DNA of 64,000 bases, taken from IMG/VR virus record IMGVR_UViG_3300025270_001776. One strand, 5' to 3'. Source of the stretch: an uncultured virus (IMG/VR IMGVR_UViG_3300025270_001776) (Duplodnaviria > Heunggongvirae > Uroviricota > Caudoviricetes). The notes under the pieces are model-generated. The model was not told the DNA's origin. It saw only the letters and a list, made by a program, of their open reading frames with translations, and searched no databases. The position numbers were made by a program, and so were the translations under genes. Below are positions 1 to 64,000 of this stretch, piece after piece; within the stretch, counting starts at the first letter, position 1, and each line of letters opens with the position of its first letter.

Positions 1-2
1 GT

Positions 3-332
3 GATGGTCGACTCCAGAATACTGTGACAGGTAATACTGAAACCGTAGGTGGTACGGGAACTATTGTTCCACTCTTTAATTCTCCCGGTAGCGGACAAAG
101 ATTCTTAGATAATACTATTGATTCTACCTTCAGGCCTAAATGGGTCCAGTATTACAACAATGGTTCACGTCCCTCCGGCGTTCCTGATTATGGTTCTGCC
201 ACCACGACAGGTACTTATGGGGGAAGTGGTATTGATGCTAGACACACATGGAGAGTAGGCATGTCGGCTACACCATTAAGCATTGGGTCTAAGACTCAAT
301 ACGGATTATACGTGTCTCTAGAATATCTATAA
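3..332 (+). CDS. Partial (5'-truncated) hypothetical protein, probably virion-associated
   Basis: Frame is open from base 3 to TAA at 330-332; Gly/Thr/Ser-rich; only plausible + strand gene; followed by a terminator. Confidence 0.55.
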   Translation, partial: DGRLQNTVTGNTETVGGTGTIVPLFNSPGSGQRFLDNTIDSTFRPKWVQYYNNGSRPSGVPDYGSATTTGTYGGSGIDARHTWRVGMSATPLSIGSKTQYGLYVSLEYL

Positions 333-360
333 TATCACCATTATAAATCGAGACACTATA

Positions 361-387
361 AGCCCCGCTTCGGCGGGGCTTTCTTTT
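361..387. terminator. Intrinsic terminator between convergent genes
   Basis: AGCCCCGC-TTCG-GCGGGGCT perfect 8-bp stem with UUCG tetraloop, followed by TTCTTTT on +. Confidence 0.9.
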
Positions 388-1297
388 ATTTCTTGAGGTC
401 ATTATATATATAACTAGCAACTGCAATATCTTCAATAGCTAATCCGGTAGAATCAAATAGTGATATATCAGAATCCAAACGATTAAAATCAGGACTGACT
501 ACTTCAGACAAGTTGATAAAGTTATCCTTATTTTTGGTATGTTGAGATTCTCCAGAATGAAATGCCTGAGCTTTATCGTCCACAACACATATATTACATA
601 CATCTCCCAAATTATTTTCAAACTCCTGTTTGCCTTCTGCATCTGCTCCAATAGCATTAATGTGCATACCGGGTTTAAGCCATTCTAACTTAATAAAAGG
701 TTTTCTTGAGGGGGTTAGGGTGGTTAATATATCGCTGCCACACACGCACTCTTCTAGCGTTTCACATACAATAGTATTACCGCCAAAAATTGCTACTAAA
801 TGATCACATTTAGCCTGATCTAAGTCAAACAATTTGATATGCTTTATATCTCTTACGTTTAAAATAGCTTCGATTTGGTATTCTGTTTGGAATCCACATC
901 CTACAAAAGCTGCAACTGTAGAATCCTTTTTAGAAAGATATTTTGTGGCAACGCCGGTAACGGCTGCTGTTCTATAAGAAGTGATTAGCATACCATCCAT
1001 CATAGCTATGGGATATCCTGTATCAATATCGTTTAACATAATTACTGCTGATACGCTGGGACCAAATTTATTTTTTTCATTATTGGGAAAAATAGAAGCC
1101 CATTTAATACCTACTGCGTTACCAAATCTAGCTGGCATTGCCCTAAAGTCATTTTCTCCATCCAGCTCCAAATAAATTTTAGGGGGCATTTGTCCTTTGT
1201 CTGGATTTTGAAAAACATCTTCCATTATTTTGATGATAGGTTTCATAACAAGATAGGGAAGAATGTCTTTTTCTTTTATTTGTTTGATGTTATTCAT
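386..1297 (-). CDS. Ornithine cyclodeaminase / mu-crystallin family protein
   Basis: AMPA..GIKW, ITSYRTAA, VGCGFQ Rossmann motif, HINAIGAD, LFDSTGLAIEDIA. Confidence 0.9.
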   Translation of the reverse strand: MNNIKQIKEKDILPYLVMKPIIKIMEDVFQNPDKGQMPPKIYLELDGENDFRAMPARFGNAVGIKWASIFPNNEKNKFGPSVSAVIMLNDIDTGYPIAMMDGMLITSYRTAAVTGVATKYLSKKDSTVAAFVGCGFQTEYQIEAILNVRDIKHIKLFDLDQAKCDHLVAIFGGNTIVCETLEECVCGSDILTTLTPSRKPFIKLEWLKPGMHINAIGADAEGKQEFENNLGDVCNICVVDDKAQAFHSGESQHTKNKDNFINLSEVVSPDFNRLDSDISLFDSTGLAIEDIAVASYIYNDLKK

Positions 1298-2381
1298 GGA
1301 TTTCTAGCTCATTAAGAAGTGTATTGAATAGAGAAACTGGAACATCCTGATATCCTAATGGCCTATTAAGGCTGTTTATATTAGGATTATCCTCTAGACA
1401 AGCAAATATGGCAGCGACTAACCCTCCAGATGTGGCACGCTGCATGGCAGAATAACCGTCTTTAACTCGTACAAGGTTGGTTTTTCTGTATTTATCGTTG
1501 GTACTAGTGGCTTCTACGTCTACAATAACTACATCATCAAACTTTCGGTGGTCATCACGAAATAACGCTCCTAGCTGGGTGGCATTGAATTTTCTTTGTT
1601 CCAAAAAATAAGAGACGAAATCTCTATGTCCTTGGTATCTTAACGTTTTATAGGAACAGTTATATACGCCACGATCTTTCATGAGGTTTAATGTGTGTGA
1701 TATTCCCCCACTTGTAGTGAAGGCCTCTAAGTATTCTATAGTAAATGATTCTAATTTGGAAGATTGTATTCTTACATATTCTGTTTCTTTGAGAGGGGGA
1801 ATTTTTTTGAATTCTCCATCTATCAAAATCTCACAATCGTCTACATACTCATTGTATAAGCCCTGAACTGACCAAGTTGGCCTATAGTTAAATGGATCTA
1901 CGGCTTCTGGTACCTTCCTCGCTGGAATTCCACCACACCTAATTTTAACTTCAATAGGAGTTTCTAACATTTCATGATAAGCTTCTTCTGCCATAATATT
2001 AGCCCATCCGGGTGCCAAACCTAAATCAGTAAAAACGGTAGCGTTATTTTCTTCAGCCATTTGGTTAATTTTATTGCTAGTAGGTACTGATCCACCAAGG
2101 TCACAGTATAAAATTTTACTTTTAATAGCAGCCTTAGCCACAGGTAAACTAACATTATATGGCAATGAAGAAATTATGAGGTCAAAAGTTTCATCATTTT
2201 TAAAGTCTGGATCATTGTGGTTACCTATAGAGATGGCCCTAAATTTTATATGTCTATCTGTTTCTAGAGTGGGGGAGGGATTTTCTATATCAAAAGTAGT
2301 GATGAAATGATCACCAAGTTTTTTAATCATATGGGCTATAGCGTGTCCCATTTGTCCAGTACCAAATAATGCTATATTCAT
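1290..2381 (-). CDS. Saccharopine dehydrogenase family oxidoreductase (lysine 6-dehydrogenase-like)
   Basis: GTGQMG NAD(P) motif, SSLPY, YCDLGG, GLAPG, CGGIP, TWSVQGLYNEY, YKTLRYQGH. Confidence 0.85.
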   Translation of the reverse strand: MNIALFGTGQMGHAIAHMIKKLGDHFITTFDIENPSPTLETDRHIKFRAISIGNHNDPDFKNDETFDLIISSLPYNVSLPVAKAAIKSKILYCDLGGSVPTSNKINQMAEENNATVFTDLGLAPGWANIMAEEAYHEMLETPIEVKIRCGGIPARKVPEAVDPFNYRPTWSVQGLYNEYVDDCEILIDGEFKKIPPLKETEYVRIQSSKLESFTIEYLEAFTTSGGISHTLNLMKDRGVYNCSYKTLRYQGHRDFVSYFLEQRKFNATQLGALFRDDHRKFDDVVIVDVEATSTNDKYRKTNLVRVKDGYSAMQRATSGGLVAAIFACLEDNPNINSLNRPLGYQDVPVSLFNTLLNELEIHE

Positions 2382-2382
2382 T

Positions 2383-3447
2383 CTAGTATCCTCTTACTGC
2401 ATTTTGACAAACCAATCCCCGTTCTTTAGTCCAATTTTGGGCTTCCTTGATAAGGCCATCACTCCAAAGCTTTAGAGCGCCGCTCTGCATTGCCCTCCCA
2501 AAGGAGAATGAAAGTCGCCAAGGCTTTTTTTCTTCATCGGTTGATAAACTATCTAATCTATTGATATGACTTAAATTTTCAATTGCTTCATCGTCTGATT
2601 GTCCCCCGCTTAAAAATGCGATAGCTGGTAGGGCACAGGGTACCTCATTTCTCAAACATTTAACCGTCATCTTAGCTACAGTTTCCGCATCTGCCCTATC
2701 TTTACTTTGATATCCTGATACAATCATATTTGGTTTTAGTATCGTATGCTCCAGTTCTACATCTTCATAATGTAGGGCGTCAAATAATATATGTAAAACC
2801 TGTCTTGTTATTCTATATGAATCTTCTATAGAATGTATTCCATTCATTAAAACTTCTGGTTCTACAATAGGTATAATACCGTGCGATTGACATTTTTTAG
2901 CATAACGAGCTAACGTCCAACAGTTTGCTAAAAGCCCTTGGGGGCTATTGTTCTGTAGGAGTACAGCTCTCCACTTAGCAAATTGTGCTCCCAATTCTTT
3001 ATACTCTACTAACCTTTGATCTAAGCCGTCAAGACCTTCTGTCAGGGTTTCATTAGAATCTACAAAATATGGTTTGGCACCTTTATCTACTTTAATTCCT
3101 AGCACTATATCGTTTTCAATAAGTGGTGCTATTGTTTCTTCATTTCTGAGGGTTTCATCAAAAAGGATAACACCACCCACTGACTTCTTAAGGTCCGGTG
3201 TAGAAAAAATAGTATGACGATATGAATGTCTAGTTTCAGGTGTAGATTCTTGACCCACAGACCCAAGTCTATTGGCTATTGTTCCGTCACTTTCATCAGC
3301 GGCCAAGATACCCCGAAAATTTTTGAAAATCTTTTTGATAGTCTGATGCACTAGACGTGTCTCCTCCTTTAAAAGTTCTTCGCGAAACTCTGGATCACGA
3401 TTGATACGGTTTTGCACGGTCTCTTTAAAATCCCTAGTTAATCCCAT
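2383..3447 (-). CDS. Class I fructose-bisphosphate aldolase with a ~30 aa foreign N-terminal extension (alternative GTG start at 3351)
   Basis: GILAADES, GIKVDKG, FAKWRAV, PIVEPEVL, Schiff-base ILKPNM, FLSGGQS, SFSFGRA. Confidence 0.92.
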   Translation of the reverse strand: MGLTRDFKETVQNRINRDPEFREELLKEETRLVHQTIKKIFKNFRGILAADESDGTIANRLGSVGQESTPETRHSYRHTIFSTPDLKKSVGGVILFDETLRNEETIAPLIENDIVLGIKVDKGAKPYFVDSNETLTEGLDGLDQRLVEYKELGAQFAKWRAVLLQNNSPQGLLANCWTLARYAKKCQSHGIIPIVEPEVLMNGIHSIEDSYRITRQVLHILFDALHYEDVELEHTILKPNMIVSGYQSKDRADAETVAKMTVKCLRNEVPCALPAIAFLSGGQSDDEAIENLSHINRLDSLSTDEEKKPWRLSFSFGRAMQSGALKLWSDGLIKEAQNWTKERGLVCQNAVRGY

Positions 3448-3448
3448 C

Positions 3449-3874
3449 TTATCTTTCTTTTTTCGTTTTTTCTGAAATTAAAAATGACTCTAAGTCACTT
3501 CTGGTGGTAGTAGAAAGCATTATATTTATTTCTGGTATAGCAAACAAGATCCAATGCCACATAAGACCACCTATAAGATAAGCAGGATTAATTTCTGGGA
3601 CAGCCTCAAGTATCATATAACTATAAGCCATACACAACATTATTCTAATAGGCATAAGTCCTAGTGTAGCGGGTACTAAAAGCGCATTGTTGTTATGAAA
3701 TCTCCAAAAGGGAATCATCCAACTCAATGTAAAAATTAACATTGGAGGAATGGATGCTAGTAAGGTTTTTCCTAATATAGGTTTAATCATATACAAAGGT
3801 AACACAACGATCAAAAACGAACACGCTATTAAACTTACGAGCAAAATTAGATTATGTTTTAAAACTGTATTCAT
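3449..3874 (-). CDS. Hypothetical integral membrane protein (~4 TM)
   Basis: Four hydrophobic segments; tightly packed within the cluster. Confidence 0.6.
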   Translation of the reverse strand: MNTVLKHNLILLVSLIACSFLIVVLPLYMIKPILGKTLLASIPPMLIFTLSWMIPFWRFHNNNALLVPATLGLMPIRIMLCMAYSYMILEAVPEINPAYLIGGLMWHWILFAIPEINIMLSTTTRSDLESFLISEKTKKER

Positions 3875-3877
3875 ACA

Positions 3878-5095
3878 TCAACTTTCCTTTTGTAATTCAT
3901 AAATAGCATCATCAATAAAACTACAAGCGATATCTGCGTCCTCCTTAGAAAATGTTAAAGCAGGCCTTAGTCTAATAGACTTTGTTCCACATGTTAATAC
4001 TAACATTTTTTTTTGTAACACATCTTTCAATCTATCTCTTTTGGGTGTAGTATCTAAATCAAAGGCTATCATCAACCCTTGGCCACGAACATTTTTTAGT
4101 TCTTTTCTATCGGATAAAGCATTCATAAAATGGGTGCCTACTTGAGCCGCATTTACTACTAGATTTTCTTTTTTTATAGTATCTATAATATATTGGAACC
4201 TTACCATATCTACTATATTGCCGCCCCACGTAGAATTAATTCTTCCACTAGTAGAGAAGACATTTTCTTTTACCTCGTCTATTCTTTCGGTAGCACAAAA
4301 CCCACAGACTTGTGTTTTCTTTCCGAAGCACATCATGTCAGGGATTACACCAAAGTGTTCATATGCCCACATTCTACCAGTAGCTCCTAATCCTGTTTGA
4401 ACTTCATCAAATATGAGCATGGATTCATATGTATCTGCTAAGCTTCTTAGCTCATGAAAAACTTGAGGGTTAAAATGTCTATCTCCTCCTTCCCCCTGAA
4501 TGGGTTCTACAACAATAGCTGCAACATCATGATGCATATATTGATCAAGCTTATCAATATCGTAAATAGTTGACCAATTAAACTGCGGGAAAAATTTTGT
4601 TTTATTTAATTCAGTATTAGTTAGAGATAATGTATATCCAGTACGTCCATGAAACGCTTTATACAGATGGACCACATCCATCCCATTGACTGATTCTTGA
4701 TTGTATATACCTAATTTTTGGGCCTTCCAATCAAATGCTGCCTTCAGAGCATTTTCTACTCCTAAGGCGCCCCCATCAATAAAAAAATAATGACTAAAAT
4801 CTGGAGTTATTTCTGCAAATTTTTCTACAAAATTCACGTAGTCCCTAGAATACATATCACTATTGGCTAGTTTATGGAGGGCCGCTTTTCCTAAGTGGAA
4901 TTGGGCACTAACAAGTGACGGATGATTCCAGCCTAGAGGTTGACTAGCAAACTGAGAATAACAGTCTAAAAAATGTTGACCTGTTTCTGCATCTATAATC
5001 CAAGAGCCATGGCTTTCCTCAGGGTCTACAACAACATGAAAACCATCAGTAAGTATATGCTTAGACAATCTACTCATAATGTCAGGGTTAGGCAT
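3878..5095 (-). CDS. lat: L-lysine 6-aminotransferase-like class III PLP aminotransferase
   Basis: FFIDGGALGVENALKAAFDWK, AFHGRTGYTLSLT, EPIQGEGGD, DEVQTG, FGKKTQVCG, RINSTWGGN. Confidence 0.88.
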   Translation of the reverse strand: MPNPDIMSRLSKHILTDGFHVVVDPEESHGSWIIDAETGQHFLDCYSQFASQPLGWNHPSLVSAQFHLGKAALHKLANSDMYSRDYVNFVEKFAEITPDFSHYFFIDGGALGVENALKAAFDWKAQKLGIYNQESVNGMDVVHLYKAFHGRTGYTLSLTNTELNKTKFFPQFNWSTIYDIDKLDQYMHHDVAAIVVEPIQGEGGDRHFNPQVFHELRSLADTYESMLIFDEVQTGLGATGRMWAYEHFGVIPDMMCFGKKTQVCGFCATERIDEVKENVFSTSGRINSTWGGNIVDMVRFQYIIDTIKKENLVVNAAQVGTHFMNALSDRKELKNVRGQGLMIAFDLDTTPKRDRLKDVLQKKMLVLTCGTKSIRLRPALTFSKEDADIACSFIDDAIYELQKES

Positions 5096-5868
5096 TTTAC
5101 AGCTCCTCCAGATTTCATGAATTCTGACATATTGCAGGTAATCGCATTACTAAACAGATTACCACAATTATTTGCAGGGGTAACGACTTGACTTTTAACA
5201 GAAACGCTATTGCATATAAAATTATATGCTTCCTCTTCCGACACACTGCTAATTTTGACACTAAGATTTTCTTGAGCAATATATTGTACCAATTTAGTCA
5301 TGCCACCTACCAACGATTCAGGAGTAAAGGCCTTTTCATAAAAACAAATATGATTATCAGAAACAAATAAACAGGTATCTAGATGGTAGAAGTTTGGATT
5401 TTTTAATTCTAAAGAGATATAATCTACGTCAAAAATATCTGCTACCATTGAGTGTGATTCTTTATCAGTTCTAAATCCATGTCCCATAAATAGCAAGTCT
5501 CTAAAGAAGAGGGCGTCTCCAGCTCCTTCAAAATGAATATCATCGGGAAGCAATATAGTTTCATAACCGTGTTGAAGAAACCATTTTTCAAATAGGTCTT
5601 TTTCACCGCGCCTTTCCTTGTGTTTAAAATTTGACAGAATCACTTGCTTGTCTTTTACAAGACCAGCATTAGCTGTAAAAACCATATCAGGAAAATCTGC
5701 ATGAGGACGTATATGTTCTATTTTTGCTCCAGCGGAGCTTAATGCATCAATCATAGTCCGCCATTGAGACATCGCCAGACTTTCATTTGGATTATTATGA
5801 ATATCCATCCACGGATTAATTTCGTAGCGGACATCAAAATATTCTGGGGAGCACAATAAAACTTTCAT
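5074..5868 (-). CDS. Amidinotransferase-superfamily enzyme, arginine dihydrolase (ArgZ N-domain)-like
   Basis: YEINPWM, PDMVFTANAG, FEGAGD, YHLDT, C-terminal GGAVKCLT catalytic Cys. Confidence 0.85.
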   Translation of the reverse strand: MKVLLCSPEYFDVRYEINPWMDIHNNPNESLAMSQWRTMIDALSSAGAKIEHIRPHADFPDMVFTANAGLVKDKQVILSNFKHKERRGEKDLFEKWFLQHGYETILLPDDIHFEGAGDALFFRDLLFMGHGFRTDKESHSMVADIFDVDYISLELKNPNFYHLDTCLFVSDNHICFYEKAFTPESLVGGMTKLVQYIAQENLSVKISSVSEEEAYNFICNSVSVKSQVVTPANNCGNLFSNAITCNMSEFMKSGGAVKCLTLTL

Positions 5869-7361
5869 TTCATCCCCTGTGGAAATGCTAGGGTTTCGTC
5901 ATGGTTTACTGTCCACGATACCTCGTGTGTTACAGCCCTGAAAGTCCGAGCAGCCGAAGGATATCCATTGCCAGACTTTTTCACGCCGCCAAACGCAAGA
6001 TGAGACTCAGCAGCAATAGAGCCGCCGTTCCAATAACACATTCCATACTCACAATAATCACGACATCGTCTAGCCTTTTTAAAGTCTTCTGTGACCACTC
6101 CAACAGCCAACCCATAATCTGTGTCATTATAAATACGAATAGCATCATCAACATTATCAAAAGGAATAATTGCAACGTGTGGTCCAAATACTTCATTTTT
6201 AAGATAAGGCGCGTCACGCCATTCAGTTTGGTAAGCTAGTGGGCTAACAAAATGTCCGGGCGGCGTATACTTAGGCTCTATCAGAACCGTAGCTTCTGAA
6301 TCTTGCATGACCATATCATTAAAACCTAATACTCTATCAAGTTGTTGTTGATTAATAAGAGGACCCATATAGGCATTTTCATTGGGCTGTGACTGAGTTA
6401 GCAAAGAGTCGTCTGTAAAAGGAGGTCCTGTCTTTATTTGTTTTGCATAATGGACAAAGGATTCACAAAACTTATCATAGATTCCCCGCTGTACAATGAT
6501 TCTTCCAGAAGATACGCATCTTTGCCCTGATAGTTTAAAAGCACTAGCAATAGAGGAAGAAACAGCTAGGTCAAAATTAGCATCATCAAACACTATAACA
6601 GCAGACTTACTACCCATTTCACAGGAACAAGTTTTGTGCCAGCTATGAGCGCAAACATATCTAATATGTTGACCTACTTCAGCGCTGCCTGTAAAGCAAA
6701 TATGGTCTACGTTCTGACGGGCGAGATAATCACCTACCTTACCGTCTCCATGAAGTAGATTAATTACTCCCGGAGGAACTCCAGCATCATGATACAGCTC
6801 CATAGCTAGTTGTGACGTGTAAGGAGCGTCTTCACTTGGTTTGAGAATGACAGTATTACCCTCAACAATAGCAGGGGCAGCACACCAAAAAGCACCAATG
6901 GCCAGAGGAAAATTCCAAGGACTAATAATAGCGACCACCCCTTTAGGTTTTCGCAGCATATAGGAGTCTTTTTCAGAAATTTCGGACGCAACGGATTCTC
7001 CCTGTGGGGTGCGCCCAGAGCCAAAAGCATATTGAGCCATGTGTAGTGCTTCATTTACTTCGGCAATAGACTCGTTATAATTTTTCCCAGTTTCATGGGA
7101 TATTGCACGGGCTAATACTTCTCGACGCTCTTCAATCAACTTAGCAACTTCATACAAATATTCTGCACGTTGCACCCTACTTACATCGCGCCAACTATGA
7201 AAAGCTTTTCTGGCATGGGCATACGTCTCTTCTATCTCTGCTTCGGTAGAGTTAAAAAAAACACCCAAAGACTGTTCGGTACAAGGATCTAGATTATCGA
7301 AGAATGAATCCGAAGCACTACCAACAAATTGACCATTAATATAGTTTTGAGCGTCCCACAT
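5865..7361 (-). CDS. Aldehyde dehydrogenase (semialdehyde dehydrogenase-like)
   Basis: ISPWNFP, KPSE, FTGSAEVG, EMGSK, GQRCVS catalytic Cys, EVFGP, FGGVKKSGNG. Confidence 0.95.
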   Translation of the reverse strand: MWDAQNYINGQFVGSASDSFFDNLDPCTEQSLGVFFNSTEAEIEETYAHARKAFHSWRDVSRVQRAEYLYEVAKLIEERREVLARAISHETGKNYNESIAEVNEALHMAQYAFGSGRTPQGESVASEISEKDSYMLRKPKGVVAIISPWNFPLAIGAFWCAAPAIVEGNTVILKPSEDAPYTSQLAMELYHDAGVPPGVINLLHGDGKVGDYLARQNVDHICFTGSAEVGQHIRYVCAHSWHKTCSCEMGSKSAVIVFDDANFDLAVSSSIASAFKLSGQRCVSSGRIIVQRGIYDKFCESFVHYAKQIKTGPPFTDDSLLTQSQPNENAYMGPLINQQQLDRVLGFNDMVMQDSEATVLIEPKYTPPGHFVSPLAYQTEWRDAPYLKNEVFGPHVAIIPFDNVDDAIRIYNDTDYGLAVGVVTEDFKKARRCRDYCEYGMCYWNGGSIAAESHLAFGGVKKSGNGYPSAARTFRAVTHEVSWTVNHDETLAFPQGMK

Positions 7362-7362
7362 A

Positions 7363-7851
7363 TTATAATCCTTTAGTACTGTTCATTAGGTTTTTAACAT
7401 TATTTTGACAAAATCCCTTATCTCCTCTCTCTATAAGCTCTATAATAATACCCCCTAAATGATCTAAAGGTTTAGTAAATATTTGTCTCATATTATCATC
7501 GGGGCAATCAATGACATTTTCTGTGAGAAACTCTACTCCCTTTTCCTTCCACTCCTTCACTTTATCTTCTATATGAAGAACTTGATAGGCCATATGATGA
7601 ATGCCCCCTGTTCCTCCTCGCTCTTGTACCCATTTGTCTACAATAGAATCAGTTGTTCCATTGGATACAAAAATTTCAGGAGAAATATGACGTGCGCCAG
7701 CAGCTGGCTCTAGGACTAGGCATTCGGCCGTAGACTCATCATCAAATTTAATTTCAAACTCTGTGACTGTTCTATAGTTCAGAGTTGCCTTCAGAAATTC
7801 TGCGGCCTTATGTCTGTCCGTAACTCTATATGCTATGTGATCTAATCTCAT
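7363..7851 (-). CDS. VOC-fold protein resembling the C-terminal catalytic domain of HPPD-type dioxygenases
   Basis: DHIAYRV, GGIHHMAYQV, QIFTKP...IELIER..GF..NVKNLM. Confidence 0.75.
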   Translation of the reverse strand: MRLDHIAYRVTDRHKAAEFLKATLNYRTVTEFEIKFDDESTAECLVLEPAAGARHISPEIFVSNGTTDSIVDKWVQERGGTGGIHHMAYQVLHIEDKVKEWKEKGVEFLTENVIDCPDDNMRQIFTKPLDHLGGIIIELIERGDKGFCQNNVKNLMNSTKGL

Positions 7852-7862
7852 TAAATGCTTTC

Positions 7863-7950
7863 AAAAAAAAACGGGTTTTATCGAGTTTGATCAGTACAGA
7901 ATGGGGGACCCGAAACCATCTGCAAACTAAAGCCGCTGACCAAACCGGCT
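7863..7950 (-). ncRNA. Structured RNA motif, copy 1 (unknown class; cis-regulatory, attenuator or ribozyme candidate)
   Basis: 79-nt core is 64/79 identical (ungapped) to 49581-49659; compensatory changes; G-U pairs favour the minus strand; ends in a U9 tract. Confidence 0.7.
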
Positions 7951-8290
7951 ATTCCAAAGTCTTTTTCTCCTGATTCCATTTCATCCATCCATTATCGGGG
8001 AGCCAGTTTCCATCTATATCTTTACGTTTGGGAAATAGTCCACCGCCCTTTTTGTTTACCCCAAAGGCCAACTTAGCATGACACTTCTTGCACTTCAGCT
8101 CAAAGTACTCATTACCTTCATTTTCCCTTACAATATATCTTAGGTTATCCGACCCACATTTGCCACATGTATTTTCAGAAAAAACCTCCTGAAATACAGA
8201 TAAATCCTTGAAAACATCCTTAACGGTTTCAGCTTCAAATTCAACCGATACGTTACCCGTGCTACATTTTACTCTCATAATCATCTCCAA
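7949..8290 (-). CDS. Hypothetical zinc-ribbon protein
   Basis: CGKC...CKKC. Confidence 0.7.
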   Translation of the reverse strand: MEMIMRVKCSTGNVSVEFEAETVKDVFKDLSVFQEVFSENTCGKCGSDNLRYIVRENEGNEYFELKCKKCHAKLAFGVNKKGGGLFPKRKDIDGNWLPDNGWMKWNQEKKTLE

Positions 8291-9042
8291 TTTTTATCAT
8301 AGCCTACAATATTGGCTGGAATCTTTTTTTGTTTATTTTGATACTCATTAAGAACCGCAAGCATTGTAGACGCGGTTTTCTTACTAACTTCCGTAATATC
8401 AGCGTATTGATTTTCCCCCATATTAATAAAACCCATAACATTAATTTCTAACTGCTTACACTTGTTGTCAATAAAATTAGCTTGAGCAGAACTAATGGAA
8501 TCATTCTCCTTCCACTCTCCATCAGTTGCCTTTTCTACTTTAATAGACTCCCTTACAATAGAGGCCACGTCTTTTTTAGCCAGCTCTTCAGCCGCCAAAC
8601 ATCTAACCTTTAAAGCTTTACGTAGGGCACGACCTTCCGCCCTAGTGCTTGCAGTGGCTACTGGATGGGCACAAAACAAATCGTCTGTGTTACCATGCCA
8701 CACGTCAGCTACATCCGCAAATATTCTATGTTCTCCACTATTCCCCCAGTTAATGATAACCTCAAATACTACAGTTGCTCGTCCCGGACCATTGTTATCT
8801 TCAGCTGGAAAAACTTGAGAAGGTCGGCTACTTATAATATCTCCTAGTAGCTCTTCCGCCACACGGCGTAACCCAGCACAAATAGGATTTTTATCAATCA
8901 ATTCATGTGGCTCAAACTTGGACATTACATAGTCGTTCCATTCCTTCGATCCATATCTTGGGCCATCTTCCGCTTTTTCCATAATAACCACATCTTGTTC
9001 AGTAATCTGTTCTGTTTCAAATAAATCTTGATCAATTGCCAT
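8281..9042 (-). CDS. Hypothetical protein, possibly Rad52/Erf-like single-strand annealing protein
   Basis: Beta-strand run followed by ATASTRAEGRALRKAL helix, similar to SSAP cores. Confidence 0.45.
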   Translation of the reverse strand: MAIDQDLFETEQITEQDVVIMEKAEDGPRYGSKEWNDYVMSKFEPHELIDKNPICAGLRRVAEELLGDIISSRPSQVFPAEDNNGPGRATVVFEVIINWGNSGEHRIFADVADVWHGNTDDLFCAHPVATASTRAEGRALRKALKVRCLAAEELAKKDVASIVRESIKVEKATDGEWKENDSISSAQANFIDNKCKQLEINVMGFINMGENQYADITEVSKKTASTMLAVLNEYQNKQKKIPANIVGYDKNWR

Positions 9043-9818
9043 TAAGAAATCTCCAATTCAATAAGTCTTTCGTCTTGAGGCGGAAAACTAGCTTCTATTT
9101 TTTCAATTTCAGGATACACTAAATCCCATAGTCTCCTTTTCACGCTGTGCGATATGTGTTTGCATAGATACTTCACCCTTATTATACAATAACCTTTGGA
9201 AATAAGCAACCCATTTTTAATAGAATCATACTTAATATAGTTTCTAAGGTGCTTCTCTCCAAACAAAGGAGTAAAATGTTGTGGTCCATCTATTTCAATC
9301 GCTATTCCCAAATCGGGAAGAAAAAGGTCTATCTCAAATTTTTCTCCTTCAATCAAATGCTTCTTATGAATTATAGTACTGTATCCAGATTTTGTCAATT
9401 CAGAATATAAAAATTTTTCAGCCTTTGATCCTTCAATACTACTCTTTCTCAGGGCTTCCGCCGCTTTTTTACGCATCAAACGCTTCTCGCCGTCTCCTAA
9501 TTTGTCCCATCGTTTTTTGGCTTCCTCAGAGAACTTCTTTCTTTCTTCTGTGGACATTTGTTTCCATCTTTTTTCTATCGTTTTGCTAATTTGTAGCTTT
9601 TGCTCTTCTGTTTTAGGCTTACCCTTTGTGGGGTGCGTGGCTCTTCCATATTTTAATGCGCCCTTTTGCGCCTCTGATTTACTTCGTAACTTACACCCAT
9701 TTTTCTTTAGGATTCTTTCTATTTTTTTAGGATAAGTGTTGAGATTTTTAGCTATCTCATATGTACTCTTATTATTGCTATATTCCTGTATCACATAACC
9801 TTCATCTATTTGTTGCAT
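9042..9818 (-). CDS. Free-standing homing-endonuclease-like protein (HTH/NUMOD-like basic repeats plus Vsr/DUF559-type nuclease domain)
   Basis: N-terminal HTH (STYEIAKNL), basic helical repeats (KPKTEEQKLQISK), C-terminal EIDLFLP..IAIEIDGPQH. Confidence 0.75.
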   Translation of the reverse strand: MQQIDEGYVIQEYSNNKSTYEIAKNLNTYPKKIERILKKNGCKLRSKSEAQKGALKYGRATHPTKGKPKTEEQKLQISKTIEKRWKQMSTEERKKFSEEAKKRWDKLGDGEKRLMRKKAAEALRKSSIEGSKAEKFLYSELTKSGYSTIIHKKHLIEGEKFEIDLFLPDLGIAIEIDGPQHFTPLFGEKHLRNYIKYDSIKNGLLISKGYCIIRVKYLCKHISHSVKRRLWDLVYPEIEKIEASFPPQDERLIELEIS

Positions 9819-9819
9819 G

Positions 9820-10719
9820 TTAATCTCTCCACCATTTGATCGCTTGATCCAGTTTTATTCTAGGTTTCCATGTAAGATATTTTTCAATTTTAGAAATATC
9901 TGCTAAAGTTTCTCTGGCTTCTCCGGGGCGTTCTGGGATATGGATATAATCATTACCAATCATATTTGCTATATCAAGTATACTGTAGTTTTTACCTACT
10001 CCAACATTAAATGTTTCTCCAAAGATGTTTGGATTATTGGAAATAGCAGCGAGCCAATTAGCCCTTACAACGTCAGCTACATGTGTAAAATCTCTTCTTT
10101 GTTTACCATCTCCTACAATAGTCATAGGTTCTTTATTCTCAACTTGTCTCAAAAAAATTCCTATTACTGGAGCATATTGACCCTTGAGGGGCTGACGATC
10201 CCCATAAACATTAAAATAACGTAGAATAACCGTCTGAAGGTCGAACATTTGGTAATACATTTTACATAGTTCTTCACCAGCGACCTTTGTGACAGAGTAA
10301 GGATTTAAGCAATCATTAGACATTTCTTCTGTGAGAGGAGGTATGTTTTTTAGTCCATATGCCGACGAAGTAGATGAATATATTACCCTTTCTACATTAT
10401 GTGTACGTGCCGCCTGAAGGACATTACAAGTGCCTACCACATTAGTTTGGGCTGCTTTAGTGGGGTTTTCTATAGCTGGCTGTATTCGTGATTCCGCAGC
10501 CATATGAAACACACAATTAACACCCCTAAACCACCCCTGCATTTGATCATAGTCACAGATATCAATTTTAGCTTCTATACATTCAGGATTCCAATAAAAT
10601 TGTTCATTGGATACTGCGGATTCATTATCCATAACGACAACTTCATGTCTTCCCATAATCAGAAAATCAACGAGATTACTTCCTATAAATCCAGCTCCTC
10701 CAGTTACTAGATATTTCAT
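9820..10719 (-). CDS. NAD-dependent epimerase/dehydratase (UDP-sugar 4-epimerase-like)
   Basis: VTGGAGFIGS, YSSTSS, YSVTK (YxxxK), LRYFNVYG. Confidence 0.92.
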   Translation of the reverse strand: MKYLVTGGAGFIGSNLVDFLIMGRHEVVVMDNESAVSNEQFYWNPECIEAKIDICDYDQMQGWFRGVNCVFHMAAESRIQPAIENPTKAAQTNVVGTCNVLQAARTHNVERVIYSSTSSAYGLKNIPPLTEEMSNDCLNPYSVTKVAGEELCKMYYQMFDLQTVILRYFNVYGDRQPLKGQYAPVIGIFLRQVENKEPMTIVGDGKQRRDFTHVADVVRANWLAAISNNPNIFGETFNVGVGKNYSILDIANMIGNDYIHIPERPGEARETLADISKIEKYLTWKPRIKLDQAIKWWRD

Positions 10720-11201
10720 GACAATCCTTCATCAAAAGAAATAATACTTTTTATTTGATCCAAGTTCCAGTCGTCCACGATGCCCCTTACCGGCTTATTG
10801 CACATATTTTCTATGGCGTCTTTATGGGAATTACTACGAGCTAGAATACTGATTCGTTCGTCTCTAAATAGGGAAGAAGCTATATTAAAACTGATTGGTT
10901 TCCGTATCCACTCTAGATCCCAAACATAGAAATATTTTTTAGAATTGTTGTTAGAATTTAACAATATCTGTGTTGATTCTAAATCTGTTGAAATTGCAAA
11001 TCCATGAAAATTAGCTAGACTATAGATATTCATACAGGCAAAAAGGGAGTCATATACGGGCGCCGCTAGATTATTATAGTAACAACTTGCACTCATTTCT
11101 AGATCTGTAGCTAATTTATTAAATTCTTTTATCATATAGAATGACATTTGAGATGGACCTAAATTATTAACTATAGCACCTAATGTTCGGCGGCCTTCCA
11201 T
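10716..11201 (-). CDS. Hypothetical protein (glycosyltransferase-fragment-like)
   Basis: Coupled ORF in the glycan island; YFYVWDLEW. Confidence 0.55.
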   Translation of the reverse strand: MEGRRTLGAIVNNLGPSQMSFYMIKEFNKLATDLEMSASCYYNNLAAPVYDSLFACMNIYSLANFHGFAISTDLESTQILLNSNNNSKKYFYVWDLEWIRKPISFNIASSLFRDERISILARSNSHKDAIENMCNKPVRGIVDDWNLDQIKSIISFDEGLS

Positions 11202-11956
11202 ATCTTTTGTCTCCAGTATTCGGGAGTTAAAGTGTTCATTTGAAATGGTTTATTTTTAAATACAGCTTTAGTTTGATGTAATATTGATTTATTTATGTCT
11301 TCCCATTTTTCAACAAATAAAACAGGAGCATCATGATACATATCACATATTTTCTTATTATTTACAATTGATATTCCGTTTGCTATTAATATTGTATAAG
11401 TTTCTACCTCAACAGTAGATACCATAAAGCTTGCTAGGCCCACGTAACTCAAAGTGGTTTCATGTTTTGTTATGGGTAAACAAGGAATAGATTTTTGTAT
11501 AGTAGACATTATTTTTTGTTTTTCTTCTGTTTCATCATCAAAAATACCAATATTTCTATGTGCCACCTGTGGTAATATACACCCAACTGGTCCATTTTCG
11601 ATACCCCTCGGAATTGATTCTTTTTTGTGATGCTCAAGATTCAGATCACTTACAAACCACTTGGTAATATTTCTAGGCATATTAATAGGCTCTATGATAT
11701 TATCGTGTTCACAGTGAGTAATTAGCACAAAATTTGTGTCAGTATTAGACCTAAGCTCTTTACAAATATCCTTGTAATTTGATTCATCCGAATACACTAT
11801 TTGATTAGAGGTACATGCAGATATATATGTTTGTTTATTAATTAGTTCCATTGAAATACTCCTTTCTCCATTGTCGACCGGCGGCAAAATGCCTGAGTAT
11901 AGTATTTTCCTTTGGAGTGGGATTAATATAGAATCTGTTTTCTCCATCTTCCTCAC
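11180..11956 (-). CDS. Hypothetical protein, degenerate glycosyltransferase-like (true start probably downstream, near MELINKQ)
   Basis: FVLITH, KWF, IPRGIEN, PVLFVEKWEDI; annotated start overlaps the upstream gene by 119 nt. Confidence 0.5.
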   Translation of the reverse strand: MRKMEKTDSILIPLQRKILYSGILPPVDNGERSISMELINKQTYISACTSNQIVYSDESNYKDICKELRSNTDTNFVLITHCEHDNIIEPINMPRNITKWFVSDLNLEHHKKESIPRGIENGPVGCILPQVAHRNIGIFDDETEEKQKIMSTIQKSIPCLPITKHETTLSYVGLASFMVSTVEVETYTILIANGISIVNNKKICDMYHDAPVLFVEKWEDINKSILHQTKAVFKNKPFQMNTLTPEYWRQKIWKAAEH

Positions 11957-12659
11957 ATATATGTGTTACGTTCCATTCTGTTGGAAAAATTTGCACATTT
12001 TCAAGGAGATCATCTATGGAGTAGATTATTTCAGACGACTTATTCATATGAAATCCATAATTTGGCAATTTGGCAAAAGGGGTCCAGCTATGTAGGGGTA
12101 ATCCTGTCATAGTATACCAAGACGCCTGCTCCCTAAAAAGTTCCCAATTGGGCTGTCCAGTTATAGGATTCGTGTGTTCGGGCGCAGAATTATGTTTCAT
12201 TCTCTGATAAAAATCCTCATTTAACATATTCCTTAACATGTTTCGAGACCAATCATTAACTCTTATTGTATAGGCTCCCATACAATGGGTATTGCACGAA
12301 TCAATAGCATATCCAAAAGATTTTCCCTTGATCGGCTGGAACGGCTGACTAAAGTTAGCAATTGCTATATCAGCATCTATATGTGACACTATGTCTCCAT
12401 CTTTAACAAATCCCTCTTCAATCCAGTCGTGAACCAGTTTATGTTTTAACCATGTAGGATTTCCTCTCCAAAAATTACCGTCTTTTTCTCTTGGAAGTTT
12501 TAATATTTCTACGTATTCAAATCCATGGATATCCGAGTATTTCTGGTTCGCTTTTGACATAAAACGTACAAAAAACTCTTGCTGAGGCGGTGGGTATTCT
12601 GCCATACAAAAAAATACTTTTTTCATTATACAGCCCTCGCTAAAATCCAACATTGACAA
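11838..12659 (-). CDS. Glycosyltransferase, GT34/GMA12-MNN10-like
   Basis: KYSDIHGFEY, PTWLK, HIDADI (DxD), EQAS, WNV, RHFAAG. Confidence 0.7.
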   Translation of the reverse strand: MSMLDFSEGCIMKKVFFCMAEYPPPQQEFFVRFMSKANQKYSDIHGFEYVEILKLPREKDGNFWRGNPTWLKHKLVHDWIEEGFVKDGDIVSHIDADIAIANFSQPFQPIKGKSFGYAIDSCNTHCMGAYTIRVNDWSRNMLRNMLNEDFYQRMKHNSAPEHTNPITGQPNWELFREQASWYTMTGLPLHSWTPFAKLPNYGFHMNKSSEIIYSIDDLLENVQIFPTEWNVTHICEEDGENRFYINPTPKENTILRHFAAGRQWRKEYFNGTN

Positions 12660-13315
12660 CAGTTGTTTTCTTCATTAGTTACTGACCCGCTTTCATTTGA
12701 TAGTTCGTAAAAATCGGGCCACGTATGGTTTTGAAAAATTTTACAGATATAGTCATAATTTCCCCACTGTCCCATTTTCAATATCTCAAAACCGTTTAAT
12801 ACAAATAAAACAGCCAGCCCCATTGGTGTGAATCCACCAAAATGAGTGGGTGTCATATGAGGAATATTTATTGTTGGAACACTTGTAAACACCAACCCAG
12901 AAGGATTCATAACATTTTTAATGTTCCGAACGGCTAATTGAGGATTGTATAGGTGTTCAATTGTTTGACTAAATAAGAAAAAGTCGAATTTTTCATCCAC
13001 TTGAATTTCTTGATGTAGATCGTGTGGGGGGTATTGTAATATTGTTTTTTTATCAAACCTGTCTTCAATGAATTCCAATTCGGGATCTTCATCATCTGTA
13101 ACCCCAATATGACCAGACAACTCTATCTGACTGGTCCATTCTATAAAATCCAATATACACCAAACTCTTGGAAAATCATGACCTTTCCATCCGTTATATT
13201 TATTCCACACTCCCTTTTCTTTTGTTCCGGTATACTTTGGTACCTTTTTGTATTTTTCAAAATAATTTGGTTGTAGTTTTACGTAATTATAATATATATA
13301 TTCTATGGTATTCAT
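12626..13315 (-). CDS. SAM-dependent methyltransferase-like protein
   Basis: FDFFLFSQTIEHLYNP...NPSGLVFTSVP. Confidence 0.7.
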   Translation of the reverse strand: MNTIEYIYYNYVKLQPNYFEKYKKVPKYTGTKEKGVWNKYNGWKGHDFPRVWCILDFIEWTSQIELSGHIGVTDDEDPELEFIEDRFDKKTILQYPPHDLHQEIQVDEKFDFFLFSQTIEHLYNPQLAVRNIKNVMNPSGLVFTSVPTINIPHMTPTHFGGFTPMGLAVLFVLNGFEILKMGQWGNYDYICKIFQNHTWPDFYELSNESGSVTNEENNCCQCWILARAV

Positions 13316-14070
13316 TTATTTCGCAGCTCCTTTAATTGTTCTTTAATGTGGGCTACCTCCAAATCACTTTGTAGACATCTATTAATGTCTTTCTGGTGTG
13401 TGGTTTCAATTATATTTATTTGTTTATGGAAGACATCCTTAATTAAATAGAGTAAATCGTATTTGCTTATAGGTGTTGTGCCAATTTGCGTTATGTATTC
13501 ATAATCATCCCAATTTGCAAATATCATCTGGGAAATTTTGGCCCATTGGAGTACTGTTATGCCGTTCCAGTAATGGTTAATATACCCATTAACACATTCT
13601 GTTTGCGATAGGAACCATGACAAAAGTGACTTATTATACTTATCTATACCTATAATAGAGGACCTTATGATTTTTAGATTGGTTTTTGTTTTAAAGTGTA
13701 ATATAGAAGATTTACTGATACCATATACATCTAAAGCGTTACTTTGTTTATATTTACCATACAGTTTTCCTATAGGCAGCTGTCCATCAAACACGCAGTC
13801 GGTATCAGGATGTATATATTTTACTTTAGACGGGAGATTATTCATAATAAATTGGGGTAGCTCATAATTAATTGTAAAGTCTGCTGTTTTTTGTGGAATA
13901 GCGCCTATACAGTTAATCAATAGATCACCTTTAAAATTGCGTATAGTCTCCTTAAATATTTGAGAAGGCCAGCGGTAGTCAATAGTGTTTAATGTCCAGC
14001 TGTACTCATTATAATATTTTGTAACTGCGGTACCTAACATCCCTTTATGGCCTAAAACTAGAAGGTTCAT
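13312..14070 (-). CDS. RmlD-like NDP-4-keto-6-deoxysugar reductase
   Basis: LGHKGMLG, INCIG, TDCVFDG, YGISK, RSSIIG. Confidence 0.85.
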   Translation of the reverse strand: MNLLVLGHKGMLGTAVTKYYNEYSWTLNTIDYRWPSQIFKETIRNFKGDLLINCIGAIPQKTADFTINYELPQFIMNNLPSKVKYIHPDTDCVFDGQLPIGKLYGKYKQSNALDVYGISKSSILHFKTKTNLKIIRSSIIGIDKYNKSLLSWFLSQTECVNGYINHYWNGITVLQWAKISQMIFANWDDYEYITQIGTTPISKYDLLYLIKDVFHKQINIIETTHQKDINRCLQSDLEVAHIKEQLKELRNK

Positions 14071-15014
14071 TTATAAAAATCCTGTTTTGCCAATATATTT
14101 TTTAGTTCCTGTGGAGTCACTACATTATTCATGGAATTATATTCTCCCCCTTTAAACGAAACCTCATTATACGTTTTAAGTGGGTGCATGATATAACAAT
14201 CAAAGTTTTCTAAATATTTCATTCTTGGTATCTCTTCTGAGGAAGCCATGATTTCATGTATTTTCTCATTTACTCTAGGCTTTCCAATAGTATACTTTAA
14301 ACCAAACATTTTTTCATATATACTAAAAATATCTTTAACACGAAAGCTTTTTAGATTGGGAACCACGTTTACGTTTTCTAGACTCAAGGCGTTTTCAACA
14401 ATATCAACAGCTTCTTCTACACTAATCATAAATCGCGTCATGTGTTCTTCATAGAGAGTAAGAGTAATCTGATTTTCAATCGCATTCCATATAAGCGGAA
14501 TCAGACTGCCCGTGGAATTCATTACATTTCCGTATATAGCTGTACTTAACTTGGTTTTTATGTTGTCATTATTTAGTATAAAAGATTCTCCCGCTACATA
14601 TTTTAATGAACCGTATATTGTAGTGGCGGCTCGACTTTTATCTGTACTGATAAAACAGGCAGCTTCAAACTTATTACCTATAGCAGCCCTTTTACTATTG
14701 ATTGCCCCATGTACAATAGTCTGAAGTGCTTCTTCTATATTGTTACTACATGCATCAATTTGTTTTAAACTAGCAGCAAATATTGCTATATTGTGTCCGG
14801 CACAAGACCGTGTCAATAAAGTTTGGTTTCTCACATCACCAATAATAAATTTAACTTTGGGGTACATTTTAGATAAATAATAATGTTTAGCTTCATCTCT
14901 ACTAAAAACGGTAATTTCGTTCTTGTCGTAATATCTGCTTATAATATTTTTACCAAGGAAGCCTGCGCCTCCTGTGATAAATATTTTTTTGTTTTCTATC
15001 ATTAATCTACCCAT
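14067..15014 (-). CDS. UDP-GlcNAc 4,6-dehydratase-like (Polysacc_synt_2 / FnlA-PseB family)
   Basis: ITGGAGFLG, FSRDEAKH, GDVRN, ISTDK, YGSLK, YGNVMNSTGSLIP, MTRF. Confidence 0.85.
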   Translation of the reverse strand: MGRLMIENKKIFITGGAGFLGKNIISRYYDKNEITVFSRDEAKHYYLSKMYPKVKFIIGDVRNQTLLTRSCAGHNIAIFAASLKQIDACSNNIEEALQTIVHGAINSKRAAIGNKFEAACFISTDKSRAATTIYGSLKYVAGESFILNNDNIKTKLSTAIYGNVMNSTGSLIPLIWNAIENQITLTLYEEHMTRFMISVEEAVDIVENALSLENVNVVPNLKSFRVKDIFSIYEKMFGLKYTIGKPRVNEKIHEIMASSEEIPRMKYLENFDCYIMHPLKTYNEVSFKGGEYNSMNNVVTPQELKNILAKQDFYK

Positions 15015-15619
15015 CTAATTATTTCAAATGCCTCAGCATGGTCACACCCGCTTTGTCCACCCCTCACTCTAGCAATTGCTTTGATATGATCCGCACTCCT
15101 AAAAGATCTCACCTGTGTCTCAATAAGAGAATATAAATGAAGCTTTTTATCTATGTCGATTTTAACGAAATGGTTGGGGTTAAATGTTTTATAATTATGA
15201 TTCCAAAATACCACATGAGGCTGTTCATATATGAGGACCTTTTTAACAAAAAAGTTGATATCATGCGGTCTCAAAGCTGTCAAACACGCCTCATAGACAG
15301 CCCGATGGTCTTGGTTGTATGAAGGATGTGGAATATATATTTTATCAGGCTGTATTTTATTAATGTATAATTCAATATCTGGAATCAAATCGCTTGCGTT
15401 ATATCTATTAACTGGGTGATGCAATAGATGAAAAGAAAAGTCTATTTCTTGCACAACCCTATGAAACTCTTCTACCCTTTCCGCCCTTGTTAAAGCTACA
15501 TGGCCGTGCTGTTGGTTTTCTGCGAGCCCACAATGCAACACAAACGTATCACTACTCAAAATTCCCCCACACCCTAAGACTTCATCGTCTACATGAGGAG
15601 AAATTATCATTTGTTTCAT
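15002..15619 (-). CDS. PIG-L/LmbE family N-deacetylase
   Basis: SPHVDDEVLGCGG, NQDH. Confidence 0.88.
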   Translation of the reverse strand: MKQMIISPHVDDEVLGCGGILSSDTFVLHCGLAENQQHGHVALTRAERVEEFHRVVQEIDFSFHLLHHPVNRYNASDLIPDIELYINKIQPDKIYIPHPSYNQDHRAVYEACLTALRPHDINFFVKKVLIYEQPHVVFWNHNYKTFNPNHFVKIDIDKKLHLYSLIETQVRSFRSADHIKAIARVRGGQSGCDHAEAFEIIRWVD

Positions 15620-16254
15620 AATTTGGCTCCCGTTAAATATAGAATTGTATTGTTTTTACAAGATACAAATGCATTAGGATAGGGATTTTGTAGACATCTA
15701 ATTTTATTATAGAGTTCTTTAGCTGTCATATTTGTAAAATCTTCTAATTTTATTTCACTCATTTTAGGAGTACGACGTTTTTTAGTGTCATGGCTTATTT
15801 GTTTGGTTTCCGGTATGTTGGGATAGTGATTGAAAAATTTTATTAACAAAGACGTGGTGGCGTGCTCTATGTGATAAAAAACATCTTGAAGATTTCCACG
15901 TAAACTAATGTTTTCTTTATAGAGGATAGGCCCTCCGTCTGTTTGGGCTGTAGCCTTGAATAACGTAACCTTACTCTTCTCTAGTCCGTCTATAATCTGG
16001 TTTTGTATTGGAGAGCCTCCAGCATAATTTGGTAGATCTGATGGATGTGCCACTATTGTATAGTTTGAAGACACATATTCGTCAGATACAATCCAACTCC
16101 ACCCCAACAATATAGTGACATCAAAAGAATTTGTTTGAGTAATTTCATCAAATTGTTTAGTAGTTGTTACAAGTGATACATGAGGACATTTAGAGCGTAT
16201 AGAGTTATATACGTTTAAGGCCCAGTTTCTATAGGCACAAAATAATATTTTCAT
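15616..16254 (-). CDS. Formyltransferase (Fmt-like, probable sugar N-formyltransferase)
   Basis: GWSWIV, HPSDLPNYAGGSPIQNQI, DGGPI, IRCLQNPYPNAF. Confidence 0.85.
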   Translation of the reverse strand: MKILFCAYRNWALNVYNSIRSKCPHVSLVTTTKQFDEITQTNSFDVTILLGWSWIVSDEYVSSNYTIVAHPSDLPNYAGGSPIQNQIIDGLEKSKVTLFKATAQTDGGPILYKENISLRGNLQDVFYHIEHATTSLLIKFFNHYPNIPETKQISHDTKKRRTPKMSEIKLEDFTNMTAKELYNKIRCLQNPYPNAFVSCKNNTILYLTGAKL

Positions 16255-17042
16255 ACCGAAGTAACCTTTCTGTATTCTGTCTTATAGTCTGACAGTATAA
16301 AGTGGTATGTGCGTGAATCACCGTCAGTTGATCTTCTTCCAAAGTCAATTCCAATTATAGAATGTGTCCAATCAAACCAAGACTCACTAATGTCTGGCCT
16401 TGAGTCTCCTATTATATTATCCCATTGTGGATAACTTTCTTCTGGTATAACCCTTTTAATTTCATGGGGAGTCTGTTGCCATTTTTTGTGAAAAAAAGGA
16501 CCCGATATAGCACATTTAGCACCATCTTCTTTTAAAAGAGGGCTTTTCCATGTTTGATCATATTCACATGATAATGATTCATAATAGGCTAAATTGGCTA
16601 ATCTTAAACGTAATACGAAATCATCGTCTTCGCATCCTCCTCCATAAAATCTCTGATCAAACCATCCTATTTTTCTAAAGACTTCTTTAGTAAGAGCTAA
16701 AAAGGCTACATTCCATTGTCCCACTACTGCATAGCCCCTATGTAGAAGTTGTAGCATAAAAGTAATTTCTTCTGGATTTGGAATTACTCTGTCATTGACC
16801 AAAATAACAGTTTCAGTTGGAGAAGTTGCTACAGCTTCATTCATTAATTCTGAATATGAATCATATGCTTCTGGTCTTCTGTCAATTCTATTGTTCCAGT
16901 GTATATTAAATTCATTATTTAATGGCTCTAATTTTTGCATCTGATTTTCTACAACCTTAGAATCAGATCCGGCGTGTAAGCAGATGGTGATATCTTTTTC
17001 TAAATATTTTGGAGAAGGATTATGTGGATTTCTAGAAAACAT
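16251..17042 (-). CDS. Glycosyltransferase family 2-like
   Basis: ILVNDRV, KIGWFDQRFYGGGCEDDDF. Confidence 0.75.
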   Translation of the reverse strand: MFSRNPHNPSPKYLEKDITICLHAGSDSKVVENQMQKLEPLNNEFNIHWNNRIDRRPEAYDSYSELMNEAVATSPTETVILVNDRVIPNPEEITFMLQLLHRGYAVVGQWNVAFLALTKEVFRKIGWFDQRFYGGGCEDDDFVLRLRLANLAYYESLSCEYDQTWKSPLLKEDGAKCAISGPFFHKKWQQTPHEIKRVIPEESYPQWDNIIGDSRPDISESWFDWTHSIIGIDFGRRSTDGDSRTYHFILSDYKTEYRKVTSV

Positions 17043-17860
17043 TATTCATTCCTAATTCTTGAATTGTATTCTTGAGTGGCTTTCAAGATAGACGTATCTA
17101 AAATTTTATCCTCTAGCAGCTTTATTAAACCGCTTAAATCTTTTGGAAAACATGAGCCGCCAAAGCCAAATTTTCCGTCTGGTCCCGGAACCTTCCAGTG
17201 AGAACTACCTAGTCGGGAGTCAGAGTGATGAACAATTTCTATCAGGTTATTATAATCTATATTTAGCGCTGAACAAATTTCAAACATATGATTAGCAAAT
17301 CCTACACGCACAGAAAGATAGGAGTTTATAAGATACTTAATAAGTTCTGCTTCGGTTGGAGACACTTTAATAACTTCGGCATTGGGCCACATCGCCCTAT
17401 AGTAGTTTTCTAGCCTACGCCCTAAAATATCATTGTTTAAGGGAATTCCAAGGATATGTCGAGTAGAGTTTCTAAAGTCTTCTTCTGCATTTCGTTCTGT
17501 TAAGAATTCGGGATTTGCTACAATAGTCAAACTATCAAACCGCAGTTGAAAACGGTAAGTGCTCCCCGGCACTAAAGTAGACTTAATTAAAATGATTGGT
17601 TTAACAGATAGTTGTGTTGCATATCTATCTAATAATGACAAGGAGTTTTCAACAATGTCTATATAGCATCGTCCCTCCTTGTCCATGGGAGTTGGGAGGC
17701 ATAAATAAATTATTTCGCAATTTTCAATTATATTTAGATAACCATCGTTAATATCTAAATCGTCTGTTATATCATATGAATACGTAGTGTGAGAGGAGTC
17801 TGACAAAAATTTATATATAGCTCCCCCCACAAAACCCCTACCTATTACTCCCACATCCAT
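17042..17860 (-). CDS. UDP-glucose/GDP-mannose 6-dehydrogenase family protein (short phage type)
   Basis: GRGFVG, CLPTP, IKST, NPEFL, GFGGSCFPKD. Confidence 0.9.
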   Translation of the reverse strand: MDVGVIGRGFVGGAIYKFLSDSSHTTYSYDITDDLDINDGYLNIIENCEIIYLCLPTPMDKEGRCYIDIVENSLSLLDRYATQLSVKPIILIKSTLVPGSTYRFQLRFDSLTIVANPEFLTERNAEEDFRNSTRHILGIPLNNDILGRRLENYYRAMWPNAEVIKVSPTEAELIKYLINSYLSVRVGFANHMFEICSALNIDYNNLIEIVHHSDSRLGSSHWKVPGPDGKFGFGGSCFPKDLSGLIKLLEDKILDTSILKATQEYNSRIRNE

Positions 17861-18611
17861 TGATTTCTCCTTCTATATACTGGCTAACTGCTTTTGGGGA
17901 TATATCTCTATAATATCTTCTAGTTGCTTCACTAATGGTCCTAAGTTTATCAGGATTTGTTAGTATTGTTTTTACTATTTGGTAAACATTTTGAAGAGGT
18001 ATATAGGGAGCATTTTTATAAACCCAATTATCTGGCTGTGACACCGTAAGTATCACACAAGAAGCGGCACAAGCTTCAAAAAATCTAAATGATTCTGGAC
18101 TTGCTGTTCCATGAGGACAAATAGCTATCTTTGTATCACACAATATCTTTGAATAGGATTCACAATCCAGACCCCTGTTGAAGCCTTGATAGAAGCCAAA
18201 AAAAGAATTGATAGAATCATCCATTAAAAATTGTGGTATCTCTTTATACAAATCGAACCTATTGTTTGCTAGTTGTCCCACAAAGGAAACGTCAAAATTT
18301 CTTTCTAGAATATTTTTTTCTGTAACTACAAAATCTTTAGATGGACCAAGCGGTAACGGTCTTAACTTGGGATGTTGTCCTTCATAACAGTATTGCTTAA
18401 ATATTAATTTAACAGATGGATCATTTATTTCTTCTGGAATTCTATATGATTCATCAGCATTCATTAAAATTATTTTTTCTTCTTCAGTATCTGGAAGAGC
18501 ATCTCCAAAGTTTTTGGCTACTACTGTAATATCTACATTAAGATGCGAAGATATTTCAGAAAAAAACCTTTTTTCTAGATTATTATCAGGTGTTATGTCA
18601 ATGTATTTCAT
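17838..18611 (-). CDS. Exostosin/GT47-like glycosyltransferase
   Basis: DVSFVG, KIAICPHG..SPESFRFFEA. Confidence 0.7.
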   Translation of the reverse strand: MKYIDITPDNNLEKRFFSEISSHLNVDITVVAKNFGDALPDTEEEKIILMNADESYRIPEEINDPSVKLIFKQYCYEGQHPKLRPLPLGPSKDFVVTEKNILERNFDVSFVGQLANNRFDLYKEIPQFLMDDSINSFFGFYQGFNRGLDCESYSKILCDTKIAICPHGTASPESFRFFEACAASCVILTVSQPDNWVYKNAPYIPLQNVYQIVKTILTNPDKLRTISEATRRYYRDISPKAVSQYIEGEINGCGSNR

Positions 18612-18617
18612 TTTGCC

Positions 18618-18801
18618 TCAATATAGATTGGGATAATCTGTACAAATTCCATAACAATCAAAAGGTTCTTTACCCCAGTCGGACGCAAACTTTCCGTTAT
18701 TCGGTTTACCAAAAACAACTACAACTGAGCTAGGAGTTTGTTCCTTCTTTAACCATATGGAAGCTCCTAATTTGTCCAGACAAACACAAAGCTGTTTTCA
18801 T
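18618..18801 (-). pseudogene. Chimeric gene remnant (N-terminus of one gene joined out of frame to the C-terminus of another)
   Basis: ATG at 18801 coupled to the upstream TAA gives MKTALCLSGQIRSFHMVKEGTNS* (stop 18730-18732); a shifted frame reads KEQTPSSVVVVFGKP...CYGICTDYPNLY* ending at 18618. Confidence 0.55.
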
Positions 18802-19697
18802 TATACAAACCTTTCAAGCGTTTGAACAAGCTGGGTAGCTCTCATTTTTGTAGTTCCATTCTGTAATAACCACTCACGCTGTTTACAAACCATATCTATA
18901 TATTCTTTGGTTGGTGAGTTCTTCACCAAAAGTCTATTGATAAGTTTTTCTAGCTCATCAAGACTACTATAGGAAAAACAAGGTAAATTTTGTGGAGCAC
19001 ACAAAGGTGGCTTTTGATCATAATCCCTAAACAATAGACAAGCTCCACTAGCTAATATTTCATAATGACGCAGGGAGTCCCACCCTCCTTTCTTGCATGT
19101 TAAGCCAAACCAAGACGATGCCATATCATTATAATAGTTGGTTTCGTCGCTAAAAACATAAAATTGTCGGGCTGCTGGTCCTAAAATTTGGGGACCAAAT
19201 ACAGCGTAAGGAGGAGCTGTTTTTTGTATAACTTGCTGTTTATTATTAAATAACATTGGACGAATTCGGTGAGAAGGAATACCAAATCCGGTGGGATATA
19301 CATCTTCAGACTCTTTAAATAATTCTCTTTTAAAACAAGGGATTTTAGAAATTGTATTGTGGTCATGACCATCTAAATACCAAACACCATGTTTAGCAAG
19401 ACTGTCTATTTCTGGTATATTTGTTACCCCGTAAGCATCTGTTACCCCATATAATACAAAGTCTACCTCGTCTACTTTTCGATTAGAAACCTCTTCAATA
19501 GGATATGTTAACAAGCTAAATCCCCAACCATGAAGCTCGTTCTTAGGAGATTCAGAAAAATCTCCATACATAATTTTTTTTCTAGGAAAGTCTATACAAT
19601 CATCACCTAAAACCTCTCGTAAGCCATGCAGCATAGACACTTCTTGATAGTCTCCTTCAGATGAAGTAACGTATAATATATTCATTAGTCTTTCCAT
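18801..19697 (-). CDS. Glycosyltransferase-like protein
   Basis: DYQ..LHGLR, LDGHD, FKRE, KKGGWDSLRHYEILASG. Confidence 0.7.
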   Translation of the reverse strand: MERLMNILYVTSSEGDYQEVSMLHGLREVLGDDCIDFPRKKIMYGDFSESPKNELHGWGFSLLTYPIEEVSNRKVDEVDFVLYGVTDAYGVTNIPEIDSLAKHGVWYLDGHDHNTISKIPCFKRELFKESEDVYPTGFGIPSHRIRPMLFNNKQQVIQKTAPPYAVFGPQILGPAARQFYVFSDETNYYNDMASSWFGLTCKKGGWDSLRHYEILASGACLLFRDYDQKPPLCAPQNLPCFSYSSLDELEKLINRLLVKNSPTKEYIDMVCKQREWLLQNGTTKMRATQLVQTLERFV

Positions 19698-20551
19698 TCG
19701 TTGAGTTTATCTAGTATCCTATCATAACATCCTTCATAAGAGTAATATTTTTTATATACCTTTCTACCTGCGTCACGCATATCATTTATTTTGTTTTGAC
19801 TCATCATACTTAAATATCCATATAGATGTCTAAGCTTTTTAGCACTACACAATACACCATACGACTCAAAATCCACCATATCATGAAAAGGTATCCAAGG
19901 CTCATCGTATATATAAACAGGAATTGTACCATAATTAAGAGCCTCACATATTCTAAAAGATGTTTTTCCGTACCCTCTAGGGCATAAAGCAAATATAGAA
20001 CTTTTCATCGCAATTTCAAAACCTGTGACACCCATCCATTCACTGATAAAAATATCGTCGTATTCATGAAAATAATATTGCATTTTTTGCCTAATTACGT
20101 GTCGCCCCTTAATGGCTCCTACAAAACTACAAAGCAACTCTCGTTGAGGTTTGATAAAAACTGTGTTTGGTCGTGGCATACAATTTAATGGGTATGCATA
20201 ATCTCCCATGCCACCACTAGCAAATGAATATAGATCTAAGTTTTTAACATTATGAAGAATGCCGTCGTCCCACTGAACTACAGTAAAATATTCTTTGTCT
20301 TTATCTAGAGAGTCAAGATATAGCTGTAGGTCTGACATATCGTCTTTGCCATAGTTTTTAGCAACATAATAATTAGTCCAGCAGACGGGAAGATACTCTT
20401 TACAAGTGTCTGGACGTTCTTTACTAAATCTATTATAAAAATATTCTTCAAAGATTGTAGTATTATAAGGAGGGTTCTCATGATTAGTGGGAATTGCAAA
20501 ATCAGGCATCATATTAAGTCTCCCACGTAATACTTTGAGGTCGGCTGCCAA
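19685..20551 (-). CDS. Exostosin/GT47-like glycosyltransferase
   Basis: LCSFVG, SIFALCPRGYGKTSFRICEALNYGTIPVYI. Confidence 0.8.
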   Translation of the reverse strand: MAADLKVLRGRLNMMPDFAIPTNHENPPYNTTIFEEYFYNRFSKERPDTCKEYLPVCWTNYYVAKNYGKDDMSDLQLYLDSLDKDKEYFTVVQWDDGILHNVKNLDLYSFASGGMGDYAYPLNCMPRPNTVFIKPQRELLCSFVGAIKGRHVIRQKMQYYFHEYDDIFISEWMGVTGFEIAMKSSIFALCPRGYGKTSFRICEALNYGTIPVYIYDEPWIPFHDMVDFESYGVLCSAKKLRHLYGYLSMMSQNKINDMRDAGRKVYKKYYSYEGCYDRILDKLNEWKD

Positions 20552-21384
20552 CTAGCGTGCCACAAATGGCACGCATAACTCCAAGGTTTTAGATAAGATT
20601 TAATGAGTTCTTCCGTTGCTTCATCTCTATATCTAGCTGGAAATGGATGAAAGGATTGAGAAGGAAAAATAAGAATATTGTCTAGGGCAGTCCATGACCA
20701 TGATCTTATGTAGTTTATAATACTTTCAGTAAGTACCCACGGACCAGTTTGATAAAGCACCTTAGTTTGATCGCAGGCAATATTCCATGGATTTTCTAGT
20801 GTACAACGCTCAATACACAAGTCTAGAATGGGATGGTCAATAGAAGATGCCATAATACCATTATTCATTTGTACTGATCTCTCCAAACATATACCCGCAT
20901 AAAAAGAACACTTGTCATGAATACTAGTAAACTCTGATGAGAGACATAGAAAGTCTACGTCCACATATAGGCCTCCATATTTTTTTAATATCTCATACCT
21001 CAATATATCCGATTTGTTACCCCAACTAGGAGAGGCCAAATATAGGGTCTTAGTCTTCATTTCTGGCAAAAATTCTTCTACCTCTTCATTGCCCCATGTT
21101 TTCACTTCAAAGTCTGGATTTTTATTCTTCCAGTCTTCTATATTTTTAGCATACCATTCTGGCATTGGCGCACCAAGCCATATAAAATGTATAATTTTTG
21201 GTATAGGATTATCATGTGTGGTTTGGTCTATATTTTTTTCATAGATTTTTTTAATAAGAAGCCAATTGGCATTCTTTTCTGCGTAATTCCTATCAAATAG
21301 AGACGTTTCTATTTCACACATATCAAAAAAATTCATTGGGCGTCCTTCATATAAAAGGCGTCTCCCCAGCTTTCTGATTGCCAC
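20509..21384 (-). CDS. GT32 (OCH1-like, DxD) glycosyltransferase
   Basis: IPKIIHFIWLG, SDILRYEILKKYGGLYVDVD, TGP. Confidence 0.88.
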   Translation of the reverse strand: MAIRKLGRRLLYEGRPMNFFDMCEIETSLFDRNYAEKNANWLLIKKIYEKNIDQTTHDNPIPKIIHFIWLGAPMPEWYAKNIEDWKNKNPDFEVKTWGNEEVEEFLPEMKTKTLYLASPSWGNKSDILRYEILKKYGGLYVDVDFLCLSSEFTSIHDKCSFYAGICLERSVQMNNGIMASSIDHPILDLCIERCTLENPWNIACDQTKVLYQTGPWVLTESIINYIRSWSWTALDNILIFPSQSFHPFPARYRDEATEELIKSYLKPWSYACHLWHASWQPTSKYYVGDLI

Positions 21385-22022
21385 GCTACAAGCTCTCTAG
21401 TAAAGCCAAAACCTTGGAGGTAATTATCAATATCTCCGATAAGAGGACACTGGGCATATACTTCATCTCTGTTCACTTCCGCTATAATATAATCTATATG
21501 TTTCAATGATTTTTCTGCGCCTTTAAAAACTTCTAGTTCATATCCTTGTACGTCCACATTAATAAAATTATATTCTTTGATATCAATATCAAAAGTAGAA
21601 ATAAAATTATCTAACTTATAAACTTCCACTGACTCTTTTTTCACAAATTTTACATTAGGGTGTTCAATAAGATGTTTCTTGGGTTTCAGTAATGAACTGG
21701 ATGCTCCTGACCCATTTTTAATTCCTCCCTCTGTATGAGATATATACATGTCCATTAACTGATCATTTACATTACCAAGAGCTACGTTATGCACGTTTTC
21801 AGCAGCTATACATTTATTCTTTACTATTCTAAACAGGTCTTTTTGTGGCTCAAACAATACAGTATTAGATAGACCTACGGTCCTATAAAGTTCCAGCTCC
21901 TCTCCGGTATATGCTCCTATGTGGAGAACACCCTTAATCTGCATATTATATTTATTAATTAAGGCAACCAAATTAAAAATCATATTAGACCCTTCAATAT
22001 ATCTAATTCTTGGTGTGGGCAT
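21333..22022 (-). CDS. FkbM family methyltransferase
   Basis: LHIGAYTG, FEP, NVDVQGYELEVFKGA, WGDAFY. Confidence 0.88.
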   Translation of the reverse strand: MPTPRIRYIEGSNMIFNLVALINKYNMQIKGVLHIGAYTGEELELYRTVGLSNTVLFEPQKDLFRIVKNKCIAAENVHNVALGNVNDQLMDMYISHTEGGIKNGSGASSSLLKPKKHLIEHPNVKFVKKESVEVYKLDNFISTFDIDIKEYNFINVDVQGYELEVFKGAEKSLKHIDYIIAEVNRDEVYAQCPLIGDIDNYLQGFGFTRELVAWQSESWGDAFYMKDAQ

Positions 22023-22873
22023 ACAATCTCTGGAAAATCAATATGATCAAGATTGATTCTGTAGCCACCTAAAAACTTTTCATTTAAAAATTGTGCATCA
22101 TAAGAAAATTCGTCACCGTGTCGGTTTTTAATTGTGTTTTGTACTCTATTGTTTGGACTATTTACTACACAGCTAGTCTTAAGGGACGCCATAAGGGGAG
22201 GAATATCAAACCAGAATCTCTGTAGTTTTGCTTCAAATTCATTGGGAGTTTGTTTCCACTCAAAAGCACCACTATTATTCAATATATTCAATTCTTTAGC
22301 GAACCGTCTAGCGTCTTGCTTTCTAAAAATGTGACCATCCACTGACAGGGGATATGACCAATAACCACCCACCGGAATTGTAGTACGATTCCATGTTAAA
22401 AAGGGATCATTTCGTTCTCGAAGAGGTATACAATCATCCCGTAACACCCCATCCCCATAGTCTCGTTTACGAATATTACTTCCTAGCCTTAGAGATAGAC
22501 ACGAACATGGATTGTGAAATAATCCATCTAAAACGCTTGCGCTAAATGCCACAGAGCTATAAACAATATCATCATCCGTTAAAAAACAAATATATTCCTG
22601 ACAAGCGTGGGAAATTGTTTTTTCTATATCACCAAATAAACCTCCACTATCTTCCTCGTTTTGTAATATAAAATTTGTATCAAGACATTCTTTCTGTAAA
22701 ATCTGATAAGATTGCACATGTTCCGTAGATGCCTGAAATATAACTAATATTTCAGACACTTGTTTAAAATTTCTTTGTATACTATTTAGTGTAAGATCTA
22801 GCTGAAGGGCTCTATCTTTACTAAACACGATTGCGGAAATCATACCACCATTCCAATGTTTTTTTGAGGCCAT
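21980..22873 (-). CDS. Glycosyltransferase family 2-like protein
   Basis: IVFSKDRALQL, FLTDDD, YPLSVDGHIF. Confidence 0.7.
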   Translation of the reverse strand: MASKKHWNGGMISAIVFSKDRALQLDLTLNSIQRNFKQVSEILVIFQASTEHVQSYQILQKECLDTNFILQNEEDSGGLFGDIEKTISHACQEYICFLTDDDIVYSSVAFSASVLDGLFHNPCSCLSLRLGSNIRKRDYGDGVLRDDCIPLRERNDPFLTWNRTTIPVGGYWSYPLSVDGHIFRKQDARRFAKELNILNNSGAFEWKQTPNEFEAKLQRFWFDIPPLMASLKTSCVVNSPNNRVQNTIKNRHGDEFSYDAQFLNEKFLGGYRINLDHIDFPEIVCPHQELDILKGLI

Positions 22874-23765
22874 CTTCTAAATTTATTTGTGGTTCATATC
22901 CTAATAGTCTTTTTGATCTTGATATATCTAAGCATCTTCTAGGTTGGCCGTCTGGCTTAGAAGTGTCCCATTCTATTTTTCCCTTATATCCCATAAGGTC
23001 ACACAGGAGGTGTATCAAATCAGATATTTTGATTTCTTGTCCAGTACCTACATTGATTGGATCGGCACCAAGCTGTTCATTATCTATAGATAATCTTATT
23101 GCCTGCGCGCAATCATAAACGTATAAAAACTCACGAGAAGCATCACCAGTGCCCCAACATACAACAGAGTCTTTGTTTCCATCTATAGCCTCTTGGATTT
23201 TCAGAATTAGAGCAGGAATCACATGGCTGCTTTTTGGATCAAAATTATCGTATGGTCCGTACATATTAACAGGCACAAGATTCACCGAGTTAAAATTATA
23301 TTGTTTATTATAAGCAATTAAAAGCTCCATCAGGGTTTTTTTGGCTATTCCGTAGGGGGCATTTGTCTCTTCTGGATATCCATTCCATAAATCATCCTCA
23401 TTAAAGGGAACAGGAGTAAATTTGGGATATTCGCATACAGTACCCACCATAACAAATCTTTTAAGTTTACCATATTTTCTACAAGATTCAATCAAATTTA
23501 CACCCATAGCCAAATTTTCATACATAAAAAGTCCCGGATTGTCTTTATTAGCCCCAATTCCCCCCACTCTTGCTGCCAAATGTACAACATAATCTGGTCT
23601 AAATTCTGACAATAAATAGTCTACCTGTTTCTGTTTGGTTAAATCCCACTTGGACTTTCCAGCCAAAGGTATTACATCTGTAAATCCATTACTTATTAGA
23701 TCATCACAAACGGCTTTCCCTAAAAATCCATATGCTCCAGTAACTAAGATTCTATCTTGTTGCAT
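22821..23765 (-). CDS. fcl: GDP-L-fucose synthase
   Basis: HLAARVGGIGAN, YPEETNAPYGIAK, NMYGPYDNF..SSHVIPALI, WGTGDASREFLYV, KPDGQPRR. Confidence 0.93.
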   Translation of the reverse strand: MQQDRILVTGAYGFLGKAVCDDLISNGFTDVIPLAGKSKWDLTKQKQVDYLLSEFRPDYVVHLAARVGGIGANKDNPGLFMYENLAMGVNLIESCRKYGKLKRFVMVGTVCEYPKFTPVPFNEDDLWNGYPEETNAPYGIAKKTLMELLIAYNKQYNFNSVNLVPVNMYGPYDNFDPKSSHVIPALILKIQEAIDGNKDSVVCWGTGDASREFLYVYDCAQAIRLSIDNEQLGADPINVGTGQEIKISDLIHLLCDLMGYKGKIEWDTSKPDGQPRRCLDISRSKRLLGYEPQINLEDGLKKTLEWWYDFRNRV

Positions 23766-24813
23766 TTAATTCCTCTTTGGTACGATTCCATTTGTTAATG
23801 ATATCATTAGCTTCTTCAGTATATCCAAATGCTTCCAATATACTACTAATTCTATGAAAGTTTGTATGGCCATCCAACAATATTGCTTTACCTTTTTTGG
23901 CTAAGTCATTTTTTTCATTTTCGTTTTGAAGATAATAGGCTATCTTATCAGTAAACTCTGCACGAGAACGAGCAGTAGGAACCGTGTCTCCAAAAATTTT
24001 ATTTATAGATTCAACATGATCAGAAACACAAAATCCTCCCGCGCATAAAATTTTAAACACTCTTTCGTTTACATCGAATCCAAACTCTTGAGCATGAGGC
24101 TCACTAAGATTGGGAGATATTTTTGCAGAAGCGAATAAGTTTTTAACATCGGAATCATCTATAACTCCGCAATACTGGTTTACACCACTCCAAGGTTGAT
24201 TTCCAAATATTTTAATATTGTAATAGCCTACTGGAAAACACAAGGGTAATAAATACTGATCAATTACTAACGACTTGTATGGCCAGTAGCCACCCACAAA
24301 ACCAATATCACATGCAAGATGGTCTTGGAAAAAAGAATAATAGTATTCATCAATATCAGCGCACATCATCAATGATAAGGTGTCTATATCTAAGTTGTCT
24401 TTCCAGTGGTTATGCGTAGTGTTCATAGCGTCTTGATCATAGTGTATATGAACAAAGTCTGGCTTTCCTGTTTCTTCTTTTAGTTTTTCTAACGCTTCCT
24501 TTTCTTGATCCGTAGCATATAATATATTAAATTGCGATTTATCTACTTGTTTTTCATGATCGCCCCAATCGCCAGCTCGCAGTCCCACTTTTAAGTGTGG
24601 TCTTTCGTATATACATTTAATCAAAGAGGGTGTAAGATTATATGCTTGGCCCATAAATATATCCGGCTCAAAAGAATCAAAAGCATCAAAGGGTGATACG
24701 GCTTTACAGTCCCATATTGATGCCTCTATTCCTATGGTCCGAAAAGCCTTTAGCCATGCCATTCTTTGATAGAAATGGGCGTGTCTTCCATCACTTGATA
24801 TTAAAATTCTCAT
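23752..24813 (-). CDS. Glycosyltransferase (CgeB/GT-B-like)
   Basis: DIGFVGG, NERVFKILCAGGFCVSD, HTNFHR. Confidence 0.75.
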   Translation of the reverse strand: MRILISSDGRHAHFYQRMAWLKAFRTIGIEASIWDCKAVSPFDAFDSFEPDIFMGQAYNLTPSLIKCIYERPHLKVGLRAGDWGDHEKQVDKSQFNILYATDQEKEALEKLKEETGKPDFVHIHYDQDAMNTTHNHWKDNLDIDTLSLMMCADIDEYYYSFFQDHLACDIGFVGGYWPYKSLVIDQYLLPLCFPVGYYNIKIFGNQPWSGVNQYCGVIDDSDVKNLFASAKISPNLSEPHAQEFGFDVNERVFKILCAGGFCVSDHVESINKIFGDTVPTARSRAEFTDKIAYYLQNENEKNDLAKKGKAILLDGHTNFHRISSILEAFGYTEEANDIINKWNRTKEELNATR

Positions 24814-25507
24814 TCGATAGATCCCTCATACAATCAATTTCTAATATGGACATATTATCCGGTTCATAACAAATAAAACTTCCACCTTTTGATATTATCA
24901 AATTTATTATTTCAAATAGTAACATTTTTTTTATGGTTTCATTTCCTCTCAAGTACAGATTTTTAATTGCTTCAAATTCTTTTCCAGTAATATAAGCCAT
25001 CTGACACCACTTAGTAGATAATCCATATGATAAGATGGTGGCACGTTTATTAACAACCGTCAATCCCACCTCTTTACTGCTGATTTGGTTTTTATTATCA
25101 ATTATTAAAAATGACCTATCATACTTAAGTTCGCTAAGAGTATTTAAATTGAAGTAAAGATCTCCATGAAAAAAAAACATACTGTTACTAGTTGTGTTGT
25201 TGATAGCTAATCTTAAGCTTTCAGAAGAAGTTGTTTGATCGTATATCTGATTTTCTACTATCCTTACTTTATTTTTGGTTTTTCTTATAATTCTATTTGT
25301 AGAATATCCAGTGACTAATATAATATCAGGATGACAAAAGGCATTTTCAAGAACTGATATTTGATGTTCTATTAATGTTCTGGTCCCTATTTTAATGAGA
25401 CTTCTAGGCTCATATGATTTAATTCTTTTACCTACTCCAGCAGATAAGATAGCAACACACACGGAGCCGTTTGATTCTTTTTTTATTTTTTGTGTAAATC
25501 TGCTCAT
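24791..25507 (-). CDS. Sugar/choline-phosphate nucleotidyltransferase-like (LicC/MobA-like)
   Basis: ILSAGVGKRIKS..PRSL, HGDL, EID. Confidence 0.75.
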   Translation of the reverse strand: MSRFTQKIKKESNGSVCVAILSAGVGKRIKSYEPRSLIKIGTRTLIEHQISVLENAFCHPDIILVTGYSTNRIIRKTKNKVRIVENQIYDQTTSSESLRLAINNTTSNSMFFFHGDLYFNLNTLSELKYDRSFLIIDNKNQISSKEVGLTVVNKRATILSYGLSTKWCQMAYITGKEFEAIKNLYLRGNETIKKMLLFEIINLIISKGGSFICYEPDNMSILEIDCMRDLSNENFNIK

Positions 25508-26334
25508 CGCGCTCTTATAGATGCAACATTGTTTTGGAAAACTTCATTAGTCATTTTCATCGACTGGTTTTGTCCGGTTTCTCGTACAATAGAAAGCGGA
25601 TCAGGAACATGAACGATCATACATATATTTGAAAGTCTTAGCCATAGATCATAATCTTCGATACAACCTATAAAACCTTTACTAGCTGGCCCATGTAATT
25701 GGCTATCAAAAAATTCACCATTTTTCAATATTATATGTTCTAAAAAATCCTTCTTAATTAGGGAGCCGCTATGTACTATGCACCCATTTTCTAATGCTCT
25801 TTTATCGTATGGTAATTTATATTCATGTTTAATATAATTAGTATGCCCATATGTTCTGTGTGTTTCATAGTCACCATACGCAACTCCTACCTGACTATCA
25901 TCAAGCAGTTTTTGTATCAAAACTTCTACTTTTTGAGGCTTGTACATGTCGTCGGCGTCTAAAATACCAAATATTTCGGCCCACTCCCACGCTTCCCACA
26001 TAGCTATATTTCTTGCGGTACTTGCTCCAGAATTGTTTGTTTTATATGCATACAGATTATCTTTTTGTCTTCTTTCTATTGGCCCCGTGTAATAAGGAGT
26101 GTTCATTTCTTCGGCAGAGATTTCATCTGTTATTGATGATATTTTATCCCATGAATCGTCAGATGATCCATCTTCCAACACATACACACGTATATTTGGA
26201 TAGGTCTGATTTAATGCGCTATCAATAGCCCCTAAAACATACTCACCATAATTATAATTGCTGATGATGATGGCAACATTAGGATTCATTATCGTCGATC
26301 CATACCCGATCGCCTCGCGAAGCATAGTTTTCAT
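25504..26334 (-). CDS. Glycosyltransferase family 2
   Basis: IISNYNYG, EDGSSD, GASTARN, LDADD, EDYDLWLRL. Confidence 0.9.
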   Translation of the reverse strand: MKTMLREAIGYGSTIMNPNVAIIISNYNYGEYVLGAIDSALNQTYPNIRVYVLEDGSSDDSWDKISSITDEISAEEMNTPYYTGPIERRQKDNLYAYKTNNSGASTARNIAMWEAWEWAEIFGILDADDMYKPQKVEVLIQKLLDDSQVGVAYGDYETHRTYGHTNYIKHEYKLPYDKRALENGCIVHSGSLIKKDFLEHIILKNGEFFDSQLHGPASKGFIGCIEDYDLWLRLSNICMIVHVPDPLSIVRETGQNQSMKMTNEVFQNNVASIRAR

Positions 26335-27118
26335 TAAATGTACTCCAAGTAATTATAGTATCTGGATCATCAGTAGGTACCTTTTTTAGTTTATCAATAA
26401 AAGTACCATCAGTATCTGTATCTGTTTTTGCAAAATTAAAAGCAGCAGCCTGAAAAATAAGTCCATTCATATCTTTATAAGGTTCTACTACAACCAACCT
26501 TTTCATGTCAATGTTTATACGGCGGTGTATTTTTTCCATTAATGTTCGTTCAATACTTTCTCCGCTAGTGGTGACATATATCCAACCATTTTTTGCGTGC
26601 CGAAAAGCACTCTCTATCATTAACCATGGGTCAGGCTGATACATGTTTAATACCATATTATATTCTGTTTCCTCAAACACAAAATGCTTCACAAAAAGAC
26701 TATGAATCTCTTGGTTATATTCTACTTTTTTATTACATACTACAACATATCTTGCCTTATGATCAAGTTGATGCTTTATATCTAATAGTGTACGCTCTAA
26801 GCTTTCTAAAGGATTTTGTGGTGTATCGTCAAAAAGAATAAAAAATCCTACTATAGGTTTGATTTCTGAAAATACAGTTTTTTTAAGGTTGGATTTTTCT
26901 TCCAGAGTGAGTTCTTTGATCCACGGTGTTGGCCTATAGGTATTACAAAATCTATTAGACACAAAATGCGTTTTGCCGTCTTCATTAGTTTCTACATGAT
27001 GATCAGGATTAATTTTGTCTACACGATCAATCTTACATCCAGATTGCACATATGCTCCTGATCCATGTACTATTTCTGCAAAAACACATTTATCGCAACT
27101 AAACTTCATTTCTACCAT
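26279..27118 (-). CDS. Hypothetical protein (Cys-containing N-terminus, GT-like C-terminus)
   Basis: CDKCVFA...C...FCNTYR; coupled ORF. Confidence 0.55.
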   Translation of the reverse strand: MVEMKFSCDKCVFAEIVHGSGAYVQSGCKIDRVDKINPDHHVETNEDGKTHFVSNRFCNTYRPTPWIKELTLEEKSNLKKTVFSEIKPIVGFFILFDDTPQNPLESLERTLLDIKHQLDHKARYVVVCNKKVEYNQEIHSLFVKHFVFEETEYNMVLNMYQPDPWLMIESAFRHAKNGWIYVTTSGESIERTLMEKIHRRINIDMKRLVVVEPYKDMNGLIFQAAAFNFAKTDTDTDGTFIDKLKKVPTDDPDTIITWSTFNENYASRGDRVWIDDNES

Positions 27119-27536
27119 TAGGTCGCCTCGCGGTTACAATGCATTGAAAATTATCGTTAGAAAAATCTTTAGACTCTATTTTTAGATAGTCAGACATTAA
27201 ATTGCAAATGTCTACCATATTAAATACCGAGGACTTAGAGTTGCCTGCAAATAAACATGTGTTTACATCATGAATACCGATTAAACCTTTGTTATACTGA
27301 TGGGACAATAGGTCAAAGTCTAGTTGATAAAATGTAATTTGTGAATCTATTCTCATTTTAGACATGATTTTTTTTATTACGTCCCCTATTTCTTCAAATT
27401 TGAAATTAGCTAAAATATTATCAACTATTATTTCTGTAGCCTCACAATCTTCCACCAAAAGATCCAAGGTATTTAAATCACTAATCCATGTATAAGAAGC
27501 GTCTGATGGTTGACTCTTAGATAAATAAATTCTCAT
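27099..27536 (-). CDS. Hypothetical protein, truncated methyltransferase-like fold
   Basis: Coupled ORF; layout resembles methyltransferase C-terminal halves. Confidence 0.45.
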   Translation of the reverse strand: MRIYLSKSQPSDASYTWISDLNTLDLLVEDCEATEIIVDNILANFKFEEIGDVIKKIMSKMRIDSQITFYQLDFDLLSHQYNKGLIGIHDVNTCLFAGNSKSSVFNMVDICNLMSDYLKIESKDFSNDNFQCIVTARRPNGRNEV

Positions 27537-27638
27537 TTTAATTCCTACCCTCTATTTCAGTATAGTGTACTTAATAATTTTATTTTCTTCGCGTAGTTGC
27601 TAGAATTGTCGCTGCTCTTTTAATCAGACAATTCACAT

Positions 27639-28646
27639 CTACCCATAGTTTTTAATAACACTTCGAAACATTGAGTTCCAAGAATTAATAAATTTACTCA
27701 AGTTAAAATCTTCTTCTATAGTCTTCCTAGCTGCGTCTCCCAATCTTTTGGCTTCATCGGGATCAAACAATAATCTTTCACAAAAAATCTTTAGTTCAAG
27801 GGGGTCATTGCTAAGTAAGCCATTTTTATTATGTGTGATTACATCTGGTATCATACAATTATTGGTACTAACTATAGCGCACCCACATGCCATAGCCTCC
27901 ATCAGTGCTGTGGGCACGGGAGAATGGAGGGATGTATTAAGGAACACTGCTGAAGTCTGATATCCTGTTCTCAGCTTTTGTAATGAAGATGCAGCCTCTG
28001 ACAAGCCGGGATTATTACCATATACTTTAACTGGAATACTGCTAGGTTTAACCACTTGATTCCATAAGTTCCATCCGCAGCACCAATCTCTATTAGGCCA
28101 GTCGTTTACCACCGATAAACAAACGGGATTTCTTTTTATTGTATCGTCTGGCTTCCAAAAATTACAATCAACGCCATGTTCTATCACGGAAGCACTATAT
28201 TCATTTTTCCCCCATGCATTACGATTATAAGCAGATATAAAACTTTCATGGGTCACTTCTATTTGGTTGAATCCTTGTATCTGCGAAGACATTTCGTATC
28301 TTATGTCTGGAAGGACATGAGTGTGGCGTATAATAGGTATATTCAAAAGATCTTGTAGTTGATAAGAAGTATTTATTCTGTTGCAGCTTGTATGGCATAA
28401 AACTAAATCAAAATTTATATGAAATGGAACTTCTGATATGGGAAAATAATTAGAAGGAATTTTGGCATAATCTGTGTTCCATAGTTTGCCTTCTTTAACA
28501 GAATAAAAATTATGTCCGGTTTGACAAAGATTCTGTTCATATCTTTCATGAGTACAAAATGTAAGTATATTTAAAGGATCGATATCTGACAGAGATGCTC
28601 TACGTAATATAGACTTTATGGATTGCGATGTAGCTTTAGCTGTCAT
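27639..28646 (-). CDS. Glycosyltransferase family 4
   Basis: IEHGVD, FLNTS..SPVPTALMEAMACG. Confidence 0.88.
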   Translation of the reverse strand: MTAKATSQSIKSILRRASLSDIDPLNILTFCTHERYEQNLCQTGHNFYSVKEGKLWNTDYAKIPSNYFPISEVPFHINFDLVLCHTSCNRINTSYQLQDLLNIPIIRHTHVLPDIRYEMSSQIQGFNQIEVTHESFISAYNRNAWGKNEYSASVIEHGVDCNFWKPDDTIKRNPVCLSVVNDWPNRDWCCGWNLWNQVVKPSSIPVKVYGNNPGLSEAASSLQKLRTGYQTSAVFLNTSLHSPVPTALMEAMACGCAIVSTNNCMIPDVITHNKNGLLSNDPLELKIFCERLLFDPDEAKRLGDAARKTIEEDFNLSKFINSWNSMFRSVIKNYG

Positions 28647-29745
28647 TGAGAATCCTTTTCATTATATTTCCTACCTTTTTATGGCTATACTTAGAGGCTG
28701 CCTTTCTAGCTTTAGATTTTTCTTTTTCAAATTCTAGAGGAGACTCTTTATATTTTGTATACATAGACCTCATAGCAAAGGCTAGTTGTTCTACATTAAT
28801 CTCGCGCCACTTTGAATTAGCTGTATATAAGTTGGGTAATGTGTCAATAGCCTTATAGCATGGCACTTCTATTGAGGAAACCGAGATTCCCGAACAAAAA
28901 TCATCCATCCCAGTTCCTTTAGTATATATTACAGGTATTCCCATAGCCATAGCTTCCATTGCTGGTATACACCAAGCTTCTCCATAGCTAGGCATTACGA
29001 AACAGTGACATTGATTCATTAGAGACAGCAAATCTACTCTATTGAATCTACCACTAATCACTACTTCCTCTTTATAATTTTGTCTAAGTTTAAGGCCGCT
29101 TTTTATGTGGGCAACATATTCTTGAAAAGTTTTCATGCATTCATTGGCGTCAGTATTTGGCCTATTTATTTTTAAAAATAAGTTCACGGGTTCTGCCGGG
29201 TGGAATTCCAAATGAAAAGCTTTAATCAAAGCCTCAATATTTTTTCTGGAAACAAATTCTCCTATAAAGCCAAAATTAAAAGTGCTTCGCAGTTCTTCCA
29301 CTTGTGCTCCGATAGGAACATTTTTATAAGACGCAATAGGCAAGGAGTGGGGAATAATTTTAATGGGAACATCTACACCACTTTGTTGTGAAGCTTTCAC
29401 TATTTGTTTATTTGGCACCCAAGCTTCATCCATTATATTAATATATTTATGCCACAATGAATCCCTAAAGTTGGATGTCTCTGTCACATAAAACCCTATA
29501 TTTTTATATTTTGAATTATAAGAATAGAGGTGTGGTAATGTATGTTGTATACAGATATCAGATCCTGTCGTGTCATTTTGTTCTAACTCTGTAATTCTTT
29601 GTGGAATATCATCAGACATTTCGTCAAAAGAAATAGCACGAGGAACAACATCAATACCAGCCGCATCAATAGCTAATATATTATTGATACAAGCGTTCGA
29701 CCATCCAGTTCCGTCTTTATAATTCCCGACGTACAATATTTTCAT
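28636..29745 (-). CDS. Glycosyltransferase family 4
   Basis: RKNIEALIKAF, FVMPSYGEAWCIPAMEAMAMG. Confidence 0.9.
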   Translation of the reverse strand: MKILYVGNYKDGTGWSNACINNILAIDAAGIDVVPRAISFDEMSDDIPQRITELEQNDTTGSDICIQHTLPHLYSYNSKYKNIGFYVTETSNFRDSLWHKYINIMDEAWVPNKQIVKASQQSGVDVPIKIIPHSLPIASYKNVPIGAQVEELRSTFNFGFIGEFVSRKNIEALIKAFHLEFHPAEPVNLFLKINRPNTDANECMKTFQEYVAHIKSGLKLRQNYKEEVVISGRFNRVDLLSLMNQCHCFVMPSYGEAWCIPAMEAMAMGIPVIYTKGTGMDDFCSGISVSSIEVPCYKAIDTLPNLYTANSKWREINVEQLAFAMRSMYTKYKESPLEFEKEKSKARKAASKYSHKKVGNIMKRILNDS

Positions 29746-31372
29746 GTCTAGTCTGTTCCCACATGTTAAATGATTCTCTTAAATCGCAAAAGCTTTTGTA
29801 GGCTTTTTCTATATTAAATGGTTGTGAAGCCGCCGTTCCTGAGGATGTTATATTGTGAGACTCATTAAAGTAAAAATCTCTATGTGTACTTTCTACCATA
29901 CGTTGATATGTTAAATCCCTCACCGTTCTTTTCCATAAGAAATTACCTATCCATTGTGGCTTCCCTAGAACCCTTTCAAACAGATAATTTGTTTGATCCG
30001 TAGCACTAATATCTTGAGGCGGTGGTGTAGTCGCAGGTGTAAAAATCTGAGGAGGCGATAACCAAGTTTGTGTATGGTCTAAAGTTTTTGTTTCGTGAAA
30101 ATGTTGTGCCCACACATGCGCTGTTTTATCCCAATTATAATGGGCTAATGTGTTTTCTCTTATTTTAGCTCCTATAGCAGGAAGCGCATCTAGGTTAGAA
30201 TATAGTTCTATTAATTTCTCAATCGTATCTGCGTTATTGGGTACAGCCCTATAGCATCCTGTTTCGCACTCCCTATTTAAAGCGAGCGGCTTGAGTGCTA
30301 TTCCCTTAATGTTATTTATTACAGATTCCATTGCGGAATATTCTACAGACATAACTGGAACTCCACATTGAGCCGCTTCCAGTTGCGGCATCCCAAATCC
30401 CTCACTATTAGCATATTGCATATAGATATCGAATAAGTTATATATTTTACAAAAATCATCCTCTTCTACTTTGTTATTTATGCCCGCCATGTGACTACTA
30501 AATTTTCCACACTTTTTACAAAATGTAAATGAGTCCTTAAAGAAGTTGGGTTGTATCTCATGGCACAAATTGCATTGGTAGGTAAATAGAACTCTGTGAG
30601 TCAAGTCAAATTCTTGAAGCAATCTTGGAATGTCCCATCCTACATCTGGATAACAAGTATGGCAATATAAATATGTGTCTATAGCCTTTGTTTCATCTAA
30701 AAATTTTCTAAAGACTCTAAATAAATCAGGGTAAAGTTTTCTTTTTTGGTTTCTCATTACAGTACCAATTAAGAATATATTTCCAGAGATACCCATAGAT
30801 TCCTTATGTTGGACCTTATTGGTAACGGGCTTAAAGTTTGCACTAGCACAAGGAGACGCAATGCCCTTATATTTTATGTCGTCACACTGCTCAAGAAGTG
30901 TATCTCTTCCAAACTCTGAATAAGTAAATACGGCATTTGCACTGGCATATGTAGATACCCACTGTGGATTTTGTGGAAATGCATCTACAGTGGGCATAAT
31001 GGACCAGTGAAACAAATCTCTGAATGGAGAACGCGCTTCAAATTCTATCATCCACCAGTCCCTAATGTCTACTACAAAATCAGGCATAAAGTCTAGTAGT
31101 ACAGAATTAAATTTGTATTCTCCAAACTGAAAAGAGGGGGACGATTGATATGTACCCCAGTCGGGACCGTTTTGGAGTGGTTGGTTGGGATATATTTTCC
31201 AAGGCACACTTGGAATGGATGGGTTGTTATCGTCTATATAACACGCTAATTCCGCTACCTCGAATTCAGGCATACAGTGCAATCTAGACATAACCTCCTT
31301 GCTATAAACAGAATATCCGGTGGGCAAGAAAGAAGCCTCTGTACAAAAAAGTATTTTTTTACGCTTCTTCAT
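29717..31372 (-). CDS. Glycosyltransferase family 4 with internal CxxC-CxxC insert
   Basis: TGYSVY, RNQKRK, CNLC...CKKC, EGFGMPQLEAAQCG. Confidence 0.88.
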   Translation of the reverse strand: MKKRKKILFCTEASFLPTGYSVYSKEVMSRLHCMPEFEVAELACYIDDNNPSIPSVPWKIYPNQPLQNGPDWGTYQSSPSFQFGEYKFNSVLLDFMPDFVVDIRDWWMIEFEARSPFRDLFHWSIMPTVDAFPQNPQWVSTYASANAVFTYSEFGRDTLLEQCDDIKYKGIASPCASANFKPVTNKVQHKESMGISGNIFLIGTVMRNQKRKLYPDLFRVFRKFLDETKAIDTYLYCHTCYPDVGWDIPRLLQEFDLTHRVLFTYQCNLCHEIQPNFFKDSFTFCKKCGKFSSHMAGINNKVEEDDFCKIYNLFDIYMQYANSEGFGMPQLEAAQCGVPVMSVEYSAMESVINNIKGIALKPLALNRECETGCYRAVPNNADTIEKLIELYSNLDALPAIGAKIRENTLAHYNWDKTAHVWAQHFHETKTLDHTQTWLSPPQIFTPATTPPPQDISATDQTNYLFERVLGKPQWIGNFLWKRTVRDLTYQRMVESTHRDFYFNESHNITSSGTAASQPFNIEKAYKSFCDLRESFNMWEQTRHENIVRREL

Positions 31373-31715
31373 TAAGATTTTCTTCTCTATTATTGTTGAA
31401 GATTTTGAAATTGGTTATTCTAAAGTTTACCTTTTGTCTTTTTTCTTCACCAACTGTCCATCTTTGTTGTCTGGCGATAGCTTCTACGGCAATAAAGTCC
31501 CCTTTTTTGCAGTATTTATGAATAGTGGTGGCGCCACTATCCCATGCCTCGAATTCTAGAAAATCCACCCTTTTCTTTTTCGTGCCGTCTTTATCTTTTC
31601 TATGTTCCTCAATAGCCAAAGTAAAGCTTACAAGGTGGGTATTATTTACTTCTTTTAGTCTGGGGTCGGCTACCAGCCTGCCGACAAAAGTGCATCTATT
31701 CATAGGGATCTCCAA
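31359..31715 (-). CDS. ssb: Single-stranded DNA-binding protein
   Basis: MNRCTFVGRLVADP..., FLEFEAW, CKKGDFIAVE OB-fold pattern. Confidence 0.9.
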   Translation of the reverse strand: MEIPMNRCTFVGRLVADPRLKEVNNTHLVSFTLAIEEHRKDKDGTKKKRVDFLEFEAWDSGATTIHKYCKKGDFIAVEAIARQQRWTVGEEKRQKVNFRITNFKIFNNNREENLNEEA

Positions 31716-31752
31716 ATTAAGTATGGGGGCTCCTATGTTATATAGACCCTTC

Positions 31753-33318
31753 TTAAATTTGGCACACTTTATTTACAATAATTCCACCATCTTCTTTCTT
31801 GGATGTCTGTCCCATTAGGATCACCATGTTACCTTCGACTAAAAATTCCTTGTTTTTTTGGTAGTCTTCTGGGAATATGATGACTGAATCTAGTACGCCA
31901 GAGCTATCTTCCACTGATAAAAATGCCATAAGTTGTCCCGGATTTTTACCCTTTTTAGTCTTATATTCTCTTAAGGAATTAATCTGCACAGCCACATTTA
32001 CTTTGCCTTTCATGTACCCAAGAGCTACATCTTTACATACAGTATTTACAAGGTTGCTTTGAACATAGTCTGTTTTACCGCAAGTTAAGGCGCATCCCAT
32101 GTATTTCTCTTCCGTATCGGCAATCCATATGGGGTCATCTTTGATATCATAAAATGGGTTTTCTAGGGAGTTTTTGATATCTACTACTGTAATCAGTCTT
32201 CTAGAATTAATCTTGAGATTATTGATCATATATCCTATACATTGAATAAGAGTCTCATGGTTGGAATAATTCTCTTTGATATATTTTTGTTCTCTTGCAG
32301 ATAGTTGTTTCCAGCTGTCAAACTCATATAGCATTTCATTTCTGTTCTTGTTATTATTTTTACCATTAAAAGCCCCTACAGAAATCAAAGCCACCACAGC
32401 CTGTTTATTCAAAATGGAACATAAGTTATTTAAAATATCAAGCCAATTCCAATCATCTATAGTCTTGTTCAAAATCTCTTCTGTTTCAGGAAGAAACTTG
32501 TTTATCTTATCACATTCTACTTCGCCCACATGTTTAACATTATTGATACCAAAGTAAATTGTTTTTGAGACAGACTGAAAGTTTTTATATAGATGCTTCA
32601 AACGGGGAGGATATACTTCAATATCATTCATTTTAGCATCAGTCACTAGCTCTTTAATTTCTTGTTTGGGGTCTGGTTTTCTTTTTGCATGATTAAGGTA
32701 AGTCTTAAAAAATCTCACGGGACGATAGCACTTACAGTATGCACTCCAATAGGCATTGATAGCATAGCTAACAGCGTGGGACTTGTTGAAAGCATAACGA
32801 TTGGATTTTTCAATCCATGAAAAAATCTCTTCAGCGACTGCCGTAGTAACAGTGCCTTTATTTTTTGAGCCTTCTAGAAAAGACTTCTTGACTTCTGTCA
32901 TCAAGCCAGCTTTCTTTTTTCCGATAGCCTTACGTAATGAGTCGGCATCCTTTAGACTAAAACCTGCCAGTTCTTGAGCTATCATCATGGACTGCTCTTG
33001 ATAAACAAGCACCCCATATGTTTCTTCTAGGATGCGTTCTAAAGATTCATGTGGATATGTTACAGGATCAGTTTTGGATTTTCTATCTACATAATGTTGC
33101 GTCATAGACTTATCATCCGTAAAAGCTTTAAGACAGCCGGGACGGATTAGTGAAATAAGAGCGGCTAGTTCTTGAATATTTCGGGGGGCTACCCTTCTAG
33201 CCCATGAACGTCCGAGTTGCGACTCTAGCTGAAATACTCCCTTTGTCCTACCATCACATATGAGATCCCACACCCTATCATCGTGAAAATCGTTCATGTT
33301 AAACGTAAAATTCGCCAT
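31753..33318 (-). CDS. dnaE: DNA polymerase III alpha, C-terminal half (fingers, HhH, OB); start at 33318 or 33297
   Basis: TKGVFQLES, SLIRPG, TYGVLVYQEQ, ADSLRKAIGKKK, YAFNKSHAVSY, C-terminal OB fold (MAFLSVED). Confidence 0.92.
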   Translation of the reverse strand: MANFTFNMNDFHDDRVWDLICDGRTKGVFQLESQLGRSWARRVAPRNIQELAALISLIRPGCLKAFTDDKSMTQHYVDRKSKTDPVTYPHESLERILEETYGVLVYQEQSMMIAQELAGFSLKDADSLRKAIGKKKAGLMTEVKKSFLEGSKNKGTVTTAVAEEIFSWIEKSNRYAFNKSHAVSYAINAYWSAYCKCYRPVRFFKTYLNHAKRKPDPKQEIKELVTDAKMNDIEVYPPRLKHLYKNFQSVSKTIYFGINNVKHVGEVECDKINKFLPETEEILNKTIDDWNWLDILNNLCSILNKQAVVALISVGAFNGKNNNKNRNEMLYEFDSWKQLSAREQKYIKENYSNHETLIQCIGYMINNLKINSRRLITVVDIKNSLENPFYDIKDDPIWIADTEEKYMGCALTCGKTDYVQSNLVNTVCKDVALGYMKGKVNVAVQINSLREYKTKKGKNPGQLMAFLSVEDSSGVLDSVIIFPEDYQKNKEFLVEGNMVILMGQTSKKEDGGIIVNKVCQI

Positions 33319-33988
33319 TTGCAAAAGCCTTTTCAAATTTGGTTTTTTCTGCAAGCTTTCTTTGGAACTTCAAAAATTTAATTAAAATGTTAGCTGTATC
33401 CTTAACATCCTGAAGAGCATCGTGAGCTTTCTCTTTTGATTCTTCTGGGAAGCCAAAATATTCACGGAGGTAATCCATGTTTAAGGATTTTACATCTTTA
33501 TTGTTTTCCGTCCATGAAAAAACCATGTCCATCAAATCAAGTTTAAAGATAGGATTAAAAAGTTTTTGTCTACCCTTAGTGTCGGTTGGCCCATGCTCTT
33601 CACACATTCGATGCACTATAGGCAAATCAAATCCAATAATATTATATCCGGCGGCTATTGGCGCAGTGTAACTAGATTTTCTGAAATTATATTTGTCACA
33701 GAACTGTCCAAATTTTTTCCAAACTGTCTTAGGGAGAGGTGCTTTCGCTAGTTTGTCCCTTGTCTTATGCGTAATTGTTAAAGCTTCATCTTCAAGCGGA
33801 TCAACACCTGCCGCCACAGCCTTTTCCTCATCTACTATTGGCCTCATCTCACTATTAAAAACACCTCCGGGTTGAAGGGTTAATTTTCTAGCATGGATGG
33901 CAATTGCTGCTATCTGAGTAGGTTGCGTCATCAGTGGATTACGACTACCAGTTTCAAAATCGAAGACAATAATATCTCTATAGTTCAT
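33299..33988 (-). CDS. DEDDh 3'-5' exonuclease (DnaQ/epsilon-like)
   Basis: FDFETG, GYNIIGFD, AHDALQD. Confidence 0.88.
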   Translation of the reverse strand: MNYRDIIVFDFETGSRNPLMTQPTQIAAIAIHARKLTLQPGGVFNSEMRPIVDEEKAVAAGVDPLEDEALTITHKTRDKLAKAPLPKTVWKKFGQFCDKYNFRKSSYTAPIAAGYNIIGFDLPIVHRMCEEHGPTDTKGRQKLFNPIFKLDLMDMVFSWTENNKDVKSLNMDYLREYFGFPEESKEKAHDALQDVKDTANILIKFLKFQRKLAEKTKFEKAFANGEFYV

Positions 33989-34227
33989 TAGGATGTCCCT
34001 TCTACAATTTCAAAGAATTTATCTAACGCATCATCAATATTTCTATATATTTTCGAGAACTTTACTTGTGAGCTACTTGCGTCTACTTGATACATACCGT
34101 CTTTTCTATCTCTATACTCTGGGAGCATCTTTCTTAGGTCACACACTGAGATCTTATTATACTCTAGAGCGCACCCATAATAAATAACTGATTTAAAGTC
34201 CTGCCTAAGGATGTTGTGGTCTCTCAT
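33988..34227 (-). CDS. Hypothetical protein
   Basis: Coupled ORF between dnaE-N and the exonuclease. Confidence 0.6.
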   Translation of the reverse strand: MRDHNILRQDFKSVIYYGCALEYNKISVCDLRKMLPEYRDRKDGMYQVDASSSQVKFSKIYRNIDDALDKFFEIVEGTS

Positions 34228-34229
34228 GT

Positions 34230-35777
34230 CTACTCCTTAATTTCCATAATTTTACTTAATAGATCAATACCTAATATATCAAACTTAACATGTCCCTGAC
34301 TTTCCAAGTCGCCCATTTCAAATGCAGCTATCATATTGCCGCTTTTATCCTGTGTCATAGGACAAATAGAATTCAGGCGATCCTTAGAAATAATGACACC
34401 AGCAGCGTGTTTACCCATAGATTTGTTTGTACCCTCTATTCGTATGGCTTGTTCAAAAAGTGGCGCTAAGGAGCCTTCTAGGGCTCCCTCGTTGATCTTA
34501 CACCACTTTCTAAGATTGTCTCCTTCGTTTAACAATGCCCATTTGATAATGGACCTTTCTTCCATACTTTCCAGCTGATCAGAAATATCTGCTTCGTTAG
34601 GAATACCCTTGGTGATCTCATTCATTTCAGCAAATGAAACGGCGTCATGCATTCTTAGTACTTCCTTAAGGGCTGCTCTTCCTTGTAGTCTACCAAATGT
34701 GATCATCTGAGACACTTTCTCTTCGCCATACTTTCTTTTAATATAATCTATTACTTCTTCTCGGTGTTCAGCTGGTACATCAATATCAATATCAGGTAGC
34801 GATATATATTCTTCGGTGTTTCTGCCTTCGTTATAGAATCTTTCAAAAATCAAATTATATTCAATAGGATCTACGTTAGTAATTCCTATAAGGTAGGATA
34901 TTAAACAGCCAGCTGCTGATCCTCGACCGGGACCAGCGAGCCAACCCTCTGATTCAATATGTCTAATGATATCTTGTACAATAAGAAAATATCCTGAAAG
35001 ATCTGCGCCAAATATGACATCTAGTTCCTTCTTTATTCTATCTACGTAGGCCTGTTTAGCCTGATCTGTTTTTACTTTACCTTGTGGAATTAATAAACGT
35101 TTCCACCCTTTTCTACATAACTCTGTTAAATAATCGTTTTCTTCCATACCATCTGGACATACAAATTTAGGAAGCATCGGCTTCCTTAAGATATCATATT
35201 CTTCACAGAGGTCAACTACTTGGTTCACTTTTTTGATTTCATTTGCATCAATACCCATACTTTCAAAGTCATCAGGAGAGGGGAGATAAAATTCATCTGA
35301 ATCAAAGAAGCGTCTGTCAGCCCCTTCTAGTTTCTTTTCTACTTTAGATAGAGTGGTTTTCATCCCAGAGCATAGTAATATTCTTTGTAGAATAGCATCT
35401 TCTTTCTGGGCATAATAGATTTCTCTTTCTCGTAGTGGTGAATCTAGTCGATACAGATTATCCTTTTTAGTCATCTTCTCTAATGTCGTATTAAAATTGT
35501 CTGTACCTATGGTTCCGGTTAGCTCTATCAGATCAAACCAGCCCGCTTTGTTTTTTGCTAAGAGACTAAAGTCGCCAAAATCACATCCTATAATTGGTTT
35601 AATATCCTCGGCTTGACACGCTTTATAAAAATTTACGGCGCCCGACAGTGATTTATAGTCAGTAATAGCGCACGCTTTATATCCATACTCCTTACATTTA
35701 GATACGATTTCATCAGGCTTACAAAAACCCCGAAGAAGACTGTAGTGCGTGTGTATACAGAGAGGAGCCCAGTTCAC
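34230..35777 (-). CDS. dnaE: DNA polymerase III alpha, N-terminal half (PHP, palm, thumb)
   Basis: HTHYSLL, AITD, GPGRGSAAG, FERF, PDIDID, KHAAGVII, ends at VKFDILG. Confidence 0.93.
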   Translation of the reverse strand: MNWAPLCIHTHYSLLRGFCKPDEIVSKCKEYGYKACAITDYKSLSGAVNFYKACQAEDIKPIIGCDFGDFSLLAKNKAGWFDLIELTGTIGTDNFNTTLEKMTKKDNLYRLDSPLREREIYYAQKEDAILQRILLCSGMKTTLSKVEKKLEGADRRFFDSDEFYLPSPDDFESMGIDANEIKKVNQVVDLCEEYDILRKPMLPKFVCPDGMEENDYLTELCRKGWKRLLIPQGKVKTDQAKQAYVDRIKKELDVIFGADLSGYFLIVQDIIRHIESEGWLAGPGRGSAAGCLISYLIGITNVDPIEYNLIFERFYNEGRNTEEYISLPDIDIDVPAEHREEVIDYIKRKYGEEKVSQMITFGRLQGRAALKEVLRMHDAVSFAEMNEITKGIPNEADISDQLESMEERSIIKWALLNEGDNLRKWCKINEGALEGSLAPLFEQAIRIEGTNKSMGKHAAGVIISKDRLNSICPMTQDKSGNMIAAFEMGDLESQGHVKFDILGIDLLSKIMEIKE

Positions 35778-35778
35778 T

Positions 35779-35955
35779 TCAACAATCCTCGTATAAATTC
35801 TTAAGCATTTTTAAACTAACTGCCAATGATTCATTTTCTGTATACTTTCCTACTTGTTCATAAAGACGTGTTGTTATTTTTTTTGCCGTCTCAACATCAA
35901 TAAACTCATTAATTATACCAAATATTTGGCGCGCTTCGTAGTTATTAGTTGGCAT
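35779..35955 (-). CDS. Small hypothetical protein (likely start MPTNN)
   Basis: Fills the gap upstream of dnaE-N; the longer annotated start lies deep inside the previous gene. Confidence 0.5.
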   Translation of the reverse strand: MPTNNYEARQIFGIINEFIDVETAKKITTRLYEQVGKYTENESLAVSLKMLKNLYEDC

Positions 35956-36493
35956 TAATTTTTCCTTTTTTCTTTCTAAACTTTTTAAGATCTGAAATAG
36001 CCACGTTATAACAATTTGCCTTGACCCTAAATCCATTTGATGGGTCAGTCTGTCCCTTACGCAACTTGTGCGCGCTCCTAAAATAATCCTCCTTTGCTAA
36101 CCAACCTAATAACCAAGCCCTCCCCCATTTTCCACTTTTATATTCCACCCTTACAAACGCATACCTATCACACTCTTGCTTAGTATTATAGGCAGCCACG
36201 CTGCATTCGTAAAATGGTTTAGGTTCACTCGTACATCTTTTGGTTTTGACATCGTATTTGATTTTACTCGATGCTGTTTCGTAGAGAATATCGTAGTCGT
36301 AAGTATTTGATACTATACCATTGATTATCTCATTGGCAACCTCTTCTCCTAAAAATCCAGCAATATTTCCGTCGCCAGCAGTTATGGAGTTCTTTAGTTT
36401 ACCCATACTACGTGCCTTACGCCAAGCCCGCTGTTTCATTTTTTCTGTAATTGCTATTTCAATCATATTTATCTCCAAACAAAAATATCCCAA
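35945..36493 (-). CDS. Hypothetical protein, PD-(D/E)xK-like
   Basis: GFLGE, YDYDI...YDVKTK. Confidence 0.55.
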   Translation of the reverse strand: MGYFCLEINMIEIAITEKMKQRAWRKARSMGKLKNSITAGDGNIAGFLGEEVANEIINGIVSNTYDYDILYETASSKIKYDVKTKRCTSEPKPFYECSVAAYNTKQECDRYAFVRVEYKSGKWGRAWLLGWLAKEDYFRSAHKLRKGQTDPSNGFRVKANCYNVAISDLKKFRKKKGKINAN

Positions 36494-37086
36494 CTTCTTA
36501 ATTCCGTAGTGTAGTTTTCATGTTTAAACATGTCTAGTATTAATTCTGTATCGGGACCATTTGCTTCTACAGTCCAGCATTTAATGTCATATTCTGTAAA
36601 ATTAAATGTTTCTAATATTTCTTTTTCAAACCCTTCTACATCTATACTAATATAATCTATGGTAGAAGGCGCTCCATGTTTTTGCAATAAATTATTTAAG
36701 CTAATTGTTGTGAGATGGTGCTGCGGGTAACGAAAACAATTATTATCGTAATCTTTTACATAGCCAAAAGGAGCTACCGCAGATAGCATCGGATCTTCCT
36801 CATGCGCATAAAATGGTACAGTTATACCGCTTGTATCCAACACAGGAGAATTTTCTAAGGAGCATGTTCTATTTTCTTTTAATTTTATAAATGACTCTGG
36901 GTTTGCTTCCACACATATTCCATACCAACCAAAATCTTTTTCCAAGGTATAGGTGTTAGATAGCTCAATACCATCATGAGCACCTATGTCAACAAAAAAT
37001 CCTCCAGTTTTGTTATCATGCCTATCTAGCACCCACTTGTCCTGTCCTATTTGAGAATAAAAAATATTCATTTGTTTACCATGCAA
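36469..37086 (-). CDS. FkbM family methyltransferase
   Basis: YSQIGQD, FVDIGAHDG..SNT, GICVEAN, IDYISIDVEG. Confidence 0.9.
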   Translation of the reverse strand: MHGKQMNIFYSQIGQDKWVLDRHDNKTGGFFVDIGAHDGIELSNTYTLEKDFGWYGICVEANPESFIKLKENRTCSLENSPVLDTSGITVPFYAHEEDPMLSAVAPFGYVKDYDNNCFRYPQHHLTTISLNNLLQKHGAPSTIDYISIDVEGFEKEILETFNFTEYDIKCWTVEANGPDTELILDMFKHENYTTELRSWDIFVWR

Positions 37087-37723
37087 GTAGTTTATTAGCC
37101 ACCTTGGTTGTTAGAATAAACACATCCATATAACCATCACTATTTTGGTCAAGAGATTTAATGGGACGCCCATGATGCCATAATTTTTTATCGTCCATTG
37201 TTACCATATATCCCGCCTCTAATGGCAAATAAATAAAGGGTTCCTCGTCTTTTTCCATATAAACTAAAAGATGGCCGCCTTCTATGTTATGTCTTGCTAT
37301 TCCTACCGTTGCTATGAAATCATTTCCATCTTGGTGTACGCCTTCTGGAGAAATTGGGGTTTCCTCATATAGTGTAACAATACGCATTTGATGTATCTCA
37401 ACAAGAGTAGTATAAGGAAGAGAATTCACCATTCTAAATTGATAAATTATCTCTTTCATGCCGTCGCTATAGAGCGCACTCTCATCAATATTTTCAAATT
37501 TTCTTTCAACATTACCTTGAAAGTTATTATATTTGTCTGTCTGCATAAATTGATTAATAGGAAGTGCTTTAATAGCTGTAGGTTCTACCATGAGTTCTAC
37601 CACAGAATATCGTCGCAATCTATATTTGCCATCCTTATGTTCTGTGGAAGGCAGATGATTAAATGAGGGAGACAAATCTTGTACCGTAGAATCCGTTAAT
37701 TTATCTAATCGTAAAAGACTCAT
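37076..37723 (-). CDS. 2OG-Fe(II) dioxygenase (2OG-Fe_Oxy_2-like)
   Basis: YRLRRYS, HQMRI, PEGVHQDG (HxD), WHH distal His, DVFILT. Confidence 0.8.
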   Translation of the reverse strand: MSLLRLDKLTDSTVQDLSPSFNHLPSTEHKDGKYRLRRYSVVELMVEPTAIKALPINQFMQTDKYNNFQGNVERKFENIDESALYSDGMKEIIYQFRMVNSLPYTTLVEIHQMRIVTLYEETPISPEGVHQDGNDFIATVGIARHNIEGGHLLVYMEKDEEPFIYLPLEAGYMVTMDDKKLWHHGRPIKSLDQNSDGYMDVFILTTKVANKLLAW

Positions 37724-37741
37724 ACTACATTCCTTTTTCTG

Positions 37742-38761
37742 TTAGCCCGGCGCTTCATAATGGCCAATACTAAAATCCTTTTTAGTGCAATTGCCAACTG
37801 TGTCTTTCATACTGCTTCCTTTCAGCTCTTCTTCAATATACTGACACATTGATTTGTTAGTTCCGGGCCATTTGTTTTTGTAAAAATGACATAATTTTGT
37901 ACACTTCCAGTGGTTGCGATTTTTTGAAATAGGAAGAGGCTTATCGTTCTTTTGTATTTGTTGAAATCTTTTCCCTAGCATGTATAAAAATTTATTTTGA
38001 TCGTTTCTATCAAAACACATACTAAACGGACCCCCATCCCTAATATAAAATATAGACATAATAGCTTGATCATATTGTGGAAACATCTTAGATATAGCGT
38101 AATTATACAATAGTAATTGAGGATCTTCAATCAATTTCTCATAAGTTTTTTCTTCTCCGGTAGCCCAGTTTAATCTACGTCCTGTTTTCCAATCAATAAC
38201 TTCTATAGTGTTATCATCTACTTGTGTAACCAAATCAATAGTTCCCTTGATGGCTAGTCTTCCGTTTATTTTTTTTCCGTCTGGCATTTTATAAGAATAC
38301 TCAGCCCAATCTTCTTCTATGGGAATGTCAAATTGAGGCTCACTAGCAATGACATTTCTATTGCGAGGATCAAATTGTCCATCATTATATTCTAAGGCAT
38401 CCCAAGTTGATTTCTTGCAAAAGTTAAAATCTGCATTTGTATAATTATGAATACACGTACTAGTGTAGTAGTCATAACTTAAATCCAACAAATTATTAAC
38501 AAATTTCTTAGTGCTAAGTTGTTTCTTAGAGAACTGGATTTTTCCAAGGGCATCATCAGTAATAGACATCTGTTTGTTTTCTTTACGCTGCATTCTTTTT
38601 TTACAGGAGGCTAGGCATTCCATGACCTTATGAACAATGGTGCCCAGTTGGGCCTTTTTTCCAGAAATAGATTGATGACCTAATACATATGTAATAAAAT
38701 ATTGCATTTGGCAATAATCATAATTGTTGTAGGACGAACTACGAATGTATGTTACTATCAT
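37742..38761 (-). CDS. PD-(D/E)xK exonuclease, Cas4/RecB-like
   Basis: GTIVHKVME, GTIDL, IDWKTG, QLLLY, N- and C-terminal Cys cluster. Confidence 0.85.
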   Translation of the reverse strand: MIVTYIRSSSYNNYDYCQMQYFITYVLGHQSISGKKAQLGTIVHKVMECLASCKKRMQRKENKQMSITDDALGKIQFSKKQLSTKKFVNNLLDLSYDYYTSTCIHNYTNADFNFCKKSTWDALEYNDGQFDPRNRNVIASEPQFDIPIEEDWAEYSYKMPDGKKINGRLAIKGTIDLVTQVDDNTIEVIDWKTGRRLNWATGEEKTYEKLIEDPQLLLYNYAISKMFPQYDQAIMSIFYIRDGGPFSMCFDRNDQNKFLYMLGKRFQQIQKNDKPLPISKNRNHWKCTKLCHFYKNKWPGTNKSMCQYIEEELKGSSMKDTVGNCTKKDFSIGHYEAPG

Positions 38762-39594
38762 GGGCTCTCTTTAAATTTATGGATTCCACCTACAAGTTCT
38801 TTGTTAACTTTAGGTTCTGGTTCTGGTTTTTGTATTACATTGCCCAACCATCCCCAGCTATCTAACGTTTTTACAAGTTCTACATTTGTTTCATAGATAC
38901 TTAAATTCTGGTTATCTATAACAGCATCCCAATCTTCCCAGTTTTCCAAGGCTGTTTCACTAGTATGTTTATCTTTTGTGTCTTTATGTCTAGTTAATTT
39001 AATTACCTTACCACCAGCATTTTGAATCGCTTCTGCTTCATTTGGAAATCTACAATCACTGATGATTGCCACTAAAGGGTTTTCTCTTTCTATTTGGTCT
39101 ATTGTGGTATCTGTCCAAATATTTTCCTTAATGGTTCTACAAATATCACTACCAAAATATTGTAGAAATTCCCTAGCGCTCATTTGTCCCGAGGAAGACT
39201 TTTTGCATCCGGGCATATTTTCCCACCTCATTGGTATCATAGTGTTTTTTTGTCTGTCGGTGCCGTAACACTGTATTCGGGTCAAACCAAATAAAGCTAT
39301 AGACATTTCCTTAAGGGTGGTAGCAAATGCATAATGCTTTACAAAGGGCCACATGTTATTAGACGCCCACTCGGCAAATTCTAGGTCACTCCTAGTAATA
39401 TCCAGAAGGCCTTGGTTTTGCTGTTCATGACCTTCGGCATCTATAGTTTTTGTGTCTACAGCCAATCCACCATCTTCAGTAATAGAAAAATTATCTACAA
39501 TATGGTGTGATCTCAGTTGGTAACCATGTAAAAAATTACAGCAAGTGTTTTTGCCAGACTGTTTGGTACCAGCAAAAGCAAGAATTCTGTTCAT
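38758..39594 (-). CDS. Deoxynucleoside monophosphate kinase
   Basis: GTKQSGKNT, FATTLK, REFLQYFG, ISDCRFPNE, HTSE. Confidence 0.85.
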   Translation of the reverse strand: MNRILAFAGTKQSGKNTCCNFLHGYQLRSHHIVDNFSITEDGGLAVDTKTIDAEGHEQQNQGLLDITRSDLEFAEWASNNMWPFVKHYAFATTLKEMSIALFGLTRIQCYGTDRQKNTMIPMRWENMPGCKKSSSGQMSAREFLQYFGSDICRTIKENIWTDTTIDQIERENPLVAIISDCRFPNEAEAIQNAGGKVIKLTRHKDTKDKHTSETALENWEDWDAVIDNQNLSIYETNVELVKTLDSWGWLGNVIQKPEPEPKVNKELVGGIHKFKESP

Positions 39595-40643
39595 AGAGAT
39601 GCTCCTTGGATTTGGTCACTAAGTTCTTCTTTGATTTTCTCAATAGTCATATCTCCAACATCTTTTTCGGAGATCTTAGGACGATAATAATTAAATCTTC
39701 TTCCGCCTTTTTCGGCTATTTGTTCAGCTGCCTTCTCGCCCGCTTCATCAGAATCCGTAAGAATCACTACATTTAGTGCTCCACTTTGTTCTAACAATAC
39801 CAATTGATCATCAGTGAGGCTGGCTCCGAAGATTCCAACCGTATTTGGAAAACCAGCCTCATGCATTTTCCATACGTCTCCTTGACCTTCTACTAAGATA
39901 ACGGTACCAGTTTTTCTAACGTGCTCAAGAGCTAAGTTTAAACCGTAAAGATAGGATTTTCGGAAGCCCTTACTATGTAACCACTTAGGCTGCATGTCTG
40001 GAGATGTTGATCTACCAACGCATCCAACATAATTATAGTCTTCATCGTAGATTGGAACAACAATTCTTCCTGACATTGGCCTATTTTTTTCTAAACAAAG
40101 TCCCACATCAAACAAATCAAGCGTTTCTGGATAATATCCTCTGTTAATATAATATTTAGCGGGTATATTTATTCTTCTGCGTACCTCTTCTCGTTTGACA
40201 GGATGTGAAAAACGTTGGGGTTTTCTTTCAAAAACCTCAAGCAACTTCAACTCTTTATTTATTTCTAGGGGTTCACTATAAGTCTCTAGGTTCTCAATTT
40301 TTGTATCAAGAAATTTGAGGCAGTATTCAAATGCCGTTATCAGGTTGACTTCTTTATCAAGACGATGATTTAATACACCACGCACAAAACCCAACAGGCT
40401 AGAAGCAAAATCCTCTTCACACTGTCGTGTCCAACATTTCCAATTTCCCTTGATGACATCCCCATCTGTAAAAATAGAACACCCTTCAGGATTATCTCCC
40501 CCATGTATTGGACATGGAAAGACAAGCCTATTGTGGTGTTCCACGGGCTCTATTTCAAAATGGTCTAATAGATCTGACACTCTATCAAACAGCTGATTAG
40601 ACAGATGCGATATCTGTGGCTTCGTAATCTTCATCAGTTTCAA
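39591..40643 (-). CDS. dnaG: DNA primase (Zn-binding plus TOPRIM)
   Basis: CPIHGGDN..C..C, GRIVVPI, VEGQGD, DSDEAG. Confidence 0.88.
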   Translation of the reverse strand: MKLMKITKPQISHLSNQLFDRVSDLLDHFEIEPVEHHNRLVFPCPIHGGDNPEGCSIFTDGDVIKGNWKCWTRQCEEDFASSLLGFVRGVLNHRLDKEVNLITAFEYCLKFLDTKIENLETYSEPLEINKELKLLEVFERKPQRFSHPVKREEVRRRINIPAKYYINRGYYPETLDLFDVGLCLEKNRPMSGRIVVPIYDEDYNYVGCVGRSTSPDMQPKWLHSKGFRKSYLYGLNLALEHVRKTGTVILVEGQGDVWKMHEAGFPNTVGIFGASLTDDQLVLLEQSGALNVVILTDSDEAGEKAAEQIAEKGGRRFNYYRPKISEKDVGDMTIEKIKEELSDQIQGASL

Positions 40644-42069
40644 ATCCTCGATCAGTTTTCTTGGTGGCTTTTTTCAATTCATTACGTGTTTTGCCTTCTT
40701 CTATTCTACCATACTTTCCGAACATATTCATGTTGATATAATCGCCATCATCTAGGCCAGCCCCATGACGTGCTACTACGGGCACTAATTTTCTGTTGCC
40801 ATTTTCTTCGAGGTCGTCTGCTATCTCTTCATCTGATTTCATCTTGAATATAGTAAAGCTTGTACATAGCCAAATCAAACGATCAGAACCAGAAACTACA
40901 TCCGTTGACTCTTTAGTTATACCATCTCTATTCAATTGCACAAAACTTAAACATGGCACATCATGCTTAACACAAAAATTATGGAGTTGGGTAATCTGAA
41001 AACCAAGCAACTGGAATTCTTGCATGGAGTTAGAAATACCATCTGATCCCATTAGCTTAAGGTAGTCATATATTATTAAACAGTCTTTAGTTCTACCATT
41101 TTCGTCTATTCCTACGTGTTGATATAGCCACTTACGCATCAGCCCTAAGATATTTTCAAAAGGCTGTCCCGCAATACTAATATAATGATAAGGTATAGCC
41201 TTAAGCTTTTCGGCGGCTTCCTCTATCTTTTTTTTGTCTATCTCATTTTCTGCAAATTTTCCAGTAGATATTCTATTGATGTCTACGCCACTGAGATTAG
41301 CAAGCATTCTATTCAAATGATCTTCTTTAGACATTTCCGTGTCTAACATCAACACTGGGATCTCTAAATTCTGTGTCACATGCAGAGCCACTTCATCACC
41401 AAACATAGACTTACCAACTTTTGGTCGCGCGGCCACAAGGTCTACGCACTTTCTTCTAAAGCCGCCTCCTATAGCCTGATCGTAAATTGAGAAACCACTA
41501 CTAATACCAATCATATCGGTAGGATTGTCTGCGAGATGGTGAATGTATGCTTCTACTTCGTCACCAATTATTTCTGGTTGATGACTAGATGATTCATATA
41601 TTGCAGAGGTAGCGTCCAGTATTGGCGACTCTACCATAGTAATTAAATCATTTATATCCTCATCACCACTAATAGTGTTGAGGCGTTTTTCACAAACCTT
41701 GAGAGTCTGCTGAATATTTCTAGCTAGTTTTAGCTTAGCTATTTTGGCCGCATGAATACTAATATTATCTTTATGGATAGGAAAATTGAAAAGGGATCGT
41801 AAAAATCCTATCTCATTTTTATTATTAATATTTTCATACAGGTTTAGATTGTTAGCTGCCGCTAAAATAGAGGCTAGTTCTACATGACTACTTTCTGAGA
41901 TTACCTTCTTGACACATTTGAAAATGATCTGATTCATTTCATTAGTAAAATGATCAGTATCAATAAAATCAATATTCAAAAAGGCATCTAGGCCATATTG
42001 ACATAGACCAGCCAGTACAGCCCTTTCGGCAGCTAGATCCTGTAAATTTCTTTTGCTTACTTTTTCCAT
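40597..42069 (-). CDS. dnaB: Replicative DNA helicase, DnaB family
   Basis: AERAVL, ARPKVGKS Walker A, DTEMS, IYDYL, QLNR. Confidence 0.92.
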   Translation of the reverse strand: MEKVSKRNLQDLAAERAVLAGLCQYGLDAFLNIDFIDTDHFTNEMNQIIFKCVKKVISESSHVELASILAAANNLNLYENINNKNEIGFLRSLFNFPIHKDNISIHAAKIAKLKLARNIQQTLKVCEKRLNTISGDEDINDLITMVESPILDATSAIYESSSHQPEIIGDEVEAYIHHLADNPTDMIGISSGFSIYDQAIGGGFRRKCVDLVAARPKVGKSMFGDEVALHVTQNLEIPVLMLDTEMSKEDHLNRMLANLSGVDINRISTGKFAENEIDKKKIEEAAEKLKAIPYHYISIAGQPFENILGLMRKWLYQHVGIDENGRTKDCLIIYDYLKLMGSDGISNSMQEFQLLGFQITQLHNFCVKHDVPCLSFVQLNRDGITKESTDVVSGSDRLIWLCTSFTIFKMKSDEEIADDLEENGNRKLVPVVARHGAGLDDGDYINMNMFGKYGRIEEGKTRNELKKATKKTDRGFETDEDYEATDIASV

Positions 42070-42242
42070 TTTTTGATGGCTTTAAAATAATTAAGCTCTT
42101 GTGTGACGGCTGAAATTCTACCGACTTCAGAACTTGGATATTTATCCTTTGCTATTTGTTCAGCTTGTTTGCAATCCGTTGCTTTTATTTTCAAATGTTT
42201 GGCTTGTCCATCTGGTAAAGTAATATAAACAACGTATTGCAT
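42057..42242 (-). CDS. Small hypothetical protein
   Basis: Coupled ORF with GGGGGA upstream. Confidence 0.6.
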   Translation of the reverse strand: MQYVVYITLPDGQAKHLKIKATDCKQAEQIAKDKYPSSEVGRISAVTQELNYFKAIKKWKK

Positions 42243-42250
42243 ATATCCCC

Positions 42251-42856
42251 CTATTTTTTAATGAGTTTCTCATACTCTTGTCTAGAAATAAAAGTTGTTT
42301 CTGTTGTCTGTTTGCTTCTGAGTTTCATACAATCGGGGCATTTTTCAATGGCCCCAGCTCCTTCATGGGTGTGGCTTTTTAGATAGTGATATGTTCTTTC
42401 TTCAGAGTTGCGTATCATATACAAAAATGAACGGTGTCCTTTCAGTAGCGTAATTATAGAATCTAGCTCTTCTTCAACAGAAAGCTTTTCTTCTGGCAAA
42501 TCTGTAGACTCTTCTTTTATTTGCTGAAGTTGATTTAGTTTTTCTACTGAAATTTCTACAATTTGTTTGTCTTCAGTACCCCATAGATCGTAACACTCCG
42601 TACAAAACTTTTGCATTTCCGTGTGGGGTTTTGCGTAGTGCAAACTTCTTAGTTGTGTATCCACCAAGCAATTTTCGTATTCATTCATCTTAGTTAAGAT
42701 AGTATATATTTCTTCAAATTTACTTTCTATGGTTTTTTGTGGAGGAGTGGAGGATGTTGAAACCGTCATTGCTAGACAAACACCAAGGCCAATCAGATAT
42801 AAAGCATTTAACAAATTGATCTTCATTATATCTCCTATGGTCCATGCCACGGCCAC
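42251..42856 (-). CDS. Membrane-anchored/secreted protein with two HY.K.H...CxxC repeats
   Basis: N-terminal hydrophobic segment; HYAKPH..CTEC and HYLKSH..CPDC. Confidence 0.6.
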   Translation of the reverse strand: MAVAWTIGDIMKINLLNALYLIGLGVCLAMTVSTSSTPPQKTIESKFEEIYTILTKMNEYENCLVDTQLRSLHYAKPHTEMQKFCTECYDLWGTEDKQIVEISVEKLNQLQQIKEESTDLPEEKLSVEEELDSIITLLKGHRSFLYMIRNSEERTYHYLKSHTHEGAGAIEKCPDCMKLRSKQTTETTFISRQEYEKLIKK

Positions 42857-43152
42857 TTCTCAGCCATGGCCTTATTAACAGTGCCATTTTCACCAATCTC
42901 AACTAGCCATCTTCCATACTTTCCTGTTTTATATGTTCGAACATTCACGTTACCACGGTCATCCATATTAGCTACTATTAATTTTTTAAGTTCATTGGTA
43001 GCCGTTTTGTAATCTACATGTCCCCGTTCAGGAGTATTAACACCTATAAGCCTACAACGAAGACGTGCCGTAAGCTTTAACCCTAGATCTACATCGAATT
43101 CGACAGTATCACCGTCAATACAGCGAATTAATTTTGCTCGATAGTTATACAT
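42835..43152 (-). CDS. Thermonuclease (SNase) family protein
   Basis: IDGDTV, DLG, RLIGVNTPE, GKYGRWL. Confidence 0.88.
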   Translation of the reverse strand: MYNYRAKLIRCIDGDTVEFDVDLGLKLTARLRCRLIGVNTPERGHVDYKTATNELKKLIVANMDDRGNVNVRTYKTGKYGRWLVEIGENGTVNKAMAEKWPWHGP

Positions 43153-43161
43153 ATCATCTCC

Positions 43162-43593
43162 CTATTTGCCAGAACTACCAAAGCCATCTCCTCCCCTCTC
43201 AGTTATATCAAGAGAATCAACCACTGTCAAAGAAAAGTCTGGAACTTCCTGAAAAAGTATTTGGGCGATTCTATCTCCAGCACTAACCTTTAGAGGAAAT
43301 GGATCATTGGAAGCATTATAAAGACATACTTTTATTTCACCTCTGTATCCTGAATCTATTACGCCAGCAAAAATTGCAACCCCTCGTTTAACAGCTAGAC
43401 CAGACCGAGGCCAAATTAAGCCAACATATCCTTCTGGGATTGACATAGCAATTCCAGTAGCAATGGTAGCTCTGCGGCCACGCTCTATCTCCCTATCCTC
43501 TAAGGAGTAAAGATCCCAACCAGCATCACTTGTATTATTTTTAGTGGGCACAATTGCTGTATCATCAAGTTTTTTAATATCAATATTAAGCAA
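43162..43593 (-). CDS. dut: dUTPase (trimeric)
   Basis: DAGWDL, PRSGLA, GVIDSGYRGE, RIAQ, RGGDGFGSSG. Confidence 0.96.
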   Translation of the reverse strand: MLNIDIKKLDDTAIVPTKNNTSDAGWDLYSLEDREIERGRRATIATGIAMSIPEGYVGLIWPRSGLAVKRGVAIFAGVIDSGYRGEIKVCLYNASNDPFPLKVSAGDRIAQILFQEVPDFSLTVVDSLDITERGGDGFGSSGK

Positions 43594-44034
43594 TTATCTT
43601 CTCCTTTTTACGAGGCAACTATCACACACAAAAAAATCTCGCGCGTGCGCTTCTGGAACAATACTTGTTTTACGACACTCTTCACATTTTTGCTCTACCC
43701 TTTTAGCTTTTTTTCTATCTCTTGCAGTTGGTTTGTAGGATGGGGTGGTGACATCCATAGCCTCAATTTTATCATCAACAAAAAGATTCTTACGTTTACC
43801 TTGATTAACTGGTGTAGCACTAGCAGATCGCAGGTCTTTATCATCGGTTATTGATGAGATAAAGTTGTCTTCATTTCGTGTTACTAGAGAATCTTTCTGC
43901 GGATCTTCTTCTTTGGGCTCTTCTGGTGGCGTCTCAACTGTTGCTAGTAACGTATTGGCCATCTTAATAAGTTCAGGATCGTTAAGTTCCATTCCCTTTT
44001 TTAATAGTTCCTTAGCTGTGTCAATTACTGACAT
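43594..44034 (-). CDS. Hypothetical protein with C-terminal zinc ribbon
   Basis: CEEC...CDSC. Confidence 0.65.
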   Translation of the reverse strand: MSVIDTAKELLKKGMELNDPELIKMANTLLATVETPPEEPKEEDPQKDSLVTRNEDNFISSITDDKDLRSASATPVNQGKRKNLFVDDKIEAMDVTTPSYKPTARDRKKAKRVEQKCEECRKTSIVPEAHARDFFVCDSCLVKRRR

Positions 44035-44498
44035 TATGTTCTCCTCTTAGACAGGTTTTGTAATATATCTCCCATTCTTTTAGCATTATCAGCCTTTTCG
44101 ATAAGGGAACTAAGTCTGGCATGGGTATGTGTTTTTATTTTAATAATTTCAGAAGCTAGAGGATTTTCTCTCACGGCGTTCCAATATTTTTCTTGCCATT
44201 TAGTATACTTGTCACCATATTGATTAACAATTGGAGATATTATATACCAGATGCTATCGTCAGCCCAATCTAAAATTATTCTTTGTTTATTGTAAATGCT
44301 TTGTAAATAGTCTGCATGAGAATATAATGTATATGCCTTTTCTAGACACTCCTCAGCACTCAATGCCCGTAGTTCCATTTCACTTGTATTTAATATAATA
44401 CCAGCCGTAGAATTTTCTTTCGTAATATCAATATTATTGATTGTTATCCAGTCTTCTACCTTGGATAAAAATTCATTCAATTTTGCTTCGCCACTCAT
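44034..44498 (-). CDS. Hypothetical helical protein (possible recombination mediator)
   Basis: All-helical ~150 aa protein two genes from recA; function inferred from context only. Confidence 0.45.
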   Translation of the reverse strand: MSGEAKLNEFLSKVEDWITINNIDITKENSTAGIILNTSEMELRALSAEECLEKAYTLYSHADYLQSIYNKQRIILDWADDSIWYIISPIVNQYGDKYTKWQEKYWNAVRENPLASEIIKIKTHTHARLSSLIEKADNAKRMGDILQNLSKRRT

Positions 44499-44880
44499 CT
44501 ATGTCCTCATTATATTTTAGTGCTACAAAAGTAATATCGTTTAGATTACACCATTCAACTTTATCTTTGTCCCGAGCCTGTGCTTTATAAAAGTTCATCT
44601 TGTTTTTAAAAAAATGCGAATTATATTTGAAGTGTTGTTCTCCATGGACTTCTACAATTAGATTTCTATTTGGAACAACAAAGTCAGCACGCAAAACAGA
44701 CTTTCGTATACTTGTTTTAGATCCCGGAAGAGAAACCTCCTCTAATATTCTATCAAAAGGAAAAATTTCTTCAAGAAGTTTTTTTGCTTTATCGTGTAAG
44801 TTAGATCTTTCTTTTGACCTTGCTTGGTTACGGGCTGGTGTCCAGCTGTATTCTTTACCGTCAAGACCTTTTACTTTCAT
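44473..44880 (-). CDS. Vsr/DUF559-like endonuclease
   Basis: LRADF, IVEVHGEQH, RDKDKVEWC. Confidence 0.75.
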   Translation of the reverse strand: MKVKGLDGKEYSWTPARNQARSKERSNLHDKAKKLLEEIFPFDRILEEVSLPGSKTSIRKSVLRADFVVPNRNLIVEVHGEQHFKYNSHFFKNKMNFYKAQARDKDKVEWCNLNDITFVALKYNEDIDEWRSKIE

Positions 44881-44883
44881 ACT

Positions 44884-45996
44884 CTAAAGCATCTCCTTTA
44901 TTTCGCTTTCTAATATATGAACCACCTTAGGATTCTTATCCAAGAACTGATATAGTTTTTCTTGACCCTGTACTTTTACTGATTTCAAAACTGCCTCCAT
45001 GTCTTCAATATTGACTTCTGGATTAATTTCTTTTACAAGCTCTAAATGGGATGCCATAAACTCACACGTCAACCAAGCACCAGCTTTACCTATCATACCG
45101 AGGTCTTGTCCTAGAATAATAAGCTCTTGAATCTTATCTATACCATGTCCATATTTTAGCCAGCTTTGACATTCTCCTCCCGGAGGACCCATAGAAGAAC
45201 ATAATATACGCCAATTAATAGCCTGTCCTACTTGTTGATCTCTTTGCTCCCACGCGGCTATAGACTTAACTTCCATACGTGTATCGGCTTGATACTGTAT
45301 TTTTTTACCGCAGTCTGGCATTCGTGGGGCGCCATAGCCTGACGTATTAGCAATAAAATGAGTAATAATAATCATAGTAGCCCGTTGCTTTGGTACAATT
45401 TGCCCTAGTTTTTTGCAGAAAACAGATAGCAGCTTGGGAAGACCTGCTCGTCCGGGGGACATATCTCCATCTAGTTCTTTTTCAGGCATTAAGGCTGAAG
45501 TAGAATCAATAATACATACGCACCTATAGTTTTCTTTAGCGCTTACTAATTTAACTGTGATGTCTAAAAATGCCTCAGCGCTTAATGGCTCGTCTTCTGC
45601 GTGTACAATATGAATTTTTTCTTTATCCAGACCATCTACGCCTAACAAATTCATTTCTTTAAGACGCCCTTCTGCATCTAAATAGATAATCGGGCGCTCT
45701 TCCTTTTGGCAGTTAGCTGCAATTTGAAGTGCTGTAGTTGTTTTACCACACTTAGGATCGCCCGTCAAAATAATCCAAGAGCCCTCTTTAATCCCACCTC
45801 CCAATGCGATATCTATAGATGGTCCCACAGATATAACTTTGAAGTCTTTTCGTTGATCAAGGATCTGATTACCTGTCGATATCACGTTTCCATACTTTTT
45901 AATAATTTCCTTTTTAAAGGATGGATTATTCTTTACCACAATCATCATCACTCCTTTCAGCTCTTTTAATTTTAGAAAACAGATTTGTCTGACCAA
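44884..45996 (-). CDS. recA: RecA/UvsX-like recombinase
   Basis: IDIALGGG, GDPKCGKTT, YLDAEG, IIDS, GKAGAW. Confidence 0.85.
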   Translation of the reverse strand: MVRQICFLKLKELKGVMMIVVKNNPSFKKEIIKKYGNVISTGNQILDQRKDFKVISVGPSIDIALGGGIKEGSWIILTGDPKCGKTTTALQIAANCQKEERPIIYLDAEGRLKEMNLLGVDGLDKEKIHIVHAEDEPLSAEAFLDITVKLVSAKENYRCVCIIDSTSALMPEKELDGDMSPGRAGLPKLLSVFCKKLGQIVPKQRATMIIITHFIANTSGYGAPRMPDCGKKIQYQADTRMEVKSIAAWEQRDQQVGQAINWRILCSSMGPPGGECQSWLKYGHGIDKIQELIILGQDLGMIGKAGAWLTCEFMASHLELVKEINPEVNIEDMEAVLKSVKVQGQEKLYQFLDKNPKVVHILESEIKEML

Positions 45997-46396
45997 AGGC
46001 CTTACGAGGTTTAGAAGTATTGTCTATTTTTTTAACAATATTTTCTTCAGTCTTGGGCTGTTGATCTAGAAGATGGCGCATAAACGCCACTTCTTTTTTA
46101 ACAAATGGACGTGGATTAAAAAAACCCAGAGAATAGGTGTTCTTTCCTCTGGGGGAATTTATATATTTTATTAAGGCATCTTCACCAAATTCTTTGATTA
46201 ACTTTCTAGCTGCAACTATTTGTCCTTGATAGGACCTTTTTTGTTTTTTGTTCCAAAATTTATATGCCAGACTGCCTTCGTTATCTTTCTCGCATTTACG
46301 TTGACACATTATTTCAGCGGCGTACTGAGCAGCATCACAATATTCACCCGTTGAGGGCGACTTGAACCTGCTTACTTTGCTTCTTTTTTGAGCCAT
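45926..46396 (-). CDS. Hypothetical protein
   Basis: Coupled ORF. Confidence 0.6.
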   Translation of the reverse strand: MAQKRSKVSRFKSPSTGEYCDAAQYAAEIMCQRKCEKDNEGSLAYKFWNKKQKRSYQGQIVAARKLIKEFGEDALIKYINSPRGKNTYSLGFFNPRPFVKKEVAFMRHLLDQQPKTEENIVKKIDNTSKPRKAFGQTNLFSKIKRAERSDDDCGKE

Positions 46397-46904
46397 CTTT
46401 AAAAATCATTAGGTTAACGTTTTCGGGGGTCAATTTTCTAGTTTGGACGGGTGCCTCGAATTCGCACAGCGGCCAACTAAATTTTCTAACGTCTACAGTT
46501 TCAAGGTTATCATTTAAAACGCCGGCTGTCAAGTGCTGAAAAGCAGTAGCTGCTCCACTTTCCATATTTATATCTTTAGACACGCCACGTACTACAAACA
46601 CTCCGTCCAAACCGTTGGGATTATCAAACAAAACTTCCTGAGGGGCGCCAAAAACCAATACTTGAACCTTGGTTACACATTCTCCAGTTTCTTCACAAAA
46701 ATTCATAAGGCGCTCCCATGGAGAGCCCGTTTCTCCGGGCCTGTCATAATCTGACCATACAGTTTGACCGTCTGTCAGCGCGCATTTCCAGAGAATTTCT
46801 ATATCTTCCATAAGGAGTTTATGAACATATGAGTCTTGTTTGGTACAAAGCATATCAGTCCTCTTTAATCTTGTGTATTGATCCTTCATGTCTGGTAGAG
46901 ACAT
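46344..46904 (-). CDS. Hypothetical protein (start probably near 46853, MLCTKQ)
   Basis: Coupled ORF. Confidence 0.55.
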   Translation of the reverse strand: MSLPDMKDQYTRLKRTDMLCTKQDSYVHKLLMEDIEILWKCALTDGQTVWSDYDRPGETGSPWERLMNFCEETGECVTKVQVLVFGAPQEVLFDNPNGLDGVFVVRGVSKDINMESGAATAFQHLTAGVLNDNLETVDVRKFSWPLCEFEAPVQTRKLTPENVNLMIFKDGSKKKQSKQVQVALNG

Positions 46905-47166
46905 TTACTTTATTTTTTCGTTTGTTTTTATTTTCATCTGACACTATTGAGGCCGCTTCTGTCATTACCACCACTCCTCTCTCCTTTTTTCGGGCAAATA
47001 GATTATGCGTTATAGTGGTTGCATCTACGTCATCTTTAATAGTTTCTAGATGTCCAGTAACTATTGTTTCTGATCTATTCAGCTTTTTAGACAAAGACGC
47101 TACAGTTTTATTGGAGTTTTGTTCTATGTAAGACTTCTCATCGTTAGATAGTGGTCCACGTTTCAT
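46855..47166 (-). CDS. Hypothetical protein, possible HTH DNA-binding
   Basis: GPLSNDEKSYI...LSKKLNRSETIV Myb/HTH-like pattern. Confidence 0.55.
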   Translation of the reverse strand: MKRGPLSNDEKSYIEQNSNKTVASLSKKLNRSETIVTGHLETIKDDVDATTITHNLFARKKERGVVVMTEAASIVSDENKNKRKNKVNVSTRHEGSIHKIKED

Positions 47167-47167
47167 A

Positions 47168-47500
47168 TTAGTTCTCCATCATAAGCCTTCTGGCTCTAGT
47201 AAGGAATATCCTACTCGAAGATTTCAGATATTCTATATACAAATCAAATACATTTTTTTTAACTTTTTTGAAATCAAAATAAGGCCTGTTATACGTAAGC
47301 CTGTCTGCGTGATATGGATCGAGAAGATCTCCTCTTCCATATTTTACATAATAAATTTCAGCATCACCTTTTATGATTAATTTAGCAAATGCCATTTTTT
47401 GTTCAGCCGTCTTTCCTCCGTTACCATAGAAGACTTCTGTGGTTTTAGGAGGTTCAGGAATATTTAATCCTGAAAGATCTTCATTTTCCCACCTAGCCAT
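47168..47500 (-). CDS. Hypothetical protein
   Basis: Coupled ORF with GGAG upstream. Confidence 0.6.
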   Translation of the reverse strand: MARWENEDLSGLNIPEPPKTTEVFYGNGGKTAEQKMAFAKLIIKGDAEIYYVKYGRGDLLDPYHADRLTYNRPYFDFKKVKKNVFDLYIEYLKSSSRIFLTRARRLMMEN

Positions 47501-47723
47501 TTAAACTCTCCAGTTTATCTTTAACTTGTTTAAGACAATCGGCCTCATTTAGACCGTCTAAAGTAAATTCAGCCGCGTTTGAAATACCGTATTTGTTAAA
47601 AGTTTTAGTGCTTAATGGTGTTGTGTCTAAGCTTCCATCTGTATTTCTTTTAACTATTTCTACAGTGAATCGTATAGTTGCATGATGAGGACAGTTCGCT
47701 CTTATAGGATCTTTTTCTATAAT
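47493..47723 (-). CDS. Unannotated 76-aa ORF with a probable ATT start
   Basis: Stop-free frame IIEKDPIRANCPHHAT...LESLNG* fills the gap exactly; GGAGG lies 7 nt upstream of ATT; no in-frame ATG/GTG/TTG. Confidence 0.6.
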   Translation of the reverse strand: MIEKDPIRANCPHHATIRFTVEIVKRNTDGSLDTTPLSTKTFNKYGISNAAEFTLDGLNEADCLKQVKDKLESLNG

Positions 47724-47725
47724 TG

Positions 47726-48064
47726 TTAGCCCTCCCTAATCCACTTGGCTTTTTGTTTCGGAGTCATTTTATTAATTTTTCTGTACAGATCAGATTTTTC
47801 TTTATTTTGCTTGTCTTCGACGGCGTTGTCTTCTTTTCGTCTTTTGTCCAGTTCATATTTTCCCATTTTAGATTTGTTTCTATCGGCCATTTGTCCCACC
47901 GTAGTAGGCTCCCCAACTACGAATGCAATTGGGGCCTCTAAAGTTACTCGTTGTAATTTTTTCTTTTTGCATTCAGGACATTTAGATAATGCATCATCTT
48001 TAATACTTTGCGAAACCGAAAAGCTGTGGTCACACGATGAGCACTCATAATCATATGTTATCAT
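47726..48064 (-). CDS. FmdB family zinc-ribbon protein
   Basis: MITYDYECSSCDHSF...QSIKD..CPECKK. Confidence 0.85.
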   Translation of the reverse strand: MITYDYECSSCDHSFSVSQSIKDDALSKCPECKKKKLQRVTLEAPIAFVVGEPTTVGQMADRNKSKMGKYELDKRRKEDNAVEDKQNKEKSDLYRKINKMTPKQKAKWIREG

Positions 48065-48065
48065 G

Positions 48066-48392
48066 TTAATATTTTGCATAAAGTAAATAATAAAGCAACC
48101 AAAAGTGGAACGCCAATATGCCCACGGCGGTTGCAAATGTTTTATTTCTTAGTTTATCTATCAAATAGAATTTTTGTAAAAAGGTAGCTATAAAGAATGT
48201 ATTTATAAATTTTAACGCTATCAATAAGGAAACTTTTCCGCCGCTATGTGTTATTATAAACTTTGCTACAGGATTTTGCTCATTTTCCAAAATAATTTCT
48301 TGGGTTTCTATAGTCCAAAAGCAATCCACCGCAACAATGACTACGATAATAATTATCATAGCGTTGAATGTTATGTTTTTAAGTGTTGTCAT
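48066..48392 (-). CDS. Membrane protein (DUF5658-like)
   Basis: TM-D..T....E.NP-TM-K pattern. Confidence 0.6.
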   Translation of the reverse strand: MTTLKNITFNAMIIIIVVIVAVDCFWTIETQEIILENEQNPVAKFIITHSGGKVSLLIALKFINTFFIATFLQKFYLIDKLRNKTFATAVGILAFHFWLLYYLLYAKY

Positions 48393-49063
48393 GATAGTTC
48401 AATTAAGATCTTAGCTATTATATTATTCCTAACTATATCTGAATTATCCAATTCACAAACTGACACTCCATCGACATTCTTTAGTTTATCCATACAGCGA
48501 GAAAGAGCACCTGCTTCGTTACTGACCAAGTCTGTTTGATAGAGATCACCGTTGATAATTGCTTTAGATTCTTGACCAATTCTGGTAATAAACATTTTTA
48601 TTTGTTCATAGGTGGCATTTTGTGCCTCGTCAAGAATCATAAAACAGTCATGAAAATTTCTTCCCCTCATATATTCTAGGGGGCATAACTCAATTTTACC
48701 CTGTGATCTGAAACTATTAACAGTTTCCCTACTGAGAAAAAGATTTAACTCTTCTATTATAGGCATTAAATAAGGCTGTACTTTTTCAGTGAGTGAACCG
48801 GGTAGATAGCCTAAGCCTCTCCCCGCTTCTACGACTGGCCTTGATACTATAATTCTGTCAACCTTTTTACTTAAAAGATATTCAGATGCTAAACCTACCG
48901 CAACGGCTGTTTTACCAGACCCAGCTGGACCAGAACAGAAAGTAATTTCTGATTCCACCATGGATATAATATATTCTCGTTGATTTTCTGTTTTTGGTTT
49001 TAATTGTTTCCTATAATGTAAAGGTTGGTGTGGTGACTTTGGTTGTTTTCTTCTTCTAGGCAT
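48389..49063 (-). CDS. phoH: PhoH family ATPase (likely start MPRRRKQ)
   Basis: GPAGSGKT, RPVVE, GYLPG, YMRGR, LDEAQN, GDLYQTD, DIVRN. Confidence 0.93.
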   Translation of the reverse strand: MPRRRKQPKSPHQPLHYRKQLKPKTENQREYIISMVESEITFCSGPAGSGKTAVAVGLASEYLLSKKVDRIIVSRPVVEAGRGLGYLPGSLTEKVQPYLMPIIEELNLFLSRETVNSFRSQGKIELCPLEYMRGRNFHDCFMILDEAQNATYEQIKMFITRIGQESKAIINGDLYQTDLVSNEAGALSRCMDKLKNVDGVSVCELDNSDIVRNNIIAKILIELS

Positions 49064-49073
49064 TAAATTTGGT

Positions 49074-49559
49074 TTACCTTCTGAAGGTGGGACGATCAGT
49101 GCGAGTTCTAAGTCCATCATACCATAGTTTACGTCGATTGTCAACACGTTTTCTATTGTGGCGATCATGATGAGCGTGCGCTCTAGGATGCACATTAATA
49201 AAAACATCTACTTGACGACGTGGTCGATAGCGTACTGACCACCAACATCTGTTACATCTACAGTTGGGATGATGACGATATTGGTTTATGCCTCCATTAC
49301 CAAAAATAATAATAATACGGGGTTTGATCTTAGATCTGTGTATCCTATCTTTTCTTCTCTTCGCCTCTTCTGCGGCTCTTTCTTTAATTTTTTTACGAAT
49401 TTCTCTTTTGATACACGCCCTACACTTATCACATGCCTTGCAGCTATCAATACATCCTTGCTCGTCGCACTCACAATCTTTATGTTTACGGGGAGTGGCC
49501 GCCAAAGAAGGGGTAGCCATCATTAAAAATAGTACCGTAGTAATAATTAAGTGTTTCAT
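49074..49559 (-). CDS. Secreted Cys-rich, highly basic hypothetical protein
   Basis: GGAGG RBS; signal peptide ending ..SLA; CECDEQGCIDSCKACDKCRAC; Arg/Lys-rich. Confidence 0.6.
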   Translation of the reverse strand: MKHLIITTVLFLMMATPSLAATPRKHKDCECDEQGCIDSCKACDKCRACIKREIRKKIKERAAEEAKRRKDRIHRSKIKPRIIIIFGNGGINQYRHHPNCRCNRCWWSVRYRPRRQVDVFINVHPRAHAHHDRHNRKRVDNRRKLWYDGLRTRTDRPTFRR

Positions 49560-49571
49560 TTTATCCTCCAG

Positions 49572-49659
49572 AAAAGAAAACGGGTTTTAACTGAATTGAT
49601 CAGTACAGAGAGGAGAACCCGAAACCTCCTGCATAATAAAGCCGCTGATCAAACCAGCT
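49572..49659 (-). ncRNA. Structured RNA motif, copy 2
   Basis: Homologous to 7872-7950 with compensatory changes; overlaps the stop codon of the DUF1501 gene; followed by UUUUCUUUU. Confidence 0.7.
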
Positions 49660-50917
49660 CTGTCATGGGATCTCGGTGATCTAGAAGATACTGAGGTCGT
49701 CCACCTGTGTCGATAACCGTTGTGTCTCTAGGATCAATTCCAAGATTATAATAAATCGTACTAGTAATTTCCTGAAAATGAACTGGGCGCTCGACAGCGT
49801 GTTCACCAAGACGATTTGTTTCGCCAATCGTTTGACCAAGCTTCATACCGCCACCAGCCAATAGAGCGCAACTAACTTGTGGCCAGTGATCTCGGCCAGC
49901 ACCCTTATTAATCTTGGGTGTACGACCAAACTCGCCCCATACCACAACAGTCACATCATCAAGCATCCCTCTTTCATCCAGATCCTCAACCAATGCGCTG
50001 ACACACTGATCAAGCTTACCACCATGATCTCTAACGAGATCAAAGTTAGCGCCATGACTATCCCATCTACCATAAGAAAGGCTCACAGAACGCACTCCTA
50101 CCTCAACCAAACGGCGTGCCATGAGGACGTGTTCATTAACAGTAGGAGCACCGTCATACTGATACTTAAAAGGCTTACCATCTCCATAACGTTCACGGAT
50201 TTTAGGGTCCTCCTGACTTAAATCCAGAGCGTCTACAAGTTTACTAGAAGTAAGTACATCAAAAGCCTCATCAATGAAAACATCTCCTTCAGGCTTAATA
50301 TTACCAAGGCCTGTTAGCAATTCTTTTCTAGATTGTAGCCTATCTTTAGTAATACCATTAAGGGTGAGGTCAGACATCATCTCGCCATTAGGTTTAAAAG
50401 GTCTATGGGAGATACCGAGATAGCCCTCACTACCAGACTCAGACCACGGGCTATGTTTGGTTTTAGCTGCCAGACCAATAGTGGCTGGAACTGATACGTC
50501 TACGGGACCTTGAATCTTTGAAGCAACCGATCCAATACTAGGATAGCCAACTCCAACGATCTTTTCATTTCGTCCCCATCCGCTCATACATTGATAGCCG
50601 TCATGACCACCAGCCGAACCGATCACTGAACGAATAGCAACAAACTTATCCATCATAGAGGCGATCTTAGGAAAACTTTCTCCAATCTGGATACCGGGTA
50701 CTGACGTATCGATAGGCTGGAATTCGCCTCTAATTTCTGCGGGAGCATCTGTTTTAATGTCCCACATGTCTTGATGCGGAGGACCTCCTCCTAAAAATAT
50801 ATTAATAACAGCTTTGTGTTGGGTGCCGTTTTGTTGTTGTGCCTGTAAAATATTAGGCAAAGACAACATACCAAAACCGCCCACCGATAAGAATCCTCTT
50901 CTTGATAGTCTAAACAT
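49649..50917 (-). CDS. DUF1501 family protein with Tat signal
   Basis: SRRGFL, FLGGGPPHQDMWDIK, ARRLVEVGV, WDSH, LVEDLDERGMLDD, WGEFGRTP, GRDHWP. Confidence 0.92.
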   Translation of the reverse strand: MFRLSRRGFLSVGGFGMLSLPNILQAQQQNGTQHKAVINIFLGGGPPHQDMWDIKTDAPAEIRGEFQPIDTSVPGIQIGESFPKIASMMDKFVAIRSVIGSAGGHDGYQCMSGWGRNEKIVGVGYPSIGSVASKIQGPVDVSVPATIGLAAKTKHSPWSESGSEGYLGISHRPFKPNGEMMSDLTLNGITKDRLQSRKELLTGLGNIKPEGDVFIDEAFDVLTSSKLVDALDLSQEDPKIRERYGDGKPFKYQYDGAPTVNEHVLMARRLVEVGVRSVSLSYGRWDSHGANFDLVRDHGGKLDQCVSALVEDLDERGMLDDVTVVVWGEFGRTPKINKGAGRDHWPQVSCALLAGGGMKLGQTIGETNRLGEHAVERPVHFQEITSTIYYNLGIDPRDTTVIDTGGRPQYLLDHRDPMTELV

Positions 50918-50930
50918 CTTAATCTCCTAA

Positions 50931-52181
50931 TCATAAAATTGATTGGGCTTCACCCTCTAACAAGTAACGCGGCCTTCCGCCATTATCCACTTTCTGAATA
51001 CTCATAGGAATATTAAAGTGGTCAAATAGTGTTGCGCACACATCCAACGGACCATATGGGTTTTCTTTAGGTGTATACGACTTATCAGCCTTACCTACAG
51101 TTCTTCCTAACTCATATTCTCCTCCAGCCATAAGCATAGGTGACATCGCGGGCCAGTGGTCGCGACCTGCGTTGCCATTAAGTTTAGTTCGGCCAAACTC
51201 TCCGGTGACCACCAGTAAAATCTTTTCATTTAATCCTTTTTCCCAGACATCCTGCAAGAAAGCCGCAATAGCCTGATCAACAGGAGGAACTCTACCCTTA
51301 AGAGCATTAGAAATATTACCATGCATGTCCCAACCCCCGTAGTGCATCGTAATAAATTTTGTACCATACTCTGAAAGTCTACGTGCTAGTAACATTTGCT
51401 TTCCAATATCGGTATTACCATATGCATCTCTAGTTTTAGTTGGCTCTTTATCGATATTGAATGCCAGCTTAGCAGTGCCGAGAATAGTATCATAAGCCTG
51501 TGTAGTATATTTACCTATGGAATTAGCTGCATTACTAACGATTTCATGCTGCTTATCCAAGGCCGCCAGTAATTCACCGCGCGACTTGAATCTACCTATT
51601 TCTACTCTAGGACTGAGGTTGTCCTTGTTGGAAGGATCAAATGGTTTATACGCTCCACCTAACCATGAAGGTCCCTCTCCCGAAATACCACCTTGTTTAA
51701 TATAAGTTGGAATTCCCGTAGAAGTATTAGCTCCATAGATGGAAGAAACGATAGAGCCAAAACCCGGATATTTTGGGTTGGATGTTTGGGCTCGTTCGCC
51801 GTTGTAGTGACCCGTCATCATCCAGTGAGTTGCTTGACGATGAGATGAGTCACCGTGCGTAAAAGAATTAACAGTTACAATTTTATCTTTATGTTTAAAT
51901 GTTTGAAGCCAATCAGCCCCTAATGATATATTAGTAGCGCTGTCATATAACAACCCATTCACAGGTCTAAATTGATCAGGAACATTGAAATCAGTGGGAG
52001 CATGAAACGTTTCAAATTGAGTGGGTCCACCACCCAGCCACAGCCATACTACTGATTTGTCTTTTAGAGCCAGCTCCTCTTCTTCCGATAATGCTAAATC
52101 GGATAGACCTATCGTAGACATTCCAGCTCCGATACTTCCCATACGTAAAAAATCACGCCTATTAAAATAAAAATCTAACAT
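50931..52181 (-). CDS. DUF1501 family protein with Tat signal
   Basis: NRRDFL, WLGGGPTQFETF, LLARRL, GGWDMH, GEFGRT, GRDHWP. Confidence 0.9.
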   Translation of the reverse strand: MLDFYFNRRDFLRMGSIGAGMSTIGLSDLALSEEEELALKDKSVVWLWLGGGPTQFETFHAPTDFNVPDQFRPVNGLLYDSATNISLGADWLQTFKHKDKIVTVNSFTHGDSSHRQATHWMMTGHYNGERAQTSNPKYPGFGSIVSSIYGANTSTGIPTYIKQGGISGEGPSWLGGAYKPFDPSNKDNLSPRVEIGRFKSRGELLAALDKQHEIVSNAANSIGKYTTQAYDTILGTAKLAFNIDKEPTKTRDAYGNTDIGKQMLLARRLSEYGTKFITMHYGGWDMHGNISNALKGRVPPVDQAIAAFLQDVWEKGLNEKILLVVTGEFGRTKLNGNAGRDHWPAMSPMLMAGGEYELGRTVGKADKSYTPKENPYGPLDVCATLFDHFNIPMSIQKVDNGGRPRYLLEGEAQSIL

Positions 52182-52193
52182 GCTTTCCTCCTT

Positions 52194-53390
52194 CTAGTAG
52201 ATATCGGCTCCTCGCGTTATACTTTGAATAGCTGTATGCCTGTAAGGAACGTAATCATTAAATGTATTGGCATATTCTAAAGTGAGTTCCGTATTACCGC
52301 CTCCAGTGTCTCCTCCGCTGTATGATATAGAAGATAGATAATTTTTTGTACTAAGATCCCAAACAAAATATGTATAAATAAGTGGGTTGGTGGTTGGAAT
52401 TGTCGCTGCTATCTTAATCGGACAATCTGCTGTTTGTCCCGGCGCAGCATTTGCATTAGTATTGAAGTTCGTGTCTACATTTTTAACAGCCCTATTAAAA
52501 GTTGTTTCTCCTGACCGAAACCCCTGCGCAGCAATCCCATTGAATGAGCATGTAATTTCCAATGGCATATTAATATATTTCCATTTATTCAATTCATTAG
52601 CCTTAAGGTCAGTACCAGCATCAAGTTCAGACCCACGCCAATTTCCCATATCAGGAAGTTCAGAATAAGTTACACCCACAGAAATATCTATACTTTGAAG
52701 ACCCTGCAAACTAGCAATTGGAGTAAAGGTTTGTGTCACTTCATCTGGATAAGTGCCTCCTGTAATGTGACTCCATTTTACTAAACTAGCGCTTTCTGGA
52801 AACGTAGGAAGATTAGTATAATCTGCTACTTCCAAATAATCTATATTTCTGCGCGTACTTTTAGTAATAAATGTTAATGATTCTGTAACTGCTTGTCCTA
52901 CAGATATATTATATGATACATTTGTTAAAAGGCAATATTCATAGGTAATAGATTCGACTAAGTCTGGAGTTGGGTCAGTCGGATCAATAACTTTACCTAT
53001 ATAAGCAGCCGCGTCTGCCCCGTATAGTAGAACTATATTATATTGAGGTAATTCGTTGCCTGACATCCCAAAGTTAGCAGTATTCAGAAAATAACTGGCG
53101 TCATAGGCTACAGGAGGAGATGTAGTAGGCGTGTAAAAGGGTGTAGTATTTTCGTCTAGGACACGCTCAATAGTTATTTCTATATTTGGTTGTTCATACC
53201 ATAAATAATTTCTTTGGGATCTTCCGATATCGGGAAGACTATAAGAGGGCGTATCGACATTTACGCCTACAGATTGAATCCCACTTAGAAATGTAGCGTC
53301 AGTGGGATCACTAATATAAGATGTGGGGCTTACTTTCTTGTACAAAACCCCTTGACAGGCATAAAATATCCTGTTATTATTATTTACCAT
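52194..53390 (-). CDS. Putative virion structural protein (tail-tube-like)
   Basis: Beta-rich, acidic, Thr/Ser/Asn-rich; G(I/L)QS(V/I) motif occurs twice; GGDTGGGN; no enzyme motif. Confidence 0.5.
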   Translation of the reverse strand: MVNNNNRIFYACQGVLYKKVSPTSYISDPTDATFLSGIQSVGVNVDTPSYSLPDIGRSQRNYLWYEQPNIEITIERVLDENTTPFYTPTTSPPVAYDASYFLNTANFGMSGNELPQYNIVLLYGADAAAYIGKVIDPTDPTPDLVESITYEYCLLTNVSYNISVGQAVTESLTFITKSTRRNIDYLEVADYTNLPTFPESASLVKWSHITGGTYPDEVTQTFTPIASLQGLQSIDISVGVTYSELPDMGNWRGSELDAGTDLKANELNKWKYINMPLEITCSFNGIAAQGFRSGETTFNRAVKNVDTNFNTNANAAPGQTADCPIKIAATIPTTNPLIYTYFVWDLSTKNYLSSISYSGGDTGGGNTELTLEYANTFNDYVPYRHTAIQSITRGADIY

Positions 53391-55570
53391 TACAGGATCT
53401 CACAGGTTCCACCGGAACAAGCTAATTCTTGTTGCAGCTTGGTGTTGTCTTCTTTTTCCACTACAGAAATATAATCTACATCCTGATATTCCCGGTTTAA
53501 TTCAGTCCACAACTTATAATTATACACATCTTTCATACAATAAGTCAACTTCTTGATGTCATCATCAAAATATTTTTTAGTGAATCTATGGCATCTTTTT
53601 ACCCAATTTCTTTTAGAGGACCCTTTAACCGGACCCCCTAGATTGAGTAGGGTATCACATGCAGCCCACAAATTATCTTCCCAAAGCGTTAAAGCTACTT
53701 CGATTAGCCCACTTACAAACATTACGCCATCCCCATGATGGGACACCATTTCACTAGGCAAATAGATGGTTGTAAAAGGGGCCTGAGGATAATCTTTATC
53801 GCCGGTAACAGGTAATAGAGAAATCCCACAGAACCATTTTCTATTTCTGTAAATAAATTTTTCTACATCATCCCATTCACTCTCTTTGATATTAATAGTA
53901 TTACTAACATTATGGCTAAGCCATGGCTGAGTGCATAAATCTTGATTTGTACCAGTAATCACCCAATTTTGTTGTGTAGATTTTACAGCGATTAGGAGGT
54001 CTAAAGCCCCCACTTTATTCTTGGTTTTTGAGCCTGCTGCCACTTCAATACAAAAGGATATCACGTCATCGCTATCATTAGCGGACCACACAGACTCCTG
54101 ACAGGCTCTAGGATTAATTTTTTTAAAATGCTTATATATATCTTCCATTTTGTTAGCCTGAACGCGCCTAATGTACCTTTTTGCGTGATGTGGGTGTATT
54201 CCAGAGCTAGTTCCTAGTATACAACTAGCAGTACCTTCTGGCTTAACACACGTACATCTGGCAGCTTGATTAATACCAATTTTTTGGGCTAATTCTTTAT
54301 TCACTTGCTTTACTGTTCTAGCTGCTCTTCTTTGGAACTCAGGAGATAGACATACCTCGTGTGCCTCCATTATACCAGTCATAGAAACGCCAATAAGCGC
54401 TTCCCGTTCCATAATGTTTTTGCTGGCATGTTCCAAATAGCCCACATCAGTAAAACCAGCTTGTAGAGTCCCAATAATAGCAGCAGCCCTTGCTGACTCA
54501 TAAAGATCCTCTTCACTCTTAATTCGGGCACAATTAATTGTAGACAAATTACAGGCCTGCCATCCAGACTGACCAGTTTTTTGATCAACAGGCCAAAATC
54601 CTATTTCTACACAGGGATTCACTAAAAACTCAGTGGAGTCTGCCCAAACAAAACCGGGCTCGCCAAACTCTCTAACTGATTGCATCAAGTCAGAAAATTG
54701 TTCTGGCGTCGTAGTCTCTCTAAGCAGTAAGGCTGAGTTATTAGAACGTCCTCTTTGAGGATTCTCATGAAACCAGTTACCTGTTTTTGCGGACGCCATT
54801 TTTGTGTCATCTGGTGAAAACAGGCATATAGTAGCGCTTCGCCTAACACCACCACTAATAACAGCGTCAGCAGAATGCATAACAATATCATAAGCATCAA
54901 TTGGACTAAGTTGTTTATTACCATGTTTAACTGTTTCATCTAAAAGACTCTTTATATTTTTAAGTGACTTTTTAAGAGGTTCCGGTCCCGGAGCCTTTCC
55001 CCCATGAGAAAGAGGGGCGCCCGCTTCTCTTATTTTTGTAAAATCAAATACTACATTTTTACCGGAGTATTCTTTAAAATCTTTTGGTCTATTAAAATAA
55101 GAATTAACCAACACACCAACTGCATCTGACCACCCCTCTATATTATCTTCTACCGTAAACCTTTTGGTGCCTTCTTTATTTTTTACTAAATTAGGTAACT
55201 TAGCTACATGATGTTTCTGTACAGAAAATCCAGTCCCACACCCACAAAGAAGGAGATACATGCATTCTTGAAAGAATTGTGGGCGATCACAGAAGGAGGA
55301 AATACAATTATACATCCTCATGTTATGTTTAAGAATGGGTTTTCCACCAAATTGTAAGGCACGTTGAGATCCTAAAACACGTCTCTTCTTCATCATATCA
55401 TATGCCCACTCGATATCCTCATGTATCTCTGAAATATCTTCGTATTTTTTGAGCATCATTTTTTTTACACGATCTACAGTTTCATGCCATGTTTCTCTTC
55501 TTTTTTTGTCTGATATCCATCGGGCATATTTAGCGACAAAAGTATAATCCATCAGCGATTTGATCGACAT
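53390..55570 (-). CDS. nrdJ: Class II (adenosylcobalamin) ribonucleotide reductase, RTPR-like
   Basis: YNC, GTGFSV, GGVRRSA, NPCVEI, CNL, CVKPEGT, C-terminal ACSGGTCE; no beta subunit in the window. Confidence 0.85.
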   Translation of the reverse strand: MSIKSLMDYTFVAKYARWISDKKRRETWHETVDRVKKMMLKKYEDISEIHEDIEWAYDMMKKRRVLGSQRALQFGGKPILKHNMRMYNCISSFCDRPQFFQECMYLLLCGCGTGFSVQKHHVAKLPNLVKNKEGTKRFTVEDNIEGWSDAVGVLVNSYFNRPKDFKEYSGKNVVFDFTKIREAGAPLSHGGKAPGPEPLKKSLKNIKSLLDETVKHGNKQLSPIDAYDIVMHSADAVISGGVRRSATICLFSPDDTKMASAKTGNWFHENPQRGRSNNSALLLRETTTPEQFSDLMQSVREFGEPGFVWADSTEFLVNPCVEIGFWPVDQKTGQSGWQACNLSTINCARIKSEEDLYESARAAAIIGTLQAGFTDVGYLEHASKNIMEREALIGVSMTGIMEAHEVCLSPEFQRRAARTVKQVNKELAQKIGINQAARCTCVKPEGTASCILGTSSGIHPHHAKRYIRRVQANKMEDIYKHFKKINPRACQESVWSANDSDDVISFCIEVAAGSKTKNKVGALDLLIAVKSTQQNWVITGTNQDLCTQPWLSHNVSNTINIKESEWDDVEKFIYRNRKWFCGISLLPVTGDKDYPQAPFTTIYLPSEMVSHHGDGVMFVSGLIEVALTLWEDNLWAACDTLLNLGGPVKGSSKRNWVKRCHRFTKKYFDDDIKKLTYCMKDVYNYKLWTELNREYQDVDYISVVEKEDNTKLQQELACSGGTCEIL

Positions 55571-55585
55571 GAAATATATTTTCCT

Positions 55586-56041
55586 TTAGGTAATCTTTAA
55601 ATCAAGATTTGTTTTAACATTGTAGATCTCTAGACCGTTCTTAACTAAAAATTGATGTACAGATGTATCGTTATCATTCTTGGAAGATACAAAAGAATCT
55701 TTTTCTATGTACCACTTATTAATGCCATTTTGCCATAATAGTTTAGCACACCGAAAACATGGATAATGTGTGACATACGCTTTAAGGGGACCAAAATATC
55801 TGCGTTCCATATTAGATACGGCATTTTCTTCAGCATGAACCATAAACGGATATTTTTCTGGACGAAAAGTAGGAAGGACAGAGTCGTTACAACCTGCTGG
55901 AAAACCATTGTAACCCATACCTACTACATGATTAAGTGTATTAACTAAAACGCACCCAACCCTAGTCTCGCTATCGTGACTACGGATGGATGCGTAATGA
56001 GCCATACCCATAAAATACTGATCCCAAGACGGTCTGTCCAT
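55586..56041 (-). CDS. dCMP deaminase
   Basis: RPSWDQYFM, GYNGFP, HAEENA, PCFRC. Confidence 0.92.
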   Translation of the reverse strand: MDRPSWDQYFMGMAHYASIRSHDSETRVGCVLVNTLNHVVGMGYNGFPAGCNDSVLPTFRPEKYPFMVHAEENAVSNMERRYFGPLKAYVTHYPCFRCAKLLWQNGINKWYIEKDSFVSSKNDNDTSVHQFLVKNGLEIYNVKTNLDLKIT

Positions 56042-56077
56042 TGTTTATTCCAAATTAAGAGATAGCCTGACACTTAC

Positions 56078-56106
56078 ATTATCTACAATTATCTAGCTTT
56101 TGTCAA
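56078..56106 (-). promoter_or_regulatory. Sigma70-type promoter upstream of dCMP deaminase/nrdJ
   Basis: TTGACA (56106-56101), 17-nt spacer, GATAAT (56083-56078); A-rich upstream. Confidence 0.7.
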
Positions 56107-56123
56107 ACATTTTTTTGTAAAAA

Positions 56124-56432
56124 CTATCGGTTTCTCAATGTATTAATCATAACATCAAACTTTTCATTAAGTTTATCATTTAAGTGTAGTTTGCAGTCTG
56201 CCACGCTACTTTCTAGGTTGTCTATTTTTGTTTCTATTTTGCCTTCTAGGCTATCGACTTTATTTTCTAAAGATGTTAATCTTCTATTTAATGAATCGTT
56301 CACTCTCTCCTCCAGTAAAATAATTTTTTTACCATGAGTCATAATAGTAAACAACATCCAGCCCATTAAGGGTATAAATACCATACCGACAACTTCAGCT
56401 ATACTTTTAAGCAGTTGCCATGTATCAGTCAT
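56124..56432 (-). CDS. Single-TM coiled-coil protein
   Basis: N-terminal TM followed by heptad repeats (LENKVDSLEGKIETKIDNLES). Confidence 0.65.
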   Translation of the reverse strand: MTDTWQLLKSIAEVVGMVFIPLMGWMLFTIMTHGKKIILLEERVNDSLNRRLTSLENKVDSLEGKIETKIDNLESSVADCKLHLNDKLNEKFDVMINTLRNR

Positions 56433-56453
56433 AACAAGCCTTTCATATAAAAT

Positions 56454-56488
56454 AAAAAAAAAAGGGGGAGAGAAATTCCCTCCCCCTT
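56454..56488 (-). terminator. Intrinsic terminator
   Basis: AAGGGGGAGGGAA/TTTCTCTCCCCCTT stem followed by a long T-tract on the minus strand. Confidence 0.85.
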
Positions 56489-56502
56489 CTTATAAGTTTA
56501 GA

Positions 56503-57216
56503 TTACATACCAGTAATTGGTGAATAATCGAAGAAGTCACCGCCAGTTGCGACAGTAAGATCAACGAAATCAACTTTCATTACCAACTCACCCGGAATGG
56601 CTCTAGTTGGATTAGCAGCCTTGTCTGTTCTAGCACCAGTAGCACCAGCAATCGGGTCCCACATATTGGTAGTAGACAGGGTGTCTGGAGCAGTCGCGGT
56701 ATCCATACCACCAGTAGCCACGTCTAGCCAGTTAATTCTGGAGTCGGTCATTTTGGCTCCAGTACGTGTGGTATGTGTCCAGCTAAACCGATCAGCACGG
56801 AATGCCGTGACAATCTTAGCCCCATAATCATGCTGGAATTGAAGAATCGCTTGATTCGAGGTGCCAACGCCCATGAATAGCAAGTTTGTTTTAGCCACAC
56901 CAGAAAGGGTGGTGGATTGACGAGCAATAACATATTTGCCCTCAGCTTCGTAGGCAAACGTACCAGCGCTTAAAGCCTTTTGAGCATTATAAGCGCCATT
57001 ACCAGTAATAATTCTAGGTAGCGTGTTAGAGTCTGCGGCGAGCGATACGCCATCTTTAAGAGAGAGCGCTTTGGTGATAACTGCACCAAGTCCGCTGGTC
57101 ACAGCTGAATTCTGTAGAATGCATCCACCTTCTACTGCAAAAATAAAAGCGCCGCCCGTCGTGTTAACTAAATAAGCACTTGTAGATGTAGGAACTGCCA
57201 TTAGATAAGCCTCCAT
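56503..57216 (-). CDS. Putative virion structural protein
   Basis: Ala/Thr/Gly-rich; GGAGG RBS before MAVPTS; own strong terminator. Confidence 0.55.
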   Translation of the reverse strand: MEAYLMAVPTSTSAYLVNTTGGAFIFAVEGGCILQNSAVTSGLGAVITKALSLKDGVSLAADSNTLPRIITGNGAYNAQKALSAGTFAYEAEGKYVIARQSTTLSGVAKTNLLFMGVGTSNQAILQFQHDYGAKIVTAFRADRFSWTHTTRTGAKMTDSRINWLDVATGGMDTATAPDTLSTTNMWDPIAGATGARTDKAANPTRAIPGELVMKVDFVDLTVATGGDFFDYSPITGM

Positions 57217-57291
57217 AATGGAAATAAATATATGTTCCTACAATATCCAAAAACGGTCCGGTTCCTATCTAACAATACACAAAAAGCCGTC

Positions 57292-57744
57292 TCATCGGTT
57301 TATTTTTTCAAATGATTTTAAGGCTTTTTTAAATCTTCTTCTAGCGGTTTCTCGACTGTAACCGTTTTGCCGTCCCATTTCTTCCATGGTCATGCCGTAT
57401 ACATATTTTTGTTTAATCAAAATAGTATATTCATCACTTAAACCGTCTAGCACATGATCTATATCGTCTATAACCTCACTAGACTTTTCGATATTTTTAC
57501 AGCTGAACTCCCTTTTCTTTTTTTTCATAGTATTTTTTATAGCATAGTCAAGCTGTTGATATAGAAACGTAGTAAACTTAGTTTTTTTAGATGGATCATA
57601 TCTGTTAAGACATCTCCAAAGTGTAGTTAATTTTAGTGAATACAAATCGTCTGCGCTTAAAGCAGTAGAATATCTTGCGCAAACCTTATTCATAACCTTA
57701 ATATTATCAATATTGCTCAAGGATTCTTCAAAAGTTCTATCCAT
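57292..57744 (-). CDS. Phage sigma-70-like factor (regions 2 and 4)
   Basis: LWRCLNRYDPSKKTKFTTFLY (region 2) and MTMEEMGRQNGYSRETARRR (region 4 HTH). Confidence 0.8.
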   Translation of the reverse strand: MDRTFEESLSNIDNIKVMNKVCARYSTALSADDLYSLKLTTLWRCLNRYDPSKKTKFTTFLYQQLDYAIKNTMKKKKREFSCKNIEKSSEVIDDIDHVLDGLSDEYTILIKQKYVYGMTMEEMGRQNGYSRETARRRFKKALKSFEKINR

Positions 57745-58408
57745 TCGTGCTCCTTAATATAACACCACCTAATTTTTGCTTGAGGGCTTCCAATTCACTA
57801 AGTTCATCTAAATACTGTTTATTCATATCGTCTGAAACTATATAATCTATTTCTCCTTGTGGTGAAACAAATATAGACCAATATCTATTGGTGTCCAGTT
57901 GTTCTTTAACCAAATCAACAGCCAACATTATTTCTGCGTCGTCGAGAACTTCGCTCACGGTGTAATTACATATTGTATCTTCTATTTCTTTTCTGACTTC
58001 GGAAGTATTGAACATTTTTGCAATACCCACAAAAAATGTATATCTTCCAAGAGGTTTTAAGGCCTCAATACCGTTAACATCTTCTAGCACTTCAATTATT
58101 TCATTAGTTAAATCAAAATTGGTATAGCACATCCAACAATCCCACCTATCGGATGGTTTAAGTGAGGACTCTGCTGGGTAAGGCCCATATGGGGTGTACA
58201 CTACCTTTTGTTTGACGGGAACAAAATATTCTTTCAAAAGTCCTTCTGGATCAGTGTCCATCATACCAAATTCTTCGTTTTCTTCTTCTGGTTGGGGTTT
58301 CTCTTCTCTTAATATTTCTTCTATTTTGGCATTCCAGCTCTCCCAGCCTATTTTTTTAGATGTGGACATCATATATCTCCTTAAAGCTAGGACTATATAT
58401 ACTATCAA
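57737..58408 (-). CDS. Hypothetical protein
   Basis: AAGGAG RBS before MMSTSKK; acidic. Confidence 0.6.
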   Translation of the reverse strand: MIVYIVLALRRYMMSTSKKIGWESWNAKIEEILREEKPQPEEENEEFGMMDTDPEGLLKEYFVPVKQKVVYTPYGPYPAESSLKPSDRWDCWMCYTNFDLTNEIIEVLEDVNGIEALKPLGRYTFFVGIAKMFNTSEVRKEIEDTICNYTVSEVLDDAEIMLAVDLVKEQLDTNRYWSIFVSPQGEIDYIVSDDMNKQYLDELSELEALKQKLGGVILRSTNG

Positions 58409-58417
58409 GTATACACA

Positions 58418-58819
58418 TTATGGCTTGACTTGTAGTGGAGATACTGCCACATCATCCTTATTTTTATTTGACACATGAAGTTCCTGTAATTGGGTATATT
58501 TAACTAAGAGTTTATTGAATTCTTCTTGTCTACCACCAGACACACATTTTTCATAAAGATCCTCTAATAGAATAGTAACCAAATTATCATATTTTAATTT
58601 ATACAATATGGTAGCTAAAAAATCAATGTTTACTTCTCCATCTTGCCACCCACATTCAAAAAAAACCATACCTTCGTGATCCGTAGATACTGTTACGAAA
58701 CAGCTTTTTTCGTCATCTTCTGAAGGTGGAAGATCCGAATTTTGAGATAAGTTCGACATAGTAAGGGTCCAGCTCCGGTAGGTGGGATTTTTCCATTTTA
58801 TCAAAAGTATAAAAATCAC
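58418..58819 (-). CDS. Hypothetical protein (start probably MSNLSQ)
   Basis: Coupled ORF. Confidence 0.55.
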   Translation of the reverse strand: MIFILLIKWKNPTYRSWTLTMSNLSQNSDLPPSEDDEKSCFVTVSTDHEGMVFFECGWQDGEVNIDFLATILYKLKYDNLVTILLEDLYEKCVSGGRQEEFNKLLVKYTQLQELHVSNKNKDDVAVSPLQVKP

Positions 58820-59117
58820 CCTTTTTTTCTATTACACCAGAAAGAGATAGTGTTGTTATGTAAATCACTTCGGCCTCAGATAGGTTTAATTTTCTGAAAC
58901 CGCACAACATCTTTGTAGCCCATTCATAGTCTACATTTAAATATTTTTCATGTATAGAGCGAAGGGTGGATGACTCATCTCCTGTTCCCATATATGCGGA
59001 AGGTAAAAACCCCTCATTAGTTAGGAGGGTCTTAATGTAATTATCATCGGTAGGAAACAGAGATTTATTCATTGTTATCACAAGATAACTAATTTTAATC
59101 TTCATTTGTTGACTCAT
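58713..59117 (-). CDS. Hypothetical protein
   Basis: Coupled ORF. Confidence 0.55.
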   Translation of the reverse strand: MSQQMKIKISYLVITMNKSLFPTDDNYIKTLLTNEGFLPSAYMGTGDESSTLRSIHEKYLNVDYEWATKMLCGFRKLNLSEAEVIYITTLSLSGVIEKKGDFYTFDKMEKSHLPELDPYYVELISKFGSSTFRR

Positions 59118-59361
59118 CGAGATCTTGTGCTGACTGTAACTGTTGCATCATTTGTGACTTCATCTCTTGAATCACATTAAAATTGCTTTGGGCCGATTCA
59201 TACTTCTTAACGGCATTTATAAATTCCCCAAAAACATCGGGGTGTTCACCAATACCTACCGAACTGGTCATGTAGAGATTAAGAGTAAGAGCGTGCTCAT
59301 CCATAAGAGCCTTAAAGAGTGATTCGGCAGCGTTCAAAAAATTATTCATGTTTTCTCCCAA
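59095..59361 (-). CDS. Small hypothetical phage protein (VGIGEHPD motif)
   Basis: GGGAG RBS before MNNFL; directly downstream of a consensus promoter. Confidence 0.65.
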   Translation of the reverse strand: MGENMNNFLNAAESLFKALMDEHALTLNLYMTSSVGIGEHPDVFGEFINAVKKYESAQSNFNVIQEMKSQMMQQLQSAQDLDESTNED

Positions 59362-59362
59362 T

Positions 59363-59406
59363 AAAAAAGAAAAAGTGAGTCGCTATACTCCATTATAGCA
59401 ACTCAC
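59363..59406 (-). terminator. Intrinsic terminator overlapping the promoter -10 box
   Basis: GTGAGTTGCTATA-ATGGAG-TATAGCGACTCAC 13-bp stem followed by TTTTTCTTTTTT. Confidence 0.8.
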
Positions 59407-59420
59407 CTTCAATATGTCAA
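59392..59420 (-). promoter_or_regulatory. Consensus sigma70 promoter
   Basis: TTGACA (59420-59415), 17-nt spacer, TATAAT (59397-59392); A-tract UP-like element upstream. Confidence 0.85.
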
Positions 59421-59471
59421 TTTTTTTTACTTTTTTTTGAAAGTAACTTGGAATTGACTTACCTATATTAT

Positions 59472-59651
59472 TCAGACGGTTTCCCGTACCGTGTCGCCAA
59501 TAATCCATGCAGCGACAATAGTCGTAACACCCACAATTTGCTCAGTGTCGAATTCCATACCAAAAATTTCTGAGCCAACCACAGCGATAACGCCAGCAGC
59601 GGCTACCCAAAAACGACGCGATTTAAGCAACGAAACAAGTTTATCTTTCAT
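59472..59651 (-). CDS. Unannotated 59-aa two-TM holin-like protein
   Basis: MKDKLVSLLKSRRFWVAAAGVIAVVGSEIFGMEFDTEQIVGVTTIVAAWIIGDTVRETV*; AGGAG RBS; just under the 60-aa ORF cutoff. Confidence 0.75.
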   Translation of the reverse strand: MKDKLVSLLKSRRFWVAAAGVIAVVGSEIFGMEFDTEQIVGVTTIVAAWIIGDTVRETV

Positions 59652-59676
59652 AACAGTTCTCCTATAAAGTAAAATT

Positions 59677-60324
59677 TTAGCCGTCCGTGTTCACACAAAT
59701 ACTAGGTCCATACAGTTTCTGTATTTTTTGTATATCGTCTGCCTGTGGCCCCAAAGAGTTATTTATATAAGGAAACATTAACGCATTTTCATCATTAGAA
59801 TGGTCGAGACCTAATAAATGTCCGATTTCATGAGCGGCTACAGATCGTAATACGATACCCTGAAGATAATCCTCAGGTATTACCCATTTTTCAGCGAGGT
59901 CAAACTTAGTCAACAGCTGACCATCAAAATCTTTGTCATTCGGCATTTGTGCCCAAGCTAATATGCCTCCCCTTCTACCGAAACCCTCACGCCATCTACG
60001 TCCCACGCTAATGATAATATCGGCTTCATTTGAACGGTTGGTGTGCTCAAAAACAAGTGGAGTTATTGCAGACCAAGCGTCAAAAGCGAGCTTAAATTCG
60101 TGATCCCATACATCTCTTTCTAATTCTCTCGTGTCCCTGCCTTGCATATGATAAGAAAGATTATTTTTTCCCCATTTTGATTTTTTTCCAGATACATCCT
60201 CTATTGAATCTTTAACGCCACATCTTGGATAGTTTTTTGATATCGAGTATGCTTCGTTTTGATTATATATTGAAAAACCTAAAAATGCCGACAAGGTACC
60301 AGCACAAAATTTTCTTCTTCTCAT
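59677..60324 (-). CDS. Matrixin (peptidase M10A) metalloprotease with Tat-like signal and cysteine switch
   Basis: MRRRKF signal, PRCGVKD, AFDAWS..TPL.F, HEIGHLLGLDHS, ALMFP Met-turn. Confidence 0.88.
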   Translation of the reverse strand: MRRRKFCAGTLSAFLGFSIYNQNEAYSISKNYPRCGVKDSIEDVSGKKSKWGKNNLSYHMQGRDTRELERDVWDHEFKLAFDAWSAITPLVFEHTNRSNEADIIISVGRRWREGFGRRGGILAWAQMPNDKDFDGQLLTKFDLAEKWVIPEDYLQGIVLRSVAAHEIGHLLGLDHSNDENALMFPYINNSLGPQADDIQKIQKLYGPSICVNTDG

Positions 60325-60335
60325 CGTAACCCCCT

Positions 60336-60374
60336 AAAAAAGCACTAAAGCCCCCAATCCATTGAGAGCCTTAG
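60336..60374 (-). terminator. Possible intrinsic terminator
   Basis: CTAAGGCTCTCAAT/ATTGGGGGCTTTAG stem (G-U pairs on minus) followed by TGCTTTTTT. Confidence 0.55.
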
Positions 60375-60384
60375 AGTTTACATC

Positions 60385-60567
60385 CTAGTCTTTTACAAAC
60401 AGCTGTTTGAAAGAATCTACAGACCACCATCCCTGCCACACACCACCGAAAAACACACCAGCGCCGACACAAGCCAAAAAGAGCAACGGTCGACGGTTTG
60501 CTAATTCGAGGGGATGCGTGAGGCCATAAATTAGGCTTCGTAACGGTTTTTTTTCGTCAAAACCCAT
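60385..60567 (-). CDS. Small single-TM membrane protein
   Basis: RRPLLFLACVGAGVFFGGVW; AAAGGGG RBS. Confidence 0.6.
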   Translation of the reverse strand: MGFDEKKPLRSLIYGLTHPLELANRRPLLFLACVGAGVFFGGVWQGWWSVDSFKQLFVKD

Positions 60568-60595
60568 GATTACCCCTTTGTAAACAGGAAATTAA

Positions 60596-60790
60596 TTAAA
60601 ACACCCTAAAAACGCCATATGCAATTACAGCAACGGCAGCAGCTATCGCAAACCACTTAAATACACTCGCTAGAGCTAAAAGTAAATCACGAAGTGGTCT
60701 GGGTCGCTTTATTCTCCACTCTCTATATCTATCTACTCGTTTTCTATAGGCCTCCCTACGTTTTTCTGCCTTTTCTGCAAATGATGCCAT
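60596..60790 (-). CDS. Small basic membrane protein
   Basis: Arg/Lys-rich N-terminus and C-terminal TM; GAGG RBS. Confidence 0.6.
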   Translation of the reverse strand: MASFAEKAEKRREAYRKRVDRYREWRIKRPRPLRDLLLALASVFKWFAIAAAVAVIAYGVFRVF

Positions 60791-60807
60791 TATATTTCCT
60801 CATTTTA

Positions 60808-61863
60808 TCAAATACCACCCAGTAACTCATTAGCCGAATTTTTCCACGAAAATTTTACAGCCGTATTGATGCCTGATGTATTAGGTGATAAGGAGCCCTC
60901 ATTTTTTTTGTGATATATTGATCTCATATGTTCTATGGTTTGGTCTTTTTGATTTTCAGATATTTCCGCCCAAAAACCTCTGTCACCGTGAAACCAAACG
61001 CCATCATAGGCGGTTTCTAGGTTATCAATATTTATCAAATGGGCATTTTCTGTGGTACAAAATTCCGTGTGACCGGAGTAATTGGTAGCTATAACGTGTT
61101 TACCGCAACTCATCATTTCAAGTAATTCTAAGTTCCAGCCCTCCGCTCTGGCGGGAAAAATACCACAATCTGTTTGTGTCATAATATTATACACATCTTT
61201 TTGTGTTTTTTGACGGGGAATGACGCGGATTTTGTCTCCGAGAGGAGACGATTTGTATGTATCAATCCATTTTTGATTATCAACATTAGGAAATGGGTTA
61301 TCGCACATCATCCACAATTCCACATTATCGTTATAGTTAAATGCTTCATTAAAATAATCCACCAAAACATCATGTCCCTTTCTAACTTCCCATTTTCCAC
61401 AATTAAAAAAAATAGTCTGTTGTCGGGAAGATGGTTTTTCCTTAAAAATATTTCTATCAACACCCAAAGGCACAACGTGAATATTGTCACCGTTAAAACT
61501 TGTATTTTGAGCAACAATTTCCTTGGCCCACCTAGAACAAACAAATATTTTATCACAGTGTAACATACTGGCAACTTCAGTAGGACTAAATTTAGTTAAT
61601 TCAAAAACGGGAAAGCCAACATGCACCCCTTTACCTACATGATGATGTAGCTCATGCTGATGCCATAATCGCACAGAAGGAGAAGACGTGCTAACCGATT
61701 GTTGGTTACTAAGGCATTTTTCTACTATTGCCATATCGGGCATTTGTTCTGGTTGCCCAATGGGATACAGGGCAACACCATTATTTTTGTGTAGCTCTTT
61801 CATAATGTTATAGCCAGCAATACCATATCCCAAATTATTAATTGGGGCTGTTAAATTTATCAT
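60808..61863 (-). CDS. Glycosyltransferase family 4
   Basis: LGYG, VVPLGVD, GKWEVRKG, PARAEGWNLELLEMMSCG. Confidence 0.88.
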   Translation of the reverse strand: MINLTAPINNLGYGIAGYNIMKELHKNNGVALYPIGQPEQMPDMAIVEKCLSNQQSVSTSSPSVRLWHQHELHHHVGKGVHVGFPVFELTKFSPTEVASMLHCDKIFVCSRWAKEIVAQNTSFNGDNIHVVPLGVDRNIFKEKPSSRQQTIFFNCGKWEVRKGHDVLVDYFNEAFNYNDNVELWMMCDNPFPNVDNQKWIDTYKSSPLGDKIRVIPRQKTQKDVYNIMTQTDCGIFPARAEGWNLELLEMMSCGKHVIATNYSGHTEFCTTENAHLINIDNLETAYDGVWFHGDRGFWAEISENQKDQTIEHMRSIYHKKNEGSLSPNTSGINTAVKFSWKNSANELLGGI

Positions 61864-62314
61864 TTTTGATCCTTTGCGTTATTACAGTAGTAGATATCGC
61901 TTTAGCGTAAGGAATAAACAAAATTTCACACTTCATATCGTCCAGTAATTCTTGTGTTAGATTTAAATAACTCAAATAATTTTTTGTTTTCCAGTTTGAC
62001 CCCAAAACAATGTAATGGGGCTTACACACCTGTTCTATAAGATATCGCTGGTTGTGTTCAGAAGGAACTATAAACGCTTCGTCTACATATTGACATGCTT
62101 GAACGACTTCTAGGCGCTCATTACCATGCATAATTGGCGTATTTTCCTCAGAAAAATGATCTCCTTCAATAGCCACAATCAGCTTGCAGCTCTGACTGAA
62201 AACATAGGCGCGATTTTTTTTTCTAAAATATCTTTTGATGTTTCTAAGAAATTTGACATGTCCGTAATGGAACAAATCAAATGTGCCTCTGGTGTAAACT
62301 ATGGGGGGGCTCAT
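61838..62314 (-). CDS. Cytidylyltransferase (TagD/RfaE-like, HxGH)
   Basis: GTFDLFHYGH, ER...CQYVDE, ISTT. Confidence 0.85.
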   Translation of the reverse strand: MSPPIVYTRGTFDLFHYGHVKFLRNIKRYFRKKNRAYVFSQSCKLIVAIEGDHFSEENTPIMHGNERLEVVQACQYVDEAFIVPSEHNQRYLIEQVCKPHYIVLGSNWKTKNYLSYLNLTQELLDDMKCEILFIPYAKAISTTVITQRIKNDKFNSPN

Positions 62315-62391
62315 GTCTATGCCTTTGTGTGTGTGTTCTTAAATCTTGGAGAAGAAAGGACTCAGTCGGAAAAGAAGAGGTAGGACATACC

Positions 62392-63225
62392 TTAATTATC
62401 TAGTATTTTTTTTATTACCGGAGCCAACGTATCATATACCGCAAAATGTTCTTCTGTAGTGGGATAATAACTATTATGGGTCATAACTCGTTTTGGCTCC
62501 CCTAAAAACTCTTGTGCGTACTTATTTTCTTGGGGAAAAGGGAATCTTTCGGGCTCAGACTGATATATTATTTCTACGAATTCGTCGGCTTCTTCAGCAA
62601 TATTCATTATGGTGTCTTTGTCAATCAATTGGGGGAACCTACCAAATAAAGTATTTGTATCAGTTGTATCTATAGTGTTATCTGAATATCCAAATTTTGA
62701 CATGAATAAAAATATGACTGGCACAGTAATAGCCCTAAAAAGTTCTTTGAACTCCTTCATGTATTGCACACGAGTTTCCAAAACTAATTCTATAATTTTA
62801 TCCGTTTCAAATTTATTAATTATATATTCCCAAAAGACTTGTCCTACACAGTGCTCACCGGTTATTTCATTTTTTCCATGATTAGACCACGCTGTCCAAT
62901 ATTTATTACTCACGCTTCTTCCAGACATAACTGTTACAACCGCCAACTGACCTCTATTAATAACATCTAAATTATCCACAAAAAAGGGACTGGAAGGCCC
63001 ATGGCCAGCAGTTCCAAAGTTTGCACATTCAACACCTAAAAAATTATGAATAAGTGTCGGAAAAGGGAACGACGCATATCTTCCAAAAACTTGTCCAGCC
63101 CCCAAAAACGAAATATAATCTTTCTCTAACATAGGAGCAGGACCCCTAAAGGGATGCCTATTGGAATGCCATATTTCATAATTAAACCAAGGGTCTTCTT
63201 TTTGATAGTATCCGTAGTCTAGCAT
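62392..63225 (-). CDS. DUF6473-like (SGNH-like) protein
   Basis: FRGP, FLGAGQVFGRY..PFP, VMSGRSVSN, YYPT.E.H. Confidence 0.6.
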   Translation of the reverse strand: MLDYGYYQKEDPWFNYEIWHSNRHPFRGPAPMLEKDYISFLGAGQVFGRYASFPFPTLIHNFLGVECANFGTAGHGPSSPFFVDNLDVINRGQLAVVTVMSGRSVSNKYWTAWSNHGKNEITGEHCVGQVFWEYIINKFETDKIIELVLETRVQYMKEFKELFRAITVPVIFLFMSKFGYSDNTIDTTDTNTLFGRFPQLIDKDTIMNIAEEADEFVEIIYQSEPERFPFPQENKYAQEFLGEPKRVMTHNSYYPTTEEHFAVYDTLAPVIKKILDN

Positions 63226-63226
63226 C

Positions 63227-63952
63227 TCAATTATTTCCTATGGTGTTTCTAAGTTCGGTTGCGTTGGGTATTAATTCATATTTAATATTACCTAAATTAA
63301 ATTTGTCAGCAGGCGAGAGGAATTGCTTCCACTGATCATTCTTTATGCGGCACTCTAGAAAATTACAAAGTCCAAGAAAATTTTTTTGCACATTTTCATT
63401 GTACCATTTTTCATAAGTTATATAATATGTCTGTTTACGTTGTGCCATTCTACGGTATATTTTTAAATTTTTATTCAGCAGCCTGTGCCTATGGTTGACA
63501 AGACCCATAGGCATCGGGTCTCTCATGAGAGTATGGAAATCTGAAAAATCTTTTTTCGTATGACCACCTTCGGCCTTGTCCCATTCATTCCAAAATGAGT
63601 GTCCAGTTTTTTGTTTATAGTTAATAGACATCCATTCTGATAAAGCAACCTCCAGCTGGTCTTCTCTGTGTATAAAAACAATTTTGTGAGCGATGTCAAA
63701 CAGTCTCTTCAAATCAGCCATTGGGATTTGGTGAGACAAATGTTTGATACCTTCGTTTGACATAGTTGCTAACATCTCAAATACAGATTCAATATCCTCA
63801 TGCACAATAAGGTTATCTGGCCCCTTTTTAATATTCTTGTTGCAGTCTGGATTAAAGGGTTCTACTAAAATATTAATGTCCGTAGACTTGTTTAAAGATT
63901 TGTTTATTGATGTACTTCCACATCTGGGAGTTGTTCCAAATAGTAATATCAT
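63227..63952 (-). CDS. Sulfotransferase-like protein (Stf0-like)
   Basis: TPRCGSTS PAPS-binding loop, EPFN, R..LEVALS, ITYE. Confidence 0.7.
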   Translation of the reverse strand: MILLFGTTPRCGSTSINKSLNKSTDINILVEPFNPDCNKNIKKGPDNLIVHEDIESVFEMLATMSNEGIKHLSHQIPMADLKRLFDIAHKIVFIHREDQLEVALSEWMSINYKQKTGHSFWNEWDKAEGGHTKKDFSDFHTLMRDPMPMGLVNHRHRLLNKNLKIYRRMAQRKQTYYITYEKWYNENVQKNFLGLCNFLECRIKNDQWKQFLSPADKFNLGNIKYELIPNATELRNTIGNN

Positions 63953-64000
63953 GTTACCCGCTCACAATATATGATAACGACTTTACTAATGATTGCGAAA

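What the first reader, a model, noticed from the sequence alone, without database searches (positions are those of the whole stretch)
7863..7950. Two-copy pseudoknotted RNA motif with covariation, leading the amino-acid catabolism cluster
Seen: 7872-7950 and 49581-49659 align without gaps at 64/79 nt although the flanking genes are unrelated. Copy 1 on the minus strand reads AGCCG GUUUGGUCAG CGGCUUUAGUUU GCAGAUGG UUUCGGGUCC CCAUUCUGU A CUGAUCAAAC UCGAU AAAACCCG U9. An outer stem (UUGRUCAG/CUGAUCAA) encloses an inner stem with two compensatory changes (GCAG-AU-GG/CC-AU-UCUGU versus GCAG-GA-GG/CC-UC-UCUGU). The inner loop CGGGU can pair with the invariant 3' ACCCG (pseudoknot). The 5' AGCYG can also pair with CGGCU in both copies (second pseudoknot or alternative fold). 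Each copy starts at or just before an upstream stop codon, ends in a U-tract and lies ~20 nt before an ATG. I could not match it to any riboswitch or ribozyme consensus I know. Inference: an undescribed cis-regulatory RNA (riboswitch/attenuator, protein-binding site or processing element) gating phage gene blocks, here the Arg/Lys catabolic genes.
Basis: partly seen in the sequence, partly recalled or inferred. Interest (0 to 1): 0.9.

Follow-up and report, generated by a model that had tools for sequence, protein, structure and literature searches.

The report
Phage double-pseudoknot RNA module, TnpB-linked
The two look-alike stretches are lone copies of a small, intricately folded RNA module that a group of marine phages carries in many copies and that elsewhere travels together with a gene for a TnpB/Cas12f-type (RNA-guided nuclease family) protein; here it most likely marks and closes transcripts at the border between gene blocks and is not an amino-acid sensor.

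Summary
The two copies are 64 of 79 nt identical without gaps, while their flanks are unrelated. All four proposed helices covary once 25 distinct copies from related contigs are aligned. No Rfam family matches.

The module is not specific to the Arg/Lys genes. Related phage contigs place it before unrelated genes and as five tandem copies after a phage tmRNA. There the array is followed by a TnpB/Cas12f-like gene whose stop codon overlaps a further copy.

More distant homologues of that protein (34-36% identity) are flanked on both sides by sequence-diverged units of the same four-helix architecture. At one conserved phage site, 18 of 80 loci carry the protein and exactly those 18 carry units.

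The window's own record has two lone copies and no such protein in 103 kb.

My best reading is protein-less copies of a TnpB-element RNA module. Its last pseudoknot helix abuts a U-tract, which suggests a transcript stop or boundary element.

The parts
7863..7950 (-). Copy 1 of the module, including its U-tract. It starts inside the TAG stop (7951-7949) of ORF 7949-8290 and ends 11 nt before the ATG (7851) of the glyoxalase-family ORF.
   Evidence: R1 hit on the same stretch of the near-identical record (L052:4813-4902, 101 bits)
7946..7950 (-). Copy 1 helix A, 5' strand (AGCCG). It pairs with 7931-7935 (CGGCU).
   Evidence: 5 of 5 pairs covary in A2
7936..7943 (-). Copy 1 helix B, 5' strand (UUGGUCAG), which is the loop of helix A. 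It pairs with 7887-7894 (CUGAUCAA), so A and B form a pseudoknot.
7916..7924 (-). Copy 1 helix C, 5' strand (UGCAGAUGG). It pairs with 7895-7904 (CCAU-U-CUGUA, one bulge).
7908..7912 (-). Copy 1 helix D, 5' strand (CGGGU), in the loop of C. It pairs with 7872-7876 (ACCCG).
7863..7871 (-). Copy 1 U-tract (9 U), directly after the 3' strand of D.
49572..49659 (-). Copy 2 of the module, including its U-tract. Its first 11 nt (49659-49649) are the end of the DUF1501 ORF (stop TGA 49651-49649). The next ATG is at 49559.
   Evidence: the structure-only scan recovers this copy and copy 1
49655..49659 (-). Copy 2 helix A, 5' strand (AGCUG). It pairs with 49640-49644 (CGGCU, one U.G). The near-identical record G001 has CAGCU there, giving U-A.
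49645..49652 (-). Copy 2 helix B, 5' strand (UUGAUCAG). It pairs with 49596-49603.
49625..49633 (-). Copy 2 helix C, 5' strand (UGCAGGAGG). It pairs with 49604-49613.
   Evidence: best R2 hit in the window (49604-49631, E 0.58)
49616..49621 (-). Copy 2 helix D, 5' strand (CGGGUU). It pairs with 49581-49586 (AACCCG). The U-tract 49572-49580 follows.

Best explanation
The two stretches are protein-less, lone copies of an ~80-nt RNA module (88 nt with its U-tract).

Shown:
- The module folds into two interleaved pseudoknots. Helix A's loop forms helix B, and helix C's loop forms helix D with the 3' tail.
- In related marine phages, units of this architecture bound and accompany a TnpB/Cas12f-like gene. 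One unit sits in the place where TnpB guide (omega) RNAs are encoded.

Inferred:
- In the window the module is transcribed as part of the long leftward operons and folds as it emerges.
- Its last helix D lies directly against a U-tract. This probably stops or pauses RNA polymerase, or leaves a compact protected 3' end, at the border between gene cassettes.
- In effect it would be a pseudoknot-closed punctuation signal inherited from a mobile TnpB element.
- Whether the lone copies still bind a TnpB-like protein is open.
For: Structure:
- All four helices covary in the window's lineage.
- They covary again in 36 sequence-diverged units next to distant TnpB homologues: 98.9% of cells paired, 18 of 22 pairs changed on both sides, score 0.574 against 0.171 in shuffles and at most 0.093 when slid.
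- Two positions are mostly G.U on the sense strand (pairs 14-64 and 31-58), so the fold belongs to the strand of the genes.

Link to TnpB:
- In G002 the order is tmRNA, five units, a PF07282 protein of 422 aa, then a unit that starts at its stop codon, then another unit.
- Homologues at 34-36% identity carry units just upstream of the gene and overlapping or following its 3' end.
Nearly all lie beside the close clade and almost none beside other TnpB families.
- Of 80 loci sharing a conserved 138-aa gene, 18 hold the TnpB homologue and exactly those 18 hold units.
- Comparing the occupied L132 with the empty L233, the extra block runs from a unit's first base to a unit's last helix.

Stop or boundary role:
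- In every end-of-array or lone copy of the window's lineage, the U-tract begins 0-1 nt after D's 3' strand, whatever D's length. Copies followed directly by another unit have no U-tract.
- The modules sit between cistrons. Ordinary hairpin terminators are few in the window.
Against: - The window's own record (103 kb, estimated 67% complete) has no TnpB homologue. Its tmRNA is followed directly by a protein gene, without units. The lone copies therefore persist without a visible partner.
- Sequence-level linkage between the window's lineage and the distant units is weak: R1 E = 0.077 and 0.12, and R2 E = 0.58 on the C hairpin only. The link rests on shared architecture, a few shared motifs and position.
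- The distant units were picked by a scan that demands pairing, which inflates the percentage paired.
- Genes such as a DnaB-like helicase start 5-15 nt after the U-tract with no room for a promoter, so termination cannot be complete.
- A 5-8 bp pseudoknot helix, AU-rich in some copies, is an unusual terminator stem. The hairpin-based scans do not call these sites.
- No conserved transposon-adjacent motif was seen 5' of the units.
- There are no expression data.
Confidence: 0.5

Rival explanations
1. The lone modules are working 'ghost' guide-RNA genes. The module would be the scaffold, the DNA just 3' of it the guide, and a TnpB-like protein made elsewhere in the genome or by a co-infecting relative would use it to cut module-free alleles. 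This would drive homing of the module and its neighbouring genes.
For: - One unit occupies the canonical omega-RNA position at the 3' end of the gene.
- Like TnpB and Cas12 guide RNAs, the scaffold ends in a pseudoknot whose 3' strand lies at the scaffold's 3' edge (ISDra2 structure paper PMC10097598, passages read).
- In the distant relatives the last unit ends directly at native flanking sequence, without a U-tract.
- Protein-less omega-RNA loci that work in trans are on record for Fanzor (PMC10432273, passages read).
- Gene content differs right after the module between related phages.
Against: - In the window's lineage every terminal module is followed at once by 7-9 U. A guide would have to begin with a U-run or would not be transcribed.
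- Some units abut a tRNA or the next unit with no room for a guide.
- No TnpB homologue is present in the window's 103-kb record.
- The clade's RuvC triad is atypical: D, D, and D or H.
- No adjacent motif was found.
Confidence: 0.15
2. The module is an autonomous phage intercistronic element, such as a terminator/attenuator, RNase processing site or RNA-stability knot. TnpB elements would merely insert next to it or carry it along, and the protein would have no use for it.
For: - Lone copies are conserved in a record that lacks the protein.
- The juxtaposition of U-tract and helix D is precise.
- The placement at stop codon and ribosome-binding site recalls the intercistronic RNase III sites of T7 (recalled, not tested).
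- Arrays change copy number by unequal crossover between units, as in L085 against L093.
Against: - Gain and loss with the protein match exactly at one site: 18 of 18 against 0 of 62.
- A unit overlaps the coding 3' end of the gene in distant relatives.
- Units are confined to one TnpB clade.
Confidence: 0.2
3. It is a riboswitch or signal-sensing attenuator in which ligand binding decides whether helix D, and hence the stop signal, forms.
For: - The fold is compact, with invariant unpaired nucleotides: GU after A, UUA after A's 3' strand, and UAAA before D.
- Helix D abuts a U-tract.
- A and B might be alternative rather than simultaneous folds.
Against: - Downstream genes are functionally unrelated.
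- Up to five units stand head to tail with no gene between them, and some lack a U-tract.
- The paired sequences, not the junctions, are what differs between copies.
- No Rfam riboswitch matches.
Confidence: 0.05
4. It is a self-cleaving ribozyme or a nuclease-recognised processing signal that cuts transcripts at module borders, for example to free the tmRNA 3' end.
For: - Modules begin within 3 nt of the tmRNA 3' end, or at stop codons.
- They occur in tandem.
- The fold is a double pseudoknot.
Against: - No match to any ribozyme family of Rfam at E up to 10.
- The strand order A-B-A'-C-D-C'-B'-D' does not fit the HDV-like order. That comparison rests on my own recall of the HDV fold.
- The window's record has the tmRNA without any module.
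Confidence: 0.05

Closest known systems
TnpB omega RNA (guide-RNA scaffold of IS200/IS605-type TnpB, e.g. ISDra2; PMC10097598, passages read)
   Same: - It is encoded at or over the 3' end of a TnpB-family gene.
- It is a multi-stem scaffold whose last element is a pseudoknot strand at the scaffold's 3' edge.
- It is clade-specific and is gained and lost together with the protein.
   Different: - It is about 76-90 nt, against 116 nt for ISDra2.
- The helix order differs: here the pseudoknot partner is the loop of an inner hairpin, and there is a second pseudoknot at the 5' end.
- Units are repeated head to tail on both sides of the gene.
- In the window's lineage a U-tract follows where a guide should be.
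- No binding or guide activity has been shown.
Ghost omega-RNA loci of Fanzor elements (Saito et al. 2023, PMC10432273; passages read)
   Same: Copies of the RNA part of an RNA-guided-nuclease element persist without the protein gene and outnumber it.
   Different: - The ghosts are eukaryotic elements with inverted repeats of about 550 nt.
- Here the copies are single units of about 80 nt in a phage.
- The window's record shows no protein copy at all.
Intrinsic (Rho-independent) terminators
   Same: A helix's 3' strand is followed at once by a run of U, and the site lies at the ends of transcription units, for example after a tmRNA.
   Different: - The helix is a long-range pseudoknot of 5-8 bp, not a local GC-rich hairpin.
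- It is not called by the hairpin scans.
- Essential genes follow without a promoter, so any stop must be leaky or regulated.
Intergenic repeat elements such as REP/BIME and the PeSL cassettes of T4-type phages (recalled, not read here)
   Same: They are short structured repeats between genes, sometimes in tandem, found at junctions where gene content varies.
   Different: Those are simple palindromes, or promoter plus hairpin. This module has four covarying helices, including two pseudoknots, and a link to TnpB.

Membership tests
Any Rfam 15 family | Covariance-model match at or near the gathering score | tested here: not met
   No match in the whole window at gathering score. Around the copies at E up to 10, there were only mir-216 (E 3.9, outside the motif) and a snoRNA model on the other strand (E 7.9). 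Related loci gave only tmRNA and tRNA.
TnpB omega RNA | Encoded at or overlapping the 3' end of a tnpB-family gene | tested here: inconclusive
   Met for family members. L063:4280-4375 starts at the stop codon of the PF07282 ORF, and units overlap the ORF end in L128-L155. Not met for the two window copies, which follow unrelated ORFs.
TnpB omega RNA | Co-occurrence with the cognate protein | tested here: inconclusive
   At one conserved site, 18 of 80 loci have the protein and the same 18 have units. The other 62 have neither; 2 of those 62 had under 35 nt of upstream sequence to judge. In the window's own 103-kb record no homologue was found.
TnpB omega RNA | Scaffold ends in a pseudoknot strand followed by a guide of about 16 nt | tested here: inconclusive
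   The pseudoknot at the 3' edge is present and covaries. What follows is a U-tract in the window's lineage and native flank in the distant relatives. Guide function is not testable here.
TnpB omega RNA | Binds the protein and directs DNA recognition | not testable with these tools
   No tool for RNA-protein complexes was available.
Intrinsic terminator | Local GC-rich hairpin ending 0-2 nt before a U-tract | tested here: not met
   The scans call other sites, such as 56491-56459, but not the modules' U-tracts. The helix next to the U-tract is the long-range helix D.
Intrinsic terminator | RNA 3' ends form at the U-tract | not tested
   No RNA holder was listed, and the contigs laid were uninformative.
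Riboswitch | Consistent association with genes of one pathway or ligand | tested here: not met
   The genes that follow include glyoxalase and the amino-acid genes, a Cys-rich secreted protein, a DnaB-like helicase, an unknown 120-aa protein and further modules.
IS200/IS605-type transposon ends | Conserved short target or adjacent motif 5' of the left end | tested here: not met
   The 5' flanks differ (AAU|AG, CAG|AG, CUU|GG, UAA|GA, CUA|CU), as read. Boundaries are uncertain by a few nt.

The most novel reading that the evidence does not exclude
The lone modules would be protein-less guide-RNA genes scattered over the phage genome. A single TnpB/Cas12f-like enzyme, supplied by the same genome or by a co-infecting relative, would read each module plus its 3' flank as a guide. 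It would cut module-free alleles at that spot, so that repair copies the module and its neighbours across. In this window that cargo would be the whole Arg/Lys/ornithine catabolic gene block. This would amount to RNA-guided homing as a way of spreading auxiliary metabolic genes among marine phages.
Probability: 0.12. Interest if true: 0.9.

Novelty: new variant of a known kind. Interest (0 to 1): 0.65.

Why it matters
If the link holds, this is an undescribed guide-RNA-type scaffold family for a phage-borne TnpB/Cas12f-like clade. That clade has an odd RuvC triad. The RNA has an unusual modular, tandem, doubly pseudoknotted form, and lone copies sit exactly where gene cassettes, including metabolic genes, are exchanged between phages.

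It would offer a compact new RNA-protein pair to test. It would also offer a concrete mechanism for cassette shuffling in ocean viruses.

Even on the plainest reading it would be a natural example of a pseudoknot acting as the closing helix of a transcript stop signal.

Tried and rejected
- **Rfam:** no known family at gathering score or at permissive thresholds.
- **Cultured phages:** nothing like the module or the region in 50,697 phage records beyond chance 24-32-nt matches.
- **Third copy in the window (16.5 kb):** inside an ORF, so chance.
- **Pattern scan:** I set the gap wrongly, so all 28 loci are chance matches and a scan was wasted.
- **Relaxed pattern:** the 12 new loci score E of 0.44 or worse with R1, so chance.
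- **Genome contigs:** 6 stretches, none with the other motif features, so chance.
- **Metagenome contigs:** 29 stretches, of which I set aside 9 as chance on the same grounds.
- **Expression:** no RNA holder listed. The contigs laid covered a coding part only, and no ends were visible.
- **Shared promoter word TGGACTTT...TATAAT:** seen by eye before some copies, but absent from the window. Promoter-like sites before the TnpB gene are not above chance.
- **HDV-like, pistol and exoribonuclease-resistant folds:** considered from recall. The strand order does not fit HDV. The others could not be tested.
- **CRISPR-like repeat-spacer reading of the arrays:** rejected, because conserved and variable positions are interleaved.
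- **Cross-detection between the two lineages:** only weak with covariance models.
- **Literature:** The catalogue of 10,006 candidate viral RNAs (PMC10690425) was searched in 6 supplementary files for the contig numbers without a hit, but three files could not be searched (files 1, 2 and 4). The module may be listed there.
- **Left border at L225/L231-type empty sites:** it already resembles the 5' half of a unit. I have no explanation for this.

Full report
**1. The observation.**
On the minus strand, window 7950-7872 and 49659-49581 are identical at 64 of 79 positions without a gap. Equally long stretches beside them agree at only 15-28 of 79 (alignment). The upstream ORFs end inside the motif's first bases (TAG 7951-7949; TGA 49651-49649). 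Both copies end in a U-tract (7871-7863; 49580-49572). The next ORFs start at 7851 and 49559. The flanking proteins are unrelated:
- Copy 1 lies between an unknown 113-aa ORF and a glyoxalase-family protein that heads the aldehyde dehydrogenase, amidinotransferase-like, aminotransferase, saccharopine dehydrogenase and ornithine cyclodeaminase genes.
- Copy 2 lies between a DUF1501 protein and an unknown secreted-looking ORF, followed by PhoH.

All genes of the window run on the minus strand. The content (DnaB, primase, split DNA polymerase III alpha, RecA, ribonucleotide reductase, dUTPase, a sigma factor, PhoH) is that of a large phage.

A third partial match at 16539-16663 is inside an ORF and has 50 nt of extra spacing, so it is chance. 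Nested folding energy alone is unremarkable (z -0.42 and -1.25).

**2. The family in the window's lineage.**
Exact-pattern scans recovered the motif in 9 viral contigs and in further metagenome contigs (I set aside 9 of 29 stretches as chance). The 6 stretches from prokaryote genomes all look like chance. This gave 25 distinct copies (A2). On them:
- Helix A (5 bp) is paired in 100% of cells, and all 5 pairs change on both sides.
- Helix B (8 bp) is paired in 100%, with 2 covarying pairs.
- Helix C (9 bp with a bulge) is paired in 98.2%, with 2 covarying pairs.
- The covariation score is 0.232, against 0.107 in shuffles (0 of 500 reach it) and at most 0.105 for slid partners.

Divergent copies also change otherwise invariant pairs in a compensated way, such as UCAG/CUGA to UCGG/CCGA and GCAG/CUGU to AAAG/CUUU or GAAG/CUUC.

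The loop-tail pseudoknot D occurs in six sequence versions:
- CGGGU(U)/(A)ACCCG
- UGAGUUU/AAACUCA
- GUGCGUU/AACGCAC
- AACAUU/AAUGUU
- AGGGUUUU/AAAACCCU
- GAAUUUUU/AAAAAUUC

Of 26 parsed copies, 22 have a contiguous Watson-Crick run of 5-8. The other 4 pair with one bulged A. Shuffled loops reach 5 or more in 16% of trials and 6 or more in 4.6%.

Two pairs are predominantly G.U on the sense strand, so the structure belongs to the RNA, or single strand, of the gene orientation. Invariant unpaired letters are GU after A, UUA after A's 3' strand and UAAA before D.

No Rfam family matches, even at E up to 10.

**3. Contexts.**
The module is not tied to the amino-acid genes. It precedes a DnaB-like helicase, several unrelated small proteins and other modules. 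In G002, a 47.7-kb contig that is 99.9% identical to the window's record over 26 kb, five units stand head to tail directly behind a phage tmRNA. R1 finds 8 units in that contig.

Adjacent units always differ in the sequences of helices A and D. This is what one would expect if several units must fold independently within one transcript.

Units followed at once by another unit have no U-tract. Every last or lone unit has one, starting 0-1 nt after D's 3' strand, whatever D's length. L085 has one unit more than L093 at the same place. The single unit of L093 reads as a recombinant of the two, so copy number changes by unequal crossover.

**4. The turn: a TnpB/Cas12f-like gene.**
In G002 the array is followed, about 95 nt later, by a 422-aa ORF with the Cas12f1-like TNB domain (PF07282, E 1e-12). 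Its best solved relatives are Cas12f and TnpB. A divergent unit begins at its stop codon, and another unit with a U-tract follows. The same arrangement is seen in L070 and L076.

The protein has 22 relatives in the large protein collection, most at 34-36% identity and from marine sources. An alignment-based scan found 199 viral stretches encoding a relative, and 80 were fetched. Their flanks show tandem units of 70-85 nt with the same order of elements:
- a hairpin A whose loop pairs downstream as B;
- an inner hairpin C;
- a short linker;
- CAAAA;
- a tail that pairs with C's loop.

They lie just upstream of the gene and over or after its 3' end, often beside tRNA genes.

A scan that asks only for this pairing pattern, with no sequence, finds them there, against 9 hits in 190 kb of shuffled sequence. 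A version without helix A gives 50 hits on the gene's strand, 6 on the other strand and 5 in shuffles over 79 loci. Hits are nearly confined to the close clade and almost absent around other TnpB families.

I aligned 36 such units (A4). They are 98.9% paired. Of 22 pairs, 18 change on both sides, including all 7 of D. The score is 0.574 against 0.171 in shuffles and at most 0.093 when slid. The caveat is that these units were chosen by a pairing-based scan.

Shared sequence with the window's lineage is limited to the C hairpin (CAG-NN-GG UUU ... CC-NN-N-CUG) and the A-run before D. The models cross-detect only weakly: R1 gives E 0.077 and 0.12, at the expected place beside the gene. R2's best hit in the whole window is the C hairpin of copy 2, at E 0.58.

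**5. Gain and loss together.**
The gene downstream of the TnpB homologue in one relative (138 aa) has homologues in 80 fetched viral loci. tblastn finds the TnpB homologue in 18 of them. R2 finds units (E at most 0.01) in exactly the same 18 and in none of the other 62. Two of those 62 had under 35 nt of upstream sequence, and seven more had under 700 nt.

Comparing L132 (occupied) with L233 (empty), the extra block runs from the first base of a unit, right after the RecA-like stop codon, to the last helix of a unit, right before the native ribosome-binding site. Units therefore form both ends of the block.

At L225-type empty sites the left flank already resembles the 5' half of a unit, which I cannot explain. 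No common short motif precedes the blocks.

**6. What speaks against a simple guide-RNA reading.**
- The window's own record G001 (103 kb, estimated 67% complete) holds only the two lone units and no TnpB homologue.
- Its tmRNA is followed directly by a protein gene.
- In the window's lineage a U-run stands where a guide should start.
- Some units abut a tRNA or the next unit.
- The clade's RuvC positions read D, D and D or H, instead of D, E, D.

On the other hand, protein-less omega-RNA loci that work in trans are on record for Fanzor (PMC10432273, passages read). A pseudoknot strand at the 3' edge of the scaffold is the conserved feature of TnpB and Cas12 guide RNAs (PMC10097598, passages read).

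**7. Mechanism I consider most likely.**
Shown:
- the fold;
- its strand;
- its modular spread;
- its tie to a TnpB-like element.

Inferred:
- In the window the modules are relics or offshoots of such an element that now act in cis.
- As the RNA emerges, A and C form, then B, and finally the tail pairs with C's loop.
- This last helix lies directly against the U-tract, so it stops or pauses polymerase, or leaves a knotted 3' end that resists exonucleases.
- Genes follow within 5-15 nt, without room for a promoter, so any stop must be partial or regulated.
- The modules would then set the ratio of expression across cassette borders, here between the glycan-synthesis block and the amino-acid block, and between the DUF1501 pair and the PhoH/replication block.

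An earlier agent of this scan reached a similar 'mobile double-pseudoknot module, transcript-stop element' reading for a near-identical copy on other DNA (e1-5976978).

**8. Comparison and novelty.**
It works like a terminator or boundary element, and it descends from, or belongs to, a guide-RNA-type scaffold family. Membership in 'TnpB omega RNA' is not established for the window's copies: the position and partner criteria are met only by relatives, and the activity criteria are untestable here. It is not a member of any Rfam family.

Searches of the held literature found no description. One large catalogue of viral RNA candidates could only be partly searched. I rate it a new variant of a known kind.

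Noticed in passing
L063:3016-4284 and relatives P0001-P0022: The TnpB/Cas12f-like clade has an unusual RuvC triad. The first Asp is kept, an invariant Asp stands where Glu is expected, and the third position is Asp in the window's lineage but His in most relatives (SHLNAAKNI). It may be nuclease-dead or altered.
   Followed up: partly
L055:15105-15363 (G001) and L063:2207-2487 (G002): These phages encode their own tmRNA (tag AEPSLALAA). The two variants differ in length (259 against 281 nt) and in what follows: a protein gene, or the unit array with TnpB.
   Followed up: partly
window 59371-59420 (-): A full-consensus sigma-70-type promoter (TTGACA, 17 nt, TATAAT with TG) overlaps a 17-bp hairpin followed by a U-tract, just before the ORF that starts at 59361. 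This is a promoter-in-hairpin arrangement.
   Followed up: no
window 31753-35777 (-): DNA polymerase III alpha is split into two ORFs: PHP/NTPase part 34230-35777 and finger/HhH part 31753-33354. An RNase T-like exonuclease ORF (33299-33988) and a small ORF lie between them.
   Followed up: no
window 386-7851 (-): A metabolic gene block in a phage: glyoxalase-family protein, aldehyde dehydrogenase, DDAH-like amidinotransferase, class-III aminotransferase, class-I aldolase, saccharopine dehydrogenase and ornithine cyclodeaminase. It is closed by a GC-rich hairpin at 349-381.
   Followed up: no
window 8281-31372 and 60808-63952 (-): A very large sugar-modification or polysaccharide gene set in a phage: many glycosyltransferases, epimerases/dehydratases, FkbM methyltransferases, a UDP-glucose dehydrogenase-like protein and nucleotidyltransferases.
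   Followed up: no
window 49649-52181 (-): Two adjacent DUF1501 genes, a family typical of Planctomycetes-type bacteria, lie in the phage directly upstream of module copy 2.
   Followed up: no
L226, L227, L229, L232 about 2400-2500: Sites without TnpB carry a different hairpin before the 138-aa gene. Its loop (CCUC) can pair with that gene's ribosome-binding site (GAGG). It could be a simpler relative of the unit, or an unrelated translational control element.
   Followed up: no
L225/L231 about 2440-2500 against L207 about 940-1000: At empty sites the last ~45 nt of the upstream 125-aa gene already resemble the 5' half (A, B 5' strand, C 5' strand) of the first unit seen at occupied sites.
   Followed up: partly
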